Source: Candidatus Nealsonbacteria bacterium
GTDB taxonomy: Bacteria; Patescibacteriota; Minisyncoccia; Minisyncoccales; MHMH01
Length of the DNA stretch: 64,000 nt
Assembly (NCBI GenBank): GCA_016188865.1
Contig: JACPGX010000001.1
Location: 77,197-141,196 of the forward strand
Direction: 5' to 3'
Part shown: positions 1 through 64,000 of the stretch, piece by piece
Layout: each line of letters begins with the position of its first letter
How positions within the stretch are numbered: the stretch's first letter is position 1
Notes under the pieces: generated by a model
Database searches by the model: none
Told to the model about the DNA's origin: nothing
The model's input: only the letters and a program-made list of their open reading frames with translations
Made by a program: the position numbers and the translations under genes

Positions 1-1346
1 TATTCTCTCTTCCCACTTACATTTTCATTGCAACTATACTAGGCCTTTTAATCATCGGCATTATCCGCGTAATATTCGGCATTCTTCCTAAGGCTGCGAT
101 TCTCACCGACGTTACGGCAACCGCCTTGCCCCTGCAAGCATTAAGCTTATTGCTTATTTTGAGAGCTTTCTCTTCTGGTTGCGCCGCTTTAACCGGGATC
201 GAAGCTACTTCCAACGGAGTGCGCGCATTTAAAGAGCCTGAAACTAAAAATGCCGGGAAAATTTTACTTCGGCTCGCCATACTTTTAATATTTATCTTCC
301 TTGGAATAGGTTTTCTGTCCAGCCAAGTAGGCTTGGTACCGGCGCAATCGGAAACAATACTATCGCAGGTGGCTAAAATTGTATTCGGTAAAACTCCATT
401 TTACTTTTTGACGCAGATTGCTACCTTTCTCATCCTTTTCTTAGCGGCAAATACTCCCTACGCCGGTTTCCCCCGAATGGTTGCCCTGCAAGCCCAAGAC
501 GGCTATTGGCCAAAGCAATTTTCTTTATTGGGCTCTCGCTTGGTATTTTCAAATGGTATCGTCGCGCTTTCCATAGTTTCGGCTATTCTACTGCTTTTAT
601 TTAAAGGAAACGTCCATACGCTTATTCCAATGTATGCAGTTGGCGTTTTTCTCGGATTTTCTCTATCCCAGCTCGGCATGATTTTTTATTGGAAAAAACA
701 AGGATTCGGAAAACACCTTAAGAGCGTAATGATTAATTTTATCGGCTTTATTGCTACTGGAACGGTTTTTATGGTGGTCCTCTTTTCAAAATTCATTTAT
801 GGCGCCTGGATTCTTCTGCCCACTATTTTAATCCTTCTTTTTGTAATGAAAAAAATCAAAAAACACTACCAGAATGTGGAAAAAATACTCTCTCTCGAAG
901 AAACTGAATTTTTAAGAGTTCTGCCGGAAAAAATTATGATGATTGTTTTTGTGTCAAAATTAAACCGTCTTGCTATTGAGACGGCTCTATTCGCCAGGGG
1001 TTTTAAACCGGGGGAAATCAAGGCATTCCATATTGCCTTTGACGAAAAAGAGGCAACTGAATTAAAAAATGAATGGGAGATAAGATTTTCCGAAATCCCG
1101 ATGGATATTGTTATAGATGAATTCCGAGAAATAATTCCCCACGCTTTAAACTATATTAGAAATATGGAAAAGCAATGGAAAGAAAGCGGAGGAGAAAAAG
1201 TAATAGCGGTAATCCCCATGGTGGTGCCCACCAGCATATTTGACAATTTTCTGCATAACAAAACAGCTGAAGAATTAGCCAATGCTATCAGGAAAGATCC
1301 GGAAAATAACGCAGAAATCTTAGAAAACTATATTAAAGTGCACTAA
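1..1346 (+). CDS. APC-superfamily amino acid permease, 5'-truncated by window edge
   Basis: Frame 3 is open from nt 3 to the stop at 1344-1346. Consecutive hydrophobic helices are followed by a ~170-aa soluble C-terminal domain. The motif YAGFPRMVALQAQDGYWPKQF resembles APC permeases. Confidence 0.6.
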   Translation, partial: FSLPTYIFIATILGLLIIGIIRVIFGILPKAAILTDVTATALPLQALSLLLILRAFSSGCAALTGIEATSNGVRAFKEPETKNAGKILLRLAILLIFIFLGIGFLSSQVGLVPAQSETILSQVAKIVFGKTPFYFLTQIATFLILFLAANTPYAGFPRMVALQAQDGYWPKQFSLLGSRLVFSNGIVALSIVSAILLLLFKGNVHTLIPMYAVGVFLGFSLSQLGMIFYWKKQGFGKHLKSVMINFIGFIATGTVFMVVLFSKFIYGAWILLPTILILLFVMKKIKKHYQNVEKILSLEETEFLRVLPEKIMMIVFVSKLNRLAIETALFARGFKPGEIKAFHIAFDEKEATELKNEWEIRFSEIPMDIVIDEFREIIPHALNYIRNMEKQWKESGGEKVIAVIPMVVPTSIFDNFLHNKTAEELANAIRKDPENNAEILENYIKVH

Positions 1347-1350
1347 AGGC

Positions 1351-2073
1351 TTATTTAATATAAACTCGGCTGAATCTTAAATCTATATATTCTAAATTCC
1401 TTCTTTTCTCGGGAGGAATTTGTTTTTCTAAAACCAATTTAAGTTCCTGAATCTGCCAATCTAAGTCTCCCTTCAAATTAAAATAAATCTCCCATTTTTC
1501 TGAAGTTTTCATATTTAATCTTTCATCGGAAACAATCATGGCTTGAGTTGTGGTGACTCCCGGGCCTTCTTCTAATTTCGCCTGAATTTCTAAAATCTGG
1601 GAAATTTTTTCTTTATTGAGCATATCTTTCATCCCAGAAATATTGATGAACCCTACGGCGCCGGAAGCATCTCCGAAAATCACGCCTTCTCGATCAATCA
1701 GGAAACACTTTTCCTCACACCAAAGTGCCGCAGCTGACCGCTCAGTCACTAAAATATTCAAAGCATCGGGAAAGCTTCGGCTTATTTTTGCTTCTGCTAT
1801 TTGTGGAAAATTATCTAAAATATCTTTTTCTGTCTTTTTAATATCAACTAAAAATATATTGCTCCCCCCAATAAACGCTTTTATGCTCTCCTCTGAAATA
1901 GTCCCTTGGCCGGTTATTATAATTTTCTCAATTTTGAAAATACCGGAAAAAAATATAAAATACAAAATTCCTCCCGTTATTACCAAAACCAAAATACCCA
2001 GCCTAAAGAATCTGTTTCCCAAAATAGATTTTTTCTTTTTAATTCTATATGGTTTTCTGTATCTATAAGCCAC
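1351..2073 (-). CDS. ftsQ: cell division protein FtsQ (POTRA domain)
   Basis: Basic N-terminus, a single TM helix, then a POTRA-like IIITGQGTISEESIKAFI...LNILVTER. Lies in a murF-femAB-ftsQ cluster. Confidence 0.7.
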   Translation of the reverse strand: MAYRYRKPYRIKKKKSILGNRFFRLGILVLVITGGILYFIFFSGIFKIEKIIITGQGTISEESIKAFIGGSNIFLVDIKKTEKDILDNFPQIAEAKISRSFPDALNILVTERSAAALWCEEKCFLIDREGVIFGDASGAVGFINISGMKDMLNKEKISQILEIQAKLEEGPGVTTTQAMIVSDERLNMKTSEKWEIYFNLKGDLDWQIQELKLVLEKQIPPEKRRNLEYIDLRFSRVYIK

Positions 2074-3106
2074 GTTTTTTACTTCTTAACTTCTCAAAAA
2101 TATATGTTAGCCAATATTTTCTGGAAAGAGGCAAATCCTGGGTTTTGACATATTCATATGCCCTGCCTCCAAAGCCCATCTTAAACAGCGTAGGCCCTGC
2201 CCAAGGATGCCCGGAATACGCCTTTGGGTCAATATAACCCCAAAAATCATACAATTTACAACCGCGCCTTTTGGCTTCTTTTATGGCTTCCCACTGCAAT
2301 AAGTAAGGAATAGAAAATTTAGAGTATTTTGCCAAAGAAGCCGCCTGATGATAAAAGCCGACTCCCGACCAAAAAATCACCAAAGCTCCGGCCGCTACCT
2401 CGCCTTTATACTTTCCTAAAAAAAGCATGGCTTCATTGTCGCTGGAGAAAACCTCAAATTCATTTTTTATAAAATTAGCGGAAAAAGGAGCAAATCTTTG
2501 CCTCCGGCTAACCTCTTGATTTAATCGCTGATAAATCTCCAAATCACTTGGCCTATTACTTTTTTCAATCGCAATGTCGGTATTTTTCTCCGCTTGCTTA
2601 ATAAGATATCGCGTAGTTTTCCGCATATTCGCCAATAATTCTTCTTCCGATGGCGCAATATCAAGCTTCCAGGTCGCCTCATAAGCCGAAGCATGCATCG
2701 ACGCCTCCCTAAACCCCAAATCTTTAAACATCTTTATATTCTCCTCATTTCTCTCCGATAGCGACGCTATCCTAATAAAACTACAACCCTCCTCTTTGGC
2801 AATTCTTTTTAGTTCCGTCAAAATCGTGTTTAGAATTTCTAATTTAGAATTTTGAATTTGTTTCGGATTTATCATATTTGGTCCGTGCTGTACCAACAGG
2901 AAAGTCCCCCGTCTGGCCACCACTTTCACCGCCAAAATAATGGATATCGGACACCCATTATTTTCACACACCTCAAGGCGCCAAATCTTGTGCCCCATCG
3001 CTTTCTGAAGCTCTCCCCAATTCCAACTCTGAAGAAACGTCCTCTCTTTGCATCCCAAAAGAAAATCTTCCCAGATTTTTTTGTCTGTTATTTCTTTGCA
3101 AACCAT
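2063..3106 (-). CDS. FemAB-family peptidoglycan interpeptide-bridge aminoacyltransferase
   Basis: N-terminal FLQSWNWGELQ motif, about 340 aa, C-terminal YDFWG. Typical FemX/FemAB architecture. Confidence 0.7.
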   Translation of the reverse strand: MVCKEITDKKIWEDFLLGCKERTFLQSWNWGELQKAMGHKIWRLEVCENNGCPISIILAVKVVARRGTFLLVQHGPNMINPKQIQNSKLEILNTILTELKRIAKEEGCSFIRIASLSERNEENIKMFKDLGFREASMHASAYEATWKLDIAPSEEELLANMRKTTRYLIKQAEKNTDIAIEKSNRPSDLEIYQRLNQEVSRRQRFAPFSANFIKNEFEVFSSDNEAMLFLGKYKGEVAAGALVIFWSGVGFYHQAASLAKYSKFSIPYLLQWEAIKEAKRRGCKLYDFWGYIDPKAYSGHPWAGPTLFKMGFGGRAYEYVKTQDLPLSRKYWLTYIFEKLRSKKRGL

Positions 3107-3112
3107 AAATAT

Positions 3113-4597
3113 TTATTTCATCAATGAATCTATGAGCTGGCTAGGCACGCGGCTTTCGATGAGAATAATGTCGCCAGACGAACAGAAACTTTTTATTTTT
3201 ATAAAAATCTTTTCGGGATTATCCATAAAAACTGCTTTTAGCCCAGCGGCTTCTTTAATTTCCTTAAATCTGTCTTTGGTGGTGATTATCGCCAAGTCGC
3301 AAACTTCGGCGATTTTTGCTCCGATTCGGTCATGAACTTCCCTTGAAGCCTTGCCTAATTCAATCAAGCAGGGCATAATAATCACTTTTTTCCCCGGCAA
3401 AGTTTTCAGGTACTCCAAGTGGCCGATTACGCTGTCTGGATTGGCAGAGAAAGTAGCATCATAGACTATTAAACCGCCCGCGCCATCTTTTTTTACAATT
3501 CCGGTAAGCTTATTTTCTATTTTCTGCACTGCTCTTGAGATTTCTTCATCGCTCATGCCGAGTTCTCGCGCAACAGCCATAGCCCCAAAAAGATTTTCCT
3601 CTCCAAAAATTTTAGCATCTTGGCCGTAGAGATATTTTTTGATATTAGTCTTTCCATAAAGCTCTCGACAATATTTATTCTTCCCGTTAAAGAAGGCAAC
3701 GCCATTGGCCGGCAAACTCTCAATCAGTTCGTATTTCGTCTTAATGATATTCTCCTGACTGCCAAAGGTTGCCATATGCTGTTCATTAATGCCGGTTATC
3801 ACGCCAATTTTTGGCTTAGCAATATCGCAGAGCAGCTTTATTCCCCCCTTATTATACGCTCCCATTTCTGCAATAAAAATCTGGTGCTCCGGCATTAATT
3901 CGTCCAAAATACATTCAGAAATTCCCACTTCAGAATTTTGATGCTCTTTGGTTTTCAAAACTTTAAATTTTTCTGAAAGAATAGTATATAAAAACTCTTT
4001 CGTTGAAGTTTTACCATAAGAGCCGGTAATTCCGATAACCAGCAAATTCTTAAAATAATCTCTTCTATGCTTGGCTTGTTTTAAAATTCTATTTCTTAAA
4101 AAAACGGCCAAAGGCTGAAAAGACAAAACCAGCGAAGAAAAAACGATCGGAGCCAAAATATCCAGCAACAAAAGGGAGGCCGTGAATTTCGTTAATTTAA
4201 ATTCTAAAAGGAACAAAAAAAATACCAATAAAACTTCGGAAGAAAATCCGGTGCTTAAAATAACCGCTATTTTCTGGGTAAGAACCGGTTTTTTAATGGT
4301 TTTTTGCCAAAATACCTTAAAAGTATATAAAACTTCTGCGAAAAAGATAAGAGCTGTAAGGTAAACTAAATTAAATTTAAATTCTGTTAAACCGTGCCTT
4401 GCTGTGAATATCATGCCGAGGAGAAGCAAAATCTTAATCAGCAATAAATAATTAAAAATCAACCGTTTTCCTTTATATGTGCGAAAATGGTCAATAAATC
4501 TGCCGATGTGATATTCTTTCAACTGCCAAAGATAAACCCAAAAGAGAAGTTTTTTAGTAAAAATAATGAGCCAAAGTAATGAAATTAGATATCGCAT
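3113..4597 (-). CDS. murF: UDP-MurNAc-tripeptide--D-Ala-D-Ala ligase MurF core fused to an N-terminal polytopic membrane domain
   Basis: Mur ligase P-loop GITGSYGKTSTKE at about aa 190. MurF-type DATFSANPDSV near the C-terminus. The first ~185 aa are hydrophobic helices. Confidence 0.75.
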   Translation of the reverse strand: MRYLISLLWLIIFTKKLLFWVYLWQLKEYHIGRFIDHFRTYKGKRLIFNYLLLIKILLLLGMIFTARHGLTEFKFNLVYLTALIFFAEVLYTFKVFWQKTIKKPVLTQKIAVILSTGFSSEVLLVFFLFLLEFKLTKFTASLLLLDILAPIVFSSLVLSFQPLAVFLRNRILKQAKHRRDYFKNLLVIGITGSYGKTSTKEFLYTILSEKFKVLKTKEHQNSEVGISECILDELMPEHQIFIAEMGAYNKGGIKLLCDIAKPKIGVITGINEQHMATFGSQENIIKTKYELIESLPANGVAFFNGKNKYCRELYGKTNIKKYLYGQDAKIFGEENLFGAMAVARELGMSDEEISRAVQKIENKLTGIVKKDGAGGLIVYDATFSANPDSVIGHLEYLKTLPGKKVIIMPCLIELGKASREVHDRIGAKIAEVCDLAIITTKDRFKEIKEAAGLKAVFMDNPEKIFIKIKSFCSSGDIILIESRVPSQLIDSLMK

Positions 4598-4604
4598 AAC
4601 GGAT

Positions 4605-4683
4605 TTCGGGAGGTCCGAAACCGATTTAACACCCGGTGTTTCTCCGTCAACACCGGGTGTTGACGTTCGGTTTCGGACCTCAT
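4605..4683. repeat. nested-hairpin intergenic element, copy A
   Basis: Outer stem 4610-4624 / 4667-4681 (15 bp, perfect). Inner 13-mers AACACCCGGTGTT (4628-4640) and AACACCGGGTGTT (4649-4661). Linkers are TTTAAC and GACGT. Confidence 0.85.
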
Positions 4684-5415
4684 TTAATTAGTTATAAATC
4701 GTATAATTTTTTCTGCTAAAATTTCCGGTTTCTGCAGATTCAATCCATGCTCGCCATCTTCAATAATTTCCAATCTGGCATTGTTTATCTCTTTTTTTGC
4801 AATATACGCCTCCCTTATGGGCGTCATCACGTCTTGCGCTCCCCAAACGATTAAAGTCGGCGATTTAATTTTAGATAAGCAATGAGTCAAATCTTCTTTC
4901 GTTATTTTTTTAAAGGTTTCCTTCATCATAAGCATCCCGTTGATATCTAACTTATGGTAATCCGTAGTGCCGGCAAGCTTATATAAAATTTTCTTTATTT
5001 TTTCTTCCAATGGCCATAATAATATCAAACCGGTAATTGTAAATACGAATTTGCCCAATTTGGTTAAAAATAGAAAAATAATCTGCTTTACAGTTTGCCT
5101 TCTCCTAAGGGCTGGGGAAACTAAAATAAGTTTTGAAACCATTTCCGGATAAGCGCAGGAAAATTTTACCGCAATTCCCCCGCCAAATGAATGACCTATC
5201 AGAAAAAAATGCGGAAGATTATTTTTATCGCAATATCTTCTCGTCCATTCCGTATAATCGTCTACCGACCAAGGTTTTTCCGGCGCTGAATTTTCCCCAA
5301 AACCGGGCAAATCCGGCACGAAAACTTTATACCCTTGATTTTCTAAAAGTTCTTTAACTCTGCTCCAATTTTTAGATGAAGACCCCCAACCGTGAAGAAT
5401 AAGAATGGTGTTCAT
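4684..5415 (-). CDS. alpha/beta-fold hydrolase
   Basis: ILILHGWGSS oxyanion region and nucleophile elbow GHSFGG. Confidence 0.8.
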   Translation of the reverse strand: MNTILILHGWGSSSKNWSRVKELLENQGYKVFVPDLPGFGENSAPEKPWSVDDYTEWTRRYCDKNNLPHFFLIGHSFGGGIAVKFSCAYPEMVSKLILVSPALRRRQTVKQIIFLFLTKLGKFVFTITGLILLWPLEEKIKKILYKLAGTTDYHKLDINGMLMMKETFKKITKEDLTHCLSKIKSPTLIVWGAQDVMTPIREAYIAKKEINNARLEIIEDGEHGLNLQKPEILAEKIIRFITN

Positions 5416-5423
5416 AACGATAT

Positions 5424-5506
5424 TTTCGATGTCCGATTTCCCGTTTAACCTCCGAGGTTAACGCGACAACCTCGGAGGTTGACGTTCGGGAAATCGGACA
5501 TCGAAA
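5424..5506. repeat. nested-hairpin intergenic element, copy B
   Basis: Outer stem 5426-5443 / 5487-5504 (18 bp, perfect). Inner 13-mers AACCTCCGAGGTT (5447-5459) and AACCTCGGAGGTT (5468-5480). Same TTTAAC and GACGT linkers and same 8-nt central loop length as copy A. Confidence 0.85.
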
Positions 5507-5508
5507 TA

Positions 5509-6729
5509 TTACTCGATTTTTTTAAATCCCGTATATTTCTGCAAAACTTTGGGCACCAAAACAGTGCCGTCTTTTTGCTGATAATTTTCGATAATAGCAA
5601 TCAACATCCTGCCTATGGCAAAAGCCGTGCCATTTAGCATATGAACAAACTCCAAGCCATCTTTTGTCTTATAGCGAATATTTAATCTTCTGGCTTGATA
5701 ATCAGTAGTGTTACTGGTGGAATGCGTCTCCCTATACTGCCCTTGCCCGGGAAGCCAGGCCTCAATATCGTATTTAGCAGCGGCCGGATCTCCCAAGTCC
5801 CCAGTGCAAATATTAATAACTCTGTAAGGAAGCTCCAGCAGCTTCATTAATTTTTCTTCCATTTTCAAAAGCAATTGATGCTCTTCTTTTGATTTTTCCG
5901 GATGACAGAAACTGAACATTTCAACCTTGTCGAACTGATGAACACGCAAAATGCCCTTAGTGTCCTTGCCATAGGCGCCAGCCTCCCTCCTGAAACAAGT
6001 GGAAAACCCGGCATATCTTTTTGGCAAATCTTTTTCTTGAAAAGTTTCTCCAGAATGCATTGCGCCGATAGATTGCTCCGAAGTTCCGACTAAATATAAT
6101 TTATCTCTTTCAAGATAATATATCTCTTCTGCTCCCCTTTCAACGTACCCCATCCCCTCCATCATTTCCGGTTTTAACATAACCGGTGGAACAACAGGTA
6201 TAAACTTATCTTTAGATAGAGTTTCCAGAGCCAAATTAACCAAAGCAAATTCAAGCATAGCGGCTCCCCCTTTTATGTATCCAAAACGAGTGCCTGAAAC
6301 CTTAGCTGCTCTTTGAGTATCAATAATATCTAATTTCTCACCAATATCCATATAGTCTTTCGGCTGAAAATCGAATTTTGTCTTTTTACCTTCTTCCCTA
6401 AGCACAATATTTTCACTATCGTCTTTGCCGACAGGAACGGTATCTAGAGGTAAATTAGGAATCTGGCGTAATAAAATTTGCAATTCTTTTTCGGTATTCT
6501 CTAATTCTGGCTCAAGTTTTTTAATTTCTGCTTTTAATCCTTGGGCCTTTGCGATATCGTCTTTTCCAAGCTTATTCTGCTCGGCTCGCATATTTTCTAT
6601 TTTTTGCAGATATTCTCGCTTTTTTTCGTCCAATGCCAAAAGCCGGTCAATATCAACTTTGGCCTGCTTTTTAGCAACGCCTTCTTTCACTTTTTCCGAA
6701 TTTTGACGGATGAATTTAATGTCGAGCAT
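5509..6729 (-). CDS. serS: seryl-tRNA synthetase
   Basis: N-terminal coiled-coil arm beginning MLDIKFIRQN, and a class II core with GTAFAIGR. Confidence 0.95.
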   Translation of the reverse strand: MLDIKFIRQNSEKVKEGVAKKQAKVDIDRLLALDEKKREYLQKIENMRAEQNKLGKDDIAKAQGLKAEIKKLEPELENTEKELQILLRQIPNLPLDTVPVGKDDSENIVLREEGKKTKFDFQPKDYMDIGEKLDIIDTQRAAKVSGTRFGYIKGGAAMLEFALVNLALETLSKDKFIPVVPPVMLKPEMMEGMGYVERGAEEIYYLERDKLYLVGTSEQSIGAMHSGETFQEKDLPKRYAGFSTCFRREAGAYGKDTKGILRVHQFDKVEMFSFCHPEKSKEEHQLLLKMEEKLMKLLELPYRVINICTGDLGDPAAAKYDIEAWLPGQGQYRETHSTSNTTDYQARRLNIRYKTKDGLEFVHMLNGTAFAIGRMLIAIIENYQQKDGTVLVPKVLQKYTGFKKIE

Positions 6730-6741
6730 ATAATAATTTAA

Positions 6742-6790
6742 GGAGAACCGTTCTCCCGATATTACGATTAATTTTGGGAGAACGGTTCTC
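6742..6790. repeat. REP family 1 (GAGAAC-C/G-GTTCTC), inverted pair
   Basis: GGAGAACCGTTCTCC at 6742-6756 and GGAGAACGGTTCTC at 6777-6790. The second copy supplies the last codons (REPFSQN) of rdgB. Confidence 0.8.
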
Positions 6791-7385
6791 TCAAATATTG
6801 CGATAATAGGGGCAACGCTTTTTCTACGGCTTTTTTTCTGTGGGCGATCTTAGCTTCCTCTTCCATGGTGAATTCGCCCAAAACTTTGCTTACTCCCGGA
6901 ACGAAGAATAATGATCTGAAGGGGTACCCGGGAATAATTTTATCTATCGGCTTTTCCATTATAACTCCCCTCAAAATACCTTCAAAAGTGTTTATCTTCC
7001 CAAAAATATTTAAAGCTATGACCGTCTTCAATCGGGCGCCCCTCTGCTCGGCGGGAACGCCTTTAAGTTTGGCTAATGTCAAATCAATCAATTCTTGATC
7101 GGACGCCTCTCTGCCCAGCCAGCGCCTTGTTTTTACTCCCGGCTCGCCATCCAGATAATCTATTTCTAGTCCAGCATCTTCAGCCAATGTCGGAAAATCA
7201 ACGAATTGAGAATAAAATTTAACCTTTTTTATCGCATTTTCCTCAAAAGTTTTGCCGTCTTCTTCCACGCCGTCTTTAATATTTACGTCCTTTAACGTAA
7301 CCAGCTCCAGCGGCAGATTCTTCAAAAGAACCCTATACTCTAAAATCTTTCCCGGATTAGTAGTGGCAACCAATAATTTTTTCAT
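6768..7385 (-). CDS. rdgB: non-canonical purine NTP pyrophosphatase (RdgB/HAM1)
   Basis: N-terminal LLVATTNPGK and a size of about 200 aa. Confidence 0.85.
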   Translation of the reverse strand: MKKLLVATTNPGKILEYRVLLKNLPLELVTLKDVNIKDGVEEDGKTFEENAIKKVKFYSQFVDFPTLAEDAGLEIDYLDGEPGVKTRRWLGREASDQELIDLTLAKLKGVPAEQRGARLKTVIALNIFGKINTFEGILRGVIMEKPIDKIIPGYPFRSLFFVPGVSKVLGEFTMEEEAKIAHRKKAVEKALPLLSQYLREPFSQN

Positions 7386-7397
7386 CGATGAAAGCGA

Positions 7398-7463
7398 GAG
7401 TTCTGGATTTTCTGAAGCGCGTCGGAGCCCTTTAGGGTAAAGCGCGAAGAAAATTCAGAACTC
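7398..7463. repeat. long imperfect intergenic hairpin downstream of lysS
   Basis: GAGTTCTGGATTTTCTGAAGCGCG (7398-7421) pairs imperfectly with GCGCGAAGAAAATTCAGAACTC (7442-7463). Confidence 0.6.
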
Positions 7464-7468
7464 AAGCA

Positions 7469-8785
7469 TTAACGCGGCCTCATTGTTGGGAACAATATTA
7501 CCTCTCTTAAACTGTGGGAGTCGGTCAGTAGGGCAACCAATCTATCAATTCCCATGCCTAAACCAGCGGCAGGTGGCATGCCGTACTGCAGGGCCTCAAG
7601 AAAATCCTTGTCTTTTCTTTCAATTTCAATTTTAGCGGATTTAAATCTTTTTTCCTGTTCTAGAGGATCATTTAATTCGGAAAAACCATTAATTAACTCT
7701 ATCCCCCCTATCACTACTTGAAAACGGTCAGCTTCCTTAGGATTGTTTTCCCTGGCTTTGGATAAAATAGCCATTTTTGCCGGGTGGTCAACCACAAAAG
7801 TAGGCTGAAATATATTCACTTTATCTTTTTCAAAATCCAAATCAGCAAATTTAATTCTTTTCCAAGGGGCTTTAAAATCTATTTCCTTACTTTCATAAAT
7901 AAATTTAGTCTCCCCTTTTATTTTTTTTACCAAATCAATCATACTGCGCTCGATAAAATCCATGAGGCCATCCCTATTTTGATAAGCCCAGTAAAGTTCA
8001 ATCATTGTAAAGTCAGGATTATGATGCTTATCCATTCCTTCATTCCTAAAACAGCGGCCTATTTCGTAAACTTTTTCGAAACCGCCAACTAAAAGCCGTT
8101 TTAAATAAAGTTCCGGCGACACTCTTAAATACAAATCTATTTTCAAGGCATTCAAATGCGTTTTAAATGGTTTAGCCAAAGCTCCTCCGGGAATCGGCTG
8201 CAAAATCGGCGTCTCCACTTCTAAAAATCCTTGTCCATCTAAAATATGTCTTATCTCTTCAATAATTTTTGACCTAACCCTGAATTTTGCCCTTACTTCC
8301 GAGTTCATTACCAAATCCAAATATCTCTTCCTAAATCTTTCTTCCACGTCCTGAAGCCCGTGCCACTTTTCAGGTAGGGGCAGCAATGACTTGGCTAAAA
8401 TGTTGAAATCCGAGGCTTCAATTGTTTTCTCTCCTCTTTTTGTGGTGAATAAAGTGCCGGAAATTTCAATAAAATCTCCGACGTCAAAATTATCCAAAAA
8501 AAATTGATATTTTTTATCGCCCAGTTTATCCTGCCTGAAAAAACCTTGGATTTTGGCCTTTCCATCGTCGATATTGATGAAAGCAGACCCGCCATGCTCC
8601 CTGATAGCCACAAGCCTGCCGGCAAGCGTAACTTCTACCCCCGCTCTAGCGAACTTCTCAAAATCACTCAAAACCTGATCAACAGAGTGAGTTTTTTTAG
8701 TCTTTATCGGGTAAGGATTAATTCCAGCTTTTTTAATAGCTTCGAGTTTTTTCAGCCTTATTTTCTTAATATCTGCAATCGCCAT
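7469..8785 (-). CDS. lysS: lysyl-tRNA synthetase, class II (short form)
   Basis: OB-fold N-terminus and class II motifs FRNEGMDKHHNPDFTMIELY and GMGIDRL. Confidence 0.9.
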   Translation of the reverse strand: MAIADIKKIRLKKLEAIKKAGINPYPIKTKKTHSVDQVLSDFEKFARAGVEVTLAGRLVAIREHGGSAFINIDDGKAKIQGFFRQDKLGDKKYQFFLDNFDVGDFIEISGTLFTTKRGEKTIEASDFNILAKSLLPLPEKWHGLQDVEERFRKRYLDLVMNSEVRAKFRVRSKIIEEIRHILDGQGFLEVETPILQPIPGGALAKPFKTHLNALKIDLYLRVSPELYLKRLLVGGFEKVYEIGRCFRNEGMDKHHNPDFTMIELYWAYQNRDGLMDFIERSMIDLVKKIKGETKFIYESKEIDFKAPWKRIKFADLDFEKDKVNIFQPTFVVDHPAKMAILSKARENNPKEADRFQVVIGGIELINGFSELNDPLEQEKRFKSAKIEIERKDKDFLEALQYGMPPAAGLGMGIDRLVALLTDSHSLREVILFPTMRPR

Positions 8786-8816
8786 ATTTAATTATTTTAC
8801 ATGACTTCTCCCAACT

Positions 8817-8854
8817 CGCCAAGTCTTGACAAAAATACGATTTAGGTGTATTAT
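8817..8854 (+). promoter_or_regulatory. sigma70-type promoter, cassette 1
   Basis: TTGACA 8826-8831, 17-nt spacer, TATTAT 8849-8854. The block CGCCAAGTCTTGACAAAA is repeated at 9383-9400. Confidence 0.65.
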
Positions 8855-8885
8855 TAAAATATAAATAAATAAGGAAAGGGAGGAA

Positions 8886-9176
8886 ATGGGATTGAAAAGG
8901 GACTTTAGTGTAAAGTATGGTAATAGAGAGATTAAAAACCCAGTACTCCGAGGCGCCGTTGTCAGCGGAGCCATAGTCTTCGGAGGAGTTATGGTAATCG
9001 CGCTTATCCCCCTGGTGGTCATTTTAGCAATAGTTCTTTCTCCTATTATGCTCCCCCTTCACTTCATCTTAAAGGCGATGGGGAGAAAGGGATGCTACAG
9101 AAGAACCGAAACAGAAACCGAGTGCAAGATCGAGGTCACTATAGACAGGGAGTCATTCAGTAAAATGGCTCCCTGA
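8886..9176 (+). CDS. hypothetical small membrane protein (96 aa)
   Basis: GGGAGG upstream of the ATG. The central ~45 aa are hydrophobic (two predicted helices). Own promoter and terminator. Confidence 0.5.
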   Translation: MGLKRDFSVKYGNREIKNPVLRGAVVSGAIVFGGVMVIALIPLVVILAIVLSPIMLPLHFILKAMGRKGCYRRTETETECKIEVTIDRESFSKMAP

Positions 9177-9207
9177 GGAGACGATGCGTCAGGAGTGAAT
9201 GTCCAAA

Positions 9208-9241
9208 AGAAAACCCTTGAGATAGCATCAAAGGGGTTTTT
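9208..9241 (+). terminator. intrinsic terminator, cassette 1
   Basis: AAAACCCTTGA ... TCAAAGGGGTTTTT. Homologous to the terminator at 10068-10101. Confidence 0.7.
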
Positions 9242-9274
9242 ATATTGAGTTAAAAAACTAAACTCTGCAAAATA

Positions 9275-9293
9275 TTAAACACCGAGTGTTTAA
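9275..9293. repeat. palindrome TTAAACACCGAGTGTTTAA
   Basis: Related to the inner 13-mer (AACACC-C-GGTGTT) of the nested-hairpin element at 4628-4640. Confidence 0.6.
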
Positions 9294-9327
9294 CATTTGC
9301 TCTATATTTTGAAAATTTTGTATTAAT

Positions 9328-9356
9328 AATAGGGCGAGAACCGTTCTCGCCCTATT
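9328..9356. repeat. REP family 1 copy
   Basis: AATAGGGCGAGAACCGTTCTCGCCCTATT is a 29-nt palindrome around the GAGAACCGTTCTC core. Confidence 0.85.
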
Positions 9357-9382
9357 TTCAATTTACACAATTTTTCTCCCCG

Positions 9383-9420
9383 CGCCAAGTCTTGACAAAA
9401 TAAAAAATTGGGTGTAAGAT
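9383..9420 (+). promoter_or_regulatory. sigma70-type promoter, cassette 2
   Basis: TTGACA 9392-9397, 17-nt spacer, TAAGAT 9415-9420. About 55 nt are homologous to the cassette 1 promoter region. Confidence 0.65.
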
Positions 9421-9450
9421 ATTTTATTAGATGGAACATAGGGAGGAACA

Positions 9451-9630
9451 ATGGAACGGAAAGAAGTTAAATGGTCTTGTCATGCATGCGGCGCTAATGG
9501 AATAATCGAGTATACTCCCCCGGGAAACCCTTACCTTGTTGGCCACGAATGTGAGGAAGCTCATTCAAAAATATCGCCTGATTGCAAGAATCACATGCTG
9601 CGGTTTGATCCTGAAGAACTTGCGAAGTAA
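9451..9630 (+). CDS. hypothetical 59-aa Cys/His-rich protein (below the ORF-track cutoff)
   Basis: My translation: MERKEVKWSCHACGANGIIEYTPPGNPYLVGHECEEAHSKISPDCKNHMLRFDPEELAK. GGGAGG lies 4 nt before the ATG. Contains CxxC plus HxC and C. Confidence 0.5.
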   Translation: MERKEVKWSCHACGANGIIEYTPPGNPYLVGHECEEAHSKISPDCKNHMLRFDPEELAK

Positions 9631-9653
9631 GGGAGGTAAAGGAGGAGAAAACT

Positions 9654-9884
9654 ATGTCTAATGATGGAAAGATTTGGTGTATTTGCCAGAGATGCTCTTC
9701 CGAACTCTTAGGCATCCCGGACACTTCTTGCCCGGGGTGCGAGAAAGGAACCCTCGAGAAACACTGGCCGGAACACGTGAGTATTGAGGACGAGTATCCT
9801 AATGGAACGCACGTCCTAGTAATCCGTAAATCTCGCGGACCGATCAGTGGACATTACTGTACCGTACACAGGATAAAAGAATAG
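9654..9884 (+). CDS. hypothetical 76-aa zinc-ribbon-like protein
   Basis: AAGGAGGAG ribosome-binding site 6 nt upstream. CxCxxC ... CxxC cysteine pattern. GC visibly above flanking genes. Confidence 0.55.
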   Translation: MSNDGKIWCICQRCSSELLGIPDTSCPGCEKGTLEKHWPEHVSIEDEYPNGTHVLVIRKSRGPISGHYCTVHRIKE

Positions 9885-10085
9885 ATGGAAAAAATTATGT
9901 TGACCCCGGGAAGCATGGGGGTTGCTAAACACGCCATTGACCTTTTTGGCATAGAAAGGGTCGAGGTCGGCGCATGGCTGAATCCCGTACGGGTAAATGA
10001 TCTTTCAGAAGATGAAATCAAGTTTGCCGAAGAGTTCTTTCGGGAATATGGCATCGCAGTCACAAAAGAAAACCCCTCGAGATAA
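9885..10085 (+). CDS. hypothetical 66-aa protein
   Basis: The ATG directly abuts the upstream stop (TAGATG). The stop codon lies inside the terminator stem. Confidence 0.5.
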   Translation: MEKIMLTPGSMGVAKHAIDLFGIERVEVGAWLNPVRVNDLSEDEIKFAEEFFREYGIAVTKENPSR

Positions 10086-10101
10086 TATCAAGAGGGGTTT
10101 T
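10068..10101 (+). terminator. intrinsic terminator, cassette 2
   Basis: AAAACCCCTC ... GAGGGGTTTT followed by AT-rich sequence. Confidence 0.7.
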
Positions 10102-10112
10102 ATATTTAATAA

Positions 10113-10143
10113 AAATAGGTCGAGAACCGTTCTCGACCTATTT
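10113..10143. repeat. REP family 1 copy, 3' flank of the RAYT-like gene
   Basis: AAATAGGTCGAGAACCGTTCTCGACCTATTT is a 31-nt palindrome, 3 nt from the stop codon at 10146. Confidence 0.85.
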
Positions 10144-10145
10144 TC

Positions 10146-10868
10146 TTATTCTATGGCTACTTCTTTATAATCTGCTAATTCTTTTTTATGCTGCAGCCAA
10201 TCGTTAACAAATCTTTTAGCCTCTCTTATCTCACCGATTGTTTCTAATAAAAATTCCCTGCTGGTAACCGATGGAAAATTCTTATTTCCTAAATAATCCG
10301 GATAGCTCGACCAGCGATATTGTTCTTCAAGGAATTGTATTACTTTATTTAAATCTTTAATTTTAATTCCTTCTTCTTTCCATTTTGGACAAATAATCGC
10401 TACCGGATTGGTGTGAATATAAACGAAAACCGTTAATAACTGCCTATCATCTTTAACGTGAACAATCCTATATTTTCCTTGAAACAAATGCCCGCTTCTT
10501 TGATATTTCTTATTATAATAACCGCCGTATCCCGCACCGATTTTTCGCATAAATTTACTAATTCCGCCATCTTTGAGCTGTCTCACTAATAAATGCACAT
10601 GATTAGGCATTAAACAAAACGCCAAAATCTCAACTAAAAGCTTCCTCGGCTCTCTCCTTTCCCGCGGTAATGAGTCGAGAACCGTTCTCGACCTATTTAC
10701 GGTATTCCTGAAAGACGATAATACTGAAACTTCGTTATTAAACTCGAATAAATCATGGACCATTCGAAAATTATCTTTCTCCTCTCGAAAAAGTTTTAAA
10801 CCTTCTATGGCGCGGATAACTATATGGTATATTTCTCCGTTAGATAATGGCGGACGTTTTATCGGCAT
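10146..10868 (-). CDS. IS200/IS605-type Y1 HUH transposase-like protein (RAYT-like)
   Basis: YHIVIRA, HUH motif LMPNHVHLLV, catalytic-Tyr region VYIHTNPV. I prefer the ATG at 10868 (MPIKRPP), because the track start at 10898 reads through a REP copy. Confidence 0.7.
   Translation of the reverse strand: MPIKRPPLSNGEIYHIVIRAIEGLKLFREEKDNFRMVHDLFEFNNEVSVLSSFRNTVNRSRTVLDSLPRERREPRKLLVEILAFCLMPNHVHLLVRQLKDGGISKFMRKIGAGYGGYYNKKYQRSGHLFQGKYRIVHVKDDRQLLTVFVYIHTNPVAIICPKWKEEGIKIKDLNKVIQFLEEQYRWSSYPDYLGNKNFPSVTSREFLLETIGEIREAKRFVNDWLQHKKELADYKEVAIE
10672..10698. repeat. REP family 1 copy inside the RAYT-like CDS
   Basis: GAGTCGAGAACCGTTCTCGACCTATTT is the exact reverse complement of the 10872-10896 core. 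It is translated in frame as NRSRTVLDS. Confidence 0.8.
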
Positions 10869-10871
10869 AAT

Positions 10872-10898
10872 ATAGGTCGAGAACGGTTCTCGACTCAT
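10872..10898. repeat. REP family 1 copy, 5' flank of the RAYT-like gene
   Basis: ATAGGTCGAGAACGGTTCTCGACTCAT, in opposite orientation (GG centre) to the 3' flank copy. Confidence 0.85.
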
Positions 10899-10908
10899 TT
10901 CTATTTTA

Positions 10909-10960
10909 CAAAAAAAGCCTGCCTAAAGCAAGCTGGAATAAACGCGGTTAGACCGCGTTT
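10909..10960 (-). terminator. tandem hairpins downstream of greA
   Basis: On the minus strand, AAACGCGGT-cta-ACCGCGTTT is followed by AGCTTGC-tttag-GCAGGCT and a T7 run. Confidence 0.6.
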
Positions 10961-11415
10961 CACTCGATTTTGAGGATTTTATATTGAGCGATGCCTTTGG
11001 GAGTTTTGACTTCAACGACAGCCCCTTTTGATTGATTCAAAAAGGCCTTGCCTAATGGAGAATTAATGGAAATTTTGCCGGCTAAAGGATCGGCTTCTTC
11101 TACTCCGACTATCTTAAACTCCTCTTTTCCCGAGCCAGAGCTGACTAAAACCGTAGAGCCCACTTGGGCATACGATCCATCGCTTCCCTTGGGGGCAACG
11201 ACGGCATTGCGAATTAAATCTTCCAACTCTAAAATTCTACCTTCTACAAAGGCCTGTTCTTCTTTCGTTTCATGATATTCAGCATTCTCAGTCAGATCGC
11301 CAAAAGAAATGCATTTTTCCAAACGCTCGGCAATCTCTTTGCGTTTAATATTCTTTAAATGTCCCAGTTCTTTTTTCAATTTTTCTAAACCTTCAAAGGT
11401 AAGATATTCCCCCAT
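10960..11415 (-). CDS. greA: transcription elongation factor GreA
   Basis: Coiled-coil N-terminus with the acidic tip FGDLTENAEY, and a C-terminal globular domain. 151 aa. Confidence 0.9.
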   Translation of the reverse strand: MGEYLTFEGLEKLKKELGHLKNIKRKEIAERLEKCISFGDLTENAEYHETKEEQAFVEGRILELEDLIRNAVVAPKGSDGSYAQVGSTVLVSSGSGKEEFKIVGVEEADPLAGKISINSPLGKAFLNQSKGAVVEVKTPKGIAQYKILKIE

Positions 11416-11444
11416 AATTATTTAAGATATTATCCAATAATAAT

Positions 11445-13232
11445 CTACTGGGTATCTTTGTCAAGTGTGGAAAAATACCAGTCCAAAACTTCCCTAGCTA
11501 TAGGCAGGGCGGCGGCCCGATCCCCTTCAACTTTCTCAACGAGAATAGTCAGCACTATTTGCGGATCATCGTAAGGAGCAAAAACTGTTACCCAATTGTT
11601 GCGATAATCTCCCCCCACTTCCGCTGTGCCGGTTTTAGCGGCGGCAGGAACCGGCAAAGAATTCAGAATCACGCTGGAAGCGTGCAGACTATTTTTTCCG
11701 GTAACAGCCTGCCGCATTCCTTCCCTGACTATTTGAAGATTTTCAGGATCAATAAAGTTTTCTCTAATAACTTCCGGCTGAAAATTTATTATGATATTTT
11801 TTTGGGAATCAACAATTTGATAGACTGCTTGGGGCTTTAAAAGCTTACCGCCATTAGCTATAGCAGCAAAAGAAGAAGCTACTTCCAACGGAGTGATTAA
11901 TAAATAACCCTGCCCGATTGAAAGGTTGTAGGTATCGCCATCCCACCAATTAATACCTAATGTATTCTTTTTCCATTCTTTATCCGGAATAAATCCCTGA
12001 GATTCTCCGGGCAAATCAATGCCGGTAAACTCCCCCCAGCCGAAAAGTTCCAAATAGTTTTTTATTTTAGTCGGCCCCAAACCCTTTTGTTCTCCATATC
12101 CGCCCCCAACGGTATAGAAATAGACATTGCATGATTCAGCAATAGCTTTTTTGATATTTGACCAGCCATGAACGTCCCAATCTTTTTTAATGGTGGGATT
12201 ATCGGAATCCCACGGATTAGGAATAACAATTTTTCCTCCGCAATAAATTTCTTTTTCCGGATCAATTATTTTTTCCTGTAAAACAGCGGAAGCAACCAAA
12301 GGCTTGATCGTAGAGCCTATCAGGTATCTGCCCGAAATCGCCCGATTATATAAAGGATCTCCGGCATTAGCCTGAAGTTTCTGCCACTGTTCTGCCGACA
12401 AACTCTGACTAAAAAGATTATTATCAAAACTCGGATAACTAAACAGCGCCATCACTCCTCCTGTTTTAGGATTTAAAGCTACGGCCGCTCCGCCTTTAGC
12501 CCCCAATCTCGTAATTGCCGATTCAAGAGAAGCTGCAATTTTCTTCTGCAGCCCGGAATTCAGCCAAAGAATTAAATTATTGCCAGACTCCGGCTCGGAA
12601 GCAACTTTCTGTGAAATAAAATTGCCCCGAGCATCCCTCTCAACCTGTATATTCCCCGCCTTCGACTCAAGAATATTATTATAATATTCCTCAAGGCCGG
12701 CCATTTCGCCCATTTGCCTTTGGTAGCCGATCAAATGGGCGAACAAAAATCCCGAGAGGTACTCTCTCACGGTATTGTCTTCAACTTCACAGCCCGGATA
12801 TTCTTCAGGGCTGGTTTTTAATTTCAGTAAAGTTTGATGGTCTATATTCTCAATCATTAATTTGCCGGAACAGATAAAATTAAAACTGGGTTTGTTAAAA
12901 ACAAGCTGCTCAAAATTTTTATCATAAATAACTCCTCTTTCCGCCCGAATTGTTTTAACTATAAACTTATTTCTTTGCGATAATTCAGTGAAAGTCTTGC
13001 CTTCTATAATTTGCAGTTGGAATGTCCTGCCAAAAAAGATAAAAAATAAAACTACTATCCCGGCCCAAACTATTCGAAAGACTTTTTGAGAAATCGGAGT
13101 TTCTAATTTTTTGCCGGAAATGCCTATTTCTCTTTCTTTTTTCTGCGCTAAAGAATCTAAAAGAACCTCCTGGGGCTCTATTTCTCTCTTAAATTTCTCT
13201 ATTATAAATTTATCAAAAGGCGACTTGGACAT
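11445..13232 (-). CDS. mrdA: penicillin-binding protein 2 (transpeptidase)
   Basis: N-terminal TM helix and active-site-like STIKP with a KTGTA motif. Directly follows mreC-mreD. Confidence 0.85.
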   Translation of the reverse strand: MSKSPFDKFIIEKFKREIEPQEVLLDSLAQKKEREIGISGKKLETPISQKVFRIVWAGIVVLFFIFFGRTFQLQIIEGKTFTELSQRNKFIVKTIRAERGVIYDKNFEQLVFNKPSFNFICSGKLMIENIDHQTLLKLKTSPEEYPGCEVEDNTVREYLSGFLFAHLIGYQRQMGEMAGLEEYYNNILESKAGNIQVERDARGNFISQKVASEPESGNNLILWLNSGLQKKIAASLESAITRLGAKGGAAVALNPKTGGVMALFSYPSFDNNLFSQSLSAEQWQKLQANAGDPLYNRAISGRYLIGSTIKPLVASAVLQEKIIDPEKEIYCGGKIVIPNPWDSDNPTIKKDWDVHGWSNIKKAIAESCNVYFYTVGGGYGEQKGLGPTKIKNYLELFGWGEFTGIDLPGESQGFIPDKEWKKNTLGINWWDGDTYNLSIGQGYLLITPLEVASSFAAIANGGKLLKPQAVYQIVDSQKNIIINFQPEVIRENFIDPENLQIVREGMRQAVTGKNSLHASSVILNSLPVPAAAKTGTAEVGGDYRNNWVTVFAPYDDPQIVLTILVEKVEGDRAAALPIAREVLDWYFSTLDKDTQ

Positions 13233-13503
13233 ATCTTTTTAAAACCAGCCTTATAAATAATGAAATTCCCAATAAAATCAAAACATTGAATCCGAAAAAA
13301 TAACTTGAGAAAATATCTAAAAAAAATCCTCCGAAAAAAGCTGAAAATACACTCCAAGGCGGCAGAAAAAAAGCTAAAAAAATAACTGCAACAAATATAA
13401 GATTGGGGGTAATTCCGAAAATGCTAAAATGCGGCAAAAAACTAATCTGTAAAAGAGATAAAAAATAAAAAAGAGGGACAATAATAATAGTTTTTGCAAA
13501 CAT
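13213..13503 (-). CDS. mreD: rod shape-determining protein MreD (putative)
   Basis: A 96-aa, entirely hydrophobic protein lying between mreC and PBP2. Confidence 0.5.
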   Translation of the reverse strand: MFAKTIIIVPLFYFLSLLQISFLPHFSIFGITPNLIFVAVIFLAFFLPPWSVFSAFFGGFFLDIFSSYFFGFNVLILLGISLFIRLVLKRYVQVAF

Positions 13504-13504
13504 T

Positions 13505-14269
13505 TTAAAAATTTAAAACGACAAATGCTTTGTCCAGATTCGAAATATCAAAAAACGGAGAAACTTCAGCCCGTTGGAAGGGGCTGACATCTATTCTCTT
13601 AATTCCTTTCACTATTCCCACTAAAAATCCTCGAAAAGCAACTAAATCCCCCTCTTTAATTTCGCTTTCTTTGGGGATAAGATCGATAAAAACTTTAAAA
13701 TCGCCAGAACCCTTCAACAGCCCGGCAGCATTCCTGCCGGATATTGCAACTTCAAGCTGGCTTTTTTTATCGGAGATAAGTAAAACTCTTGAATAGTGCT
13801 GATAAATCTCTACAACATTGCCAATCAAAACCTTCTGTGAAGTAATCAAGGGCATTCCCTTGGCAATTCCATCTCCCAGCCCCTTATCTACCAAGATAAC
13901 ATCATTGTTAACCTCTTTGCCGATTATTTCAGCTAATTCCAGCTTAAATTCTTTTTGCAGCCCGATACCCATAGCCTCTCTAAGGTGCTTGTTTTCTTTT
14001 TCTAATTCCTGAAAAGAATTTTGCAAAAATAACAAGTCCTGAATTTTAAAATTCAATTCTTTATTTTCTTTCTCCAAATTTCTCGCATTCAAAAATGACC
14101 CGAAAAAATCAGCTGTTTTACCGCCGGTTTGCCAAAACATTTTCGAGAAAGGCTGAGAGCTGGAATAAAAAAATCCCTTCGCTTCTTTCTGGAAAAAATT
14201 TAAGGTTAAAATAACGGCTGTCCCAATAATTATGAATATTGCTATTCTTTTTGCAGCTGTAAACTTCAT
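13505..14269 (-). CDS. mreC: rod shape-determining protein MreC
   Basis: TM helix, coiled coil (ENKELNFKIQDL...LEKENKHL), then beta-rich domains. Consistent gene context. Confidence 0.8.
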   Translation of the reverse strand: MKFTAAKRIAIFIIIGTAVILTLNFFQKEAKGFFYSSSQPFSKMFWQTGGKTADFFGSFLNARNLEKENKELNFKIQDLLFLQNSFQELEKENKHLREAMGIGLQKEFKLELAEIIGKEVNNDVILVDKGLGDGIAKGMPLITSQKVLIGNVVEIYQHYSRVLLISDKKSQLEVAISGRNAAGLLKGSGDFKVFIDLIPKESEIKEGDLVAFRGFLVGIVKGIKRIDVSPFQRAEVSPFFDISNLDKAFVVLNF

Positions 14270-14315
14270 ACTTAAACCATTTTACTCCGAATGTTTGCAA
14301 AATAAAAGAGGCGGA

Positions 14316-14540
14316 TTATTTCCGTCTCTTTTTTCTTTCTTTCAGCCAAGCTTCAATTTCTTCTTTGCCGGTTATCCACTTTTCTCCTATTTTGAGCTCC
14401 GGCCTCACTTTGCCGCTCGATTCTACTACCTTAAACGGCACTTTGTTTTTTCGGAGCAACTCTACAACATACTGACTCTCCGAAGTCAGGCTTCCGTTGC
14501 TCCTGCGATCCACATACAATTCATACGACTCTTCTGGCAT
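14316..14540 (-). CDS. hypothetical 74-aa protein (glutaredoxin-like layout without cysteines)
   Basis: AAGGGAGGT ribosome-binding site and its own consensus promoter. The fold assignment is a guess. Confidence 0.45.
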   Translation of the reverse strand: MPEESYELYVDRRSNGSLTSESQYVVELLRKNKVPFKVVESSGKVRPELKIGEKWITGKEEIEAWLKERKKRRK

Positions 14541-14570
14541 GCCTTTACCTCCCTTTTAACTTACTAAGAA

Positions 14571-14599
14571 AGTATACTCTAAAAAGAAAATTTTGTCAA
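14571..14599 (-). promoter_or_regulatory. sigma70-type promoter for the 74-aa gene
   Basis: Minus strand TTGACA (14599-14594), 17-nt spacer, TATACT (14576-14571). Confidence 0.65.
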
Positions 14600-14609
14600 T
14601 ATAAAAGGC

Positions 14610-14729
14610 GCTTTGGTGGCAGCTACCTACTTTCGCCCATAAAGGACTATCATCGGCCTTAAGCTATTTCACTTCCGTGTTCGAAATGGGAACGGGTGGG
14701 ACAAGCTCAGTATAGCCGCCACCAAAACG
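14610..14729 (-). rRNA. rrf: 5S rRNA
   Basis: The reverse complement reads ...GGUGGCGGCUAUACUGAGC...CCCACCCGUUCCCAUUUCGAACACGGAAGUGAAA...GUAGGUAGCUGCCACC. Ends are +/- 5 nt. Confidence 0.9.
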
Positions 14730-14732
14730 CCT

Positions 14733-14767
14733 AATAACGCAATCAATAATTGCCAGCTAATTTGTAG
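14733..14767 (-). other. 3' strand of the 23S processing stem
   Basis: AATAACGCAATCAATAATTGCCAGCTAATTTGTAG is complementary, with a few mismatches, to 19210-19242. Confidence 0.7.
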
Positions 14768-15029
14768 ATAAAAAGCTTTACCTATTAGTACTCCTCGGCT
14801 TAACCCATTGCTGGGCTTACACCTAGAGCCTATCAACCCTGTCATCTACAGGGGGTTAATGAATCCTAATCTTGGGGTGGGCTTCGAGCTTAGATGCTTT
14901 CAGCTCTTATCCCTTCCCGACTTAGCTACCCAGCAATGCTCCTGGCGGAACAGCTGGTACACCAGAGGTCAGTTCCTCGAGGTCCTCTCGTACTGTCGAG
15001 GACTCCCCTCAAGATTCGACGCCTGCGGT

Positions 15030-15060
<31 letters not shown>

Positions 15061-15141
15061 GAACCCAGCTCACGTACCTCTTTAACATCGAGGTGCCGAA
15101 CAGGGCCGTTGATATGGACTCGCGGGCCCTACTAGCCTGTT

Positions 15142-16024
15142 CATAGTTAATTTTAGTTAACCATAGACTATATCTTCACCCGCCTAAATATAAATTTTTG
15201 GCGGGGGCGGCGTATGAACTAAATTTTAATTTTAGTTCTCACCCATTTAAGGGATCAGTCGTTACGGGGTCAAGAAGAAATTTTATAATTAAATGTTGGC
15301 AGAATAAATGATCGTATTGTTTGGTGCAACTTAATGGTTTCTTTTGGCGAAAAATAAAGAGCGAATCCTTTTTGTTTTTTATCTAATATTCTGCACAAAA
15401 CATGAAAATTATTTTCAATTGCTGTTTTGGCAATTTCGGCCTCTTTTTCTTGAACTCTCCCTAAATATAGATAGCTTACTTTATCGCGATGATAATAATA
15501 GCCATCATCCATATACCAAACGGCTAAAGCTAAAGAATCTTTTAAGAGATTGCTAAGCTGTTCTGGTATGCGTTTTTTTCCTTCTTTGTAAAATATTGCT
15601 CGCCATTTTCCCAATTCCGGAGTGGAATTGGACTGGTGGCGCCAATATTTATATAACTTGCCGCTTATGGGATGTTTTCGTTCAAGATATTTTGGCTCGC
15701 CTTGGAATAATTTTGGAAATTTGTTTATTTTCCAGAAAAGATAATCTTTTTGATTATCGCCATGTTCAAAACGCAAACGTGAATTTTTCTCTCCAGTTTT
15801 CTGCAAATAAGCATCTCCCAAAATTGTTCCTATAAGAATTGATTTTTGCTCTCTATTAAACTTCACAAATTTTTCTTCTGACTTCCCACGGTGTTGAAAG
15901 AACTCAAAACCTTTTTGTCAAAGGAAGACCAGTTCTTGTTTCACCGTTATAAGCCACTTTAAACTATATCTTATTACTAAGACATAGAGACAACAACCTC
16001 TGTGATTATTATATCACGAGGTTC
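15142..16024 (-). mobile_element. group I intron at 23S position equivalent to E. coli 2449
   Basis: The exons read CCGGGGAU | AACAGGCU. The 5' exon ends in U and the intron ends in G. Core elements include GAAGAUAUAGUC (S-like). Contains a homing endonuclease ORF. Confidence 0.8.
15270..15866 (-). CDS. LAGLIDADG homing endonuclease, two-motif (monomeric type)
   Basis: Motifs LIGTILGDAYL and LAVWYMDDGYY. GTG start. Intron-encoded. Confidence 0.85.
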   Translation of the reverse strand: MKFNREQKSILIGTILGDAYLQKTGEKNSRLRFEHGDNQKDYLFWKINKFPKLFQGEPKYLERKHPISGKLYKYWRHQSNSTPELGKWRAIFYKEGKKRIPEQLSNLLKDSLALAVWYMDDGYYYHRDKVSYLYLGRVQEKEAEIAKTAIENNFHVLCRILDKKQKGFALYFSPKETIKLHQTIRSFILPTFNYKISS

Positions 16025-16532
16025 ATCCCCGGGGTAACTTTTGGTTGATGATCTTCTGCGGTTCTACGAACCACAGTCGGTTCACTAAGTTCGAGTTTCC
16101 TCTCTGCGCGGCATATCCGCCTTGCAGTCAAGCCGGCTTGCGCCTTTACGCTATCAGTCCGATTTCCATCCGGACCTAGCCGACCTTATAAACTTCTCCG
16201 TTACTTTTTAGGAGAAAAGCGCCCCACTTAAACTGCCCACCAGACACTGTCTCCCCTTGCGGGGGTTAGGATGATGGATTCAAAAGACGGGTGTTTCATT
16301 GTTGGCTCCATGCCTCCCGAAAGAAGCACTTCAAAGCCTACCCGCTACACTACGCATTCAAAACCAAAATTCAATATCTAGCTACAGTAAAGCTCCCGGG
16401 GTCTTTCCGTCTAGCCGCAGGTAACCGGCATCTTTACCGGTATTGCATTTTCACCGGGCAACTCCTGGAGACAGTTCCCAAGTCGTTAAACCTTTCATGC
16501 GGGCCAGAACTTACCTGGCAAGGGGTTACGCT

Positions 16533-17249
16533 CAATCTGTTATATCCACAATACATTTGTGGAATTCTTTATGTCGCCATAAAGTTCGGACTATATCTTC
16601 CCGCCCAAATATTCAATTTTCGGCGGGTTCGGCGTATAGTCTCTGAGGATTCTTTAATTTATCGGAATTTTCTATTATTCATCTCTCTCACCATCAATCT
16701 TATTTTAGCCAATCCTTCCTCTCGGAGATGTCTTCCTTTTCCCATCATTTTTACAATTTTAGTAAAAATATGGAAATCTTTTTTCTTGGCAGATAATAAT
16801 TGATATTTTTCGAAAAATGGAATAATTTTCGTGAGTAAATCTACACGATTACGTACTACGTATTTTAGAAGATGTTCGTGATGGTTATCGTGTCTTTTAT
16901 TCAGATAGATTGCTCCGCAATTAAAGAAATTTTTAATTTTCTCTATTGCGGCTTTACTTTTCATTTCTTGCGTAATTACAAACTCTGGAAATACTTGCCA
17001 TTTTAGGCGCAATCTTGATTTGGGATGTTTAAAGAAACTTACAGTAAAACATCCTTCTCCATCAACAAACCCAACTATCCATCCAATAAATTTAAGCCTT
17101 TCCTGCTGATTGTCTGCACCGGATGATTTTTTACTTAACATAATGGATGGTAAGGTATATTACTACCTTACTCTATTATATCAAAGTAGCACCGGATACA
17201 CCAGATTTTCCAGCATATAGCCGAATTTTACTAAAGCAGTGCGTTATCT
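16533..17249 (-). mobile_element. group I intron at 23S position equivalent to E. coli 1931
   Basis: The exons read ...UAACUAUAACUGUGUUAAAGU | AGCGUAACCCCUUGCC. The intron ends in G. Core elements are CAGAGACUAUACGCC (R-like) and GGGAAGAUAUAGUCCGAAC (S). Confidence 0.8.
16659..17141 (-). CDS. LAGLIDADG homing endonuclease, single-motif (homodimer type)
   Basis: Motif WIVGFVDGEGCF. 160 aa. Intron-encoded. Confidence 0.85.
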   Translation of the reverse strand: MLSKKSSGADNQQERLKFIGWIVGFVDGEGCFTVSFFKHPKSRLRLKWQVFPEFVITQEMKSKAAIEKIKNFFNCGAIYLNKRHDNHHEHLLKYVVRNRVDLLTKIIPFFEKYQLLSAKKKDFHIFTKIVKMMGKGRHLREEGLAKIRLMVREMNNRKFR

Positions 17250-19209
17250 ACTTTAACACAGTTATAGTTACTGCGGACGTTCACTGGCGCTTAGGACGCT
17301 CAGCTCACACCTTGCGGCATGAACCGGCATCTTTAACGTTCCAGCACTGGTCAGGTTTCGGCCCCTATACATCCTCTTGCGAGTTGAGCAGGGACCTGTG
17401 TTTTTGATAAACAGTCGCTTGGGATACTTTTGTTGCAGCCTCAAATCCTTGCGGACTGAGGCAGGCCTTATCGCGAACTTACGGCCACTTTTTTGCCGAG
17501 TTCCTTCAGGAGCTTTCACCCGTTCACCTTGGCGCATTTACGCCTGCCTACCTGTGTCGGTTTGCGGTACGGAACCAGTTAAATAGTATACTTAAAACTT
17601 TTCTTGGCAATCTTATTTTTAAGACTTCCGCTTGCGCGGAATAAAAATCCAATAATTTTCTCAAAAATTTTGACTGCGTCATCTTAAGATTATTTAACCG
17701 GTGGGCCGGAATATTAACCGGCTATCCATCTCTCGCTACCATTGGTAACAAAATTAGGACCGCCTAACCCTTGGCTGAATGTCATTGCCAAGGAAACCTC
17801 AGGCTTACGGTGTCCCGCGCTTTCAGCGGGATTGTGGTTACTCAAGCCAATATTCTCACTTCATAACGCTCCATGGTTGGTCACCCTTCCACTTCACAGC
17901 ATTATGAACGCTCCCCTACCCCGAGCATTCAATAAATTGAATACTCAGTCTTATCTTCGGTGCTGAGCTTAGTCCCGTATATCTTCGACGCGGGATCCCT
18001 TAGTTAGTAAGCTATTACGCACTTTTTAAAGGATAGCTGCTTCTAAGCTAACCTCCTAACTATCAAAGGAACCCCACTTCCTTGTAAACACTTAGCTCAT
18101 CTTAGGGACCTTAGATTAAGATCTGGGCTGTTTCCCTCATGACCTCGAAGCTTAGCCCTCGAAGTCTTACTATCCGCCTAAATTTTCTGGCATTCGGAGT
18201 TTAGTAGGAATACCTGGAGAAACTCCAAGATATTCCTTCTAGTGCTCTACCTCCAAAAAATAATGATGGCGGACGCTAGCCCTAAAGCTATTTCGGGGAG
18301 AACCAGCTATTACCAAGCTCGTTTAGGTTTTCTCTTCTTACCACAACTCATCCAAGAGTATTGCACGGCTCACTGGTTCGGACCTCCCCTCGCATTTCTG
18401 CGAAGTTCATCCTGGTTATGGTAAGCTCGCTTGGCTTCGGGTCTTACGCGCGCTCCTAATCGGGCTATTAACCCTTGCTTTCACTTTGCCTTCCTCCGTT
18501 TAACGGAGTTAGACTTGGAGCACACATAAACTCGTTGGCTCGTTCTGCAAAAAGCACGACGTCACCCTAAACCCTTGCGGGTCGCGGGCTCCGTCTCGTT
18601 GTGGGTAAAACGGTTTCAGGTTCTATTTCACCGCCCTTAACGGGCTACTTTTCACCTTTCCCTCACGGTACTGGTTCACTATCGGAGATATCGTAGTATT
18701 TAGCCTTGGCCGAGTAGTTCGGCCGGATTCCTTCAAAGCTTTCGTGCTTCGAAGTACTTAAGAAAAGTATCAAGGAGCATAAAGCCGTTTTCGCTTACGG
18801 GACTATTACCCTCTATGGTTGTCCTTTCCAGGAACATTCAACTAACGAAGCTTCACCTAAATGTTCTCCCTCCGGATTGCTCCGGACAATACTCCCTTGC
18901 AACACCACTCAATGCTTCTTGCGAAGCATAAAATGGTTTAGGCTGTTGCCCTTTCGCTCGCCGCTACTAAGGCAATAAAATTATTTTTCTTTTCCTCTGG
19001 GTACTATGATGTTTCGCTTCCCCAGGTTCGCCCCAGATACAATACTGCATCTGGCGGCCGAGTTTTAGCTCGGCCCTGTTTCCAGATTCGGAAATTCCCG
19101 GATCAAAGGTTGAGAGTCACCTCCCCGAGACTTATCGCAGACTCCCCACGTCCTTCATCGCCTCGATATCCCAAGGCATCCACCGTTTACCCTTAAATGC
19201 AATTTTTAC

Positions 19210-19242
19210 CTACATTAGCTAGCAATTAATAATTGCGTTATT
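19210..19242 (-). other. 5' strand of the 23S processing stem
   Basis: CTACATTAGCTAGCAATTAATAATTGCGTTATT pairs with 14733-14767. Confidence 0.7.
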
Positions 19243-19386
19243 AATTGTTATATTCAATTTTTAATGTCCATCATAATAAAAATAAAAAACCGCTTGCGAA
19301 GCGGTTCCACAAGGTAAAATAAAGCCCCTGGAGTCACCCGCTTCTTTTGTAAGTAATGGTTTTTATATTTATCATGGTCAAGTCCA

Positions 19387-19414
19387 ATTATAGCAAAGCA
19401 AAAACCCCTGTCAA
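19387..19414 (-). promoter_or_regulatory. candidate 23S-5S promoter
   Basis: Minus strand TTGACA (19414-19409), 16-nt spacer, TATAAT (19392-19387). The -35 box lies in the loop of the upstream terminator. Confidence 0.55.
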
Positions 19415-19428
19415 TAGACGGGGTTTTT
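19400..19428 (-). terminator. intrinsic terminator overlapping the stop codon of the 170-aa gene
   Basis: Minus strand AAAAACCCC-GTCTATTGACA-GGGGTTTTT. Confidence 0.65.
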
Positions 19429-19923
19429 AATAACTTCTTTCCTGGGAATTACTTCATCAATATGGCGAATCTCCCAGGGATACAATGTGTTACAATATTT
19501 CAAGTTCGCGAATTCCATGACATCTTCCTGGCGGGTGAAATAAAGATATGACACTTCAGATCTAGGATTCAAACCTATGGGCCCGTCAGCTACAATCTCC
19601 CAATTTCCTTTTGCCTCATAAGAAAGGATGCCCATATCTTTCAGAAGAGAATGCAATCTTTCTCGCTGACCATAAAATTCCCCTGTATTAAAATGTTCTC
19701 TATAACGCTGCCAATTTACTTTGGGCTTGCCGTCAACCACTTCAATAAATTCCTTGGCGTCTCGCTCAAAACCTTCTATCCACTCCGCTTTGGCGCACTC
19801 ATTACATAATCCGCTCCATTTAAAAATCTTTATTTGCATACCCAGATGAACGAATGAAAAATCTGCGCCTTTTCCGCTGACTTTATTTTTCTTGCACTTG
19901 TAACACAAGTCTACTTTCTCCAT
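19411..19923 (-). CDS. hypothetical 170-aa protein with an N-terminal CxxC...CxxC zinc ribbon
   Basis: AAAGGAGGAATTA ribosome-binding site. CYKC...CNEC cysteine pairs. No family recognised. Confidence 0.5.
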   Translation of the reverse strand: MEKVDLCYKCKKNKVSGKGADFSFVHLGMQIKIFKWSGLCNECAKAEWIEGFERDAKEFIEVVDGKPKVNWQRYREHFNTGEFYGQRERLHSLLKDMGILSYEAKGNWEIVADGPIGLNPRSEVSYLYFTRQEDVMEFANLKYCNTLYPWEIRHIDEVIPRKEVIKNPVY

Positions 19924-19987
19924 TAATTCCTCCTTTTGTTAAAGATCTACATTTAGATTATAAAGTTTTCCAAATAAAGTCGATAGT

Positions 19988-20410
19988 TTAAAAAAGCGTT
20001 TGAGTTTTAGCTTTGTTATCCAGGATTTCATTGACGAGCCGGTCGGCTTGCTTGTTTTTTTCGCGAGGAATAAGAATAAATTTAACTTTGCCGAAATCTA
20101 TTTTTAAATTCCAAACTTCAATGAAAAGTTGTTGAATCCTCGGTTCAGAAATTTTATATTCACCGTTTAATTGTCTTACCAAAAGTTCGGAATCAGACCT
20201 TAATTCCACTTCTGCTTCTTTTATTCTCTCTTTACCAAAAAGCGCTTTTGATTTCTTTAGGGCAAAAATTACGGCTTTATATTCTGCCTCGTTGTTTGTG
20301 CCATCGCCAATAAACTCTGCGTATCCCCTGCCATTTATAATCGCTCCGATTGCCGAGGGTCCGGGATTGCCTCTAGACCCGCCGTCAGTGTAAACAATTA
20401 TTTTATCCAT
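19988..20410 (-). CDS. rnhA: ribonuclease HI
   Basis: VYTDGGSRGNPG, NNEAEY, SDSELLV and KNKQADRL contain the DEDD catalytic residues in order. Confidence 0.85.
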   Translation of the reverse strand: MDKIIVYTDGGSRGNPGPSAIGAIINGRGYAEFIGDGTNNEAEYKAVIFALKKSKALFGKERIKEAEVELRSDSELLVRQLNGEYKISEPRIQQLFIEVWNLKIDFGKVKFILIPREKNKQADRLVNEILDNKAKTQTLF

Positions 20411-20543
20411 ATTTTTATTCTACCCTTCGACGCGGCTCAGAGCAAGTCCAAATTTGAAAGCCGCTGCTTTTGCAAAGGCGAAATTTGATTTTATTTTAAT
20501 ATTAAATTAAAATAATGATAGCTCTTTTAAAAAGAGGTGGAAA

Positions 20544-21734
20544 ATGCCTACGCATGATACTGCCGAATTGCTGGGTTTTTCTGAAAAGAATCCTTACACG
20601 GCCGTAAGAACGCAAGTTAACCTTGATGAAATCATCTTACTTCCCCAGCCGAGGAAAACCTTTGAAGAAATTCCCGAACTGGGAATGAGCATTTTATTCA
20701 ACAAACTGATTTACTTGCCAGTATTGGCTTACTTTAACAAAGAACAATTTAAAAGATATTTATCAATACTGAGCGAGCTGTGGCGCGTTCCGCTTTCAAT
20801 AGAAAATTATCTGTTTTTTGGCGTTCACGATATAGAAAAAGGGGAAATTTATTACAAAGTCCTAATAGACGGTGAACGCAGAGTAAGGGCTTGCCGCTAT
20901 TATCAGCAGCACGGCTGCGATGAGCACGCTGATGTAAGGGGCTGCTATAAACTCCACTTTGGCAATGAAAAAGTTGAAGCGACTCTTTGCCTCAACATTT
21001 CTCCGATCAAGGCGCTAGGATTGCAAAGCACGGCCAACAGCCACAACCGCGTCCCAGCCCACGAAGATGCCGTATTTTTGGATCAATTTTTTAGAATGAT
21101 TCTAATATGCGACCAGAAATACCCCATAACAAGATTTGCTAAGTTAGTCGGAAGAAGCCCGGAAACCATCAGAAATGCCATAAAGTTTTGCCTGCTCCCC
21201 GAAGAAATTAGAAATATGGTGCCCGCGGAAATTCCTTACGGTATTGCTTGCGAAGTGGCCCGCCTTCACAATTTCGGAGTTTCAGAAGCAGAGCTAAAAG
21301 GCTGGGTGATGATGACGATCGTACAAAAACAAAAAATACCAGATTTCAGAAAAGTGGTGAATGATTTTATGAGGCAGCAGCAATCCGGACAGACAACTCT
21401 TTTCGATCTATTCTCTGATAAACAAAGAGCAGAACTTGAAAAACGCGGCTATAAGTTGATTGTTTCCCGCCACATGATTAATGCCGTCTGGCAGTGGATA
21501 AATTATTTTGATACTCTTTTGTGTTTATTCGAAGAAGGCAAATTGGGTAAGGAAGATTCTCCTTTCTCAATTAAAAGCCCCCTGAAAGTTTTCAAAACTT
21601 TGATTGAAAAAGAGAAAAAACTCCTTCCTCATTTAGAATGCTTATTGCCGGAAAAAAAATATAAAGAAGCAAAAATTACGCTGGAAAAAGCAGAATCTCT
21701 GATTATCCGACTCGAATCAATATCACAACAATAA
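20544..21734 (+). CDS. divergent ParB/Srx-domain protein (ParB-like, no parA neighbour)
   Basis: LIDGERRVRA arginine-finger box, and an HTH-like GRSPETIRNAIKFCLLPEEIRNMV. The Cys/His cluster CRYYQQHGCDEHADVRGC follows immediately after the arginine-finger box. Confidence 0.6.
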   Translation: MPTHDTAELLGFSEKNPYTAVRTQVNLDEIILLPQPRKTFEEIPELGMSILFNKLIYLPVLAYFNKEQFKRYLSILSELWRVPLSIENYLFFGVHDIEKGEIYYKVLIDGERRVRACRYYQQHGCDEHADVRGCYKLHFGNEKVEATLCLNISPIKALGLQSTANSHNRVPAHEDAVFLDQFFRMILICDQKYPITRFAKLVGRSPETIRNAIKFCLLPEEIRNMVPAEIPYGIACEVARLHNFGVSEAELKGWVMMTIVQKQKIPDFRKVVNDFMRQQQSGQTTLFDLFSDKQRAELEKRGYKLIVSRHMINAVWQWINYFDTLLCLFEEGKLGKEDSPFSIKSPLKVFKTLIEKEKKLLPHLECLLPEKKYKEAKITLEKAESLIIRLESISQQ

Positions 21735-21760
21735 AAAAGGACGAAAACTCGTCCTTTTTC
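21734..21760 (+). terminator. intrinsic terminator after the ParB-like gene
   Basis: AAAAAGGACGA-aaac-TCGTCCTTTTT. Confidence 0.7.
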
Positions 21761-21798
21761 TATCTAGTGATTATCAGACTTTCGGCCTCAAGAAGGTT

Positions 21799-21828
21799 CC
21801 TGGCACCTTTTCCGTGTGACCAGGTTTT
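21799..21828 (+). terminator. second hairpin plus T-run
   Basis: CCTGG-n16-CCAGGTTTT. Confidence 0.4.
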
Positions 21829-21829
21829 A

Positions 21830-21870
21830 AAATAAAAACCCCCTACTCATAAACGAGCATGGGGGTTTTG
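21830..21870 (-). terminator. intrinsic terminator of the NAD-salvage operon
   Basis: Minus strand AAAACCCCC-n17-GGGGGTTTTTATTTT. Confidence 0.7.
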
Positions 21871-21884
21871 CAACAAAGAACAGA

Positions 21885-22781
21885 TTAACCTTGATAATAA
21901 CGGGTAAAAAGCTGATTCATCACTTCATGAAAAGAAACTTCGGGGAAAATATCTTTGGCGTATATCTGCATAACTGCGTATTGTCGGGCAATTTTTCTTA
22001 AATGTAGCCGTTCCCGTTCGCTGCCTGGTTCAAATTGAGTATTCCAGTAAAGCGGTGCTTTTCGGCCGACCATACCCCAGCGGAATTCAAAATTATATTC
22101 GTCGTGTTCATATTCAAGGAGACTTAGCATCATGTGGAAATCTTCCATGCCAGCAACTGGCGTTTCACCGAAACCCTCTACAGGAATCGTTCGACCAGTT
22201 CCGTTGCATGCCGGCGAGAAACCACCAACGACATTAACGTTAAATATTTCTCTTTTCCATAAAGCCGCAGTGTTTTGGATGACATTCCATTGGGGCCGTT
22301 CCCACCAGTTCTCACGCAGGAAGCCGACCGCTGAAAGGTTATATTTTTCGGCGTGGGCGAGCCCTTGGGCGACACGGTAGCCGTCCATTTCTATTTCTGG
22401 CGACCAATTGAGTACCCATTCGAAAGATATTTTTTCAGCTATTTCTCGAAATCCTTGGTTTAATGCCGTGGCGCTCCCTGGATTTGGTCCCCATTTATGG
22501 TCTAGAACAAGGAGGAGACGTTTCTCCTCTATTTCTTTTGAGAAGGTTTCTTGAAGGGCGATCATTGTTGGGGTCAGGCCGGCGCTATTTGGGATTTCCG
22601 CTAAAGGATTGCCGGATTCGCCGTTGATGACTACCACGATAGTTTGAACGACCTCGTCGAATTTCAGCAATCGCCTTAAGGGACGCACCAGTCCATTTTC
22701 GAAAATTTCTCCATTAAATGGTTTGCCACCTTCACCCGTTCCGCTTTGAAAAGACCTAGTAATCACGACAACTTTTTCCAT
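21885..22781 (-). CDS. hypothetical protein with a GT-A (GT2-like) glycosyl/nucleotidyl-transferase motif pattern
   Basis: VVVITRS, IVVVINGES, GPNPGSATALNQG, a WSPEIEMD acidic patch and WKREIF..VGGF. AAGGAGGT ribosome-binding site 20 nt after pncB. GC is higher than in its neighbours. Confidence 0.4.
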   Translation of the reverse strand: MEKVVVITRSFQSGTGEGGKPFNGEIFENGLVRPLRRLLKFDEVVQTIVVVINGESGNPLAEIPNSAGLTPTMIALQETFSKEIEEKRLLLVLDHKWGPNPGSATALNQGFREIAEKISFEWVLNWSPEIEMDGYRVAQGLAHAEKYNLSAVGFLRENWWERPQWNVIQNTAALWKREIFNVNVVGGFSPACNGTGRTIPVEGFGETPVAGMEDFHMMLSLLEYEHDEYNFEFRWGMVGRKAPLYWNTQFEPGSERERLHLRKIARQYAVMQIYAKDIFPEVSFHEVMNQLFTRYYQG

Positions 22782-22801
22782 CTTTTACCTCCTTTTTCTA
22801 T

Positions 22802-24208
22802 TTAGTGTTCTAATATCAGTTTTTGTTTTAACTGCGAGAGTTGTTCTGTCAAACCCACCCAATAGTATTCCGGATTCAAAAGGCGTTTGTATTCCGGCTC
22901 CAGCATATCTACTTGGGAAAACATTGTCTTTTGAATCTCTGGTAAAAACGGCGGCTTATAAACAAATTCTCCTTCAAGAAAAATTGGTTCTAGAACCTCG
23001 CGGAAAGCACCTCGAAGCGCTTTCTTTTTATACGGAAAAACCTGATCAAAAGTCGTAATCGGCAAACTAATTTTTTCTTCCTCTAGTGCCAGAAAATCTC
23101 CGGCCAATTTTCCATTTTCTCCCAAAACCCTGACTATCTTTTTTATTCCCGGATTCGTCATTTTTTCAACATTGCTGGAAATCTTTATTTTCGGCAAAAC
23201 TCTGCCTTCTTTTTCAATGGCAACAAGTTTATAAACCACGCCTAGAGACGGGACATCTTTGGATGTGATCAGATGCGTGCCGACGCCGAAAATATCAACC
23301 CTGGCTCCTTGCGCAATCAAATCCTTAACTATCCATTCATCTAATTCATTGGAGGCGACAATTTTTACTTCAGATAATCCTGCCTCATCAAGAAGACGCC
23401 TGGCCTCGATGCTTAACTTTTTGATATCCCCGCTATCAAGTCTAATCCCTGATAATTGCAAGCCGAGTTTTTTTAACGACAAGCCCACTCTTATTGCTTT
23501 CTTAACGCCTTCAATGGTCTCGTAAGTGTCAACTAACAAAAGCGTGCTCTTTGGAAAAATTTCAGCATAATTCATGAAAGCTTCAATTTCTGAATCAAAT
23601 GACTGAATCCAGCTATGGGCCATGGTGCCTCTCACCGGAATGCCATACTCTCTGCCAGCTAAAACATTGGAGGTGCTGGCGCATCCGCCAATGAAAGCTG
23701 CTCTGGCGCCGCAAAGAGCGCCATTCGGTCCTTGAGCGCGTCTCGCTCCAAATTCTATTACTTCCCGGCCATCCGCAGCAAGACAGATTCTGTTAGCTTT
23801 AGTAGCTACTAAAGTCGGATAGCCCACTAAATTAAGCAGGGCTGTTTCTAAAAACTGAGCTTCAAGCAGAGGAGCAGCCACTCGAATTAACGGCTCGTTG
23901 GGAAAAATCAAAGATCCCTCTGGCACAGCGTAAATATCGCCAGTAAAATGAAAGTCTTTTAAATATTTCAAAAAATCTTCTGAAAAAAGCTCCAAAGATC
24001 TAAGATATCCAATGTCTTTCTTGGTAAAACGGAGATTCTGCACATATTTAATCGCATCTTCCAAGCCCGCAGCTATGCAATAACCGCCTTGAGAAGGAAT
24101 TTTTCTGAAATAAAGGTCGAAAGTGGCTCGTTCTTTGGTTTTCCTTAATTCAAAATATCCAGCCAGCATGGTCAACTCATAGAGATCTGTCAGTAAAGTT
24201 AAATTCAT
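22802..24208 (-). CDS. pncB: nicotinate phosphoribosyltransferase
   Basis: N-terminal LLTDLYELTMLAGYF and GTMAHSWI. Confidence 0.9.
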   Translation of the reverse strand: MNLTLLTDLYELTMLAGYFELRKTKERATFDLYFRKIPSQGGYCIAAGLEDAIKYVQNLRFTKKDIGYLRSLELFSEDFLKYLKDFHFTGDIYAVPEGSLIFPNEPLIRVAAPLLEAQFLETALLNLVGYPTLVATKANRICLAADGREVIEFGARRAQGPNGALCGARAAFIGGCASTSNVLAGREYGIPVRGTMAHSWIQSFDSEIEAFMNYAEIFPKSTLLLVDTYETIEGVKKAIRVGLSLKKLGLQLSGIRLDSGDIKKLSIEARRLLDEAGLSEVKIVASNELDEWIVKDLIAQGARVDIFGVGTHLITSKDVPSLGVVYKLVAIEKEGRVLPKIKISSNVEKMTNPGIKKIVRVLGENGKLAGDFLALEEEKISLPITTFDQVFPYKKKALRGAFREVLEPIFLEGEFVYKPPFLPEIQKTMFSQVDMLEPEYKRLLNPEYYWVGLTEQLSQLKQKLILEH

Positions 24209-24209
24209 C

Positions 24210-24968
24210 TTACGCCTCCTGCACTTTCATTATTTTTTTTACTAGTCTGGCGGTAAAATCCTCGTCTTCCAAAAAAGCTAACTTTAGCTTTTGTTTTGCT
24301 TTCTTGATTCTTATTTCTTTAAAATACGGCAGCTCAAGGCTATCATACCAGCCTCTTACTTCATCGGGCGGACTTAAAAGAGTAATTTCCAATACGCTAT
24401 CAAGAGGAAAAATCATGGGCATAATCTGGAAAGGCGTATTGCGCACTACTGGCGCAAAACAAATCACTGACAGCTTGGGGTGGATAGCCGAACCGCCGGC
24501 AGGTGCGAAATACCCGTTAGCGCCCAAAGCGCTAGCAATAACAATGCCGTCTCCAGCAATTCTTTCGTCAATAACCGTTCCGTCAACGATTACTTTTGTT
24601 TTGCAAGTTTTACCGCTAATCCTGTTAAAGTAAACATCCAAAGCTGGACTTTTCCAATTGCCTGCCTTAATTTCCAATAAAGGAAATTTATGAATATCGA
24701 ATCTCTTATTAGCTATTCCGTCAATTGAGCTGACATTGTTCATCAAAAATCCCTTATGGCCGCAATTGATGCCCAAAAATACCGGTTTAAAATCGTAACG
24801 GTGGAAAGCCTCAAGCATCGTCCCGTCCCCGCCAACTACCGCCACCAGTTTCTCTGCCGTTTTTAAACTCAAACGGGGTATGCCGGTCATTAATGAAACG
24901 AAAGTCTTAGCCCTTTCTGATGTTTCGTCAAAAAAAACATCAAAGCCATCTCTTTCTATGATTTTCAT
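24210..24968 (-). CDS. nadK: NAD kinase
   Basis: The VVGGDGTMLEA motif. Confidence 0.85.
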   Translation of the reverse strand: MKIIERDGFDVFFDETSERAKTFVSLMTGIPRLSLKTAEKLVAVVGGDGTMLEAFHRYDFKPVFLGINCGHKGFLMNNVSSIDGIANKRFDIHKFPLLEIKAGNWKSPALDVYFNRISGKTCKTKVIVDGTVIDERIAGDGIVIASALGANGYFAPAGGSAIHPKLSVICFAPVVRNTPFQIMPMIFPLDSVLEITLLSPPDEVRGWYDSLELPYFKEIRIKKAKQKLKLAFLEDEDFTARLVKKIMKVQEA

Positions 24969-25076
24969 TTTTTTCTCCTTATTAAATTTTCAAGTTTCTA
25001 TTTCTGGAGAGATAAAATGTTTTATCTTCCCGGAAATAGGGCCGTCCTTCGCTTCGCTCGGGACAGCCTTATATAT

Positions 25077-25643
25077 TTAAACTTCTCTTGAAATAATGAT
25101 TTGAATACCGGCTTTCTTCATTTCCTTGATCGCTCGGGCTACGTCTCCATGCTTTGCATTCACACCCCGACAAGCATCGATAATAACATAAGTCTCAAAT
25201 CCTACTTTCTTTGCGTCAAGCGCCGTTTCCTTCACGCAATAATCAGTGGCTAAGCCGCAGACATAAACTCTTTTAACGCCGTTTTCTTTCAACAATTTCT
25301 CTAAGTCAGTTCCGTCAAAACCGGAATATGCTTCTTTGTTCGGATCGGTGCCTTTTTCTATCATCATAACGCGGATTTTCGACGGCAAACTCAATTCCGG
25401 ATGGAATTTTGCACCATCAGTATTTTTCACGCCATGTTTCGGCCAAATACCGCCATACTCCTTAAATGAGCAGTGGTTTTCAGGATGCCCCTCTTTCGTA
25501 AAAATGATGATGTCGAAGGCATTCTCTATGCGGTTAATGACCGGCACCACATCATCGCCATGCGGCACTGGTAGGGCCCCTCCAGGACAAAAACACTTCT
25601 GGACATCCACCACTATCAAGGCGCTTATTTTCTTGTCCGCCAT
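25077..25643 (-). CDS. pncA: nicotinamidase/pyrazinamidase (isochorismatase family)
   Basis: ALIVVDVQKCFCPGGALPV and the catalytic Cys context VCGLATDYCV. Confidence 0.85.
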   Translation of the reverse strand: MADKKISALIVVDVQKCFCPGGALPVPHGDDVVPVINRIENAFDIIIFTKEGHPENHCSFKEYGGIWPKHGVKNTDGAKFHPELSLPSKIRVMMIEKGTDPNKEAYSGFDGTDLEKLLKENGVKRVYVCGLATDYCVKETALDAKKVGFETYVIIDACRGVNAKHGDVARAIKEMKKAGIQIIISREV

Positions 25644-25657
25644 TCAACCTCCTTTTT

Positions 25658-26245
25658 TTATTTCCACTCAGATTTTAGAATCGACATTCTCAAAAGGTCA
25701 ATATATCGGCCACCTTCTACCCTGTATTCGTCGCGCATTACGCCTTCTCGCTTAAAGCCAAACTTCTCATATATATGAATTGCCAAATCGTTATCTGCTC
25801 TGGCTGTCAGATAAACTTTATTCATTCCAAGCTTACCAAAGGCAAATCCCAGAAGAAGATTTAAAGATGATGTCCCGTAGCCCTGCCTCCAGTAATTTTT
25901 GTTGAAAATTATGATGCCTATCCTCAAGTTATTGTTTACCCAGTCAATATCGTGCAAGCCGCAAGTCCCCAAAAATTCGCCAGACTTAAATCCTATGACG
26001 AATATATGATCATTTCGGCTTTCAATAATTTTACAAAAATATTCTAACTGGCGGTCAAGCGTTGCTCCATTATGGAAAAAAGAAAAATATCTTAAGGCAT
26101 CCCTGACATCTGAATCGCCCGCCCACTTCACGACATTCTCCGCATCCTGCGCGATACTTTTCCAGCTAATCGGCCTAAGATTTATATTTTCGTTGCTTAT
26201 GATTTCGGGCAGCCATGCTTTCTCCATCAGACCCTCCTTAGACAA
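25658..26245 (-). CDS. GNAT-family N-acetyltransferase (RimJ/RimL-like)
   Basis: An acetyl-CoA motif region WRQGYGTSSL and ARADNDLAIHIYEKFGF. Confidence 0.75.
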   Translation of the reverse strand: MSKEGLMEKAWLPEIISNENINLRPISWKSIAQDAENVVKWAGDSDVRDALRYFSFFHNGATLDRQLEYFCKIIESRNDHIFVIGFKSGEFLGTCGLHDIDWVNNNLRIGIIIFNKNYWRQGYGTSSLNLLLGFAFGKLGMNKVYLTARADNDLAIHIYEKFGFKREGVMRDEYRVEGGRYIDLLRMSILKSEWK

Positions 26246-26302
26246 ATATAAAAAGAGCGGTATTTTTTATTACGTTGTATTATATACCTCTTTACAAAAA
26301 AG

Positions 26303-27454
26303 TCAAATCTTAAAATATTTTAACAGGCACTTTTGAAATTTTCCCAAGTTTTTATTTTTAATGCGGAAGCCGGCTGCTTGCGGATGCCCTCCGTATGTTT
26401 CAAGATATTTTGAGCAATAAATCATGGGTTTTACCCCGTCAATACCCTTAGGGGTTCTGACAGCTCCTTGAGAGTCATTTTTTCTCTGGCTATATAAAAA
26501 AGTTGGTTTTTTATAAGTGTTGCATATTCGGGAAGCGGCGGGAGCGGCTATTAAAATAGGCCAATCTTTATCTCCCTCAAAAATAATCGGCTCTTCTATT
26601 TTCTTTAGAGCTCTCTTTTCAACCTCCTCCGTTGCTACTTTAATCCTTTGCTGGCGGATATAAGATTTCTCTGAAAGTTCGACTGCCAAAGATTCTGCTC
26701 CTTCTAACGAAGGCGAAGTTAGAAGAAAATATGCTTCATTAATATGCTCTTTCGTTTCACCGGCATGGCAAGCAGAAATTATCTTTTGCGCCATAGGTCG
26801 AGAACCGTTCTCGCCCTCTTTTGCGAAGACTTGGAGGCCGGGACGGAAGGTACTTTTTAAAGAAGCTAATCCTTCGGTTATAATTTTTATATTATCTTCT
26901 TCCTCTATCATCATATCGGCTATGGTAGCTAAAGCTGCCAGCTCTAAAAAATTACCTCTCAAGGCTGGGGTCATTTTTTTATCCAAAAGAGCTTCGGATA
27001 ATTTAAAAACAACTCCGGCTGCGGCAAATTCCTTGAAAGGATACTTATCTCCTTTTTGTTTCGGATTTACTATAATTTTTGCATCTGGCAGTTTATTTAA
27101 AACCTTATGGTGGTCAACAACCATCACTTCAAAACCAAGTTTTTTGGCTAATTTTATTTCCTTAAAATTTCCTATACCCAAATCTACGGTAATGAATAAA
27201 GCCGGAGAATATTTTTTCAAATAATTTAAAGCGTCTTCATTCACGCCGTAGCCTTCTGTCTCCCTATCCGGAAAATATATTGCCGATACCTTGCCGCCAA
27301 GATTGATAATGGCTTCTTTTAAAATAATAACCGAACTAACGCCGTCCATGTCGGCGTCTCCATAGAGAATAATTCTCTCTTTTTTCTTTATGGCTTTTTT
27401 TATCCTCTCTGCCGCTTTTTTTAGATTTTTGATTTGGGACTTGACAGATTTCAT
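26303..27454 (-). CDS. DHH-family phosphoesterase, RecJ-like (short)
   Basis: GDADMDGVSS, DRETEGYG, VVDHH and GGHPQAAG motifs. Confidence 0.75.
   Translation of the reverse strand: MKSVKSQIKNLKKAAERIKKAIKKKERIILYGDADMDGVSSVIILKEAIINLGGKVSAIYFPDRETEGYGVNEDALNYLKKYSPALFITVDLGIGNFKEIKLAKKLGFEVMVVDHHKVLNKLPDAKIIVNPKQKGDKYPFKEFAAAGVVFKLSEALLDKKMTPALRGNFLELAALATIADMMIEEEDNIKIITEGLASLKSTFRPGLQVFAKEGENGSRPMAQKIISACHAGETKEHINEAYFLLTSPSLEGAESLAVELSEKSYIRQQRIKVATEEVEKRALKKIEEPIIFEGDKDWPILIAAPAASRICNTYKKPTFLYSQRKNDSQGAVRTPKGIDGVKPMIYCSKYLETYGGHPQAAGFRIKNKNLGKFQKCLLKYFKI
26794..26817. repeat. REP family 1 copy inside the RecJ-like CDS
   Basis: ATAGGTCGAGAACCGTTCTCGCCC, translated in frame as EGENGSRPM. 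Confidence 0.8.
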
Positions 27455-27468
27455 AGATATGCTATACT
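27440..27468 (+). promoter_or_regulatory. consensus extended -10 promoter of ncRNA-1
   Basis: CTTGACAGATTTCATAGATATGCTATACT: TTGACA 27441-46, 16-nt spacer, TGc TATACT 27463-68. Identical 29-mer at 28140-28168. Overlaps the first codons of the RecJ-like gene on the other strand. Confidence 0.75.
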
Positions 27469-27474
27469 TATAAT

Positions 27475-27609
27475 TGTTGGGGGCGGGCTAGGTTTATCAG
27501 ACCCGGTCACGAGAAGCGCCTCGCAACGTTAATTTGAGCCGGGGGAGATGCCTTCTCCTACCGGCCGCGAGATTCAAGGTGCAACCCAAACGGGAAGCGC
27601 CTTTTTTTA
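27475..27609 (+). ncRNA. unclassified structured RNA, paralog 1 (~135 nt)
   Basis: No plus-strand CDS follows the promoter. P1 pairs 27476-84 with 27518-27. Hairpin at 27539-64. Conserved ATTCAAGGTGCAAC at 27572-85. T7 run at 27602-08. Confidence 0.6.
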
Positions 27610-27870
27610 TCTATAAATATCTTTTCTGTGACCTATTCCAATTAATTTAATTTTGTCTGGATTTAAAAAATGAAATATCGCCCGCCAGTCACGCGTAATT
27701 CTAAAAGAATAAAAACCAGCCAAGGGGCCGGTAAGTGATTTAGTGCGAAGTTTGGAGTGGAAGGGATTATGCTGAAGAATCTCTAAGAGTTTACTAAGTT
27801 TATTTTGTTGCTCTTTTGGCAGTTTTCCAGAAGATTTTAAAAAAGAATCGGTATAAACAATGGAAATCAT
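27607..27870 (-). CDS. RelE/ParE-family type II toxin
   Basis: 87 aa, with FRITRDWRAIF and a C-terminal GHRKDIY. Starts 4 nt after the upstream small gene. Confidence 0.75.
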   Translation of the reverse strand: MISIVYTDSFLKSSGKLPKEQQNKLSKLLEILQHNPFHSKLRTKSLTGPLAGFYSFRITRDWRAIFHFLNPDKIKLIGIGHRKDIYR

Positions 27871-27873
27871 AAT

Positions 27874-28089
27874 TTATTTTCTTTGAAGTTCGGAAAGAAA
27901 ATGCCTTGCGCCCCTAAAGACGAACCTCTCTTTTTCTCTGGCTGATTTAAGAATTTTTTTAACAAATTCTTGACGGTAGTTTCCTTCTTTATCTTTTCCG
28001 GTTATTCCAATCACAAAAGAACGAAGAAGATTAATTTCTTCCTGCAATTTACTGATACTTATATTTTTATCATTTATAGCAGTAGCCAT
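27874..28089 (-). CDS. putative antitoxin (71 aa)
   Basis: A small gene immediately upstream of the RelE-like toxin with a 3-nt gap. No family recognised. Confidence 0.55.
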   Translation of the reverse strand: MATAINDKNISISKLQEEINLLRSFVIGITGKDKEGNYRQEFVKKILKSAREKERFVFRGARHFLSELQRK

Positions 28090-28139
28090 ATTTTTTTATA
28101 ATATCAAAACTTATAAAGTATGTCAAAATTTCTAAGGAC

Positions 28140-28168
28140 CTTGACAGATTTCATAGATATGCTATACT
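28140..28168 (+). promoter_or_regulatory. consensus extended -10 promoter of ncRNA-2
   Basis: The same 29-mer as 27440-27468: TTGACA 28141-46 and TATACT 28163-68. Confidence 0.75.
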
Positions 28169-28174
28169 ATTAAA

Positions 28175-28375
28175 TGTTGGCGGGTGGCTCGGTATGCTCT
28201 GTTGCCTCCCGGCGGGAACGCTAAATGTCGGCCGACGCGTGTCGCGTATCCGGCTCGGTGGCCTGTTGAGCCAGCCAACGTTTATGAGTCCGAAGGAGGT
28301 CCCATGTGGTTGGTCCTCCTCCGGCGCAAAATTCAAGGTGCAACACACAACTTCGTGTTGCCCTTTTATTTTTAT
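28175..28375 (+). ncRNA. unclassified structured RNA, paralog 2 (~200 nt)
   Basis: P1 pairs 28176-81 and 28185-90 with 28268-79. Hairpin at 28290-324. Conserved ATTCAAGGTGCAAC at 28331-44. Terminator GCAACAC-n8-GTGTTGC plus a T-run, overlapping the pgk stop codon. Confidence 0.6.
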
Positions 28376-29370
28376 TCCAAAACTTTGATGCCCGACAGTT
28401 CTTTACCGCTTAAAAATTCCAGCATGGCGCCTCCGCCGGTGGATAAATAGCTGAACTTATCGCCAAGGCCGAGCTGATTAACGAATTCTACCGTCTCTCC
28501 TCCCCCAATTATAGAATATGCGCCAGAATCAATAATTGCTTTAGCCAATTCTTCCGTTCCGACAGAAAATTCTTTTTCCTCTATTTTACCTAAGGGACCA
28601 TTCCAAAAAACAGTTTTTGCTCGTAAAATTTCTCCTCTGAAAAGTTTGATGGTTTCCGACCCGACGTCTTTGCCGCCGCCCACCTCATCAACTGGGCCGA
28701 TTATTTTTTCCGAATATTTAAATTGAATATTTTTATCTTGAATTTCTTTTTGAATAAGTCCTGAAATTAATACAAAATCAGCCACTTCAGAAATTTTATC
28801 TATAACCATGGATTTCTCTTCCACTTTTTTCCCTCCGATAATCGCCACCAACGGCTTTTCCGGGCTATTGCTTAACTTAGTTAAGCAACGCACTTCTTGT
28901 TCGAGCAAAAGGCCGGCGGCAGAAGGTAAAAATTTTGCAATACCGACGATTGAAGTATGAGCTCGGTGAGATGCGCCGAAAGCATCGTTAATATAAATAT
29001 CTCCTAATTTTGCAAGCTCTTTGGCAAAATTTTCATCGTTTTCTTCTTCCTCTTTATGGAATCTTAAATTTTCCAAAAGAACTAATTCTCCATCTGCGGC
29101 AAATGCCACTTTTTTGTTCAATAATTCTTCCAATCTTTTGGCAACTGGCTTCAAGCTGAATTCTTCCATAGTTTTTCCGTCGGGGCGGCCAAGGTGACTC
29201 ATCAAAATTATTTTTTGGGCTCCTTTTTCTATTAAATACTCAATAGTGGGTATGGTTTTCTTAATTCTAAAGTCATCTAAAATTTCCCCGGTTTCGCTTA
29301 GGGGAACATTGAAATCGCAACGGACCAAAATTCGCTTATTGGCAACATTAAAATCTCTTATGGTGCGCAT
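28372..29370 (-). CDS. pgk: phosphoglycerate kinase (shortened, 332 aa)
   Basis: ILVRCDFNVPL, LLENLRFHKEEE, NDAFGASHRAH, FWNGPLG and STGGGA. Confidence 0.9.
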   Translation of the reverse strand: MRTIRDFNVANKRILVRCDFNVPLSETGEILDDFRIKKTIPTIEYLIEKGAQKIILMSHLGRPDGKTMEEFSLKPVAKRLEELLNKKVAFAADGELVLLENLRFHKEEEENDENFAKELAKLGDIYINDAFGASHRAHTSIVGIAKFLPSAAGLLLEQEVRCLTKLSNSPEKPLVAIIGGKKVEEKSMVIDKISEVADFVLISGLIQKEIQDKNIQFKYSEKIIGPVDEVGGGKDVGSETIKLFRGEILRAKTVFWNGPLGKIEEKEFSVGTEELAKAIIDSGAYSIIGGGETVEFVNQLGLGDKFSYLSTGGGAMLEFLSGKELSGIKVLE

Positions 29371-29378
29371 AATTCGTT

Positions 29379-29420
29379 GAGGTCCGATCTCCCGTCATAT
29401 TTGTCGGGAGGTCGGACCTC
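29379..29420. repeat. REP family 2 hairpin (GAGGTCCGA...)
   Basis: GAGGTCCGATCTCCCG (29379-94) pairs with CGGGAGGTCGGACCTC (29405-20), with one T/G mismatch. Confidence 0.8.
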
Positions 29421-29429
29421 CTAATATCG

Positions 29430-31205
29430 TTAAAACTTAACCGTTTCTCCCGGCCCAATGACTCCTTCTTTAGCTTTAGCAGGGGCGGATGGTTTCGCTT
29501 CTTCCAATGCTTGTTTCAACTCTGATAGATTGATTTCCTTTCTTTGGAGCTTTGGACCTTCTTCTCTGCGCCTCGAAGCAGAAAAAGGAACAACCGCGGG
29601 TCTTTCTATTATTTCTGGCGCCTTCGGCCAAGATGGCGCCTCTGCTTTTGACTGTTCAATATCGCTCACCGCAGGTGGTTCGACATGGCTCACCACGGGC
29701 GGTTCAACGCGACTCTCTGCGGCTGGTTCAGAAAACTCCTCTTTTTTTTCTGGCTCAGGAGACGCTGGTTTTTTAGGACCTATACCTAGCTTGGCTCTGC
29801 ACGCCTTGCAATAAACCGGCCTTTTGCCATCGGGTAAAAAAGGCACTTTGGTGTCTTTGCCGCACATTGAACAACGGGCATCGTAAAGCGTAGGCCCGGC
29901 TGAGTTGGGTTGCAAAGTTGCCGGCATTTCTAAGAGGCCGGTCCATTTGGCAATCTTTTCATCTACTTCTTGACGAGGGGTTCCGTATCTCTCTCTGGCA
30001 ACATTAATAATCTTTTCCCTGTTTGATTTTTCCGGCCCGGGAAATGGCGCCAGCGTTCTAGCAGAAAATGGACGGCCGGCAACGCCGTCAATCATTAATT
30101 TTAAATAAATATTGTATTTAGCTAAATTCACTAAATCCGTTGCTAAAAATTCTGGAGTAAATTCTTTTTCGAGCCATTCGGCGTCTTCTGCCCCTACCCT
30201 GAAAGAAACTATCGTGCCTACGTTTCCAAAAACCGCATCCCTAACTTCTTCTTCCATTTGAGTAATGTATTGATGCCCCAAGATTAAAGCCAATCTGTAT
30301 TTTCTAGCTTCAGAAAGTATGCTGACAAAAGACTCTGTAGCGAAATTTTGAAACTCGTCAATATAGAGGAAAAAATCTTTTCTTTTTTCTTCTGGGATAT
30401 CAACTCTCTGCATGGCAGCTAACTGTAATTTGGTAATCATTAAAGCTCCCAGTAAACGCGAGTTGTCTTCGCCGATTCTGCCCTTAGAAAGATCCATTAT
30501 CAAAATCTTTTCTTCATCCATAATTTTTCTCATATCGATTGATGATTTGACCTGGCCAATGATATTCCTGATTATTGGAGCTGAAACAAATTGTCCTACC
30601 TTATTTTGAATGGCAGCTGTGGCCTCTACCTCATATCTCTGGGTATATCTCGAATACTCTTGCACCCAAAAAGCCTTGATAACTGGATCGGTGACTCTCT
30701 CAACTACTTTTTTGCGGTATTCAACGTCAGACAACATTCTGTTAACTCCCAAAAGAGTCGCATCAGGATACTCCAACAAAGCCAAAATGCAATTATTCAA
30801 AATATACTCCATGCGGGCAGACCAGACATCCGGCCAAATTTTCTTGAAAACGCCCATAAGCCCGCCTGCCACCAAATGCCTGTGGCTGACATCCACTTTT
30901 TCCATAATATTAAAAGAAATGGGATATTCTAAATCAGCCGGATTGAAATAAATTACGTCATTAATCCTATTTGCCGGAATAAAATCCAATAACTCTTCGG
31001 CAGCTTCTCCGTGAGGATCAACAAATCCTATGCCATGGCCATTTTGAATATCTTGAATCGCCATATTTTTTATCATGACGGTTTTGCCCATGCCTGTTTT
31101 CCCAATAACATAAAAGTGCCGACGCCTGTCGTCGATCTTTATGCCAAACTTCCTGTTGGCATTTCGATAAGTTGTTTCAGCAAAAAAATTAATTTCACCA
31201 GCCAT
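29430..31205 (-). CDS. T4SS coupling-protein-like (VirD4/TraD/TraG-type) P-loop ATPase with a C-terminal zinc ribbon and a repeat tail
   Basis: Walker A GKTGMGKT, Walker B-like FFLYIDEFQNF, and ARKYRLALILGHQY. CSMCGK...CKAC ribbon. Tandem VEPPVVSH/VEPPAVSD. No N-terminal TM segment. Confidence 0.6.
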   Translation of the reverse strand: MAGEINFFAETTYRNANRKFGIKIDDRRRHFYVIGKTGMGKTVMIKNMAIQDIQNGHGIGFVDPHGEAAEELLDFIPANRINDVIYFNPADLEYPISFNIMEKVDVSHRHLVAGGLMGVFKKIWPDVWSARMEYILNNCILALLEYPDATLLGVNRMLSDVEYRKKVVERVTDPVIKAFWVQEYSRYTQRYEVEATAAIQNKVGQFVSAPIIRNIIGQVKSSIDMRKIMDEEKILIMDLSKGRIGEDNSRLLGALMITKLQLAAMQRVDIPEEKRKDFFLYIDEFQNFATESFVSILSEARKYRLALILGHQYITQMEEEVRDAVFGNVGTIVSFRVGAEDAEWLEKEFTPEFLATDLVNLAKYNIYLKLMIDGVAGRPFSARTLAPFPGPEKSNREKIINVARERYGTPRQEVDEKIAKWTGLLEMPATLQPNSAGPTLYDARCSMCGKDTKVPFLPDGKRPVYCKACRAKLGIGPKKPASPEPEKKEEFSEPAAESRVEPPVVSHVEPPAVSDIEQSKAEAPSWPKAPEIIERPAVVPFSASRRREEGPKLQRKEINLSELKQALEEAKPSAPAKAKEGVIGPGETVKF

Positions 31206-31214
31206 AAATATAAT

Positions 31215-32564
31215 TTATTCCTCCATCGGTAAACCGGGAGGAGCTTCTCCTCTTTTCGATTCTACTCGAGAAACAAAAGGAGCTGGAGCCACCATTCTGC
31301 CGGGAAAGTGAAAAATAGTTGCCAATTCTTCGGTGTTTAGAATAAAACTAGTCTTGCCCGATGACTTTGGAAATAATGGAGGGAATCTTTTGATGTAACG
31401 AAAAAATAATTTTCTTTTCCTGACGAAAAGCCGGCGCAACCTGAACGGACTAATGGGAATTGGCAGATTGATAAAAGTAATATAATGCTTAATTTTAGTT
31501 AAAGTTTGGGGGTATGGCCTTGGAGAATTTAAATTTTCAGTAGCGAACTGATTAAAGAAACCAAAGGGAATAGCCTTAGCTCCGCCAAAATAAACGTCTC
31601 TTTTGGCTAAATAAATAAACCTTGCAAAACACATAAAACAACGCTTGGCAACCTTATTTTCTACAGCTTCAACGACATCTTTTTCGCCGGGAGTAAGCCG
31701 CAATTCTGCCGGGAAAATTTCTACTTTTTTTTCTTCTGGACCGGGCGCTTTACCGTAAACTACTTCTTCAAATATTTCGGTTAAAATAGGCTTCTGTTTT
31801 GGCGCAGCTTCCCTTTTGGCCAACTTATCGGCAACTTTTCTACCCTCTTTTACAAAATCATAAGTACCGCCGGCTTTAATATCGGTAACGCTAAGAACCG
31901 GCGATGCCGCAATCTGAATCCATAACTGTTCACCGGGACCCAATTTTGCCATTCCTTCCAATAAAGTAGCTAAGGGGTCGACTCTTTTCTCTTCGTCAAT
32001 TGATTCTTGTTCTTCAAAAAATTTAGAATAAGTTTTTATCGGAAAGACATCGGACTTTTGCAATATGTAATCTGTGCCCCACATTTCCCAATCTTTATTC
32101 GGCAGATCTTGGGGAACATACTTTATATAATCATCGGCTTGCAAAATCTCAGCTTCCGGATACTGAGAATAAATTGACGCCTCGATAGCGTTTCTGCGGC
32201 CCTCGCTGCACCTGACAAAAAGATGCGGCTCCCCGCCCAAACTTACCATTTCTAACTGAACGCTATCTAGATCTTTGCCCTCAAACCAGTATTCATACCA
32301 ATCTGGAGGATCAAAAGTATTTCCCCAGATAGCCGAAAAAACCTGCTCCATTGCTTTCAGGGGCTTTAATACTTCTTTTGGCATTTTAATTTCCAGCAGA
32401 ACTTTTTTTTGCGCGAACATCCACGTTTCCATTCTCCACCACCGCCAAAAAAATAAAAAAGGGCGCCAAAGCACAAATGGCATAGGCACCCACCACCAAA
32501 GCTCAATGAAATTCCAAACTTTCCCAAGCGCAGAAGCAATAAATATGGGTATTGTCTGTTCCAT
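31215..32564 (-). CDS. hypothetical membrane protein (two N-terminal TM helices, W-rich), partner of the ATPase
   Basis: 9-nt gap to the ATPase gene. No family recognised. Confidence 0.5.
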   Translation of the reverse strand: MEQTIPIFIASALGKVWNFIELWWWVPMPFVLWRPFLFFWRWWRMETWMFAQKKVLLEIKMPKEVLKPLKAMEQVFSAIWGNTFDPPDWYEYWFEGKDLDSVQLEMVSLGGEPHLFVRCSEGRRNAIEASIYSQYPEAEILQADDYIKYVPQDLPNKDWEMWGTDYILQKSDVFPIKTYSKFFEEQESIDEEKRVDPLATLLEGMAKLGPGEQLWIQIAASPVLSVTDIKAGGTYDFVKEGRKVADKLAKREAAPKQKPILTEIFEEVVYGKAPGPEEKKVEIFPAELRLTPGEKDVVEAVENKVAKRCFMCFARFIYLAKRDVYFGGAKAIPFGFFNQFATENLNSPRPYPQTLTKIKHYITFINLPIPISPFRLRRLFVRKRKLFFRYIKRFPPLFPKSSGKTSFILNTEELATIFHFPGRMVAPAPFVSRVESKRGEAPPGLPMEE

Positions 32565-32583
32565 TTATATATTATATCCTATT

Positions 32584-33540
32584 CTACGCTTTTCTGATAG
32601 TATATTTACCTTCTGAATTTTTAAGGAAATATTTGGTATTTTGCAAATTCAATAAAATAGTGCTCGGCTGAACCTGCCTCTGTTTTAAAACCTCTTTGAC
32701 CACGGCATCTTTATCAATCGGGCCCAAAGAATTGCTCACTACCCTTGCTATTACTTCTTTTACAAAGCCGGGCTCATAACCCCACTCCTTAAGAGCATAA
32801 AGTCCTCTGCCCACTAAAACAAACCTCTGGTCTTTTATTAGTTCATTATGAACCGTTTGCACTAAAGCGTCTTTGCCTATAAGCCTGGCGACTTCTGTGA
32901 AATGAAGCGGCTTTTGTTCTTGCTTTATTACCAAATAGGCCCTATCTTTAACGCCTCGCGGATTTACTTCGGGCCAATGTTTTAAGCCGTAGAGCCCTTG
33001 AGAATTTTTTAAGATATTTTTGGAAATCTCAACATAAGACAAGGGAACATCTTTTGGCAAGGGCAATAATTGTTTTTGCGCTTCCAAATGATTGGTAAGG
33101 TCATTAATGGCTTTTTGGGCCATGTTAAAAGCATTTTGGTCAATATTCCAAAAACTATAAAAGTTTTGAGAATCAGCGCATCTTTGAAAGGGTTTAGCCA
33201 AAGTTAAAAGGAAAAAAACATGATTTTTAAATTTTTGCCCGCCCAAGTCGGAAAGCGCCAAGTCTTCCCTTTTTAAAGAATACGATTTTTTAAAATAATT
33301 GGTAAAATCTTGTAAAACTCTCTGGTAAACAGGAGATTCAAACTTTTCTTCCAGCTTATCGAAGGCGTCGTTTTCAATTTGGCGAACTCTTTCTCTGGTA
33401 ACTCCAAAACTCCGGCCAATAGCTTCAAGGGTTTCTTTATCTCCTTGCAGACCAAAACGCCTAACTATCACCTCTTTGTGCCTAGCAGGCAAGTCCTTTA
33501 ATAAATTACTATGACAAATTGTTTGGTAATTGTATGCCAT
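32584..33540 (-). CDS. sigma-70 region-4 HTH protein with a C-terminal HARE-HTH-like domain
   Basis: ETLEAIGRSFGVTRERVRQIENDAFDKL matches sigma region 4.2. The C-terminal FTEVARLI...FVLVGRGLYALKEW is winged-helix-like. Confidence 0.55.
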   Translation of the reverse strand: MAYNYQTICHSNLLKDLPARHKEVIVRRFGLQGDKETLEAIGRSFGVTRERVRQIENDAFDKLEEKFESPVYQRVLQDFTNYFKKSYSLKREDLALSDLGGQKFKNHVFFLLTLAKPFQRCADSQNFYSFWNIDQNAFNMAQKAINDLTNHLEAQKQLLPLPKDVPLSYVEISKNILKNSQGLYGLKHWPEVNPRGVKDRAYLVIKQEQKPLHFTEVARLIGKDALVQTVHNELIKDQRFVLVGRGLYALKEWGYEPGFVKEVIARVVSNSLGPIDKDAVVKEVLKQRQVQPSTILLNLQNTKYFLKNSEGKYTIRKA

Positions 33541-33551
33541 TACATTGACAT

Positions 33552-34430
33552 TTAAGCATATCTTCTAAATATTGTCAAGAGGGGGGCTGCCAGAAAAATG
33601 GAAGAATAAGTGCCGGCAGTAACTCCAATAATTAAAGCCAAAGAGAAGTATTGCAGAGTTACTCCTCCAAAAAAGAAAATTGCCAGTAATACCAATAGCG
33701 TCGTTAAAGAAGTATTAAGGCACCTGGTAAAAGTTTGAGCCAAACTTTTATTTAGGGTTTCCCCGAAAGTCGGGCTTGCGCCTCTCATCAGATTTTCTCT
33801 GATCCTATCGAAAACCACAACAACATTATTAATGGCATAGCCCACAACGGTCAAAAGAGCAGCCACTACTGGTATAGTAATTTGGACTCCATAAAATTTA
33901 CCGAGAATAGAAAAAACGCCGATAGGTATTGCTAAGTCATGGGCCAAAACAACTAAAGAAACTAACCCATATTGCCATGAGGGAATCGGTCTTCTGATTT
34001 TCCTGAATGCTAAAACAATATACACAACGATAGCAAAAACAGCCAAAATTATAAGAGTTACGGTTTTTTCTTTGAGCTCTTTGCCAATAACCGGCCCCAA
34101 TGAATCAAAACGCTTTTCTTCAAATTGGCTCTCGGCGCTTAATTTTTCAATAAGCAACCTGTGAGTTTCCTCCGGGATATCTTTCATCCTGATAAGAACC
34201 CCCTTCTCATTGCTCGGCTGAATATAAATTTCTCCCAAATCAAAATCAGCAACGCTTTCTCTTATCGATTGATTTGACGGCCTTTCGTCTTTATATTCAA
34301 GCTCCAAAATGCTGCCGCCAGTAAAATCAATCCCCGGATTTAAACCAAAAATAAATAAGCTGACTAAACTGCTTAAAACTAAAATTCCGGAAAAAACAAA
34401 ATAGATATTTTTATAACGAAGAAAATCCAT
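33552..34430 (-). CDS. secF: protein translocase subunit SecF
   Basis: GIDFTGGS and a six-TM layout. Confidence 0.85.
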   Translation of the reverse strand: MDFLRYKNIYFVFSGILVLSSLVSLFIFGLNPGIDFTGGSILELEYKDERPSNQSIRESVADFDLGEIYIQPSNEKGVLIRMKDIPEETHRLLIEKLSAESQFEEKRFDSLGPVIGKELKEKTVTLIILAVFAIVVYIVLAFRKIRRPIPSWQYGLVSLVVLAHDLAIPIGVFSILGKFYGVQITIPVVAALLTVVGYAINNVVVVFDRIRENLMRGASPTFGETLNKSLAQTFTRCLNTSLTTLLVLLAIFFFGGVTLQYFSLALIIGVTAGTYSSIFLAAPLLTIFRRYA

Positions 34431-34440
34431 CTGATTTTAA

Positions 34441-34482
34441 GAGGTCCGACCTCCTCTCAAATTTGAGTGGAGGTCGGACCTC
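34441..34482. repeat. REP family 2 hairpin
   Basis: GAGGTCCGACCTCC-T-CTCAAA|TTTGAG-T-GGAGGTCGGACCTC is a 42-nt palindrome. Confidence 0.85.
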
Positions 34483-34488
34483 CAAATA

Positions 34489-35649
34489 TTATAGGTATTT
34501 GCGTAACTCATCTACCTTATTCGTCTTCTCCCACGTAAAGTCCGGGTCATTTCTGCCAAAATGACCGTAAGATGCTGTTTTTTGATAAATTGGCCTCTTT
34601 AAATTTAAATGCTCAATAATTTGCTTTGGCCTGAAATCAAAAACTTTTTTGACTATTTCTGCAATTTCATCGTCGGGAATTTTTCCCGTGCCTTCAGTAT
34701 TAACAAAAATTGAAACTGGTTTGGCTATACCGATAGAATAAGCAACTTGCAATTCGCATTTATCGGCTAAACCAGCCGCTACCACGTTTTTAGCTGCGTA
34801 GCGGGCCATATAAGCGCCTGACCTATCCACTTTAGTAACGCATTTGCCGGAAAAACATCCGCCGCCATGAGCTCCCACTCCGCCGTAAGTATCTACGATA
34901 ATTTTCCTGCCGGTTAGACCAGTATCGGCCGGAGGGCCGCCAAAAACAAATCTGCCTGTTGAATTGATAAAATATTTAGTGTTTTCGTCTACTAAATTAC
35001 CGACAATTGGCATAATAACATGCTGCTTTATATCGGCTCTAAGCTTCTCTATGTCAACATCAGCTGAATGGTGAGCGGCAATTACCACTGCTTCTATCCT
35101 CTTTGGCTTGCCGTTTTCGAATTCTACGGTGACCTGCGATTTCCCGTCTGGCCTCAAATAAGATAGAGTTTTATTTTTTCTCACTTCAGCCAATCGCTTG
35201 GTTAATTTATGGGCAAGCACCAATGTTAGGGGCATCAGTTCTTCGGTTTCATTTGTCGCATAACCGAACATCAAACCCTGATCTCCAGCGCCCTGCTCTT
35301 TATCCTTATCTTTACTTTCATCAACGCCTTGAGCAATATCAGGGGACTGTTCATGCAAAGTAACGATTACTCCGATATCATCTGCGCAAAAGCCGTACTC
35401 TTGTTTATTATAGCCTATTTCCCTAAGCACTCTTCTGACTGTATCTTGAATATTCACATAGGCCTTCGTCCTTGCCTCGCCTCCGACTACCACCAAGCCC
35501 GTGGTGGCGAAGCATTCTACGCCAGCGTGGCTATCCGGATCCTGCTTCAACATCTCATCGTAAACAGCATCAGAAATCTGATCGCACACCTTGTCAGGGT
35601 GTCCTTCGGTAACCGACTCTGAAGTGAATAAATATTTTTTTATTGCCAT
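34489..35649 (-). CDS. metK: S-adenosylmethionine synthetase
   Basis: [19 protein letters not shown] and GGGAFSGKD-like (GGGCFSGKC) motifs. Confidence 0.95.
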
Positions 35650-36956
35650 AGCAAAGTAAGCTTTTCGAGTTTTGTGCCAACAAATACCCGAAGAAAGTTT
35701 TTAGTTATAAAAATAGCCGAAAACATACTTATTATAATACCAATACTTAAAGTTAAAGCAAATCCCTTTACAAAGCTAGTTCCAAAACTAAACAAGATAG
35801 CAGCCACAATCAAGGTGGTAAGATTGCCGTCCCTGATTGCCGGCCAAGCCCGCCTAAACCCCTCTTCCACCGCTGCGGGGAAAGGCCTTGCCGCCTTTAA
35901 TTCCTCTCTCATTCTTGAAAAAATTAAAACATTAGCGTCAACAGCCATGCCGATAGAAAGAATTACTCCTCCGATGCCAGCTAAAGTTAAAGTAATCGGT
36001 ATTAACTTGAATAAAGACAAAATTAAAACTACGTAAATAAGCAACGCCAAAGAAGCAAGAAATCCCGGAAGCTTGTAAAATAAAATCATAAATACCGCTA
36101 TGGCTAAAAATCCCCAAATTCCGGCTTTTAAGCTTTGTTCCAAAGATACTTTTCCTAAAGTAGGCCCTACAGACTGCTGGGAAATTAAACTGATGGGTAG
36201 AGGCAGGGCGCCGGCATTTAAACTGCGGACCAGGGCTTTCGCCTCTTCAACTGTAAAACGTCCGGTAATTTGAGCTTTTCCGCCAGAAATTTTTTCCTGA
36301 ACTGTCGGCACAGAAATAGGAATGCCATCTATATATATTGCCAAAGGTTTGCCAATATTTTTTTCCGTAAGATCTCCAAAAATTTTAGCTCCATCATCGT
36401 CAAATTGGAGCGATACCTGCGGCGAATACGTTGTTTGATCAAAACTCAATTCGGCCCTTTTTAAATATTTACCCGTTAAAGAAGTAATCCGAAAGGGATC
36501 CTCATATTCTCCGGAACCCGCTTCTGCTATTTTTTTATTGCTTTCTAGAATTTCCTGATAATTTTCTTTCTGCTCTTTAAATTCCAAATAAGGAGTCTGG
36601 CCTATCATATCAATGGCTTGCCCAGGATCGAGAACCCCCGCTAATTCAACGATTAATCTATGGTGGTCGCCCTGCTCCTGAACCTGCACTACCGGCTCTT
36701 TTACGCCAAAAATGTTGATTCGCCTTTCGATGACGTCCCGCAGCCCCTGCATAGAAGAACCGTAATCAACCTTAGCAATACCAGATAAATCAGCCTCGTA
36801 AATTAAATGAGTCCCCCCCTGCAAATCAAGCCCCAGCTTGAAAGGAATATTCGGCAGATATCTTAAATTCAAAAATTGCGGGTAATCTAAATTGCCAGCC
36901 AAGAAAGTTAAAATAAAAATAACCGCGATAGTAATATAAACTTTATTTTTTGGCAT
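35640..36956 (-). CDS. secD: protein translocase subunit SecD
   Basis: LGLDLQGG, a periplasmic domain and a C-terminal six-TM block. Confidence 0.85.
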
Positions 36957-36957
36957 C

Positions 36958-37614
36958 TTATTTCATTCTAAGGCCTTTAATCGTCTGGTAAAAAATCTCT
37001 TTATATTTTATCCACGATTCTTCAAGGGTATTAAAAGAAAAGGCCCAAGCGGTGTTTTCCTGACCCGCGACTAAAGCTACGAAAGTGCCGAATTTTAAAT
37101 TTTTCTGAACGCTCTTTATTTCCATAAAATATGCTTCTTTATCACCCGCTAAAGTCTGCTCCTCTTTAATTATCTCTATAATGGGAATACTGTTTATTAA
37201 ACTAATTTTTACTGCTTCAAAATAATCTTTTAGTGAATTTTCTCCTAATTCAGTCCATTTAATAGAAAGATTGGTTCGGAAATCAATTTCCCTGGCCTTT
37301 TCATCCAAAACCGCCTCTTTAGAATCGACTATCGTTATAGGTAAAGTATTATCTTCGGATGTCATCTCCCACCCCGATGGAAGAGTTAAGGCAAAATAAT
37401 CTGTATCCAAATTCATATATTGCGGCTGTATGACTTCTTTATGCGGCTGCGTTACAGGATTATTTATGGCTTGTTCATTCGGATTTTTTAATTCTAAGCC
37501 TGGCTCAGAGGTCGAAGTAAATGAACTGCCCTTTTTGCCTAAAAAAACTAAAAAAACTATTATAGTCGATAAGATTATTATAAAAATAAACGTAAAAATA
37601 ATTTTATTTTTCAT
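36958..37614 (-). CDS. hypothetical membrane-anchored exported protein
   Basis: N-terminal hydrophobic anchor. Translationally coupled to secD. Confidence 0.45.
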   Translation of the reverse strand: MKNKIIFTFIFIIILSTIIVFLVFLGKKGSSFTSTSEPGLELKNPNEQAINNPVTQPHKEVIQPQYMNLDTDYFALTLPSGWEMTSEDNTLPITIVDSKEAVLDEKAREIDFRTNLSIKWTELGENSLKDYFEAVKISLINSIPIIEIIKEEQTLAGDKEAYFMEIKSVQKNLKFGTFVALVAGQENTAWAFSFNTLEESWIKYKEIFYQTIKGLRMK

Positions 37615-37710
37615 TTATCTATTATTGCAAATTATATAAAAATAATCAATATGCCGCCAAATGAAATGGCGCTGATGTCTTGCGACACCAGCGCCTTTCT
37701 TGTCTAGTCC

Positions 37711-38181
37711 TTAAACTTGGACAAACTTTGCCGGGAGAGTGGCAGTGGCAGAGTAAACGTGAATACCTTCACCCCAATCTTCCACGGCGAAACTATAGCC
37801 ATCTTCTGCCTTATAAACAGAATAGATGACTTCCAGCTCCTCCATTCCCCTATTGGTGGCGCTGATCATCTTGGCCTTCTGCCGGTATTCGCTGGGGAAA
37901 ATTTTGGTGCCAAGAATGGGGTCCTTCATAAAACGAGGGTGGCCCTTCAGTCTTGCGGCCAACTTCCTCTCGTGCTCTGCCTCAGACCAGAGCACGAGAT
38001 TGCCTCCCTCGATTTCCAAGGCAAACTCTGCTCCATGAGCGTGAAATACCAGGCATCTCCATCGCTCGCCGTCTTTCTCATAGACGGCCACCTCGTCAAC
38101 AAGATGAGTGGAACCCATAACTGTTATGCTGTCGCCCGGCTCTACTTCTTCCAGCGCCCTCAAAAGCTCCCTCTTTCTCAT
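37711..38181 (-). CDS. hypothetical 156-aa protein on a GC-rich single-gene island
   Basis: GAGGAGG ribosome-binding site, its own perfect promoter and a downstream hairpin. GC is about 50% against ~35% in the flanks. Confidence 0.55.
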   Translation of the reverse strand: MRKRELLRALEEVEPGDSITVMGSTHLVDEVAVYEKDGERWRCLVFHAHGAEFALEIEGGNLVLWSEAEHERKLAARLKGHPRFMKDPILGTKIFPSEYRQKAKMISATNRGMEELEVIYSVYKAEDGYSFAVEDWGEGIHVYSATATLPAKFVQV

Positions 38182-38220
38182 TTTGAAACGAACCTCCTCT
38201 CTATATTTTTGTACTTTATA

Positions 38221-38249
38221 ATTATAGCACGTCTTCTCAATCTTGTCAA
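38221..38249 (-). promoter_or_regulatory. perfect consensus sigma70 promoter
   Basis: Minus strand TTGACA (38249-44), 17-nt spacer ending in TGc, TATAAT (38226-21). Confidence 0.7.
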
Positions 38250-38261
38250 ATAAAATTTTCC

Positions 38262-38756
38262 TTAATTAAACCGCTGCCATTCGGATTTTTGGCCGCTTCT
38301 TTTGTTAGTGACCATCGCCAGTTCGTCGTATATCCCATCAAGAAGTTCATAATTTTTTGACTCCTCCAAGCTTACCCATGCATACTGATCTGATTCGTCT
38401 TCTTTAAGTTTTACGTCTCCGCCAATATACTCTGCCATGCAAGATATTACGAGTGATGGACTTCCATCTGCGTGAACAGTCGCCAAGCTTGTCACATATT
38501 CAATATTATCTATATTAATTCCCACTTCTTCTACTACTTCTCTGCGTAAAGTTCTTTCGAGCACATTGTACCAATAAAACTCGGTGTCTTTGGGCAGCTG
38601 CAGATAATCGTTTGTTTCCATTTTACCGCCGGGCACCGTCCACTTGCCCGGAAATCTTTTTTTGTTAGGCGAACGCCGCGTAATCAAAAACTTACCATCT
38701 TTCACAATGATGGCGGTGATTGCTACTTCGTGTAAATATTGATTGTTATTTTCCAT
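38262..38756 (-). CDS. NUDIX hydrolase
   Basis: Nudix box GGKMETN...TLRREVVEEVGI. Confidence 0.8.
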   Translation of the reverse strand: MENNNQYLHEVAITAIIVKDGKFLITRRSPNKKRFPGKWTVPGGKMETNDYLQLPKDTEFYWYNVLERTLRREVVEEVGINIDNIEYVTSLATVHADGSPSLVISCMAEYIGGDVKLKEDESDQYAWVSLEESKNYELLDGIYDELAMVTNKRSGQKSEWQRFN

Positions 38757-38787
38757 TGTACTTCTTATTACTTAGGAACTTAGTTCC

Positions 38788-39120
38788 TTAAATCGCTGTT
38801 TCTAATGGATAGATGTCCATAGCGATTTCTTCGTAAGGATGAACTTTTTTTATCGCCCTTAAAACTTTTTTCAATTTGCTCCTCTCGCATCTGGCCTCTA
38901 TTCTTTCTTCGAAAACCTGTTCCAATTTACCCGCCCTGCCGATTGCCGGCTTGGCTCCTTTTTTGGGCAGAAACCTGCCCTTTCCTTTGGCCGAAAAACT
39001 ACAAAATGAATAGTTCCCTATTTTCCCGGCTCCAGCTTTTCCCAGCGCCTTTCTCACCGCATCAGCATGCGTCTCAGGCGTAAATACTACAATTTTTACA
39101 AATTTATATTTATTTTCCAT
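38788..39120 (-). CDS. NIF3-insert/YqfO-C-terminal-like small protein (COG3323-type)
   Basis: FVKIVVFTPETHADAVRKAL..AGAGKIGNY..C.F and HPYEEIAMDIYPL. I prefer the ATG at 39120, because the longer track ORF overlaps secA by about 125 nt. Confidence 0.55.
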   Translation of the reverse strand: MENKYKFVKIVVFTPETHADAVRKALGKAGAGKIGNYSFCSFSAKGKGRFLPKKGAKPAIGRAGKLEQVFEERIEARCERSKLKKVLRAIKKVHPYEEIAMDIYPLETAI

Positions 39121-41470
39121 GACACCTTTTATATTTTTTCCCTGAACCGCACGGACAAGGGTCGTTTCTGCCCGCCTTTTGACTGTTGGACTTACGAAAT
39201 CCAACGGTACCGTTGGATTTCGTAAGTCCAACATCTTGCGGCTTAAGAGAAACTCGTAAAATTGTTTCGGCTATATTGGATTCAATGGTATCCAATAATG
39301 TTTTAAACATTCTGTGACCTTCGGTTTTGTATTCAACTAAGGGATCGCGTTGGCCGTAAGCCCGAAGGCGGACGGAATCGCGCAAGGCCTCCATCTCTTC
39401 CAAATGATTCATCCAAAGCATATCTAATGTCCTCAAAGCGACTATTTTAGCGACTTGATTAAAATTTTCGCCTAATTCTTTTACTTTTTCTTCGCAACCT
39501 TTAAGTTTTTCTTTCCAATCTTCTACTCGAAGAAACTCTTTTCTTTTTTTATAAATAACTTCTCGGTGTTTATTCAAAACATCGTCGTAATCCAAAAGGT
39601 GTTTTCTTAAATCAAAATTCAGACCTTCAATTTTTGACTGGGCCGATTCTATAGCGCCGGAAATCATACCCGCCTCAATGGGCTGATCTTCAGGGATTTT
39701 TAAAACATTCATCAATGATTTTATTTTCTCTCCCCCGAAAATCCGCATAACATCATCTTCTAGAGAAATGAAAAACTGGGAAGAACCCGGGTCTCCCTGC
39801 CTGCCCGATCTGCCGCGAAGCTGATTATCAATGCGCCTTGCTTCATGGCGCTCGGTGCCAATAACATGAAGGCCTCCCGATTCTCTGACCATTCGACTTC
39901 GCTCGGGGTTATCTTCGGGGTTGCCTCCGAGTATAATATCCACTCCTCGGCCTGCCATATTTGTGGCAATAGTTACGGCCCCTAATTTTCCTGCTTGAGC
40001 GATAATTTCTCCTTCTTTTTCATGATTTTTAGCATTCAAAATCTGGTGAGATACTCCTTCTATGTTTAAAAGCTTTCCCAAGTATTCATTTTTTTCAATC
40101 GAAGTAGTGCCCACCAAAACCGGCTGGCCATTTTCGTGCCTTTCTTTTATTGCTCTGACTACTGCCTTAAACTTTCCTTCTTCTGTTTTGTAAATTCTGT
40201 CGGGCAATTCTTTTCTAATCATCGGCTTATTGGTAGGAACTGCGATAAGATCCAGGTTATAAACTTTATCAAATTCTTCAGCCGAAGTAGCGGCAGTGCC
40301 GGTCATGCCAGCCAATTTCTTATACATCCTGAAATAATTCTGAAAAGTAATAGAGGCTAAGGTTAAAGATTCCGGCTGAACCGCAACCCCCTCTTTCGCC
40401 TCGACTGCCTGATGCAGCCCGCCCGACCATCGACGACCGGGCATTAGTCTGCCCGTAAACTCGTCAACAATAATCACCTCTCCGCTCTGGACCACGTAAT
40501 CCCTGTCCTTTTTGAACATCACTTCCGCCCTTAGGGCCTGCTCCAAATGATGAACGTATTTTATGCCTTTTTCTTCATATATATTTTCTTGACCCAAAAT
40601 CTTTTCTATCTTGCCAATCCCTTGCTCGGTTAAAGTAACTGCTTTCATTTTCTCGTCAATCTCGTAATCAGTTTTAGAATCTAATTTAGGAATAATTTTA
40701 GAAAATTCCTGATACCATTTTGATGATTCCGTGTCGGGAGCCGAAATTATCAACGGAGTTCTGGCCTCATCGATTAAAATAGAATCAACCTCGTCAACGA
40801 TTGCATAATTAAACCCGCGCTGGACCTGCTGATTTAAATCATAAGCCATATTGTCTCTTAAATAATCAAACCCGAACTCGTTATTGGTGCCGTAAGTAAT
40901 ATCAGCCGCATATGCATCTTTCCTGGAGCATGGCCTCAAATAATCATCAATAACTTTGAATCCGCCAAGCGCATCTCTTTCTTTGTCCTTATTGGAGTCA
41001 GGGTCATACACATATGAAGCATCATGGATGATACAGCCCGTTGATAATCCTAATGCATGATAAATTTGTCCCATCCAGACAGCGTCTCTTTTAGCTAAAT
41101 AATCGTTAACGGTAACAACATGTACTCCCTCGCCTCCCAGGGCATTCAAATAAATAGGCAAAGTTGCTGTTAGAGTTTTCCCTTCTCCAGTTTTCATTTC
41201 AGCAATCTTGCCTTCGTGCAAAACCATTCCGCCAATTAACTGCACATCAAAATGCCGCTGATTGAGCGTTCTTTTTGCCGCCTCCCTTACAAGCGCAAAC
41301 GCCCTCTCTAAGTTAATCGCTTGACGAAGTTTATCGGTCTCCCCTTTAAGCTGCTCAGCGGAAAAACCTTCAAATTCTTTTTCGAAGCTGTTTATCCTAT
41401 CAACCGCCGGCTGAAGTTTTTTCACATATTTTTCATTGGCATCGCCAAAAATTTTATTTAAAATTGGCAT
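39110..41470 (-). CDS. secA: preprotein translocase ATPase SecA
   Basis: DEAD-like motor motifs and a C-terminal zinc finger CPCGSGKKYKRCHG. Confidence 0.95.
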   Translation of the reverse strand: MPILNKIFGDANEKYVKKLQPAVDRINSFEKEFEGFSAEQLKGETDKLRQAINLERAFALVREAAKRTLNQRHFDVQLIGGMVLHEGKIAEMKTGEGKTLTATLPIYLNALGGEGVHVVTVNDYLAKRDAVWMGQIYHALGLSTGCIIHDASYVYDPDSNKDKERDALGGFKVIDDYLRPCSRKDAYAADITYGTNNEFGFDYLRDNMAYDLNQQVQRGFNYAIVDEVDSILIDEARTPLIISAPDTESSKWYQEFSKIIPKLDSKTDYEIDEKMKAVTLTEQGIGKIEKILGQENIYEEKGIKYVHHLEQALRAEVMFKKDRDYVVQSGEVIIVDEFTGRLMPGRRWSGGLHQAVEAKEGVAVQPESLTLASITFQNYFRMYKKLAGMTGTAATSAEEFDKVYNLDLIAVPTNKPMIRKELPDRIYKTEEGKFKAVVRAIKERHENGQPVLVGTTSIEKNEYLGKLLNIEGVSHQILNAKNHEKEGEIIAQAGKLGAVTIATNMAGRGVDIILGGNPEDNPERSRMVRESGGLHVIGTERHEARRIDNQLRGRSGRQGDPGSSQFFISLEDDVMRIFGGEKIKSLMNVLKIPEDQPIEAGMISGAIESAQSKIEGLNFDLRKHLLDYDDVLNKHREVIYKKRKEFLRVEDWKEKLKGCEEKVKELGENFNQVAKIVALRTLDMLWMNHLEEMEALRDSVRLRAYGQRDPLVEYKTEGHRMFKTLLDTIESNIAETILRVSLKPQDVGLTKSNGTVGFRKSNSQKAGRNDPCPCGSGKKYKRCHGK

Positions 41471-42617
41471 ATATATTCTTCTTTACTTCGTCATATATTT
41501 TTTTAATAGGGACTAATTTTTTAATTGCGGCATTCTTACAATCTTCGTACTCTGGCGAAATGGTTTTAATTTTCCCTTTATATTTTCCGACTTTGACATT
41601 AATCGGGCCGTATCTAGTTATAATTTTTTTAAATTTTCTGTCTAGGCAAACCCTAGAAATTCTATTAACTCTTACTCCGAAAGTAGTGGTTTCGTCAAAA
41701 ATTATTTCAATTAATTTGTTTTTTATTTTCTCCTCGCAAATTGCTGTCAATAGGGTTCCTAAACGATTTTTTTTCATTATTATGGGTTGAATAAAAGCTT
41801 CTCTGGCTCCCGCTTTAATCAATCTATCAATAACAAAAGCATAGAATTGCGGATTCATATCGTCTATATTTGTTTCTAAAATCATTAATTTATCTTTTTC
41901 CATCTTGGTGGTTCCAAGTATAATTTCTAAAACATTGGGTATCTTTAAATTTCTTTTACCGGCTCCGTAGCCTTTTTTAATTACTTTAATATCTATGTCA
42001 TCTACAAATTCATCGACGATAGTTTTAAGTATAGCTGCGCCGGTCGGAGTAATCAACTCTTTATTTATATTCAAAACAGTTATCGGAACTTCCCCTGTCA
42101 ACTCCCTAACGGCCGGGACCGGCAGTGAAGTAACGCCATGCGAAAACTTAATTATTCCCCTGCCTTCGCTTAATCTAGAAGCATATATTTTAAGCGGTTT
42201 TAATTTATTTATTAAAATAGCGCTTGAAACAATATCTATAATTGAATCGATGGCTCCCACTTCATGAAAATGAATTTCCCTAATGCCGATTTTATGGACT
42301 TTTGCTTCTGCCTTTGCTAAATTTAAAAATATTTTTTGGCTAAGCTGTTTTATTTCTCGGCTTAAAAAGCTCTGGCCAATAATTTTATAAATATCATCAA
42401 GCGTCCTTTCTCTTTTCTCCTTTTTAGCATTAACAATAAATCTAAGAGCGCTTATCCCATTTTTATTAATTCTTTTAATCTCAATCCGATGATTTTTCAA
42501 TCCTAACTTATCCAACTCCTTAATGAACCAACTTTTATCAGTCCATAAATCCAGCAAAGCAGCGACAATCATGTCTCCCGCGGCTCCGGATTGACAATTA
42601 AAATAAAGAACTCGCAT
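41454..42617 (-). CDS. larC: LarC-family nickel insertion protein (DUF111)
   Basis: MRVLYFNCQSGAAGDM N-terminus. I prefer the ATG at 42617, directly after the larB stop. Confidence 0.75.
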   Translation of the reverse strand: MRVLYFNCQSGAAGDMIVAALLDLWTDKSWFIKELDKLGLKNHRIEIKRINKNGISALRFIVNAKKEKRERTLDDIYKIIGQSFLSREIKQLSQKIFLNLAKAEAKVHKIGIREIHFHEVGAIDSIIDIVSSAILINKLKPLKIYASRLSEGRGIIKFSHGVTSLPVPAVRELTGEVPITVLNINKELITPTGAAILKTIVDEFVDDIDIKVIKKGYGAGKRNLKIPNVLEIILGTTKMEKDKLMILETNIDDMNPQFYAFVIDRLIKAGAREAFIQPIIMKKNRLGTLLTAICEEKIKNKLIEIIFDETTTFGVRVNRISRVCLDRKFKKIITRYGPINVKVGKYKGKIKTISPEYEDCKNAAIKKLVPIKKIYDEVKKNIYANFK

Positions 42618-42618
42618 T

Positions 42619-43359
42619 CTATTTATTGATGAGGCTAGCCAAGTAGCCTGCTCCGAAACCATTATCAATATTTACTACTGCCACTCCCGGAGAACAGCTA
42701 TTAAGCATGGCTAAAAGAGGGGTAATACCTTCAAAGCTTGCTCCATAACCACAACTTGTGGGAACGGCAATAACGGCCTTGTCGGTTAAGCCAGCTACTA
42801 CGCTGGGCAAAGCTCCTTCCATGCCCGCAACAACGATTATTACGGAACTTTTAGAAATTTTATCTAAATTAGCAAAAAGTCTATGGATTCCGGCGACCCC
42901 CACATCGTAGACATTCTCAACTTTATTGCCAAATAATTCTGCAGTTACCGCCGCCTCTTCAGCCACCGGAATATCGGATGTGCCAGCTGCCAAAATGAGA
43001 ATTTTCCCTTTTCTTGTTTTTATTACCCCGTTTTTAATAACAATGGTCTTAGCCAGCTTGTTATAATAACTTTTAGGATATTTTTCTTTGATTGCCTTAA
43101 AAACGTCTTCGCTGGTTTTGGTAATTAAAACATTACCGTATCTGGCCATTTCTTCTGAAATTTTTAAAATCTGGTCTTTAGTTTTCCCTTTGCCAAAAAT
43201 AGTTTCAGGAAAACCCCGCCTCAAAGCCCGATGATGATCTATCTTTGCAAAGCTTAAATCCTTAAAGGGCAAAGATTTTAAATATCGAAAAACTTCTTTT
43301 TCGGAAATTTCCCCCGCCCTAAAATCTTTTAAAATTTTTTTAATTGCTTTTGGAGTCAT
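42619..43359 (-). CDS. larB: LarB (PurE-like NaAD carboxylase/hydrolase)
   Basis: An AIR-carboxylase-like C-terminal half, ILAAGTSD...VAGMEGALPSVV. Confidence 0.75.
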   Translation of the reverse strand: MTPKAIKKILKDFRAGEISEKEVFRYLKSLPFKDLSFAKIDHHRALRRGFPETIFGKGKTKDQILKISEEMARYGNVLITKTSEDVFKAIKEKYPKSYYNKLAKTIVIKNGVIKTRKGKILILAAGTSDIPVAEEAAVTAELFGNKVENVYDVGVAGIHRLFANLDKISKSSVIIVVAGMEGALPSVVAGLTDKAVIAVPTSCGYGASFEGITPLLAMLNSCSPGVAVVNIDNGFGAGYLASLINK

Positions 43360-44158
43360 TGTTTAAAACTTCGTTAAGAGAGCCAGTTCTGTAGCCGCCC
43401 AAATCCACGGTTACAAAAGTAAACCCCAGGCCTTTAAGTTTTTTGTTTATTTCCTGCGAATGTTTTATAACCAAGGGCAGATATTCGGGGACAGTTTCGA
43501 TCCTGGCAATTTCTTTATGATTTCTCACTCTCAAAATATTAATTCCCAATTTTTTTAAAAACACCTCTGCCTCGGCAACTTTTTTTAATTCTTTTTCCGT
43601 AATTTCAATTCCGTAAGGAATCCTGGAAGCCAAACAAGCCTGCGACGGCTTTGACCACGTGGGAAGTCCTAGTTTTTTAGAAAATAATCTAATTTCTTCT
43701 TTAGTGAGACCAACTTCAGCCAAAGGAGATTTTACGCCCAATTCCTTAGCTGCTTTTCGTCCCGGCCTATAATCTTTTAAATCATCAAAATTAGATGCAT
43801 CTAAAACATATCTAATTTTTTTGTTTTCTGCTATTTTTTTTAACTCTGAAAACAGCTCTCCTTTGCAGAAATAACAGCGAATCGGAGGATTTTTATAAAA
43901 ATTTTTCTTTTTAAGTTCTTGGGTCGCAATAATTTGGTGATTAACTCCGATCATTTTTGCCAAACTTTTTGCTTCTTTTAATTCGCTTTCCGGGTAAGTT
44001 TCCGAAGTGGCGGTAACCGCCAAAACCCTGCTGCCCAGCACGTCATAAGCTACTTTAACCAAAAAAGTGCTGTCTACCCCACCCGAAAAAGCAATGGCTG
44101 CCGAACCCATTGCTTTTAAATTATTTTTTAAATTCTCAAGTTTCTGATCAGACGACAT
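43340..44158 (-). CDS. larE: LarE (PP-loop ATP-dependent sulfur transferase)
   Basis: PP-loop AFSGGVDS. Confidence 0.75.
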   Translation of the reverse strand: MSSDQKLENLKNNLKAMGSAAIAFSGGVDSTFLVKVAYDVLGSRVLAVTATSETYPESELKEAKSLAKMIGVNHQIIATQELKKKNFYKNPPIRCYFCKGELFSELKKIAENKKIRYVLDASNFDDLKDYRPGRKAAKELGVKSPLAEVGLTKEEIRLFSKKLGLPTWSKPSQACLASRIPYGIEITEKELKKVAEAEVFLKKLGINILRVRNHKEIARIETVPEYLPLVIKHSQEINKKLKGLGFTFVTVDLGGYRTGSLNEVLNNDSKSN

Positions 44159-45014
44159 AACTTATTATTTTATAAACTAATTTAGCGGCTAAAAAGTCAG
44201 GCGCATGCAGGCCGGCAGTGGGAGCCAGCTCAACCACATCGGCTCCAATAATTCTCCTTTTCTTAGACAGTTGCTTAATTAAACCAAGCACATCGTACCA
44301 GCCGAGGCCGCCGGGCTCAGGTGTCCCGACCGAAGGCATAATTGAGGGGTCTAGGCCGTCTAAATCAATGGTTAAATAAACATTCTTTTTAAGAGTAGCA
44401 ATAATTTTATTTATAGGCAATTCGGGGGCTGGAAAAATTGTTTTAATCTTTGCCTTTTTAACATAATTTGCATCTTCTTCGGAAATGCTTCTCAAGCCGA
44501 CCTGCGTAACGGGAATACCCAATTCTCTAATCCGTCTCATAACTGAACCATGGTGATATTCAGAATTCTCATACAAATTTCTTAAGTCGGCATGGGCGTC
44601 TATCTGCAAAACCGAAAAATCAGCAAAGTTATTCTTGAAGCTCATAACCGACCCCAGTGTAATGGAATGCTCGCCGCCTAACATCATTAAAAACTTTTTG
44701 TCTTTTAGTATCTTATCAACAACTTTTTTTATCCTAAAAACAGTTTCTTTTGGAGAATCTTTTGACGGCTCTAACGGCTCTAATGTAAAAATGCCTTTTT
44801 TTGAGGGATCTTTGCCGCTTTCAATATCGTAGAGCTCCATGTGGCGAGAGGCCTCAATTATGGCTTGCGGTCCCTCATTAGTCCCAGTTTTCCAGCAAGT
44901 GGTGGAACTGTAAGGTACGGGGAAAACAACCACTTTGGCAATTTTATAATTCTGTTCGTCAAGCCCCATAAAATTAAAGGGCTCCAATTTTGGATAATGA
45001 AAAAAATCTTGCAT
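44148..45014 (-). CDS. speB: agmatinase (arginase family)
   Basis: GGEHSIT, DAHADL and DLDGLDPS metal ligand motifs. Confidence 0.85.
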   Translation of the reverse strand: MQDFFHYPKLEPFNFMGLDEQNYKIAKVVVFPVPYSSTTCWKTGTNEGPQAIIEASRHMELYDIESGKDPSKKGIFTLEPLEPSKDSPKETVFRIKKVVDKILKDKKFLMMLGGEHSITLGSVMSFKNNFADFSVLQIDAHADLRNLYENSEYHHGSVMRRIRELGIPVTQVGLRSISEEDANYVKKAKIKTIFPAPELPINKIIATLKKNVYLTIDLDGLDPSIMPSVGTPEPGGLGWYDVLGLIKQLSKKRRIIGADVVELAPTAGLHAPDFLAAKLVYKIISYVV

Positions 45015-45032
45015 AGATATTTACGATATTTG

Positions 45033-45047
45033 GGAGGTCGGACCTCC
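45033..45047. repeat. REP family 2 core palindrome
   Basis: GGAGGTCGGACCTCC with partially palindromic flanks. Confidence 0.7.
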
Positions 45048-45075
45048 AGATATTATCGAATTTCGGAAATCATTA

Positions 45076-46206
45076 TTACTCTTGATGTTTTTTATAAAGT
45101 TCGTCGGCTGTCCAAGTAATCGGCTTTTTCTGGGCTTCTTTTTTTAAATCATTCATTAATTTCTCACGCCTCAAATAAAGATTTTTCTGCTTGCGCATTT
45201 TTGCTTTCTCTAAAGCATAACTGAATAAAATTGGCACAGCTAAAGTAATGTCCGAATAAACCACTACGGTATTTTTTAATTCATTGGGATTGATTTTGCC
45301 CCACGATACAGCCTCCTGCGGAGTAGCTCCCGAAAGCCCACCCCACTGGGGACTGTCCATTGTGATTTGTATGAAATAATCGTGGCCGCCTTTTTCAACT
45401 CCCAGGCATTCCCACAAGAATGGCTGTGTCTGCATATAGAAATTTTTAGGAGAACCGCCGCCCAAAAGTATGGCGCCATTTTGCTTGGCTCCCATAACTA
45501 TAGCTGTCGTTTCCAAAACATCTAAATTAGGATTTATATGCAAATTTATCGAACCCAGTCTTTTTAAATCAGTGCTGAAATTGGCCAAATCCATGCCGTA
45601 AGTGCTGTCTCCGGGCGAAGAAGTATAAACGGGAATATTATATTTTGCTGCCTGCGCCAAAATGGAAATTTCCGGATTGGGAGCGTCTCTCAAAAGACAC
45701 CTGCCTATATAATTATGAAATTCCGCGGAAGAAATAGCTCCCCTGGGCGCTGATTTCGCAAGCAATATCTTTTGGGTGAATTTATCGGTGCTTAATAAAG
45801 TATCAGCAGTCAAAAATACATCGTAGATCCTCACGACCCCATGTTTATATAGGGTGGTATCGTCAATTTGATGCGTGCCTTTATGCAGGGGAAAATTTAA
45901 AGCAAAATGGGTGTCGTGATAAAGATTGGCTCCCGTGGCAATAATAAAGTCAATAAAACCTCTTTCCATCATTGAAACTATTTGTCCCGACATTCCGGCA
46001 GGGGTTATCGCGCCTGCTAAAGTAATACCAATAGTTACATCATTTTGGGGGGACAGCATTTTTTCAACTAAAAGCCGGCAAGCTTCGCTTAGTCTTGCCG
46101 AATTATATGCCTGATAGTAATTCTCAACTAATTCAGAAACTTTTAATCCCTTTTTTAATTTACCGGCGAAAATCTTTTTGCCGGAAAGAAATCTATTTTT
46201 CATCAT
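45076..46206 (-). CDS. deoxyhypusine synthase-like protein
   Basis: LGGGSPKNF and PQEAVSWGKI match the DHS family. I prefer the ATG at 46206, 2 nt after the pdaD stop. Confidence 0.75.
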   Translation of the reverse strand: MMKNRFLSGKKIFAGKLKKGLKVSELVENYYQAYNSARLSEACRLLVEKMLSPQNDVTIGITLAGAITPAGMSGQIVSMMERGFIDFIIATGANLYHDTHFALNFPLHKGTHQIDDTTLYKHGVVRIYDVFLTADTLLSTDKFTQKILLAKSAPRGAISSAEFHNYIGRCLLRDAPNPEISILAQAAKYNIPVYTSSPGDSTYGMDLANFSTDLKRLGSINLHINPNLDVLETTAIVMGAKQNGAILLGGGSPKNFYMQTQPFLWECLGVEKGGHDYFIQITMDSPQWGGLSGATPQEAVSWGKINPNELKNTVVVYSDITLAVPILFSYALEKAKMRKQKNLYLRREKLMNDLKKEAQKKPITWTADELYKKHQE

Positions 46207-46208
46207 AC

Positions 46209-46751
46209 TTATGGTACAAACACGGCGGCTGCTACCACCGAAGTCCAACGGCCGTCTTTATTCCCTCTGGCTGTTTGCGTAACATTAGTAGTGCGAACTA
46301 TTTTACCAGATAATCTAAATGCCTGACGCCTCGAGTCCCATGCTTCTTCCGTGTTGAATTTCAAACCTAAAGTAGTGGCCAGCATCGAAGCTGCCAAATC
46401 TTCCGCGTAATCCCCAGCTTTCTCTCTAGTCTCTCCCATCGGATGATGCTCAGAAAGATAACCATATCGTTTGTTATTTGCCGGCACTGCGCAGCCGATA
46501 GAAGCTGCAATTAATCTATTCGGCTCATCGGTATGATTTCTTGCCAAAACCACGAAAACAATTTCACCTGGTTTCAACAACTCTAATCCTTTTTGCCAGG
46601 TAATTTTTTTACAACTGGGCGGCAAAATGCTGGATACGGAAACTAAATTAAAGGGGGCCAAACCTGCATCCCTTAAAGCCGCCTCAAACGAAGACAATTG
46701 ATCTTTATGAACCCCCACTCCCGAAGTGAGGAAAAATTTTGTCGGAATCAT
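46209..46751 (-). CDS. pdaD: pyruvoyl-dependent arginine decarboxylase
   Basis: FFLTSGVG and the self-cleavage region LVSVSSILP. Confidence 0.8.
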   Translation of the reverse strand: MIPTKFFLTSGVGVHKDQLSSFEAALRDAGLAPFNLVSVSSILPPSCKKITWQKGLELLKPGEIVFVVLARNHTDEPNRLIAASIGCAVPANNKRYGYLSEHHPMGETREKAGDYAEDLAASMLATTLGLKFNTEEAWDSRRQAFRLSGKIVRTTNVTQTARGNKDGRWTSVVAAAVFVP

Positions 46752-46788
46752 AATAATTATTTTATTATTTCATTATAAAAAAACAGTG

Positions 46789-47676
46789 TCAAGATAAAAT
46801 TTGAATTTCTTCCTCAATTTCAATTCTGAATTTATTTTTAACTTCTTTTTTTACCAGATCAATTAATTTTAAAACATCTTTTGCTTTAGCCCCGCCAAGA
46901 TTAACAATAAAATTAGCATGCTGTTCGGAAATCTGCGCCTTGCCTATTATTTTCCCCTTAAGACTGGCTTTTTCAATTAAATCGCGGGCTCTTGCGTTTT
47001 CTAAATTTTTAAAGATACTGCCAGCCGAAGAATACTTAGGATGACTGCTTCTCCTGTAATTCAAAATTTCTTTTACTTTATTTTTAATTTCCTCTTTATC
47101 GCCTTTTTTAAATTCCAATTCCGCAGAAAGAATTATTAAATTAGAATTTTTCTTAAAAATACTATCTCTGTAGCCAAACTGGCAGTCTTCATTATTGAAT
47201 TTTCGAATTTCGAATTTCGAATTTCGAATTTCCAAAACTGTTACAGTTTTGGTGATATCTTTCATTTCTGTCCCAAAGGCTCCGGCATTTCCCCTAATCG
47301 CCCCTCCCACTGTTGCTCCCGGAATGCCAGTAGCCCACTCCATGCCCGAAAGACTAGCGTTAGCAGTAGCACTCACTAATTTAGCCAAAGTTACCCCGGC
47401 GCCAGCGATTACTTTGCAAATTTTTCCTGCCTGCCGGCGGGCAGAAATTTTTAATTTACAATTTTCAATTTTTATAACTAACCCATTATAGCCATTGTCA
47501 GAAACCAACAAATTGCTTCCACCGCCTAAAATAAAAAAGGTGGTTTTGTTTTTTTGGGCAAAATTGATTGCCTTAATTAAATCTTCTTTACTTTTCGCAA
47601 TACAAAAATATTCAGCCGGCCCACCAATTCGAAAAGTTGTGTAGTTTTTCAGCAAAACATTCTTCTGAATTTTCAT
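46789..47676 (-). CDS. murB: UDP-N-acetylenolpyruvoylglucosamine reductase
   Basis: TTFRIGGPA, GGGSNLL, GIPGATVGGAIRGNAGA and YRDS. Confidence 0.9.
   Translation of the reverse strand: MKIQKNVLLKNYTTFRIGGPAEYFCIAKSKEDLIKAINFAQKNKTTFFILGGGSNLLVSDNGYNGLVIKIENCKLKISARRQAGKICKVIAGAGVTLAKLVSATANASLSGMEWATGIPGATVGGAIRGNAGAFGTEMKDITKTVTVLEIRNSKFEIRKFNNEDCQFGYRDSIFKKNSNLIILSAELEFKKGDKEEIKNKVKEILNYRRSSHPKYSSAGSIFKNLENARARDLIEKASLKGKIIGKAQISEQHANFIVNLGGAKAKDVLKLIDLVKKEVKNKFRIEIEEEIQILS
47197..47232. repeat. heptanucleotide tandem repeat inside murB
   Basis: Four perfect CGAATTT units (47204-47231) plus one 8-nt variant. 36 nt in total, translated as EIRNSKFEIRKF. Confidence 0.9.
47426..47444. repeat. 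GC-rich palindrome family 3 copy inside murB
   Basis: CCTGCCTGCCGGCGGGCAG shares GCCGGCAGGCAGG (minus strand) with 60630-60649. Translated as SARRQAG. Confidence 0.7.
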
Positions 47677-47774
47677 GATTAAAAGGAATTTAAATGGGCG
47701 GGAAAAAACTCCAATTCAAAGAATTTAGTGAGTATCCCGCCCAATTACTATAATACCATACGTAAAAAAATAAA

Positions 47775-47806
47775 GCAAAAGGCCTCGCTCGAGGGAGGCC
47801 TGTTGC
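47775..47806 (-). terminator. intrinsic terminator after the HExxH protein gene
   Basis: Minus strand AGGCCTCC-ctcga-GCGAGGCCT followed by TTTTGCTTTATTTTTTT. Confidence 0.65.
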
Positions 47807-47833
47807 CGAATTGGAGTTTGCACTAAACTCTAT

Positions 47834-49312
47834 TTACATATTAGCAGAGGGGGCTAGTTCTGTCAAGAGTAATTGAATCAACTGTTTTAACAGTTCAATG
47901 ATCTTCAATTGTATGGCGGTAATCTGATTTTTTAATTCAGCGATCGCTTTTTCTTTTCCCATATCTGCTTTCGGTTCTTCTCTTATAACCTGCGCTTGAT
48001 TAGTCTTAGTAGCGGCTGACCAAAAGAAAGAATACGACGGTTGAATCCCGTTAAAGCCGGAAATCTTATTTTGAGCGATGGGAATAATTGTTAAAGAAGC
48101 ATACTGGATACCGAAATTTTCCAGGGTAATTCTTCCGGTTCCATTAGTATCAAGAATTAAATTATTAACCGAAAGGTTTCCCTGCGAATCTTCGATAATG
48201 TAGGGTACTTTAAATTGGCTATTGCCGTTAACTTTGAATTCAATCTCCAGCCTCCCTCTGCCACCGATAAATCTATGCCAATTACCGGACCAATCTTTGG
48301 TGGTATTATTAACCGATAAAACACTGTCGCCGACAAATGGAAGATAATTGACTAACGGAACAAGCCTAAAATCTTTTAAATTTTGATTATAATAACAATA
48401 TTTTTCTGAAACTTGGCAGTTATTAAGTAAAACAGCAATAGCCCAATTATTAAAAATCTGAACGAAATCTTCTTTAAAGCCCTGGCGGACTAAAATAGCA
48501 TTTAAGCTTTCAATTCCTGTTTTTCTTAATTTTATAGAATCTGCCAGAATACTGACGCCATAATGATCAACTAGATATTGTGTAAATAAATTCACGACTC
48601 CGTAATCTCCTGCGGTTTCTCTCCATTCGGTCAAAGAATCAGACGACCTATCAAGAAAATCCTTTACCCTCCCCTGAAGATTGCTGCCTTCATACTTTTT
48701 ATCATAGCCCAAGAGGGTTGAAGAAAAATCTGCCCTGGCTTCATTTAGCCAAACATCTTCAGAAACATTATTAATTTTATCTTTTTGATTAAAAGTGACC
48801 AAATGAACAAATTCATGGGCCAGGAAAACCTTAATATCAGGGGTATTAATATATTGGGAACTCAAGTAAATCATTTCTCTCTCATTGGATTCTGGAGCCT
48901 GAACTTTTGGATATTCATTCGCTAAATTAATATAGCCGCCACTTTCTTTTTTCATGGGATGAATCAAAATAGTGATTCTCGTATCTTTATCGATACCGGG
49001 AGTCCACTCAAGGCCGAAAGTTCTTGTTAAAATAGGGTAAATATCGTCCTCGAATTCTAAGATTAGAGAATCAAGAGATTCCCCTGTAATTTTTTGCTCT
49101 TCAGTACCCAATGATTTCCACCAAGCGCTATCGGCAAGCCAATAAGCTCTGGGGGAAATCTTTATTAAAACAGCGGTCAGGGAATCTCTCCCGGAAAAAT
49201 CGTAAGATGATTCAATGTTAAAAAATATTTCCTGGCCAATAATATCTTGGGCCTTAATAAAAATTGGCGAAAATAGAGTTATCAGAATAACAGATATAAA
49301 AATTCTTTTCAT
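47834..49312 (-). CDS. secreted protein with an HExxH zinc-metallopeptidase motif and a C-terminal coiled coil
   Basis: Signal-peptide-like N-terminus and FLAHEFVHLV. The family is not recognised. Confidence 0.45.
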   Translation of the reverse strand: MKRIFISVILITLFSPIFIKAQDIIGQEIFFNIESSYDFSGRDSLTAVLIKISPRAYWLADSAWWKSLGTEEQKITGESLDSLILEFEDDIYPILTRTFGLEWTPGIDKDTRITILIHPMKKESGGYINLANEYPKVQAPESNEREMIYLSSQYINTPDIKVFLAHEFVHLVTFNQKDKINNVSEDVWLNEARADFSSTLLGYDKKYEGSNLQGRVKDFLDRSSDSLTEWRETAGDYGVVNLFTQYLVDHYGVSILADSIKLRKTGIESLNAILVRQGFKEDFVQIFNNWAIAVLLNNCQVSEKYCYYNQNLKDFRLVPLVNYLPFVGDSVLSVNNTTKDWSGNWHRFIGGRGRLEIEFKVNGNSQFKVPYIIEDSQGNLSVNNLILDTNGTGRITLENFGIQYASLTIIPIAQNKISGFNGIQPSYSFFWSAATKTNQAQVIREEPKADMGKEKAIAELKNQITAIQLKIIELLKQLIQLLLTELAPSANM

Positions 49313-49314
49313 TT

Positions 49315-51561
49315 TTATTTAGGCAGTTGTTTTAAAAATTTTTCAACCTCCGGAAGCAAACTTTCATCTATCTTAGCTGCCCTATCGGCTGCCTCTTCGG
49401 CTTTTTGATAATCTCTTATATTGGCATAACTAGCAGCCAAAGCTGCCCAAAGCTTGGCATCGTCGGGAGCGCGTTCTAATGCTTCTAGAAGAAGGGGGAT
49501 CAACCTCTCATCTTCGCCCAAAAGCCGATAAATATCCATCACTCTCCGCAGGTTATCTAAATCAGTCTTCCAATCAAAGTTATATTTTTCCGCCTCAAGA
49601 ACTTCTGCTTTGGCTAACTTGTATTGACCGGCTATCTGGTAAGCCATGGCCAAATACCAATGCGAATTACCCAGTCGGGGTTCAAGATCTACGGCCTTTC
49701 TCAACAGGGTAATTCCCTCTTCAATTCTTCCTTGAGTAACCCTTGTTTCGGCTAGTTGCCAATAGCCCTGCTGATTAGTCGGACTCAACTCTATGGCCTT
49801 TTCCAATACGTTTTGGGCCCTCTTTATTTTCTCCTGATCATTGCTGAAACGATGGGAGTTCAAATATAACTCTCCTAAAAATAGGTGCTGGCGGAAATCC
49901 AGGGAATTTTCCATAATATTTTTTTCCATCTCCATTTCGGTTAATTCAATGGTCTTCTGAAGAGTCGGTCGCATGTCTTCGGATGTTTCCCGACGAATCG
50001 CCCCGCCTATCCTTTGAGAAAAATTTTCTCTGGCTTCGTATTTATTCATTGAAGTTGACAGGGATTTTCCAAAAAATGAATAGGTCTGATCGATATATTG
50101 GCTGCTTAGCGCTTTAATGAGATAGTAATTAGCGATCATTGGCTTGATATTCCCCCACCAGAGCGCGGGTAATATAGCCAAAATAATAACTATGGCTAAA
50201 AGCGGATTAAACCGTTTAACTGCCATTTCTCCTGAAGAATCATTTGATTTTTGAGTTAAGAAATTAATAAAACCCAGGCTTAGAAAAAATACTAAATAAG
50301 AGTTTATCATATCGAAAACCAGCAAATTCTGTAAAAAATAGACTATCAAAAGAATAGCAAGGCCTAGAAGGAGAAACAGATTTTTTCTTTCTATAACCCT
50401 TGAGGCAGCCACCAATAATTTGTAGATTGCAATTCCAAAAATAAATAAATAAGCTACCAATCCAGCCACTCCGGTAGTTACCAAAGTGTCAAAAACAATA
50501 TTATGAACTCTATCAAACCAAATTTCTCCGCCATAAGTCGATAAAAAGACGCGCGGATTAAAATATTTTGTAAAAACAACATTAAAATTTTCCGGGCCCC
50601 ATCCCAAAATCGGCCTTTCCAGGAAACCCTTAAGGCCATTCTCCCAAACTACGAATCTGGCTTGCATTACATCAAGCGAATGTTGCACAAAATCTTTAAC
50701 AAAAGCGGGCTGAAAAATAATAAGTATTGCCCCAAAAATTACAGTAGTTAGAATAATCGCCCAAGCTAATCTTTTGAAAATCTTTTCTTTAGAGAATATA
50801 AAATAACCTAAAGTCAGCAAATACAGCCCTAGAAAAAAAGAAACGATAGCTCCTTGAGCGGTGGAAGTAAGCAACACTGGCAACAAAATAAGCAAACAAA
50901 CGCCAGAGAAAATCTGCCAAAATCCTCTTTTGGATAAAAACAAAATTAAAGCAAAAAATACATCAAAAAGCAGATAAGCTGCCATAAAAGAAGTGTTGCC
51001 AATGGTGCCGCCCCCTCTAGTGGAGGCCTGATTTCCCATCAAAACATATAAACTCAAAAAAACTCCGGCAATGATAGAAACGCCTAAAAATTTATCCCAA
51101 TCGTCTTTCTTCTTAAAGCAGTTGCTTAAAATAATAAAAAAGGCGTAGAGATGCAGCATCGTCCAAATGCCAGTCATTCTCTCATAAGTTGACCAAAAAG
51201 ATCTTGCTAAGTTAACGCCAGTAAAAGAGGCTAAAATAAACACTGCCAAAAAAAGAGTAATAGCGAGAGTTAGGGCATTAATTCTAGGGCGATATTTTCC
51301 GGCATTTGAAATGACCAAAAATATGTAAGCGGCTAAAACTATTTCAACGATTATCCTGAAAAAAGTTGTTTTAGGCGCGACAAAAGGAAAGAAAAATTTA
51401 GTATTTATAATCAAGGGGGTAAACATTATCAAGTAAATTCCCCACCTAATAATAAAAATGCAGGTCCTTTCCAGACCGGTTTGAAATTGTAATTTTGGTC
51501 TTTCCCACCCGCCTTCGCCAATGCTTCGGCGGGCGAGTTTTTCTCTTGATTGCTTACCCAT
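49315..51561 (-). CDS. O-antigen ligase-like (Wzy_C) polytopic membrane protein with C-terminal TPR repeats
   Basis: About 12 TM helices followed by TPR-like repeats (YWQLAE..., HWYLAMAYQ...). The exact start is uncertain. Confidence 0.65.
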   Translation of the reverse strand: MGKQSREKLARRSIGEGGWERPKLQFQTGLERTCIFIIRWGIYLIMFTPLIINTKFFFPFVAPKTTFFRIIVEIVLAAYIFLVISNAGKYRPRINALTLAITLFLAVFILASFTGVNLARSFWSTYERMTGIWTMLHLYAFFIILSNCFKKKDDWDKFLGVSIIAGVFLSLYVLMGNQASTRGGGTIGNTSFMAAYLLFDVFFALILFLSKRGFWQIFSGVCLLILLPVLLTSTAQGAIVSFFLGLYLLTLGYFIFSKEKIFKRLAWAIILTTVIFGAILIIFQPAFVKDFVQHSLDVMQARFVVWENGLKGFLERPILGWGPENFNVVFTKYFNPRVFLSTYGGEIWFDRVHNIVFDTLVTTGVAGLVAYLFIFGIAIYKLLVAASRVIERKNLFLLLGLAILLIVYFLQNLLVFDMINSYLVFFLSLGFINFLTQKSNDSSGEMAVKRFNPLLAIVIILAILPALWWGNIKPMIANYYLIKALSSQYIDQTYSFFGKSLSTSMNKYEARENFSQRIGGAIRRETSEDMRPTLQKTIELTEMEMEKNIMENSLDFRQHLFLGELYLNSHRFSNDQEKIKRAQNVLEKAIELSPTNQQGYWQLAETRVTQGRIEEGITLLRKAVDLEPRLGNSHWYLAMAYQIAGQYKLAKAEVLEAEKYNFDWKTDLDNLRRVMDIYRLLGEDERLIPLLLEALERAPDDAKLWAALAASYANIRDYQKAEEAADRAAKIDESLLPEVEKFLKQLPK

Positions 51562-51618
51562 TAAAACTATTTTAACTAATCATTGAAATTTAAGCAAGCT
51601 TAGAGTACAATTAAACTG

Positions 51619-52935
51619 ATGCTGAATACTCTAAACCTCAGAAGATTTCTTCTAATAACTTCTGATATTATTCTCTTATATTTTTCGCTGATAGTCGTAG
51701 TATTTTGGGATTTCCGAGAAAAGCATTTCCTAAAAACCCTGGATGAGCACTTGGTCCCCTTCTCTATCCTTTATTTTTTTTGGCTGATTATTTTTTATAT
51801 CTTTGGCTTGTATGATCTCAGCCTAATCAGAATTAAAGAAACTTTTCGCGCAAGAATGCCGGGGGCCCTGTCTACTGCATTAATATTGGGATTAATATTT
51901 TTCTATCTTTTTCCATTTTTTGAGCTCACCCCTAAAACTAATCTAGTTTTAAATGTTTTAATTTTTACGGTATTACAATATTTTTGGCGTAAAATATTCT
52001 TAACCTTATTTTCTTCCAAATTCCTAACCAAAATAGTAATTGTCGGCCAAGCCCAGAAAGCTTCGGAATTAGCCGAAGAAATAAATGCCAGGCCTCATTT
52101 GGGTTATAGGCTCATCGAATTAAAAAATGATAAAGATCTAATGAGCCAGATTAAAGAACAAAAAATTGATACGATATTAGTGCCTCCAGATTTGGCTTTT
52201 AATTCTGAACTAATTAAAAATCTTTATCAATGTTTGCCGGCCAGAGTGAAATTTTTAGATTGGACCAGCGCCTATGAAATAATCACCGGGAAAATACCCG
52301 TTTTATCCATCAACCATATATGGTTTCTGCAAAACCTTAAGGGGGGAAAAAAAATATTTTACGATATGATAAAAAGGGCTTTAGATGTTATCTGGGCTGG
52401 GATTATCTTTATATTAACTATGCCAATTTGGTTAATAATAATGATATTAATCAAACTGGAAGACGGGGGTCCCGTCATTTACACTCAGGAAAGAATAGGC
52501 AAAGATAAAAGACCATTTCTGCTTTTCAAATTCCGCTCAATGAAGCCTGAGGCTGAAAAATTAACCGGTCCGCTTTGGGCAGAAGCTCGAGACTATAGGG
52601 CCACTAAAGTCGGAGCTATTTTGAGGAAAATTCACCTTGATGAACTTCCTCAAATGATTAATGCGCTTAAAGGCGAAATCAGCTTAGTGGGCCCCAGACC
52701 GGAAAGGCCGGAGTTTGTTTGGCAATTAGAGAAAGAAATTCCGCACTATCATCTTCGCCACTTAATCAAGCCCGGTTTCACCGGCTGGGCCCAGCTGAAA
52801 TTCAGATATGGAAGGTCGATAATGGATGCCAAGGAAAAATTCCAGTATGACCTTTATTATATTAAAAATAGGTCATTATTTTTGGACTTAGGTATTTTGC
52901 TAAAAACCTTTCAATTATTTTTCAAAAAAGAGTGA
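51619..52935 (+). CDS. polyprenyl-phosphate glycosylphosphotransferase (WbaP/bacterial sugar transferase)
   Basis: KRALDV...GGPVIYTQERIGKDKRPFLLFKFRSM and DELPQMINALKGEISLVGPRP. Confidence 0.85.
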   Translation: MLNTLNLRRFLLITSDIILLYFSLIVVVFWDFREKHFLKTLDEHLVPFSILYFFWLIIFYIFGLYDLSLIRIKETFRARMPGALSTALILGLIFFYLFPFFELTPKTNLVLNVLIFTVLQYFWRKIFLTLFSSKFLTKIVIVGQAQKASELAEEINARPHLGYRLIELKNDKDLMSQIKEQKIDTILVPPDLAFNSELIKNLYQCLPARVKFLDWTSAYEIITGKIPVLSINHIWFLQNLKGGKKIFYDMIKRALDVIWAGIIFILTMPIWLIIMILIKLEDGGPVIYTQERIGKDKRPFLLFKFRSMKPEAEKLTGPLWAEARDYRATKVGAILRKIHLDELPQMINALKGEISLVGPRPERPEFVWQLEKEIPHYHLRHLIKPGFTGWAQLKFRYGRSIMDAKEKFQYDLYYIKNRSLFLDLGILLKTFQLFFKKE

Positions 52936-54206
52936 TAACAAATTACCTTAAAAATAAAATATACAGGTTTTTACGCCTGGCTCAAAAATACACAGGCACG
53001 GACAATGTTTATTTGGCTAAAGGAGGATTTTGGCTGTCTTCGAGCCAAATTTTTTCAATGGCCATTGCTTTTTTTTCGGCCGTGGCCTTTGCCAACTTGC
53101 TAAACCCGGCAACATATGGAAACTATAAATATATTTTATCTCTGGCAGAAATTTTGGAAATTACGTCTTTAGCGGGAGTGGGGGCCGCCGTAACTCAAGC
53201 CGTAGCCCGCAATTTGGAAGGTTCTTTTTATTCGGGCTTCAAAACCAAATTAAAATGGGGGCTTATTGGAAGCCTAGCGGCCATGATAGCTGTTATTTAT
53301 TATTGGTTAAGAGGCAATGAGACCCTATCTTTACCGCTTATTGTTGCGGCTGTTTTTCTGCCGATTTTAAACGCCTCGCATATTTACACTGCTTTTTTAG
53401 GTGGAAGAAAATTATTTAATTACCAAGTCAAATACACGATCGTCAGCCAAATTATTTCAGTGGGAGCGATCATTGCCGCTCTTTTCCTAACCAAAAACCT
53501 TTTATGGCTGATTATCGTGTATTTTACCTCAAACTCTTTCACAAACTTTTTTTTCTACTTCTTGACCAAGTTTAAATTCCGGCCAAATAAAAAAGAAGAT
53601 CCCCAAACCATCTCTTACGGCAAACATTTAAGCTTAATGGGAGTCGTTTCTGGGATAGCCAGTCGTTTGGACAAACTGCTTCTTTTTAATTCAATCGGAG
53701 CCGCTCCGTTGGCAATTTATTCTTTTGCCACAATTATTCCGGAGCAGATTGAAAGAATTTTGGGAAATGTTGAATCCCTCGCTTTCCCCAAATTAGCTTC
53801 AAAATCAGAAAAATATATCAGGGTGAATCTAATGCAAAAATTTTGGAAACTATCCATTCTAACGGGCATGGCTATGGTTGTTTCTATCGCAATTATCCCG
53901 TTTTTTTATAAAATATTTTTCCCGCGATATCTTGATTCCATAATCTATTCTCAGGCATTCGTGCTCACTTTTGTTTCCATTCCAATAAGCTTGTTGGGCA
54001 CGACTTTCAAGGCCAAGATGATGAAAAAAGAACTTTACTTAATTAAAGTGGGCTCTTTTATCAAAATATGCCTCATGGCAATATTGATTCCCATTTACGG
54101 TATCTGGGGAGCTATAGTGGCCGCCATTGGAGCTGAAATTTTCAAAAGCGGATTGGTCTTGTTTTTATTTTTCAGAAAATTTAAAGATGGGCCTGCCTCC
54201 TTCTGA
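52932..54206 (+). CDS. Wzx-like polysaccharide flippase (MOP superfamily)
   Basis: About 12 TM helices. ATGA overlap with the sugar transferase gene. Confidence 0.65.
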   Translation: MITNYLKNKIYRFLRLAQKYTGTDNVYLAKGGFWLSSSQIFSMAIAFFSAVAFANLLNPATYGNYKYILSLAEILEITSLAGVGAAVTQAVARNLEGSFYSGFKTKLKWGLIGSLAAMIAVIYYWLRGNETLSLPLIVAAVFLPILNASHIYTAFLGGRKLFNYQVKYTIVSQIISVGAIIAALFLTKNLLWLIIVYFTSNSFTNFFFYFLTKFKFRPNKKEDPQTISYGKHLSLMGVVSGIASRLDKLLLFNSIGAAPLAIYSFATIIPEQIERILGNVESLAFPKLASKSEKYIRVNLMQKFWKLSILTGMAMVVSIAIIPFFYKIFFPRYLDSIIYSQAFVLTFVSIPISLLGTTFKAKMMKKELYLIKVGSFIKICLMAILIPIYGIWGAIVAAIGAEIFKSGLVLFLFFRKFKDGPASF

Positions 54207-54917
54207 TTTGCCAACAAACTCAACTTTCTTAAAGCAGGAGTTTTGAATTATAAAATCAACGAATTGCTCCGGAGTGTAATTTTTATAAAAAATTTTACCG
54301 CCGAATTCACGGGGTAAATGCGGTTCAAAAAATAATTCTTTGGCCTCAAGGCGCTTTAAAAAAATGATCAAATTAAAATAAGCTTCTTTACTTTTTAAAA
54401 AATGATGGAAGACGCTTAAAGCCAATACTACATCAAAAACCAACTTTTCATTTTTTTTATAATTAAAAATTGACTGCGGAATCACTTTAAAGCTTTTATT
54501 AGCCGCTTTTTTTAATTTTTCTATAAAATAACTCAACATTCTATTTTCCTCCAAAGCGCAACAATCGAACCCCTCATCCTCAAATTTATGGCAGAAATAT
54601 CCCAAATTGGCTCCAATATCCAATAAGGTCCCTTTTCTTGCGGTAAGATTTTCCTTAATTATCTTAAAACGATCATCGCTATTTCTTAAAAAGGGAACGT
54701 CTTCGAAGCCGCGACCCGCGAAAGACTGATAGGGTCGGTCTTTTCCGTAAAAAAGAAGAAGCTCTTTTTTGAGCTGGTTTTCGCCAGACATGAAATAGGC
54801 CCTTAATTGCAAAATATTTTTTTCTATCTCAAATTTAATGCCATCGAAAACTTTCCAGATAATCGCCAGATGCATATCAAAAATAATTTTTTTGACAGCG
54901 ATAACAACCATTGTCAT
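54165..54917 (-). CDS. class I SAM-dependent methyltransferase
   Basis: Motif I LLDIGANLGYF. Confidence 0.65.
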   Translation of the reverse strand: MTMVVIAVKKIIFDMHLAIIWKVFDGIKFEIEKNILQLRAYFMSGENQLKKELLLFYGKDRPYQSFAGRGFEDVPFLRNSDDRFKIIKENLTARKGTLLDIGANLGYFCHKFEDEGFDCCALEENRMLSYFIEKLKKAANKSFKVIPQSIFNYKKNEKLVFDVVLALSVFHHFLKSKEAYFNLIIFLKRLEAKELFFEPHLPREFGGKIFYKNYTPEQFVDFIIQNSCFKKVEFVGKSEGGRPIFKFSEK

Positions 54918-56431
54918 ATAATAATTTCTTTTATAACTTTGCCGTCCATATCTTCCGGAATCGACACATTAAACATAGATAGAATGGTAGGAGTTAGATC
55001 TAGAACGTTCAATTCTCCGATATCGCCTGCGTTTTTTATGTTAGGACCGAAGGCAAGAAAAATACCTTCTCTTATTATCATGTGGCCGCCGCGAGCAACT
55101 TTCGCTACCCGCGTTATCGATCTTTTTCTAGTAAGGGAAAAGGGCAAAAAACCGGTCGGCAAAAATTTGCTGTTTGGCAAATAGGCAATGTCCGGAAATT
55201 TTTCTACGCCCTCGCCGCTGAATATCTCTTCTCTCTTCCAAACATATTTAATGATTTTTTCGCCATTTTTGTCTTTCAACTCTCTCATTTTTTTCATTAT
55301 TTCCGACCTCACTTCTTCGTAATCTCTTTTTAAATTCTCTTTGAATATCTTAATCCCCCAAAAATCGTGATTGCTTGCCACGGTTTTTGACCAATCAACC
55401 CCCATTGCCTTTGACTCGGAAGAATGCTTTTTAAGACGCCAGCTTCGATCAATCTTAAAGGGCTGGTTTACTTCTTTTTTATTTTTTTTATTAATTATGC
55501 TTTTAATGCTGTCCAATAAGTAATAGAGAAATCCGAGATAGCGATACCTGTAAGCTCCGGGTATTTTTATTAAAAAATTATTTATTGCCTGCACTATCCA
55601 CTGTTGGATTATATTGCCTTTCAACTTCAAGTAGCCTTCTTTTTTCAGCCATGATTTTGGATAAAACTCGTAAATCGGCACTGCGTCAAAGCCGTGGTCG
55701 CTCATAATAATGATATTCGCATCGGGATTATTTTCCATAACATCATTAAGGTTTTTATCTATTTCCTTAAAAAATCTTGAAAGATATTCTTCCTCCCCCC
55801 AAAAATCATGTTGTATGGCATCCGATTCGTCTACCCAAAATAGAACAAAATCAAAGGCGGCATCCTTAATGACGTTCCTAATGATTTGGTATTTTTGTTT
55901 AGCGCTTTCAAGAAAAAAGTTGAACAACTCTTTTTCGCCTTCCATTGTCTTTTCGCCCGAAATTAATTTCAGAAATGTCTCTCTACCCAGATGGAATCCC
56001 CTCACTCTCTCTTTAAATTCTTTAGGATAAGTATATTCATCTTTTTCTGAAACAGAAAAGCCGGAAAGCATAACTCCCTCAACTGGAGTAGGCGGATGGG
56101 TGGTCGGCAAATTTAAAATGGCTGATTTAAGGCCGTAATTTCCTAAAATCTCCCAGATAGCCGGATTATTGATTCTTATTTTGTCGTATCTTGTCACATC
56201 GCAATCAAAACATGAAAAATCAAGACTCCCCCATTTCGCGGGATTTTTTCCCGTATAAAAAGAAATTATTGCAGTGCTGCTTCTGCAGGGAATAGAACTC
56301 ATCAGAGTGCCATGGGATCCCTTATCCAATATTTTTTTAAACGCAGGCAAAAGCCCTTTTTCTGCCAAAGGCTTTAATGATATCCATGTGCCTCCATCTA
56401 TGCCAAAAACTATTGTTTTATGTTTTTCCAT
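54914..56431 (-). CDS. alkaline-phosphatase-superfamily enzyme (type I phosphodiesterase/nucleotide pyrophosphatase-like), soluble
   Basis: N-terminal FGIDGGTW metal site region and SDHGF. Confidence 0.6.
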   Translation of the reverse strand: MEKHKTIVFGIDGGTWISLKPLAEKGLLPAFKKILDKGSHGTLMSSIPCRSSTAIISFYTGKNPAKWGSLDFSCFDCDVTRYDKIRINNPAIWEILGNYGLKSAILNLPTTHPPTPVEGVMLSGFSVSEKDEYTYPKEFKERVRGFHLGRETFLKLISGEKTMEGEKELFNFFLESAKQKYQIIRNVIKDAAFDFVLFWVDESDAIQHDFWGEEEYLSRFFKEIDKNLNDVMENNPDANIIIMSDHGFDAVPIYEFYPKSWLKKEGYLKLKGNIIQQWIVQAINNFLIKIPGAYRYRYLGFLYYLLDSIKSIINKKNKKEVNQPFKIDRSWRLKKHSSESKAMGVDWSKTVASNHDFWGIKIFKENLKRDYEEVRSEIMKKMRELKDKNGEKIIKYVWKREEIFSGEGVEKFPDIAYLPNSKFLPTGFLPFSLTRKRSITRVAKVARGGHMIIREGIFLAFGPNIKNAGDIGELNVLDLTPTILSMFNVSIPEDMDGKVIKEIII

Positions 56432-58085
56432 ATTTTAACGATTCTTCAACTGCCCATTTCGCTCCATTTTTGCGGGGGTCTCCAAAGAAGCGTTCCTGCA
56501 GCTGCTTTAAATATTCTTTTGAAATCTCACGGCTCTTTTTTATGCAATTTATTAATTCTATAGGATTTTCAGCAAAAAAACAATTGCGCTTCTCGAGGGA
56601 TTTTATGTCAAAATAATCTCCCCATTTTTTAGTCCTAAAAAAAATAAAAGGCTTCAACTGCAATAACGACTCAAGAACAGCTGTGCTGTGAGAACCGACA
56701 GCCATATCTGATTGCGAAATGGCCTCTTCCATAGTGCCGTGGAAATTTTTTATTTTCTCTGTAATTTTTTTATAGACCTCGGGGCGATTATCCTTCAGCC
56801 ACAACTCAAAAGCGTCTTTATAGGGACGGAATTTAATATGCATATCAAATTCTTTTATTTCCAAAAGCGTTGAAAGATAGGGCATAACTTCTTCGGGGGC
56901 TGCCAATCCCTCCGAGATAAAAAGCACCTTCAGGCGACCCTTTGAGGTCGAACCTCTCGCGAAAGGGAGAGGTTCGACCTCTCCAACTCCTTTCGTCAGC
57001 GGACGCATGGGGCCGGAAACATAAAATTGTTCCGGTTTATAGGCGTTGCTATTTCTGATGTAATAATCCAGCCACCAATCGGACCAAAGGCCGTATTTAT
57101 CAACCGAAAGATAATTTTTACTGTTAAATCCCGGCATAAAATCGGAAATAAGATAGTATTTGGAAGCAGCTCCGTGCTGTATGCCGACCGTTTTTATCCC
57201 AGTCATTTTGCAGGCTATAACTTCGTGGAAACTACGGTTGCTGGCAGTCGGCACTATGGCTGATTTCGCCCCTACCCATTGCCAGATGAATTTCATCACT
57301 TCAATGGACCAAACTGTCCCCCTGATATTGCGAAGATAATGAGTGGCAACCAAAAACCAAAATTTCTCATTCGGATTTCCGGCTGACTGAAATCTTTTTT
57401 CACCGAAGAAACCGGCTAAATAATGCACAAATCCAACGATTGCCGTAGAATAAATCACCGGCCTTCTTCTTCGCCAAGCATGCTTTAAAATTATTCTCCA
57501 TGATTCCAGGCTTCTGATAAATTCAACAAAATTAATCTTTCTTTGCCTCAATTCCTGGTAAATAAATTTGTATCTGAAATCAAAATCATCCTGCCCGCTG
57601 AATCTGTCGCTAGTTTCAAGCAATAATTTTGGTCGGGCTATTTTCAACCAAAATAAAAATATGAAAGAAAGGAAAAGCTGAAGCAATATACCGAAAGGAG
57701 GCAAAAATATCCTCTTTTTATAAATTAGACAACGGCAACTTTGAGTTTCTAAAAAATAGCGGAAGAGAGATGAAAAAGGCGGACGATAAAGATGAACCTC
57801 TCCAAAATTTTTTAGGTAATCAAGTAAATCGCGATATTGAGTATAGGGCAAACAAAACTGATAATAAATATCGTCATGATGAATCCACCACAGTTCATAT
57901 CCCTTATAAACGATGCTTGGCCTGGGAAGCCGGCAAAATAGCTGATAGGCCTCCTGAACGCTGCCCGGAGTTATGAAATCATCTAATTTTGGGAAACTCA
58001 ATACTTCATCAAATTGTTCAAACCAGGATTTCTTCTTTTTGGGGTAATTTTTCCCGAAAATCACTAGGATAGATTTATTTTTCAT
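56418..58085 (-). CDS. hypothetical protein, possibly a GT-B-like glycosyl/glycerophospho-transferase
   Basis: Central TM-like segments and a C-terminal Rossmann-like half. Operon context only. Confidence 0.35.
   Translation of the reverse strand: MKNKSILVIFGKNYPKKKKSWFEQFDEVLSFPKLDDFITPGSVQEAYQLFCRLPRPSIVYKGYELWWIHHDDIYYQFCLPYTQYRDLLDYLKNFGEVHLYRPPFSSLFRYFLETQSCRCLIYKKRIFLPPFGILLQLFLSFIFLFWLKIARPKLLLETSDRFSGQDDFDFRYKFIYQELRQRKINFVEFIRSLESWRIILKHAWRRRRPVIYSTAIVGFVHYLAGFFGEKRFQSAGNPNEKFWFLVATHYLRNIRGTVWSIEVMKFIWQWVGAKSAIVPTASNRSFHEVIACKMTGIKTVGIQHGAASKYYLISDFMPGFNSKNYLSVDKYGLWSDWWLDYYIRNSNAYKPEQFYVSGPMRPLTKGVGEVEPLPFARGSTSKGRLKVLFISEGLAAPEEVMPYLSTLLEIKEFDMHIKFRPYKDAFELWLKDNRPEVYKKITEKIKNFHGTMEEAISQSDMAVGSHSTAVLESLLQLKPFIFFRTKKWGDYFDIKSLEKRNCFFAENPIELINCIKKSREISKEYLKQLQERFFGDPRKNGAKWAVEESLKYGKT
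56944..56981. repeat. perfect 15-bp hairpin (REP family 2-like) inside a CDS
   Basis: GAGGTCGAACCTCTC-GCGAAAGG-GAGAGGTTCGACCTC, translated in frame as EVEPLPFARGSTS. Confidence 0.85.
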
Positions 58086-59659
58086 GCCAATTGTTTTTCT
58101 AATTCATCCCAATTGATGACTGATGCGGCTTTTTGGAATTGATCGCCGGAAAAGTAAACCTTTTGATAGATTTCTTTAAGTTTAGTGAAAATTTTTTGCC
58201 CCTCCGGGGTGGATTTTTCTGCCTTTTCAATATGCGGCCACCATTTTTTGGGAAAGCCGACATACATAGCAAAAGTTTTCATTAGGCCATCGATCGCTTC
58301 TCTGCTTAATTGGGGCATATTTAAAAGAGAGGAAGCGGTAGTGTGGGTGGTCATCGCCTCTGGGTCAAGGTATCCTTTTTGGATAGCTTCCTCCCTTAAT
58401 TTGCTGCCATGATATGGAGTAAAAATGCTGACAGTCAAACTGTCGTAACCTGATAATTGACGATTGAAATCAATGGTTTCGAAAATCAGCTCTCTGGTTT
58501 CGTCCGGAAACCCAATCATATTATTGATGCTGAAGGGAATTCTGCTTTTCTTAAGAATTTCCATGCTCCTCAAAATTTCTTCGTTGGAACCAAAACGTTT
58601 CAGTTTGTTCTTCCTGAATTCTTCGTTACCGCACTCTACGCCAATAGACATTCTGTAGCAGTTCATTTTTTTTAATAAATCAGCTTTTTCTTCGGTAATC
58701 GTTTCCGGCCTTGTATTCATCCAAAAAGGTATGTTGAATTCCTGATATTTTTCGGCAAATTCTTTAAGTTCCTCCATGGGTCTGGCTAAAAATGTGTCAT
58801 CGATAATATAAAGCAGTTCCGGACTGTATTCTCTGACAAAATATCTTATTTCCTCCATTAATCTGCCGATGCTTTTTCTTCTTAAAAAAATTTCTCCTTT
58901 GCTATCGCGGTAAACTTTGCTCCACATCGGCGAATCGCAAAAAGTGCACTGATACGGGCAGCCTCGAGCTGTTTCCAACGGCACGGTTTTTAAAATTTTA
59001 CCGCCCATTGGCCGATAAAAACGAACTTTTTCAAATAAACTAAAATCCGGCATAAATTCATTAATATCTACTAAAGAAGCTATGGGATTTTTAATAATTG
59101 CGCCGTCTTCTTTTTTAACCCAAGTATTGAGAACATTCTGAATATCTTCGTAACGTTCGCCGTTCCTCATCCTCTGGGCCAGCTCAAGCGCCGTTTTTTC
59201 GCCCTCCCCCCAGCCAATCATTTTAATTTGGGGGTAAGAAATGGCCTTTTCCGGAGCAGCTGTAATAAAAACGCCGCCGACAATATGCGGTATATTCTTT
59301 TCTTTAATTGCGTTCAGCAATCTGATGCCCTGCAAAAAAGCATCCTCCAGCGCGGAAACTAGCAATAAATCCGGCTTAAAAGATTCGACTTTTTTTACAA
59401 AACTTCCAATAAGGTCTTTTCTCATTTCGAAACCAAGATCTTTTGCGTAAGAAAACTTACGGGCCTGCAAATATTCCACTCTTTTTAACGGAGAAATAGG
59501 AGCATTCTCTTCGTACAAAGTAGCGTCAAACAAATCGAGTTCAAAGCCTTCATTTTTGAGAATGGATGTAAAAAGGCCTATGGCGCCGGGCAAAACAAGC
59601 ATGCCCGGTATGTTCGGATAAACCAAAAGTATTTTAAACTTTTTATTGTTTTCTTCCAT
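58082..59659 (-). CDS. B12-binding-domain radical SAM enzyme, paralog B
   Basis: N-terminal Rossmann/B12-like domain and the CPYQCTFC cluster. Confidence 0.8.
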   Translation of the reverse strand: MEENNKKFKILLVYPNIPGMLVLPGAIGLFTSILKNEGFELDLFDATLYEENAPISPLKRVEYLQARKFSYAKDLGFEMRKDLIGSFVKKVESFKPDLLLVSALEDAFLQGIRLLNAIKEKNIPHIVGGVFITAAPEKAISYPQIKMIGWGEGEKTALELAQRMRNGERYEDIQNVLNTWVKKEDGAIIKNPIASLVDINEFMPDFSLFEKVRFYRPMGGKILKTVPLETARGCPYQCTFCDSPMWSKVYRDSKGEIFLRRKSIGRLMEEIRYFVREYSPELLYIIDDTFLARPMEELKEFAEKYQEFNIPFWMNTRPETITEEKADLLKKMNCYRMSIGVECGNEEFRKNKLKRFGSNEEILRSMEILKKSRIPFSINNMIGFPDETRELIFETIDFNRQLSGYDSLTVSIFTPYHGSKLREEAIQKGYLDPEAMTTHTTASSLLNMPQLSREAIDGLMKTFAMYVGFPKKWWPHIEKAEKSTPEGQKIFTKLKEIYQKVYFSGDQFQKAASVINWDELEKQLA

Positions 59660-59667
59660 AATTACTT

Positions 59668-61170
59668 TTAAAAATATTTTTCCCGATAAATCTTTTTATA
59701 TTCTTCAAAAATCCCGTTGCCTTCTTCATCAAATTTTTCGGCAATTTTTATCCTTGGCCATTCTGATTTCGGGAACCTGATATAAAGAGAAAATGTTCTT
59801 TGAAGGCCTTTTAATTCTTCGTAGCTTATTGAGGCCATTTTTAATCTAACGCCATCTGTAACGTTATGGACTTTAGCATTCTCGTCAAGGTATCCTTTCT
59901 CAAGGCAGTATTCTCGCAAAGGCGTACCCCTGTAAGGAACAAACATGCTGCAGTTAATGGTCCGGGGATTCAATTGGCGGTTCAGCTCAATGGTGTCAAA
60001 AATCAAGTCTCTCGTTTCTTCTGGAAACCCGATAATATTATTGGCGGTATAAGGAATTTGGTATTTTTCAACCAGCCTGATGCCGCGCACTATTTGTTCG
60101 TTTGAACCGTAGCGATGCAAAACTCTGCCCCTAAATTCTTCATTGCCATGCTCAATGCCAAAATTCATGGAATCTACGCCCATTTCTTTTAAAATTTCTA
60201 GCTTTTGTTCGGTAATGGTTTCCGGCCTTGTTTGCGCCCAAAATGGCAAATGAATCCTCTTTTTATATTCTCCGGCAAACTCTTTTAATTCTTCTATGGG
60301 TTTTGCCAGAAATGTTTCTGAATTAAAATTGATATAATCCGGCCGGTATTTTTTTGCCAAATATTCAAGTTCCGCCATTACCCGGGGAATTTTTTTTCTC
60401 CTATAATAAGAGCCGCATCCTTCTTTTATGAAAAAATTGCTTAAAACCGGGGCTGCGCAGTAAGCGCATTGATTGGGACAACCCCTGTCTATTTCAACGT
60501 GAATCATTGTGTAAATTTTACCGAACATCGGTCTGCCAAGGCGTTCTCTGCCCCAAATTTCGTAATCAATATACGGCAAAGCATCGATATTCTGCAGCCC
60601 TCTTAAGGGATTTTTGACAATTTTACCGCCCTGCCTGCCGGCAGGCAGGTCTTTTTTAATCCAAATGTTCTTAATATTGGAATAATCTTCGCCTCTTTCA
60701 ATTTTTTGGCAAAGTTCAATCAAGGTTTCTTCTCCCTCGCCAAGGCAAACCATATCAATATCTGGATGAGAAATAATTTCCTCCGGGGCGGCTGTCACTA
60801 ACACGCCGCCGGCAATAACCGGAATATCAAAATCTTTTGCAACGCTCAGCAAAGATTTGGCTAATTCCCAAGTATCCTCTACGAGAGTAAAACCTATTAA
60901 ATCAGGCTGAAATTTAGAAATCTTTTTTCTTAAATCGTCGTAAATATTATTTTTTTTCAGTTCCAATCCTTTATCGATCAAATTAAAGGGTTTTATTTGC
61001 AGTAATTCCACTCTTTTTTGTTCAGAACTAACTTCCTCGGTTTTATAAAAAGTGGTGTCAAATAAATCAACTTCAAAGCCTTTTTCTTTCAGACAAGCAG
61101 AAAGTTGAGATAAGTTAATCGGCACCAAAGTCGAAGCCATGGTATTGGGATAAATAAATAATACTTTCAT
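59668..61170 (-). CDS. B12-binding-domain radical SAM enzyme, paralog A
   Basis: CPNQCAYC cluster. Collinear with paralog B. Confidence 0.8.
   Translation of the reverse strand: MKVLFIYPNTMASTLVPINLSQLSACLKEKGFEVDLFDTTFYKTEEVSSEQKRVELLQIKPFNLIDKGLELKKNNIYDDLRKKISKFQPDLIGFTLVEDTWELAKSLLSVAKDFDIPVIAGGVLVTAAPEEIISHPDIDMVCLGEGEETLIELCQKIERGEDYSNIKNIWIKKDLPAGRQGGKIVKNPLRGLQNIDALPYIDYEIWGRERLGRPMFGKIYTMIHVEIDRGCPNQCAYCAAPVLSNFFIKEGCGSYYRRKKIPRVMAELEYLAKKYRPDYINFNSETFLAKPIEELKEFAGEYKKRIHLPFWAQTRPETITEQKLEILKEMGVDSMNFGIEHGNEEFRGRVLHRYGSNEQIVRGIRLVEKYQIPYTANNIIGFPEETRDLIFDTIELNRQLNPRTINCSMFVPYRGTPLREYCLEKGYLDENAKVHNVTDGVRLKMASISYEELKGLQRTFSLYIRFPKSEWPRIKIAEKFDEEGNGIFEEYKKIYREKYF
60630..60649. repeat. 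perfect 20-nt GC-rich palindrome (family 3) inside radical SAM paralog A
   Basis: CCTGCCTGCCGGCAGGCAGG, translated as LPAGRQG. This segment is absent from paralog B. Confidence 0.9.
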
Positions 61171-61946
61171 TATTGCTTGTATTGAGTTATCAGTTTATCT
61201 TTCTCCATTAATTCTTCAACTTTAGCTAAATCTGCGGGCGTATCCACGCACTGAGTTTCATAATCCTCCAAAACCATCTTAACCTTGTACCCGTGTTCTA
61301 AAAACCTATTCATGTCGATTGATTCAACTTTTTCTAAGGGAGTGGGCTCCAATTGATTGAATTTTAAAAGACCCTCCCGACTGAACGGCATAATGCAAAC
61401 TTGCTTCAACTTCGGTATGTCTTCTTCTTTGGCTCCTTTTTTCCTGGAAGGAATTGGCTCTCTGGAGAAATAAAGCGCGAAATTTTCTCGGTCCACCACC
61501 ACCTTGGGACAATTCGGGTCGTTGTGCTCTTCAATGCTCTTAATGGGAGCCATCAAGTTGACCGAGACGATGGCAGAATCGGCCAGTATCGGCTTGATTG
61601 CCATATCAATCATTTCCGGAAAAACCATTGGCTCATCGCCTTGGACCATGACTATTGCGTCAACCTTTTTGCCAGTTTGTTCTTCAATTTTAAACATGGC
61701 TTCAGCTGTCCTATCGGAAGCCCTCTCGTGGGTGTCCTTGGTCATAATGCAGGGAGCGCTAATTGATTTGGCATAGTCTTCAATTTCTTTATCGCACGTA
61801 GCAATATAAACCTCATTCAAGGTTTTAGCCATCTTACTGCGGAAATAAACGTGGCCGACCATGGGTATGCCCAAAATCTTGGCTAAGGGCTTGCCCGGAA
61901 ATCTGCTTGACCCCATCCGGGCCGGAATAATAGCGATAATGTTCAT
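61170..61946 (-). CDS. CMP-sugar synthetase (KdsB/NeuA-type cytidylyltransferase)
   Basis: N-terminal AIIPARMGSSRFPGKPL. Confidence 0.75.
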   Translation of the reverse strand: MNIIAIIPARMGSSRFPGKPLAKILGIPMVGHVYFRSKMAKTLNEVYIATCDKEIEDYAKSISAPCIMTKDTHERASDRTAEAMFKIEEQTGKKVDAIVMVQGDEPMVFPEMIDMAIKPILADSAIVSVNLMAPIKSIEEHNDPNCPKVVVDRENFALYFSREPIPSRKKGAKEEDIPKLKQVCIMPFSREGLLKFNQLEPTPLEKVESIDMNRFLEHGYKVKMVLEDYETQCVDTPADLAKVEELMEKDKLITQYKQ

Positions 61947-61970
61947 ATTTTTAATTTAAAGGTTTATATT

Positions 61971-62900
61971 TTAATTACTATGTTTCTCTAATTCATCGAT
62001 GGCATTTTTAATAGTGTTTTCATGCACCATTTTCCAAGCAACTGCGCCGGCATTGGCATTGTGCGGAGACAGAATGACATTGGACATTTTCTTCAGGGGG
62101 TTATCTTCTGCCAACGGCTCATCTTCAAAAACGTCAAGTCCGGCACCGGCTATCTTTTTATTCTCCAGCGCTTCAATCAAAGCTTTCTCGTCAACCACCG
62201 GTCCACGAGAAGTATTTATTAAATAAGCGGTCGATTTCATTAACACCAATCTTTCTTTATTAATCAAATGGCGACTCGTTGGATTAAGATCGCAATTTAA
62301 GCTGACAAAATCAGATTCTTTGAGTAGCTGCTCCAGAGGAACAAGGTCGTACTCTGGCACTTCTTTAATATCATTAGCTAGCACTCTCATGCCAAACGCT
62401 TGCGCTCTTTTAATTACGGCCTTGCCGACATTCCCCACCCCGATGACTCCGATAGTCAGTTCGTTCAAGGCATGGCCGAGTTGTTTTGACCAAATCCCCT
62501 GCTTCATTTCTTTATCCAGTTCCAAAATTTTTCGAGTAAAACAAAGCATAATGCCGAAAACAGTATCAGCCACGGGGTCGGTAAAAGCATTTGGGGTATT
62601 CCTAACTGCAATACCGAGTCTGGCAGCAGCTGTTTTATCAATGGCGTCTATGCCGGTACCCCATTTTGAAACTACTTTTAACTTTGGAGCCGCCAACAAA
62701 ACCTTTTCGGTAATTTCGTCGTTTCCGGCAATGATTCCATCAATATCTTTCACGTATTGCAAAAGTTCGCTCTCAGAGAGTCTTTCTTTCAGGGGCGGAA
62801 CAATGGTTTCAATCTGGTGTGAATTAAAAATTTCCCGATATTCTTCAATTATCGGCTGTAAATATGGGGCTGTCACTAAAACTTTGTACTTATAACTCAT
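61971..62900 (-). CDS. D-isomer-specific 2-hydroxyacid dehydrogenase (PGDH-like)
   Basis: GVIGVGNVGKAV NAD motif and the RG...D...H catalytic region. Confidence 0.8.
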   Translation of the reverse strand: MSYKYKVLVTAPYLQPIIEEYREIFNSHQIETIVPPLKERLSESELLQYVKDIDGIIAGNDEITEKVLLAAPKLKVVSKWGTGIDAIDKTAAARLGIAVRNTPNAFTDPVADTVFGIMLCFTRKILELDKEMKQGIWSKQLGHALNELTIGVIGVGNVGKAVIKRAQAFGMRVLANDIKEVPEYDLVPLEQLLKESDFVSLNCDLNPTSRHLINKERLVLMKSTAYLINTSRGPVVDEKALIEALENKKIAGAGLDVFEDEPLAEDNPLKKMSNVILSPHNANAGAVAWKMVHENTIKNAIDELEKHSN

Positions 62901-63529
62901 AGTTTTATTAACACTGCTCTGGCTGGGGAAGCTTCTGTGCCTATTATTTTAATAGGCAGACAAATTAATTGATAAATGCCGGGCTTGACTGCCGACAAAT
63001 TAAGCCCTTCTAAAACTATAACTTTATTCTTAAGAAGAATCTGATGGGTTTCATAAGTTCTGCCGAATGGAGCTATTGATAGGTAATCATTCCCAACCAG
63101 CTTAATTTTATGGTCCACAAGCCATTGGGCAGCATTAGGGGCAAGGGCTACAAACTTTTTTTGAAATACCAGTTTTTTCTTCGCCCAGAAATCTGAATTG
63201 GATGTTTTAAATAATAAACGGCTTGTGCTTTTAGACAGATGAATTTTTTCTAAATCTCCAGCTGTAATAATTTTTACTTTAGGCAAAAAAGCTACAAGTA
63301 CCGGCCCCATCATTGTTTCAATCGCCAGTTTATCCAAAGTAATGCCTCCTTTAATGCAGTGCAGAGGGCTGTCAATATGGGTGCCAGTATGAAGATTCAT
63401 ATTAACTTCCGTTTCAGTCCATAGGTCTCCTTTAGCAAAACCGGAGACCAGTTTAAAATCCGGCCTGATGCTTTTGGACCAGACGGGCATTTTTTCTGCA
63501 ATTGGCACTGAAATATCTATAATTTTCAT
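62897..63529 (-). CDS. cyclase-family protein (kynurenine formamidase-like)
   Basis: HTGTHIDSPLH motif. I prefer the ATG at 63529 (TAATG overlap with the upstream stop). Confidence 0.7.
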   Translation of the reverse strand: MKIIDISVPIAEKMPVWSKSIRPDFKLVSGFAKGDLWTETEVNMNLHTGTHIDSPLHCIKGGITLDKLAIETMMGPVLVAFLPKVKIITAGDLEKIHLSKSTSRLLFKTSNSDFWAKKKLVFQKKFVALAPNAAQWLVDHKIKLVGNDYLSIAPFGRTYETHQILLKNKVIVLEGLNLSAVKPGIYQLICLPIKIIGTEASPARAVLIKL

Positions 63530-64000
63530 TATGGTTTTAATATTATTTTTAGATGCCTTGCTGTTTTTTGCAATTTCCAAGCCTGCGAAAATTCTTCCAG
63601 CGGCATGATTTTCTCGGTAAAAGCTGCCGTATCAATTTTCGGCAGTAAATTAAGGGCCTCATCAAAATCATCCCTATCCCCTCCGACAGAACCGATAATA
63701 AGTTTTTCCTTGCCGGTTAGATCTTCAAAATTATAATTGATATTCCCATAGGGGAAGCCCAGCAGTAAAATAGCGGCATCTGTTTTGGTTTCTCGTAAAA
63801 CCTGCTCTAAAATTTCTCTTGAGCCGGTAGCTTCAATTATCACATCAAACCTCTTGAGGTTGGCGATGTCGCGTGATAAATTTTTAACTTTGCTTTTCAA
63901 AATTTCCAATCTATTTTTATTCTTATCAAAAATCGTTACTTCATAACCTTTATTTGACAATACTTGAGAACACAGATTACCAATGGGACCGGCTCCGATA
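63529..64000 (-). CDS. medium-chain dehydrogenase/reductase, N-terminus beyond the window edge
   Basis: The frame stays open to nt 64000. The reverse complement of 63961-64000 encodes IGAGPIGNLCSQV (Rossmann GxGxxG). Confidence 0.65.
   Translation of the reverse strand, partial: IGAGPIGNLCSQVLSNKGYEVTIFDKNKNRLEILKSKVKNLSRDIANLKRFDVIIEATGSREILEQVLRETKTDAAILLLGFPYGNINYNFEDLTGKEKLIIGSVGGDRDDFDEALNLLPKIDTAAFTEKIMPLEEFSQAWKLQKTARHLKIILKP

What the first reader, a model, noticed from the sequence alone, without database searches (positions are those of the whole stretch)
4605..5506. Family of ~80-nt nested-hairpin intergenic elements with conserved linkers and fully compensated stems
- **Architecture.** Elements A (4605-4683) and B (5424-5506) share an exact layout. 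In order: an outer stem of 15-18 bp, TTT, a 13-mer AAC-NNN-C-[C/G]-G-NNN-GTT, an 8-nt loop, the inverted 13-mer, GACGT, and the outer stem return.
- **What is conserved.** The linkers TTTAAC and GTTGACGTTCGG are conserved.
- **What differs.** Both stems differ almost completely in sequence yet remain perfectly paired. The inner 13-mers are ACC/TGT in A and CTC/GGT in B. The outer stems are GAGGTCCGAAACCGA in A and TCGATGTCCGATTTCCCG in B.
- **Position.** Each element fills the whole gap between a stop codon and the next start codon of co-directional minus-strand genes.
- **Related sequence.** A single related 13-mer sits at 9275-9293.

Structure is preserved while sequence is not, which argues for selection on an RNA or cruciform fold. 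Candidate roles are terminator, RNase III or processing site, mRNA stabiliser, or mobile-element end.
Basis: seen in the sequence. Interest (0 to 1): 0.55.

Follow-up and report, generated by a model that had tools for sequence, protein, structure and literature searches.

The report
Nested REP-like palindromic repeat elements
The two ~80-base double hairpins flanking a hydrolase gene in this Nealsonbacteria (CPR) genome are real and belong to a wider family, but they look like selfish REP-type palindromic DNA (a small conserved hairpin module sitting in the loop of an older resident hairpin), not a purpose-built RNA signal.

Summary
**Observation.** It holds. Elements A (4610-4681) and B (5424-5506) are perfect nested hairpins with the same layout (z = -8.9 and -12.2).

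**The family is real.**
- A metagenome scan found about 12 more copies of the same inner module, TT(T)-AACAYCCGRTGTT-loop-AACAYCGGRTGTT-GAC(G), in other Parcubacteria-like contigs.
- Most of these copies sit inside unrelated outer stems.

**Evidence for inserted DNA rather than a dedicated RNA signal.**
- Two relatives have no spacer at either orthologous site.
- A third relative has outer-type hairpins without the module.
- Copies occur in both orientations relative to genes.
- Copies also occur in frame inside RecG, TsaE and GatA.

**Origin of the outer stems.** They match simple "doublet" hairpins elsewhere in the same genomes, whose arms are themselves palindromes (GAGGTC-S-GACCTC).

**Transposase context.** The window encodes a RAYT-like Y1 transposase (10146-10868). 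It is flanked by a third palindrome family, GTCGAGAAC-S-GTTCTCGAC.

**Best reading.** A and B are REP/REPIN-type repeats. A CGTC-tagged hairpin dimer is nested in the loop of a resident REP doublet, an arrangement already described in other phyla (Di Nocera 2013).

**Limits.**
- Mobilisation by a Y1 transposase is inferred, not shown.
- RNA-level side effects are untested.

**Verdict.** New member of a known kind; moderate interest.

The parts
4610..4624 (.). Element A, outer left arm GAGGTCCGAAACCGA. It starts like the window's GAGGTC-S-GACCTC palindrome family.
   Evidence: The same GAGGTCCGA begins the hairpin in the orthologous gap of relative L008.
4625..4666 (+). Element A, inner module: TTT + AACACCCGGTGTT + TCTCCGTC + AACACCGGGTGTT + GACGT. 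On the gene (minus) strand it reads ACGTC-AAC...GTT-AAA.
   Evidence: CM R1 scores 63.9 bits. It is about 93% identical (my count from the sequences) to the module inside the RecG gene of L011.
4667..4681 (.). Element A, outer right arm TCGGTTTCGGACCTC
   Evidence: 15 bp, perfect
5424..5443 (.). Element B, outer left arm TTTCGATGTCCGATTTCCCG
   Evidence: It matches the arm of the simple hairpin at 29379-29420 at 14 of 16 positions. GATGTCCGA is also present in the orthologous gap of L008.
5444..5486 (+). Element B, inner module: TTT + AACCTCCGAGGTT + AACGCGAC + AACCTCGGAGGTT + GACGTT
   Evidence: CM R1 scores 53.7 bits.
5487..5506 (.). Element B, outer right arm CGGGAAATCGGACATCGAAA
   Evidence: 20 bp, perfect
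9275..9293 (.). Single small palindrome TTAAACACCGAGTGTTTAA, a possible singlet of the inner 13-mer
   Evidence: 12 of 13 match to A's 13-mer; weak statistics
29379..29420 (.). Simple doublet hairpin of the outer-stem family: GAGGTCCGATCTCCCGTCA / TGTCGGGAGGTCGGACCTC. It fills a gap between co-directional genes.
34441..34482 (.). Simple doublet hairpin GAGGTCCGACCTCC-loop-GGAGGTCGGACCTC. Each arm is itself a palindrome. It fills a gap between co-directional genes.
45033..45047 (.). Singlet GGAGGTCGGACCTCC of the same family, in a 61-nt intergenic gap
6743..6790 (.). Doublet hairpin of the GAGAAC-S-GTTCTC family. It lies between SerRS and the Ham1/RdgB-like gene and overlaps that gene's 3' end.
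10146..10868 (-). RAYT-like Y1 (IS200-like, HUH) transposase gene, at a conserved position (GreA-RAYT-LysRS)
10112..10144 (.). Cognate palindrome AAAATAGGTCGAGAACCGTTCTCGACCTATTTT immediately 3' of the transposase gene
10674..10692 (.). In-frame internal copy of the same palindrome inside the transposase ORF (encodes NRSRTVLDS)
10876..10894 (.). Copy of the same palindrome immediately 5' of the transposase start codon
9328..9356 (.). Palindrome AATAGGGCGAGAACCGTTCTCGCCCTATT. Its translation (NRARTVLAL) nearly matches the internal peptide NRARSVLAL of paralogue P0187.

Best explanation
**What A and B are.** They are composite REP-type palindromic repeats, that is, selfish or semi-domesticated DNA of the REP/REPIN/BIME kind. 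They are not a dedicated RNA signal.

**Layer 1, the outer stem.** It is a resident REP-doublet hairpin of this lineage's own palindrome family (GGA-NN-TC-S-GA-NN-TCC, here GAGGTCCGA... and GATGTCCGA...). Hairpins of this family occupy the same two intergenic gaps in a relative.

**Layer 2, the inner module.** It is about 42 nt long and reads, on the gene strand, (A)CGTC-AACAYCCGRTGTT-loop-AACAYCGGRTGTT. It is conserved across many Parcubacteria-like genomes and sits in the A-rich apical loop of the resident hairpin. This leaves TTT/AAA on one side and the CGTC/GACG tag on the other.

**Why pairing is perfect but sequence differs.** The two layers are independent palindromes that are copied as units. 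No compensatory point mutation under RNA selection is needed.

**Most likely mechanism (inferred, not shown).** The elements move as single-stranded DNA hairpins through an HUH Y1 (RAYT/IS200-like) transposase. The genome encodes at least four paralogues of this kind. Insertion would occur into single-stranded hairpin loops 3' of a T-run. Once transcribed, such hairpins may incidentally stabilise or process mRNA.
For: **Shown**
- **More copies exist.** A metagenome scan found 13 loci. About 12 carry the same module, and roughly 10 of those have unrelated, paired outer stems.
  - The inner stem has 0 broken pairs in 14 sequences, and 5 pairs show double changes.
  - The CM scores the metagenomic members and A and B at 53-67 bits.
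- **Empty orthologous sites.** L007 and the Nealsonbacteria MAG locus L025 keep the SerRS-hydrolase-MurF synteny. The genes overlap or lie 1-4 nt apart.
- **Outer-type hairpins without the module.**
  - L008 has GAGGTCCGACCTC at the A site and GGATGTCCGACATCC at the B site.
  - In RecG, L028 (84% aa identity) has the outer doublet only, at the site where L011 has outer doublet plus module.
- **Outer arms match simple hairpins in the same genome.** B matches 29379-29420 at 14 of 16 positions. The nested copy in L020 matches a simple doublet about 460 nt away at 13 of 15 positions.
- **DNA-level behaviour.**
  - L011 RecG carries a 24-aa in-frame insert relative to PDB 1GM5.
  - L012 TsaE carries two copies.
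  - GatA and a RecG N-terminus also carry copies.
  - Orientation relative to genes is mixed.
- **Transposase context.**
  - The RAYT-like gene is flanked by its own palindrome.
  - The same association holds in L025, L026, L022 and L027.
  - The L027 cognate GACGAGATC-S-GATCTCGTC has the same TC-S-GA design as the outer stems.

**From the literature (Di Nocera 2013, PMC3733652)**
- REPs form GTAG- and CGTC-tagged superfamilies.
- Their dimers can fold into one large hairpin.
- Dimers nested in longer palindromes are described.
- REPs occur inside repair genes.
Against: - **Low copy number seen.** There are only two module copies in the 64-kb window. There are none in 17.7 kb probably from the same population, or in about 35 kb of close relatives. 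The high copy number typical of REPs is not shown.
- **No cognate transposase.** No transposase gene was found flanked by this module. None of the 120 closest RAYT homologues carries its peptide signature.
- **No direct sign of movement.** No target-site duplication or excision footprint was identified.
- **Empty hairpins are not identical to filled ones.** The empty outer hairpins (L008, L028) differ somewhat in sequence from the filled ones. Apical deletion or replacement cannot be excluded.
- **Ascertainment.** The search pattern itself required TT and GAC. Only the third T (11 of 14 sequences) and the G after GAC (10 of 13 metagenomic loci) are independent evidence of linker conservation.
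- **A and B differ four-fold symmetrically.** Their inner arms differ at two positions in each of four half-arms. No step here explains that.
- **RNA function not excluded.** There are no expression data.
Confidence: 0.6

Rival explanations
1. A and B are cis-acting RNA structures in a polycistronic mRNA, kept by selection on the fold. They would act as a 3'-exonuclease barrier or stabiliser, an RNase III processing site, or a terminator or attenuator between genes.
For: - The hairpins are very stable on the transcribed strand.
- They fill the gaps between co-directional genes.
- REP hairpins elsewhere are hypothesised to act in mRNA stabilisation and transcription termination (abstract of PMC3733652).
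- Long perfect stems would suit RNase III; this rests on general knowledge.
Against: - There is no U-tract on the gene strand.
- Family copies lie in both orientations, between divergent and convergent genes, and in frame within ORFs.
- The spacer is absent at the orthologous sites of two relatives, with the genes abutting.
- No Rfam family matches; only sub-threshold generic hairpin hits appear.
Confidence: 0.17
2. The inner 13-8-13 inverted repeat is a site-specific recombination site, lox/FRT-like for a tyrosine recombinase or attC-like as a folded single strand. The hydrolase gene between A and B would be a cassette.
For: - A and B have exactly the 13-8-13 geometry, and both flank one gene in the same orientation.
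- AAC/GTT triplets recall the attC core sites; this is from my own knowledge.
Against: - The hydrolase sits at the same syntenic position in relatives that lack both elements.
- Loop length in the family varies from 6 to 11 nt.
- The stems are perfect, with no extrahelical bases.
- AAC/GTT lie at the outer end of the inner stem, not next to an unpaired central spacer.
- Copies are scattered singly in unrelated loci and inside genes.
Confidence: 0.04
3. The two palindromic 13-mers, 21 bp centre to centre, are a tandem operator for a dimeric DNA-binding protein, so the element is a double-stranded regulatory site.
For: Each 13-mer is a perfect palindrome, and the spacing equals two helical turns in both A and B.
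Against: - The centre base is complementary (C then G) in the doublets read here, as expected for an inverted repeat and not for a tandem site.
- The spacing varies with loop length in the family.
- The flanking genes are unrelated across copies, and some copies are intragenic.
- The half-site differs between A and B.
Confidence: 0.04
4. B is a local duplicate of A (or the reverse). The pair was kept perfectly palindromic by intra-hairpin gene conversion or template switching, and there is no wider family or function.
For: - The only two copies in 64 kb lie 740 bp apart.
- They share 51 identical aligned positions, including both linkers.
Against: - Near-identical modules occur in at least 12 other contigs, in unrelated contexts.
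- A's module is closer to the one in the L011 RecG gene than to B's.
- The outer arms of A and B match hairpins at their own orthologous gaps in L008.
Confidence: 0.05

Closest known systems
[quoted passage not shown]
   Same: - A dimer of small tagged palindromes in inverted orientation sits in the centre of a longer, unrelated palindrome.
- The whole element can fold into one large hairpin.
- Copies are mostly intergenic, with some inside genes.
- The CGTC tag lies next to a stem that starts with A-T pairs.
   Different: - The units here are much shorter: 13 nt, a 5-6 bp stem and a 1-3 nt loop, against 8-9 bp stems and 4-5 nt loops.
- There is no CCA tail.
- Only one side of the dimer carries CGTC; the other side carries TTT.
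- The host is a CPR bacterium.
- The carrier palindrome here also exists on its own in the same genomes. That was reported for T. roseum but not for A. variabilis or H. neapolitanus.
REPIN-RAYT systems (Bertels & Rainey 2011, PMC3116915; Nunvar 2010, PMC2817692)
   Same: - Two inverted REPs form a hairpin.
- A Y1 HUH transposase sits at a vertically conserved locus and is flanked by its cognate REP.
- Several REP families and several transposase paralogues coexist in one genome.
   Different: - The RAYT in the window is flanked by a different palindrome (GTCGAGAAC-S-GTTCTCGAC), not by the A/B module.
- The NCBIfam RAYT model scores below its cut-off (45 against 80 bits).
- Each transposase gene also carries an in-frame internal copy of its hairpin. 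I did not see this mentioned in the REP/RAYT papers I read.
- Copy numbers are unknown.
BIMEs of E. coli (mosaics of REPs with conserved linker motifs)
   Same: Both are composite intergenic elements built from palindromic units in alternating orientation with conserved short linkers. The comparison with BIMEs rests on my own knowledge.
   Different: BIMEs are tandem, side-by-side mosaics. A and B are concentric (nested).
Rickettsia palindromic elements (RPE; RPE-4 and RPE-6 are CGTC REPs according to PMC3733652)
   Same: Both are palindromic repeats that also sit in frame inside conserved protein genes. Here these are RecG, TsaE and GatA in related contigs.
   Different: There is no sequence relationship. 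The A and B copies themselves are intergenic.
IS200/IS605 ends and their single-strand transposition
   Same: Both involve a hairpin plus short flanking single-stranded motifs. Insertion 3' of a short target on single-stranded DNA would fit TTT|AAC...GACG. This is inferred.
   Different: There is no transposase inside the element. Cleavage sites and guide pairing are not identified.

Membership tests
REP / REPIN (repetitive extragenic palindromes, REP doublets forming hairpins) | [quoted passage not shown] | tested here: met
   The inner 13-mers of A and B are palindromes and are inverted copies of each other, with centre C then G. The whole element folds as one hairpin.
REP / REPIN | Dispersed repeat: many copies at unrelated, mostly extragenic sites | tested here: inconclusive
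   - There are two copies in the 64-kb window.
- About 12 further copies occur at unrelated loci in other metagenomic contigs.
- The per-genome copy number could not be measured, because the source genome is not in the genome collection.
REP / REPIN | A RAYT gene flanked by the same REP | tested here: not met
   - RAYT-like genes in the window and in L022, L025, L026 and L027 are flanked by other palindromes.
- None of the 120 closest homologues shows the module's peptide signature.
- The feature is met for the GAGAAC-S-GTTCTC family.
- For the outer-stem design it is nearly met: L027 has GAGATC-S-GATCTC.
REP / REPIN | Presence/absence polymorphism at orthologous sites | tested here: met
   - L007 and L025 are empty at both sites.
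- L006 and L008 carry other palindromes there.
- At the RecG site, L028 differs from L011.
CGTC-tagged REP families 1-4 (Di Nocera 2013) | Unpaired CGTC (or TGTC/CCTC) tag at one end; stem of 8-9 bp starting with two A-T pairs; loop of 4-5 nt; CCA tail | tested here: not met
   - **Tag.** CGTC is present in A and B, and CGTC, TGTC or AGTC in the metagenomic copies.
- **Stem start.** The stem starts with AA.
- **Stem and loop size.** The unit stem is 5-6 bp and the loop 1-3 nt.
- **Tail.** There is no CCA tail.
- Based. The family consensus figures themselves could not be read.
Rho-independent terminator | GC-rich hairpin followed by a U-tract on the transcribed strand | tested here: not met
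   - On the gene (minus) strand the tails are CCCGAAATCC (A) and AAAATATCG (B).
- The scan gives no minus-strand call at A or B.
Integron attC site | R''/R' (RYYYAAC / GTTRRRY) outer box, unpaired central spacer, L box with extrahelical bases; follows a mobile promoterless cassette; integron integrase nearby | tested here: not met
   - The stems are perfect, with no extrahelical bases.
- AAC/GTT lie on the inner stem.
- The flanked gene is syntenic in relatives that lack the elements.
- An integrase was not searched for.
lox/FRT-type recombinase site | 13-bp inverted repeats around a fixed 6-8 bp spacer, with a cognate tyrosine recombinase | tested here: inconclusive
   - A and B have the 13-8-13 layout.
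- The family spacer varies from 6 to 11 nt.
- No recombinase was looked for.
Any Rfam family | Score at or above the family's gathering threshold | tested here: not met
   - In the whole window only 23S and 5S rRNA pass.
- Sub-threshold hits at A and B are generic hairpin families far below threshold.
MITE | Terminal inverted repeats plus a target-site duplication | tested here: inconclusive
   The whole element is an inverted repeat. No direct repeat at the borders was recognised in comparison with the empty sites.

The most novel reading that the evidence does not exclude
The ~42-nt module (CGTC-AACAYCCGRTGTT-loop-AACAYCGGRTGTT) is a miniature single-strand-DNA element that spreads across Parcubacteria.
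- It would insert specifically into the apical loops of resident REPIN hairpins, and occasionally in frame into genes.
- It would be mobilised in trans by a CPR-specific clade of multi-paralogue Y1 transposases.
- These transposase genes are unusual in carrying their cognate hairpin three times: 5' flank, in frame inside the ORF, and 3' flank.
- That would make it a "repeat that parasitises repeats" in some of the smallest bacterial genomes.
Probability: 0.25. Interest if true: 0.6.

Novelty: new member of a known kind. Interest (0 to 1): 0.4.

Why it matters
CPR/Patescibacteria genomes are small and tightly packed. Even so, this one spends most of several intergenic gaps on palindromic repeats and keeps at least four RAYT-like transposase paralogues.

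**If the reading is right:**
- REP/REPIN-type systems, so far described mainly in Proteobacteria, Cyanobacteria and a few other phyla, are also active in CPR.
- They can be layered, with one palindrome living in the loop of another.
- They reach into conserved genes such as RecG, TsaE and GatA.

**Practical consequences:**
- These hairpins break short-read assemblies. Logan contigs end inside element A.
- They inflate or fuse ORF calls.
- They could be mistaken for regulatory RNAs.

**A separate lead.** The three-copy arrangement of the cognate hairpin around and inside each transposase gene is testable for how such transposases are regulated or co-evolve with their repeats.

Tried and rejected
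- **Genome-collection scan.** The exact layout gave two hits, both non-palindromic chance matches. The source genome is not in that collection.
- **Viral contigs.** A scan for the inner hairpin found nothing.
- **Rfam.** Nothing at gathering thresholds, and nothing meaningful at permissive thresholds.
- **Covariance model.** A model of the module found no further copies in the window or in close relatives. It found only a weak terminator-like relative in L022/L023.
- **Terminator reading.** Rejected, because there is no U-tract on the gene strand.
- **Hydrolase as a mobile cassette flanked by A and B.** Rejected, because synteny is conserved without the elements.
- **attC and lox readings.** Rejected or left weak (see the membership tests).
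- **Paralogues P0130 and P0187.** Their loci in the source contig could not be fetched, as they are not on record.
- **Search for a transposase cognate to the module.** I scanned the variable loop of the 120 closest RAYT homologues for TPGV/TPDV and found none.
- **L015.** This is a Bacteroidetes-like contig (my guess from its ORFs) with AACCTCCGGGGTT hairpins followed by T-runs. It is probably an unrelated terminator caught by the pattern (CM score only 22 bits).
- **Shared 8-mer.** GACGTTCG is shared between the A/B linker and the L008 gap. I treated it as possibly chance.
Full report
**1. The observation**

The window is from a Candidatus Nealsonbacteria (CPR/Parcubacteria) MAG. The hydrolase between the two elements is 100% identical to an NCBI protein of that name.

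Elements A and B are as described:
- **A:** 15-bp perfect outer stem 4610-4624 / 4667-4681, TTT, 13-mer, 8-nt loop, inverted 13-mer, GACGT.
- **B:** 20-bp perfect outer stem 5424-5443 / 5487-5506, with the same internal order.

Both strands fold into the nested hairpin:
- As RNA: z = -8.9 and -12.2, with no shuffle as good.
- As DNA: z = -8 to -11.

The elements fill the gaps between three co-directional minus-strand genes: MurF-like, alpha/beta hydrolase and SerRS.

- The 13-mer is AAC-NN-C-S-G-NN-GTT.
- A and B are not almost completely different. They share 51 identical aligned positions out of 72 and 83.
- Each 13-mer is itself a palindrome, with centre C in the first copy and G in the second.

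**2. The same design elsewhere in the window**

Other hairpins that fill gaps between co-directional genes are also doublets whose arms are self-palindromic:
- 29379-29420 and 34441-34482: GAGGTC-C-GACCTC ... GAGGTC-G-GACCTC.
- 6743-6790: GAGAAC-C-GTTCTC ... GAGAAC-G-GTTCTC.
- Singlets at 45033-45047, 9328-9356, 10112-10144, 10674-10692, 10876-10894 and 26799-26813.

Odd palindromes with arms of 6 or more are about twice the shuffled expectation: 52 against 28 +/- 6. By my count from that listing, about a third have a C-S-G centre.

The outer arms of A (GAGGTCCGA...) and B (GATGTCCGATTTCCCG) belong to the GAGGTC family. B matches the arm at 29379 at 14 of 16 positions.

**3. The family outside the window**
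- The exact layout is absent from 185,579 species-representative genomes; the two hits were chance matches.
- It is also absent from viral contigs.
- A metagenome scan returned 13 loci. About 12 carry the module TT(T)-AACAYCCGRTGTT-(8-11 nt)-AACAYCGGRTGTT-GAC(G).
- Roughly 10 of those are enclosed by a paired outer stem of unrelated sequence. One full-length variant, CACGACTTACGCAGTTGG..., recurs in seven contigs.
- Across 14 sequences the inner stem has no broken pair, and five pairs show double changes.
- A covariance model scores the metagenomic members and A and B at 53-67 bits. It finds only A and B in the window.
- A's module differs from the copy in L011 at about three positions (my count from the sequences).
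- Named relatives of an L011 protein are Parcubacteria, Paceibacteria, Gribaldobacteria and the Patescibacteria group.
- **Caveat:** the search pattern fixed TT and GAC. Only the third T (11 of 14 sequences) and the G after GAC (10 of 13 loci) are independent signs of linker conservation.

**4. Inserted DNA rather than a conserved signal**

*Orthologous A and B sites*
- Relatives with 79% (L007) and 55% (L025, GCA_016181965.1) identical hydrolases keep the synteny GreA-RAYT-LysRS-SerRS-hydrolase-MurF-FemAB-FtsQ (L007 covers only part of it).
- In both, there is no spacer at either site: the genes overlap or lie 1-4 nt apart.
- L006 (83%) and L008 (77%) have other palindromes in the same gaps.
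- L008 has GAGGTCCGACCTC at the A site and GGATGTCCGACATCC at the B site. These are the outer-stem type without the module.

*RecG*
- In the L011 RecG gene the whole nested element is a 24-aa in-frame insert relative to T. maritima RecG, PDB 1GM5.
- The 84%-identical orthologue L028 carries, at the same place, only the outer doublet GAGGTCCGACCTCTCCC-AAATC-GGGAAGGAGGTCGGACCTC.

*L020*
- The nested copy and a simple doublet about 460 nt away share arms at 13 of 15 positions.
- The nested copy's AAATTAAAT linker resembles the simple doublet's loop.

*Other intragenic copies and orientation*
- L012 TsaE carries two copies.
- L014 GatA and the L019 RecG N-terminus carry one each.
- Copies lie in either orientation relative to genes, and between convergent or divergent genes.

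*Inference*
- The outer stems are resident palindromes.
- The module sits in their A-rich apical loop.
- TTT/AAA is probably loop or target sequence, and CGTC/GACG is part of the module.

**5. Transposase context**

ORF 10146-10868 (minus strand) is a Y1/IS200-like HUH transposase:
- Pfam Y1_Tnp scores 44 bits against a cut-off of 23.
- The best NCBIfam model is the REP-associated tyrosine transposase, at 45 bits, below its cut-off of 80.
- The motifs NHVHLL, GHLFQGKY and YIHTNPV are present.

Its genomic setting:
- It sits at the same syntenic position in L025.
- The source contig encodes at least four paralogues with 65-72% identity.
- The gene is flanked on both sides by GTCGAGAAC-S-GTTCTCGAC.

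Homologues have their own co-varying hairpins:
- L025: the same palindrome as in the window.
- L026: CATACGAGAAC-S-GTTCTCGTATG.
- L022: TTAACGAAGAACGACATCGTTAG.
- L027: GACGAGATC-S-GATCTCGTC, which has the TC-S-GA design of the outer stems of A and B.

No transposase flanked by the A/B module was found.

**6. Comparison with what is known**

Di Nocera et al. 2013 (PMC3733652) report the following:
- REPs fall into GTAG-tagged families, which are RAYT-associated, and CGTC-tagged families, which have no dedicated transposase and whose stems begin with A-T pairs.
- Dimers may fold separately or as one large hairpin.
- REP dimers nested inside longer palindromes occur in A. variabilis, T. roseum and H. 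neapolitanus.
- REPs occur inside genes, often DNA-repair genes.
- RPE-4 and RPE-6 are CGTC REPs.

REPIN-RAYT biology is covered by PMC3116915, PMC2817692 and PMC5581495.

How A and B compare:
- They fit this kind in architecture, tag and behaviour.
- They do not fit any of the four defined CGTC families by stem or loop size.
- The RAYT-flank criterion is not met for the module.
- In the held library, none of the listed papers that mention Patescibacteria or Parcubacteria also mentions REPs or REPINs.

**7. Rivals**
- **Dedicated RNA element.** Disfavoured by orientation, intragenic copies, empty orthologous sites and the lack of a U-tract. Incidental RNA effects remain possible.
- **attC or lox-type site.** Disfavoured by conserved hydrolase synteny, variable spacer length and perfect stems.
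- **Tandem operator.** Disfavoured by the C/G centre inversion and the unrelated contexts.
- **Purely local duplication.** Contradicted by the metagenomic copies.

**8. Verdict**
- The best-supported explanation is a composite REP-type repeat: a CGTC-tagged hairpin dimer nested in a resident REP doublet. It is probably moved as single-stranded DNA by a Y1 transposase.
- **Inferred, not shown:** mobility itself, the identity of the transposase, and the loop-targeting mechanism.
- **Novelty:** a new member of a known kind, in a phylum where the literature searched here does not describe such repeats.
- **Most novel side observation:** the three-copy hairpin arrangement of the transposase genes.

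Noticed in passing
window 10146-10898 (-); also L025 3875-4650, L026 6648-7409, L022 8775-9567, L027 5899-6680: Every RAYT-like Y1 transposase gene examined carries its cognate hairpin three times: just 5' of the start, in frame about 200 nt into the ORF, and just 3' of the stop. The internal copy lies in a variable loop (for example NRSRTVLDS, HTRTVLVC, LTKNDIVS, TRSDLV) and co-varies with the flanking copies between genes. I did not see this mentioned in the REP/RAYT papers I read.
   Followed up: partly
source contig (proteins P0121, P0130, P0187, P0190): At least four RAYT-like paralogues (65-72% identity) are listed with the same 271-kb longest contig, which is unusual for a very small genome. 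The palindrome at 9328-9356 translates to nearly the internal peptide of paralogue P0187. This suggests one palindrome family per paralogue.
   Followed up: partly
window 14765-19210 (-): The 23S rRNA match spans 4446 nt against a 2925-nt model, so about 1.5 kb is inserted sequence. ORF 15270-15866 (-) inside it is a LAGLIDADG homing endonuclease (Pfam 120 bits). This looks like an intron-type insertion in the rRNA gene, of a kind I recall being reported in CPR rRNA genes. A 5S rRNA lies at 14614-14723.
   Followed up: partly
window 8786-10145: A 1.36-kb stretch between LysRS and the transposase gene is absent from relative L025, where the two genes are 81 nt apart. It holds small plus-strand ORFs, some Cys-rich and without Pfam hits. 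It also holds a duplicated promoter-like CCAAGTCTTGACAAAA (8820, 9386), terminator-like hairpins and palindromes. It may be a small inserted island.
   Followed up: partly
window 26799-26813, 39184-39233, 56944-56981: Further palindromes lie inside long mechanical ORFs: a GAGAAC-S-GTTCTC copy in ORF 26303-27454, a perfect 23-bp-stem hairpin with self-palindromic arms in the 3' part of ORF 39110-41470, and a GAGGTCGAACCTCTC doublet in ORF 56418-58085. They may be in-frame intragenic insertions like those seen in related contigs.
   Followed up: no
proteins P0241-P0360 (RecG homologues); L011 5196-5262; L028 1248-1418: In CPR RecG the segment between the P-x-IE motif and LHGK is hypervariable, 29 to 105 residues long. 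Several variants read like translated palindromic repeats, including a second nested-module copy in P0290. This looks like an insertion hot spot in a conserved helicase.
   Followed up: partly
L001-L003 (Logan contigs of the same locus): Unitig-style contigs from three sequencing runs all end about 50 nt past the hydrolase stop, inside element A. These long perfect palindromes break short-read assemblies.
   Followed up: no
L012 739-775 and 928-964: One TsaE gene carries two in-frame copies of the inner hairpin, encoding TSDVGAPLTSDV and TSDVGASLTSDV. The second is an insertion relative to solved TsaE structures.
   Followed up: partly
L022 8700-8745: A tandem 12-mer (GTTCTTGGAGAC, three copies) and a promoter-like TTGGCA...TATAGTATAAT lie upstream of the P0190 transposase paralogue. 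A terminator-like hairpin AAAACCCGATGTT...AACATCGGGTTTT lies downstream. Its stem resembles the A/B module (CM 22.7 bits).
   Followed up: no
window 1-64000: ARAGORN found no tRNA genes in 64 kb. Nearly all genes are on the minus strand and the GC skew is steadily negative.
   Followed up: no

Follow-up and report, generated by a model that had tools for sequence, protein, structure and literature searches.

A probable REPtron-like unit of Patescibacteria: a resident Y1 (HUH) transposase gene with matched palindromes at three sites

The 64-kb stretch of DNA analysed here (the window) contains a Y1/HUH tyrosine transposase-like gene that carries its own palindrome at three places, in front of the start codon, behind the stop codon and in frame within the coding sequence. 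We interpret this arrangement as a REPtron-like unit consisting of a domesticated class 2 Y1 (HUH) ssDNA endonuclease/transposase gene and its cognate palindrome, and estimate the probability of this reading at roughly 0.65. The gene and the palindrome copies, to which no strand is assigned, are as follows.

10146..10868, minus strand: gene for a Y1/HUH tyrosine transposase-like protein of 240 aa (class 2 TnpA-Y1, RAYT/TIRYT-like)
10872..10898: 5′ copy of the cognate palindrome; its outer stem is imperfect, and it stops 3 nt short of the ATG
10112..10144: 3′ copy, a 33-nt perfect palindrome (AAAATAGGTCGAGAACCGTTCTCGACCTATTTT) beginning 1 nt after the stop codon
10670..10696: internal in-frame copy, encoding NRSRTVLDS (aa 58–66)
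9328..9356: solo copy (GGGCGAGAAC/GTTCTCGCCC) in which the stem changes are compensated; it is terminator-like and located downstream of ORF 8886–9176
26793..26819: intragenic copy, 25/27 match, in frame (EGENGSRPM) in the DHH/RecJ-like gene 26303–27454 (minus strand)
6741..6792: two short-stem relatives forming an inverted doublet (GGAGAACCGTTCTCC ... GGGAGAACGGTTCTCTC) between the start of serS and the stop of the Ham1-family gene

Translation of the 10146–10868 CDS places an NHVHLL HUH motif at aa 89–94 (nt 10587–10604) and the catalytic tyrosine motif YIHTNP at aa 150–155 (nt 10404–10421; Y150-I-H-T-N154-P155), exactly the Y1 transposase hallmarks named in an earlier, sequence-only reading of this DNA. 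The ATG at 10868 was taken as the start of the CDS because homologues begin with MPIK; an alternative ATG at 10898 falls within the 5′ hairpin and is not the transposase start. The Pfam profile Y1_Tnp (PF01797) matched the protein with 44.5 bits (E = 2e-11, cut-off 23). A Y1_Tnp match above the gathering score, an HUH motif and a single catalytic tyrosine, the features of the Y1 HUH superfamily, were thus all found. H90, H92 and Y150 were invariant across 61 homologues, and N89 was nearly invariant. Foldseek returned 4er8_A, the E. coli RAYT bound to a REP hairpin, as top match for the AF2 model of the protein (pTM 0.74), followed by the TnpA proteins of ISDra2 and IS608, with a probability of 1.0 for 4er8, 2xo6 and 2a6m. 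A search of PDB sequences with the family profile at E ≤ 0.01 gave no match, and, as judged from the predicted model, the relationship to RAYT structures is visible only at the fold level.

Class 2 TnpA-Y1 proteins (TnpA-REP) are marked by Y---NP and class 1 proteins (IS200) by Y---Q (Quentin et al. 2018, PMC6006769). Fold and motifs place the protein in class 2 TnpA-Y1 (RAYT/TIRYT-like), not with IS200. The RAYT identity suggested earlier holds as far as the Y1_Tnp score, the 4er8 fold and the Y---NP signature are concerned, but does not extend to the NCBIfam equivalog NF047646 (REP_Tyr_transpos), against which the protein scored 45.2 bits, under the curated cut-off of 80.

The flanking palindromes read ATAGGTCGAGAAC[C/G]GTTCTCGACCTAT at 10115–10141 and 10872–10898 and lie in opposite orientation, one having C and the other G as centre base; as had been proposed, the gene is bracketed by inverted copies of its own palindrome. 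On the gene strand the 5′ copy reads ATGAGTCGAGAACCGTTCTCGACCTAT. The 3′ copy is perfect over 27 nt at 10115–10141 and reaches 33 nt with its A4/T4 extension. It is located between convergent genes and was called terminator-like on the plus strand by the scan, its A4/T4 runs being symmetric. The internal copy matches the reverse complement of the 5′ copy (10872–10898) at 27/27 positions, and the imperfect outer stem is identical in both. It is situated in a low-confidence loop of the model (pLDDT below 50 at residues 51–71) that leads from helix 30–42 to strand 79–86. This in-frame copy, which is conserved across the family and is its most distinctive feature, had been missed by the sequence-only reading.

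The palindrome measures 27–33 nt; its inner stem is G/A-rich, its outer stem AT-rich, and a single nucleotide forms the centre. At up to two mismatches, TCGAGAACSGTTCTCGA matched five times in the window and never in 100 shuffles; the 13-nt core GAGAAC[C/G]GTTCTC occurred seven times. Four extra copies lie away from the transposase gene in 64 kb, with none expected. The dispersal of the palindrome noted earlier was confirmed in that all coordinates listed for it carry the core. The copy given as 10672–10698, however, is not extragenic but in frame within the CDS; the one at 26793–26819 is also intragenic, and the second member of the doublet (6778) overlaps the last codons of the Ham1-family gene (…REPFSQN, then stop).

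The three-site layout was analysed in 74 homologous loci from Patescibacteria on the basis of the longest exact shared word, with mismatched loci as control. Words of at least 12 nt were shared between the 5′ flank and the gene interior at 52/74 loci (control 1/74), between the 3′ flank and the interior at 43/74 loci (control 3/74) and between the two flanks at 57/74 loci (control 2/74). The last comparison reveals the flanking, paralogue-specific cognate palindrome that characterises a REPtron. The palindrome sequence varies from locus to locus across the family, and in paralogue P0070 the three places are taken by a wholly different hairpin (TAACGAAGAACGACATCGTTA). Two further complete triplets, at −28/+175/+725, were recovered by an unbiased metagenome scan. 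The 5′ hairpin ends at a median distance of 19 nt from the ATG (range −2 to about 90 nt), and the 3′ hairpin starts at a median of 6 nt from the stop codon. The interior copy occupies the same loop (aa 41–77) except at two loci. Perfect dyad symmetry with a 1-nt centre was displayed by 28 of 48 hairpins. Hairpin orientation is not fixed and all combinations were seen, the 5′ and 3′ hairpins being inverted at 34 loci and direct at 18, which is unexpected if one strand is read, as in IS608.

About 30% of the family members are without the interior copy, and their genes are intact. A simple length-adding insertion was rejected as the origin of the internal copy, as loops with it measured 39 aa versus 37 aa without it (p = 0.21). 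Five of the shortest loops, all of 28 aa, are devoid of the copy; this pattern is only suggestive because the copy is present in another 28-aa loop and in one of 23 aa. An invertible switch formed by the 5′ and internal inverted repeats was rejected as well, since no inverted N-terminal segment was present at 138 N-terminal matches, all loci retrieved by then. One deletion product was observed at locus L066, where a single hairpin is joined directly to codon ~68, the DNA that would separate the 5′ from the internal hairpin being precisely lost.

Comparison of the neighbourhoods revealed a stable chromosomal site. The order MreC-PBP2-GreA-gene-LysRS-SerRS is kept in L084, L085 and L087, and L070 agrees in gene order over the whole stretch that begins one gene upstream of PBP2 and ends one gene after SerRS. 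The transposase gene is located between greA and lysS in five genomes, with protein identity falling from 78% to 40%. Homologues P0010, P0067 and P0070, for which the longest contig listed is 271,219 bp, equal in length to that of the window, are 65–72% identical to the window protein, and no second transposase copy was found within the 64-kb window. Low copy number, diverged paralogues and vertical inheritance were thus all observed, which upholds the earlier description of the transposase as domesticated.

At this site the three hairpins change together. In the window their centre bases are C/G/G; L084 has G/G/G and L087 A/A/T, and in L085 the stems have changed at all three sites. L070 carries an unrelated hairpin, the G·A mismatch of which is repeated at all three sites (the 5′ copy as reverse complement). 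Individual hairpins flip orientation between orthologues. The identical mismatches in the copies point to copying, not to selection for pairing.

These observations are consistent with the following scenario. The gene may have occupied its place between greA and lysS already before these Nealsonbacteria/Parcubacteria lineages split. Judging from E. coli TnpA-REP and IS608 TnpA, the protein would bind the hairpin form on ssDNA and cut and rejoin beside the hairpin. Either this activity or short-tract recombination/template switching among three nearby copies could hold the copies identical, and the hairpin sequence would drift between lineages while the three copies stay matched. Now and then the same activity might also seed copies at other positions, among them permissive loops in housekeeping genes. 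The loop that holds the internal copy precedes the HUH strand and is probably disordered and exposed at the surface. This copy is most likely an in-frame REP of ancient origin, tolerated by the protein and kept alive by homogenisation. An autoregulatory role of this copy is possible.

With the RAYT/TnpA-REP REPtrons (E. coli YafM, PDB 4ER8; Pseudomonas, Stenotrophomonas) the family shares the Y1/HUH fold, one catalytic tyrosine and Y---NP, a gene flanked by its own palindrome, a paralogue-specific palindrome family, low copy number, vertical inheritance and extra palindromes elsewhere in the genome. It differs from them in that its palindromes are long and perfect around a 1-nt centre, dispersal in the available sequence is very low and an in-frame copy is conserved inside the gene; the window protein, at 240 aa, has a helical C-terminal extension and stays below the NCBIfam equivalog cut-off. 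The 5′ GT[AG]G at the foot, which marks canonical REPs (subclasses 2.2, 2.4, 2.5, 2.7 and 2.8), was missing. The foot of the window hairpin reads AATAG/GTCGAG, and GT[AG]G was present within 6 nt of a foot in only 7/110 flanking hairpins of the family. With this foot lacking and dispersal sparse in the sequence covered, the label of a 'classic' RAYT/REP arrangement given in the sequence-only reading does not fit. The mobilisation of adjacent cargo cassettes, considered in that reading as well, found no direct support in the analysis. Perfect-palindrome REPs are processed in vitro by their cognate TnpA-REP (PMC8266576).

Motif comparison brings the protein close to subclass 2.1 (Bertels Group 1, TIRYT; De Nocera 2013; Quentin 2018), the members of which show NHVH, FQ, Y[IV]H.NP and SS (WSSY), a median length of about 238 aa and low-abundance flanking repeats, some of them self-complementary. 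Measured against the signature in Table 1 of PMC6006769 (NHVH/FQ/Y[IV]HLNP/SS, ~238 aa), the window protein fits by motifs with NHVH, LFQG, YIHTNP, WSSY and 240 aa. The TIRYT motif GGGGWSAS was found in 7/110 family hairpins. Subclass 2.1 has no reported REP-like hairpins nearby and possesses a DnaA_C/HTH distal domain (PMC6006769), whereas hairpins are the rule in the window family, and the C-terminal HTH of subclass 2.1 (Bac_DnaA_C, HTH_23 or HTH_28) has no counterpart in the window protein: Pfam detected no DnaA_C/HTH domain at E ≤ 1 in its C-terminal 84 aa or in five full-length relatives.

In-frame REPs inside RAYT genes are already known from subclass 2.4 (PMC6006769). In these tnpA-REP genes of Cyanobacteria and Bacteroidetes, the cognate REP likewise lies in a peripheral variable region, but at a different site; the internal copy described here is upstream of the HuH, in the stretch joining helix A to the strand that follows. 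Subclass 2.4 differs further by its motifs WQ and YIxNNP and by REPs with GTAG feet, and three-site covariation and long-term concerted change are not described there. The word 'Parcubacteria' has 0 occurrences in the text of PMC6006769, and Patescibacteria are not mentioned in it.

Beyond the transposase gene, 27 solo cognate copies were counted in 973 kb across 66 related loci. Ten of the 27 reside within 1.5 kb of the gene, versus 20% expected (p = 0.034). Because solo copies, which are often intragenic, are few in the sequence covered, the term 'REP' in its high-copy sense may not apply. On low-GC contigs, the metagenome scan detected the same core in palindromes of 29 nt or more, situated within the genes for TsaD, FemAB, an RNA cyclase and a protein with MBL fold; about 22 of its 71 matches were unrelated high-GC contigs without an extended palindrome. 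Matches without extension may be due to chance, for example REPFS in ValRS, which we take to coincide with the conserved ExPF motif of this enzyme.

For the RecJ-like copy, an insertion was rejected: the protein has no added length compared with close homologues, which also carry ENGSR/ENxSR. Among its orthologues, the palindrome persists over 15 nt in L090 and has decayed in L089. The intragenic copies appear length-neutral rather than inserted, a property that is unexplained by a simple cut-and-paste model. Among the palindromic repeats of Rickettsia, the RPE-1 elements are longer, at roughly 100–150 bp. Rickettsia RPEs and intragenic REPs resemble the copies described here as short in-frame palindromic repeats in housekeeping genes, including those for DNA replication/repair, of gene-dense genomes, and short intragenic RPE-4 and RPE-6 repeats have also been described (De Nocera 2013); the units of the window family are 27–31 nt and look length-neutral relative to homologues.

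The three palindromes might instead be selected cis-regulatory sites, bound by the encoded protein or a host factor to shut off the gene's own expression. They would act as operator-like sites at promoter, interior and end (cf. lac O1/O2/O3, gal OE/OI) or through binding/nicking of hairpins extruded in transcription, and the internal copy would be functional and no passenger. Such a role would agree with an interior copy that sits in the same loop in ~70% of loci at 35–100% protein identity and is identical to the flanks up to the unpaired centre base. The perfect dyads with a 1-nt centre, the promoter-like −10 elements and the ATG adjoining the 5′ copy, and the exact DnaA boxes in the outer arms of L063, L075 and L072 point in the same direction, as does the DnaA-like HTH of related subclass 2.1 proteins (PMC6006769). 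We nevertheless regard this explanation as unlikely, given the absence of an HTH by Pfam from the C-terminal part, the variable distance between 5′ hairpin and ATG, the same palindromes inside unrelated housekeeping genes and the intact genes of those members that do without the interior copy. Equally doubtful is a functional self-targeting circuit, in which embedded and flanking copies would serve as substrates/operators for autoregulation or as a protected master copy, enzyme and hairpin would co-evolve, other sites would be reseeded, and length-neutral patch replacement would carry the palindrome into the coding loops of such essential genes as those for TsaD, FemAB and the RecJ-like protein. 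If this were true, length-neutral patch replacement would be a mode of REP dissemination not described before.

It is very improbable that the hairpins are mRNA structures (5′ stabiliser or translation block, internal pause, 3′ terminator) conserved for that alone and independently of the enzyme. The 3′ copy and the copy at 9328 do score intrinsic-terminator-like, and the 5′ copy is in or near the 5′UTR, but the stems bear no G·U signature, with no excess over A·C (sense-strand mismatches: G·T 13, A·C 17). Furthermore, orthologous hairpins flip orientation, their sequence covaries with the paralogue beyond mere fold retention, and the mismatches common to the copies speak for copying instead of pairing selection.

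IS200/IS605 TnpA proteins (IS608, ISDra2, IS200) are alike in fold, catalytic chemistry and subterminal hairpins flanking the gene, but differ in having Y---Q, a core of only ~150 aa, many near-identical copies and often tnpB, and in hairpins that are imperfect, on one strand and equipped with guide tetranucleotides. An ordinary, currently active IS200-type element, with the flanking hairpins as left/right subterminal structures and the other copies as excision/insertion remnants, would fit the small unit (about 790 bp), the hairpins just beyond the ORF and the fold matches to the IS608 and ISDra2 transposases, but is hardly credible for a 240-aa protein with Y---NP that occurs once in the window, has relatives of only 65–72% identity (P0010, P0067 and P0070, the last with a different hairpin), fills the same chromosomal site in five genomes down to 40% identity and is accompanied by hairpins of variable orientation and by no TnpB domain among ten window ORFs of 240–438 aa. 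The sequence-only reading had itself named an ordinary IS200/IS605 TnpA with a TnpB partner as an outcome that would speak against it; neither was found, the former by motif comparison and the latter among these ten ORFs. One of the ten ORFs, 20544–21734, had no Pfam match at all.

Interpreted as a REPtron-like unit, the locus has consequences for annotation, as these CPR 'transposase' calls represent resident genes rather than active insertion sequences, and assemblies can break at the hairpins (the L038 contig terminates at an internal hairpin). Where genomes are very small and densely packed with genes, such palindromes come to lie in frame within essential genes. The Patescibacteria family offers a compact natural test case for questions on the role of RAYTs and the copying of REPs that have stood for more than a decade: a 790-bp unit combines an enzyme with three copies of what, by analogy, would be its substrate. 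Since orthologues occupy one site and their hairpins change together, the co-evolution of hairpin and enzyme and the action or regulation of a RAYT on its own gene become directly testable.

The window derives from a 271-kb MAG contig of Candidatus Nealsonbacteria (Patescibacteria/CPR) and has a G+C content of 39.7%. The first ATG of the ORF 10146-10898(-) falls within a palindrome. Because all homologues start with MPIK, the true start of the Y1 gene was placed at 10868, giving a protein of 240 amino acids with the HUH motif CLMPNHVHLL (nt 10587-10604) and the tyrosine motif FVYIHTNP (Tyr150, nt 10404-10421). Pfam Y1_Tnp matched with 44.5 bits (cut-off 23), and the sole NCBIfam match, REP_Tyr_transpos, reached 45 bits, under its 80-bit cut-off. 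A search of PDB sequences with the family profile gave no match. The closest structure to the AlphaFold2 model (pLDDT 72, pTM 0.74) was 4er8_A (E = 7e-5, TM 0.60 on target), the E. coli RAYT in complex with a REP hairpin, followed by the ISDra2, IS608 and IS200 transposases. The gene and its cognate palindromes are arranged as follows.

10115-10141: 3' copy, ATAGGTCGAGAAC[C/G]GTTCTCGACCTAT; with an A4/T4 extension the perfect palindrome is 33 nt long (10112-10144) and starts 1 nt past the stop codon
10146-10868 (-): Y1 gene
10670-10696: interior copy, within the CDS and in frame, encoding NRSRTVLDS (aa 58-66)
10872-10898: 5' copy, 3 nt before the ATG

The gene motifs and both flanking palindromes bear out the RAYT-like gene between its own repeats that the sequence-only reading had proposed, and the centre base confirmed the opposite orientation of the 5' and 3' copies. 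The IS200-type TnpA with a TnpB partner, which that reading had set against its own proposal, was not found: YIHTNP places the protein in class 2, since Y---NP defines class 2 (TnpA-REP) and Y---Q defines IS200 (Quentin et al., PMC6006769), and no TnpB domain was detected among ten window ORFs of 240-438 aa. A search for a second Y1 gene copy in the window was likewise negative. The 13-nt core occurs seven times in the window, and TCGAGAACSGTTCTCGA with up to two mismatches five times, compared with none in 100 shuffles. All seven core positions listed, the two flanking and the five given as dispersed, are real, but the copy at 10670-10696 is an in-frame part of the CDS. It is an exact reverse complement of the 5' copy (27/27), and both have the same imperfect outer stem. 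The NRSRTVLD motif was found again in homologues of other genomes, amid an otherwise variable stretch. In the AlphaFold2 model the palindrome-encoded residues 51-71 have a pLDDT below 50 and lie between helix 30-42 and strand 79-86, directly before the HUH strand 90-97. That the internal copy is a simple length-adding insertion was considered and not established.

The three-site layout was examined in 80 loci encoding relatives, taken from GTDB species genomes, of which 74 genes had both flanks. The longest exact shared word of at least 12 nt was scored using a 120-nt 5' flank, and flanks and interiors from different loci served as control. Such a word was shared by 5' flank and interior in 52 of 74 loci (control 1/74), by 3' flank and interior in 43 (control 3/74), and by the two flanks in 57 (control 2/74). 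The shared words were typically 20-30 nt long and coincided with the palindrome. Except in L010 and L037, the interior copy is located at aa 41-77; L037 and L072 have an additional one near aa 155-165. The copy in the aa 41-77 loop is retained in about 70% of the sampled loci, at protein identities as low as about 38%. The median distance is 19 nt from the end of the 5' hairpin to the ATG and 6 nt from the stop codon to the start of the 3' hairpin. The palindrome sequence varies from locus to locus around a common inner-stem pattern, G-R-R-G/A-T-C/Y, with an AT-rich outer stem, a 1-nt centre in 28 of 48 hairpins and a median stem of 14 bp. In the paralogue P0070, on Logan contig L001, a wholly different hairpin, TAACGAAGAACGACATCGTTA, occupies the same three places: it lies 5 nt ahead of the start codon, at about codons 66-75 and immediately downstream of the stop. 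When JGI metagenome contigs were scanned blind for GTCGAGAACNGTTCTCGAC, two further full triplets emerged, at -28/+175/+725 from the ATG.

The gene is a long-term resident of its locus by gene order: MreC-PBP2-GreA-[Y1 gene]-LysRS-SerRS recurs in L084, L085/L086, L087/L088 and L070, with Y1 protein identities of 78%, 73%, 78% and 40%, respectively, and in L070 the neighbouring proteins have diverged about as much as the Y1 protein. The hairpins changed together at this site. The window has the centre bases C/G/G (5', internal and 3' site), L084 has G/G/G and L087 has A/A/T. All three sites of L085 have stems changed to GTCGGGAT…, and L070 carries an unrelated hairpin, GCGGGGAC-A-GTCCCAGC, with the same G·A mismatch at each site (the 5' copy as reverse complement). 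Because mismatches and unpaired bases are common to the sites, they point to copying among the three rather than to stems selected independently. Individual hairpins also flip, so that the orientation varies: 34 loci have inverted and 18 have direct 5' and 3' copies, and every combination occurs. A structural role of the hairpins in the mRNA is disfavoured by these flips and by the sense-strand mismatches (13 G·T vs 17 A·C). An invertible 5' segment found no support, no inverted form being seen in the loci checked. In L066 (6093-6113) the Y1 gene is 5'-truncated: past the stop of the preceding ORF, a single hairpin leads directly into codon ~68. This gene appears to be a deletion product that precisely lost the segment from 5' to internal hairpin. 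The hairpins are thus sites of rearrangement, and both an enzyme-catalysed event and slippage between repeats fit.

Beyond the triplet, the window contains the following copies.

6743/6778: short-stem inverted doublet, of which the second hairpin overlaps the 3'-terminal codons of a Ham1-family gene
9328-9356: solo copy, intergenic, terminator-like, with compensated stem changes
26793-26819: solo copy, 25/27 match, in frame in a DHH/RecJ-like gene

Only the triplet is present in the orthologous loci L084, L087 and L088 and in the same-core relatives L006 and L007. In the 66 loci (973 kb) whose cognate word could be recognised, 27 solo copies were counted, ten of them within 1.5 kb of the gene, vs 20% expected (p = 0.034). 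The JGI metagenome scan returned about 49 low-GC contigs with the core, only five having a Y1 gene beside the match. Of the de-duplicated matches, 29 fell within ORFs (90 aa or longer) and 16 outside them; some zero-extension matches may be due to chance. Host genes by Pfam include TsaD, FemAB, LepA, PheRS-beta, KsgA, an MBL-fold protein and RNA 3'-phosphate cyclase, and palindromes of at least 29 nt lie within the TsaD, FemAB, MBL-fold protein and cyclase genes. Long palindromes with a GTCGAGAAC-N-GTTCTCGAC core are in frame in essential genes of low-GC metagenome contigs: TsaD (L097, L100, L136, L137, L152), FemAB (L118/L130, L120/L123/L129) and genes on further contigs (L145/L155; L140). 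One example, a 31-nt palindrome in TsaD, encodes KFGREQFSTKL, and FemAB carries the palindrome at two different positions in two lineages. Compared with homologues, intragenic copies, including the RecJ-like one, look length-neutral. High-GC contigs (60-70% G+C; L099, L102, L112, L113, L122, L139, L144 and similar) contain the same 19-mer in a conserved context, tcgagcttGTCGAGAAC.GTTCTCGACnnacgcttc, without the extended palindrome, presumably an unrelated conserved sequence of other bacteria. Members of the palindrome family are thus dispersed, though sparsely, and in these gene-dense genomes they often lie inside genes, as De Nocera et al. likewise reported for REPs within replication and repair genes.

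Several other elements were noted in the window. Two copies of a module (9204-9356 and 10063-10141) bracket three small ORFs of no assigned function (9451-9630, 9654-9884, 9885-10085). Each joins a terminator-like hairpin (CCCYTSGAGATA..ATCAARGGGG) to the REP through an AT-rich spacer, and the first has a 74-bp insert. The gene-to-lysS interval of orthologous loci has no ORF (L084) or one called small ORF (L085, L087). This hairpin-bounded variable segment is the only hint behind the earlier idea of mobilised cargo. At 39184-39233, at the 5' end of the 39110-41470 gene region, a REPIN-like 50-nt perfect palindrome (TGTTGGACTTACGAAATCCAACG GTAC CGTTGGATTTCGTAAGTCCAACA) represents an inverted doublet of the 'GGACTTGCGAAGTCC'-type hairpin that flanks other Y1 paralogues (L025, L035, L045). 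Palindromes of the same style, with a G-rich stem and a 1-3-nt centre, occur at 4645-4665, 9275-9293, 5445-5461, 34468-34484 and 56966-56984 (e.g. CGTCAACACCGGGTGTTGACG, TTAAACACCGAGTGTTTAA, TGGAGGTCGGACCTCCA, and GGAGAGGTTCGACCTCTCC inside ORF 56418-58085) and may be hairpin families of other Y1 paralogues of this genome. The 23S rRNA match at 14765-19210(-) spans 4446 nt vs a 2925-nt model, which corresponds to about 1.5 kb of insertions, and contains ORFs at 15270-15866, 16291-16803 and 16659-17141. The insertions probably reflect rRNA introns or homing endonucleases, which are common in CPR. In L086, the sole locus with called genes upstream of mreC, a LAGLIDADG ORF precedes mreC by about 1.2 kb.

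By a comparison of motifs, not of subclass profiles, the NHVH / FQ / YIH.NP / WSSY signature and the 240-aa length would fit subclass 2.1 best, which equals Bertels Group 1 and the TIRYTs of De Nocera et al. (PMC6006769). Subclass 2.1 was reported without nearby hairpins, whereas the Y1 gene has hairpins close by. Furthermore, a Pfam search of the C-terminal part found no DnaA_C/HTH domain, whereas proteins of subclass 2.1 have been reported to carry a DnaA-like HTH. In some relatives, Yanofskybacteria among them (L063 9957-9995 and 10704-10742; L075; L072; L038 630-665), the flanking hairpins have exact DnaA boxes (TTATCCACA) as their outer arms, with 22 within 150 nt of the genes (84 kb) vs 78 in 1.11 Mb of all loci and none in the window; they may be connected to that reported HTH. 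The classic RAYT/REP arrangement claimed earlier did not hold in the sense of a canonical GTAG-REP system, from which this one differs. The in-frame REP of subclass 2.4 occupies a different site inside tnpA-REP, the interior copy here lying upstream of HuH.

The best-supported reading of our analysis is a REPtron-type system, a TnpA-REP gene together with its cognate palindromes. A domesticated class 2 Y1 enzyme would recognise its palindrome in the hairpin form of single-stranded DNA and would cut and rejoin DNA beside it; such activity is known in vitro from E. coli TnpA-REP and from two enzymes that act on REPs with perfect palindromes (PMC8266576). The interior copy would be tolerated by the disordered loop housing it and kept alive by continual homogenisation with the flanking copies, presumably through copying. 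An autoregulatory operator or self-targeting circuit, in which the enzyme would act on the hairpins of its own gene, is a less likely alternative, though attractive given the persistence and identity of the internal copy. An active IS200 is contradicted by motifs, synteny and copy number. The single window copy, the lack of a TnpB domain in the ten ORFs and the synteny match the low-copy, vertically inherited RAYTs (PMC5581495), unlike the pattern of insertion sequences. No description of a Y1 family with three palindrome positions evolving in concert was found in the RAYT/REPIN literature searched. What appears to be new is a Patescibacteria-wide Y1 family with its cognate palindrome at three fixed positions, one of them in frame in the gene, and with concerted evolution of all three at a stable chromosomal site.

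Follow-up and report, generated by a model that had tools for sequence, protein, structure and literature searches.

A 55-nucleotide gap in the peptidyl-transferase region of a Candidatus Nealsonbacteria 23S rRNA gene is probably an assembly artefact

The minus-strand 23S rRNA gene on the stretch of Candidatus Nealsonbacteria DNA analysed here (64,000 nt in full length; hereafter the window) lacks 55 nt corresponding to Escherichia coli positions 2507–2561 (blastn against E. coli rrlH), and its domain V core is therefore incomplete in the region of helices H90, H91 and H92 (the last with the A loop and G2553). The gap is probably an artefact of assembly or scaffolding rather than a property of the organism's working ribosome, and we infer that the loss arose in silico or in library preparation, not in cells. 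We favour this explanation because the locus is syntenic with that of relatives and the gene is otherwise pristine, the relatives keep the block and show covariation in it, the half-helix orphaned by the gap is unchanged, and the junction occurs in no other data set searched. An earlier sequence-only reading of this DNA had offered three explanations (an assembly artefact, an inactivated rRNA copy, and a fragmented or trans-supplied rRNA); the first is the one that our results favour, albeit indirectly, and the other two are weighed below together with further alternatives.

The junction and its flanks

Relatives for comparison were found through MreC homologues, a 90% cluster of the endonuclease encoded in one of the introns and spurious ORFs translated from rRNA, and four different related 23S genes were recovered as DNA (approximately 81–90% rRNA identity; Table 1). 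By blastn, E. coli positions 2450–2506 correspond to window positions 15141..15085 and E. coli positions 2562–2782 to 15085..14866; a single T is ambiguous at the breakpoint, so the junction was placed at 15085/15084. Alignment of 15160..14767 to the Rfam LSU_rRNA_bacteria covariance model gave the same picture, with 15 residues standing for 71 model positions at the junction and both flanks aligned with high posterior probability. In the alignment to the closest relative (L020), bases 3528–3581/2 of that genome are without a counterpart in the window, which corresponds to the same breakpoints. The sequence-only reading had reported the loss of about 55 nt at about 15084/15085 between flanks that aligned well; the covariance model upholds this gap, which is therefore not a product of misalignment. 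The window contains no Ns, and thus no visibly marked gap at the junction.

On the basis of the structure line of the model projected onto E. coli, the lost block consists of the 5′ strand of H90 (2507–2517), the whole of H91 (2520–2545) and the whole of H92 with the A loop (2547–2561), in agreement with the earlier proposal that H90–H92, including the A-loop residue G2553, are affected. The 3′ strand of H90 is retained, and its pairing partner falls inside the missing block. The stretch that contains this orphaned strand is identical between the window and L020 over 34 nt, and the strand itself (window sequence GAGGTACGTGAGCTGG) fits the H90 5′ strand of L020 (...CATCTC). With half of H90 left unpaired, the loss did not cleanly excise a structural module.

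On the other side of the junction, the exon stretch that carries H89 retains A2451, C2452, A2503, U2504 and G2505, and is 81% identical to E. coli, 94.7% to L020 and 98% to L030. The window has a strain-specific H89 sequence (GGGCCCGCGAGTCCATATCAACGGCCC) and a strain-specific marker for H89 or intron 2 (GTTAACTAAAATTAACTATGAACAGGCTAGTAGGGCCC). After H89, the deleted form continues as CACCTCGATGTTAAAGAGG (also tagged by GATGTTAAAGAGG), whereas an intact form would read GATGTCGGCTC.

Table 1. Features of the 23S–5S locus, with the related and deletion-bearing records used for comparison (positions are those of the window unless a contig is named; Ec, E. coli numbering).
Feature	Position or record	Strand	Evidence and remarks
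23S rRNA gene	14765..19210	-	Rfam RF02541, 1964.9 bits (threshold 50), model positions 1–2925
5S rRNA gene	14614..14723	-	directly downstream of the 23S gene; Rfam RF00001, 79.1 bits
23S processing stem, 5′ leader strand	19198..19267	-	pairs with trailer at approximately 14720..14777
23S processing stem, 3′ trailer strand	14720..14777	-	RNAduplex with leader
Probable group I intron, site L1931	16533..17249	-	717 nt, after U1931; boundary ambiguous by 2 nt; last base G
LAGLIDADG endonuclease of L1931 intron	16659..17141	-	160 aa; Pfam PF00961 LAGLIDADG_1, E=1.4e-24
Probable group I intron, site L2449	15142..16024	-	883 nt, after U2449; 5′ exon ends in U, intron ends in G
LAGLIDADG endonuclease of L2449 intron	15270..15866	-	198 aa; Pfam PF03161 LAGLIDADG_2, E=1e-34
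Exon stretch Ec 2450–2506	15085..15141	-	H89 and central-loop strand CACCUCGAUGU; intact
Deletion junction	15084..15085	-	Ec U2506 (or U2562) abuts Ec 2562/2563; covariance-model alignment, blastn, relatives' alignments
Orphaned H90 3′ strand	15065..15080	-	Ec 2567–2582, GAGGUACGUGAGCUGG; Rfam model structure line on E. coli
Relative L020	GCA_030648455.1		order RNase H, 23S, 5S, mreC, PBP2, greA as in window; intron L2593 only
Relatives L025, L027	ENA		L2449 intron as in window, endonuclease approximately 92% identical (182/198 aa); introns L2449 and L2593
Relatives L029–L031	ENA		23S–mreC–PBP2 order as in window; intron L2500 with LAGLIDADG_2 ORF
30-nt deletion, contig L013	3433–3491		
30-nt deletion, contig L015	747–805		
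30-nt deletion, contig L018	3594–3652		
30-nt deletion, contig L019	739–797		

Condition of the gene and its introns

The deletion is the sole lesion of the window 23S gene. We checked functional bases at 2058–2062, the P loop (2251–2253), 2447–2453, 2503–2505, 2583–2585, 2600–2603 and the sarcin–ricin loop, and all of the 29 other positions examined in the PTC, the P loop, 2058–2062 and the sarcin–ricin loop match E. coli or L020. In a relative-rate test of the spliced genes with E. coli as the outgroup, lineage-specific changes numbered 118 in the window and 99 in L020, a difference that is not significant (chi-square approximately 1.7). An old pseudogene is disfavoured both by the lack of a rate excess and by the intact functional sites. 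The gene is 4446 nt long, compared with the 2925 positions of the model, and comprises three exon blocks and two introns. The sequence-only reading had described it as an intron-bearing 23S gene accompanied by a 5S gene and a processing stem, and each of these elements was recovered: two ORF-bearing insertions, an RF00001 5S match and a leader–trailer duplex of −54.7 kcal/mol (RNAduplex), the leader of which is 93.6% conserved in L020.

Several further observations concern the surroundings of the gap. The exon sequence around H71 (17248–17270 and 16500–16532, minus strand) departs from E. coli at usually conserved positions (AACUAUAACUGUGUUAAAGUAG / CGUAACCCCUUG in the window versus ...GGUCCUAAGGUAG / CGAAAUUCCUUG in E. 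coli); these changes are mostly common to L030 and are therefore lineage traits, not damage. The arrangement RNase H–23S–5S–mreC is also found in L020. No 16S rRNA gene or tRNA gene is present in the 64-kb window, and the 23S–5S pair is unlinked from 16S. An ORF for an IS200-like Y1 transposase (250 aa; 10146–10898, minus strand; PF01797, E=2.3e-11) lies between greA and the next genes, approximately 4 kb downstream of the rRNA locus. A match to the c-di-GMP-II riboswitch within a 23S exon was dismissed as due to chance (E=0.065).

The insertion at L2449 is missing from L020 and L030 at exactly that point, and the insertion at L1931 is missing from L020, L027 and L030; the insertion boundaries were taken from the alignments to L020 and L030. 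Matches to Intron_gpI (RF00028) were located at the 3′ ends of both insertions, each below the 50-bit threshold (16567–16716, 34.7 bits, E=1.3e-6; 15143–15258, 22.7 bits, E=0.005). The omega intron of yeast mitochondria, which encodes I-SceI, likewise sits at L2449. The window resembles other intron-bearing rRNA genes of the CPR/Patescibacteria in that its insertions, at U1931 and U2449, obey group I rules and carry LAGLIDADG ORFs, but introns add sequence that is spliced out and cannot account for 55 lost exon bases. Across this small clade, probable group I introns were observed at four 23S sites (L1931, L2449, L2500 and L2593) in a combination that differs per genome, and three of the four sites cluster in a 150-nt stretch of domain V (positions in relatives: L020, 3616–3921; L025 and L027, after CAAACCGTC; L030, 808–1606). 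Imprecise loss of an L2500 intron was ruled out as the cause of the gap, given that the window retains E. coli positions 2501–2506.

The exact protein sequence of the L2449 endonuclease was found on Logan contigs from five samples. One such contig, L012 (five samples), is 100% identical to the window over 16054..15112, a span made up of intron 2 (the insertion at L2449) and exactly 30 nt of flanking exon at either end; the contig stops 27 nt short of the junction. These ends lie at k−1 of a 31-mer graph past both intron boundaries, which points to an allele without intron 2 but with identical exon 30-mers that probably co-occurs in at least five samples.

The proposal that the window carries an inactivated rrl copy, with a second and intact 23S gene elsewhere in the genome, can draw on this second allele and its common exon 30-mers, as well as on the lack of linkage between 16S and the 23S locus. 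However, synteny with relatives marks the locus as ancestral, the substitution counts (118 versus 99) show no acceleration, the other functional bases are intact and no other damage accompanies the gap. Both endonuclease ORFs are likewise intact, with strong Pfam matches, and if the enzymes are active, homing biology predicts that an intron-less copy within that cell would be converted; furthermore, a repeated gene of 3–4 kb is rarely crossed by short-read contigs. No second 23S copy was found in the 64-kb window. An inactivated copy thus appears improbable.

The block in relatives and in other assemblies

All four relatives recovered as DNA keep the block, each reading CACCTCGATGT-CGGCTCA...GGCTGTTCGCC..-TTAAAG, and P0101, a relative known only as a protein-level assembly, also encodes it; the loss is therefore not common to related genomes. 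The inner pairs of H90 covary among the relatives (TC/GA, GC/GC and TT/AA; AC/GT in E. coli), as do the closing pairs of H92, indicating that these helices are under selection in the clade. Among the best-scoring 120 database ORFs, the A-loop stretch is encoded by every rRNA-frame ORF that has the downstream anchor motif (119/119). A protein-database search with two frames of a hypothetical repaired allele returned no same-species allele; the matches were to other species only (≤90% identity), all with the block.

This conservation bears directly on the idea of a genuine evolved reduction, in which a ribosome lacking H91, H92 and the H90 5′ strand would still function. Reduction of CPR ribosomes is well documented, but the known losses concern surface helices and never the catalytic core (PMC9297842). 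The survey of CPR rRNAs by Tsurumaki et al. (2022, RNA 28:1041) reports losses of H9, H63, H78 and others and never mentions H90–H92, and the published helix gaps run throughout the CPR or whole sub-lineages (PMC9297842). The window shares with these cases the bacterial group and a 23S stretch that is missing relative to E. coli; it differs in that its loss lies in the catalytic core, is confined to a single assembly and, unlike a clean module removal, leaves one strand of a helix without its partner. Given also that close relatives keep and covary the helices and that the A-loop stretch is encoded by all 119 anchor-bearing ORFs among the best-scoring 120, we find an evolved reduction scarcely credible.

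The sequence-only reading had also raised the possibility of a fragmented rRNA, in which a different locus would provide H90–H92 in trans and that piece would pair with the 3′ strand of H90 kept by the gene. This strand shows perfect conservation, and its pairing with a second RNA molecule that carries the 5′ strand is conceivable. Searches of the 64-kb window with the missing block as it reads in E. coli and in L020 (blastn-short and an nhmmer profile) returned chance matches only, the best being 12 nt by blastn-short and E=2.7 by nhmmer; neither the missing segment nor a second rrl was thus found in the window, and the gene is contiguous in all relatives. The scrambled rRNAs of organelles (Chlamydomonas and apicomplexan mitochondria) offer a likeness, in that a contiguous gene is without a segment that the ribosome needs. 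There, the pieces are known and lie at other loci, whereas no piece was found in the window and the relatives are contiguous. We know of no bacterial precedent for such an arrangement. Surveys of CPR rRNA report losses of surface helices only (PMC9297842). A trans-supplied piece seems to us very improbable.

We scanned two large sequence collections for the pattern CACCTCGATGT, 0–30 bases, TAAAGNGGTACGNGAGCTGGGTT. The window junction was absent both from 185,579 species-representative genomes, in which the scan gave two contigs, and from 241 million JGI metagenome records, in which it gave seven. All nine contigs have partial deletions within E. coli positions 2507–2561 and come from taxa unrelated to the window. 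In one of them (L010; MAG UBA1423), 'NN' at 254–255 stands for approximately 46 nt of H90–H92 and represents an under-sized scaffold gap. Four metagenome contigs of different taxa carry an identical 30-nt deletion (GATGT/CCCAAGGG; E. coli 2507–2536; Table 1), which takes out the H90 5′ strand and half of H91; such recurrent breakpoints in unrelated organisms suggest a systematic process, technical or biological, at the H90–H92 spot. In another two (L016, 11071–11120; L011, 516–564), a perfect A-loop hairpin (TTGGCTGTTCGCCAA and CGGCTGTTCGCCGG, respectively) lies between GATGT and TAAAG, with the H90 5′ strand and H91 lost; one contig belongs to a 'Rickettsiales' MAG. These two may be artefacts or genuinely reduced rRNAs.

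Origin and meaning of the junction

In runs between SRR12113383 and SRR12113431, Logan contigs match the flanking genes and the L2449 endonuclease with 100% nucleotide identity. Run SRR12113421 belongs to the agricultural groundwater data from Modesto, California, of He et al. (2021; PMC7906910), a study in which each filter was assembled separately using MEGAHIT 1.2.9 with IDBA-UD scaffolding (PMC7906910). The Logan contigs flanking the operon all end at or just inside the rRNA genes, and exact look-ups (flanking proteins, intron endonuclease and two spurious ORFs) yielded no independent same-species contig that crosses the junction, either with or without the block; the two spurious ORFs, which lie in or beside the junction, returned no record. 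With introns at L2449, L2500 and L2593 in relatives, the assembly graph is rich in junctions and varies between strains over the 150 bases that surround the deletion.

Under the artefact explanation, the locus would be the single syntenic rrl–rrf of a strain-variable Candidatus Nealsonbacteria population with mobile group I introns, and short-read assembly (MEGAHIT plus IDBA-UD) would have lost its ultra-conserved H90–H92 block. This may have happened through a contig join or a collapsed gap, or through a few chimeric or deleted reads that were followed through a tangled assembly graph. For the real gene, the predicted sequence is ...CACCUCGAUGU, then approximately 55 nt resembling CGGCUCAUCUCAUCCUGGCGGUGGAGAAGCUGCCAAGGGUCCGGCUGUUCGCCGG, then UUAAAGAGGUACG.... 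Collapsed or under-sized scaffold gaps in the rRNA genes of MAGs provide a parallel: L010 has its 'NN' at the same spot, the eight other contigs have partial deletions, and assemblies of the source reads fragment around the window locus. The window differs from that parallel in that its junction is without Ns and a contig join is here only supposed.

The A-loop residue G2553 pairs with C75 of the A-site tRNA, and H90–H92 are, to our knowledge, universal and kept even in the most reduced ribosomes; a sole rrl without them should therefore be lethal. De Bruijn assemblers do not invent k-mers, and the microhomology flanking the block amounts to only 1–2 nt (GT/T in L020), which rules out pure graph collapse on a flanking repeat as the sole cause. 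Given that a graph assembler needs the junction k-mers and that the microhomology is so short, either some reads carry the junction (chimeric or real), or scaffolding or curation made it. Further points also weigh against an artefact: at k=141, the strain-specific intron 2, which is only 57 nt from the junction, should anchor the correct path given adequate coverage, the window is free of Ns, and no independent contig of the species was found across the junction.

The requirement for junction-spanning k-mers, by which at least some reads may carry the junction, also suits a deletion that is real in the DNA but confined to a null allele, that is, a recent mutation in some or most molecules of the population, or relic DNA. 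Translation would then depend on intact alleles carried by other cells, or on a further copy of the gene. A candidate cause is a double-strand break made by a homing endonuclease at L2500 or L2593, followed by end joining at the 1–2 nt of microhomology: the L2500 introns of relatives, which encode endonucleases, lie 6 nt away from the left breakpoint, other introns of relatives, at L2593, lie 32 nt away from the right one, and GT/T microhomology surrounds the block in L020. The intron-less allele suggested for the same samples and the absence of decay elsewhere in the gene, which fits a very recent event, are in keeping with such an allele. However, CPR genomes normally have a single rRNA operon, and in this canonical syntenic rrl the loss would kill the cell, so that such an allele should not become abundant enough to be assembled. 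The contig that runs through the locus is 271 kb long, which speaks against another near-identical copy in this genome, and the junction appears in no other data set. We regard a null allele as the main rival, possible but unlikely, and the artefact remains our preferred explanation.

It is highly unlikely that the deletion is real and fixed in the only 23S gene of the population, with the H90 5′ strand, H91 and the A loop provided by a separate small RNA that pairs with 15065..15080, or with a ribosome that does without the A loop. A real and functional deletion would overturn the universality of the ribosomal A loop, and a separate small RNA, if involved, would give the first known bacterial example of a split catalytic-centre rRNA. 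A biological reading of the deletion is unlikely, and the practical value of the finding is as a quality flag on the rrl of the deposited genome until the reads are checked: without read-level checking, the window 23S gene should not serve as a reference in work on rRNA structure, in phylogeny or in probe design. More broadly, the H90–H92 stretch looks like a recurrent site of deletions or collapsed gaps in metagenome assemblies, with nine other contigs in two large collections. The locus also illustrates the abundance and variability of introns in 23S domain V within this clade, where insertions occur at L1931, L2449, L2500 and L2593.
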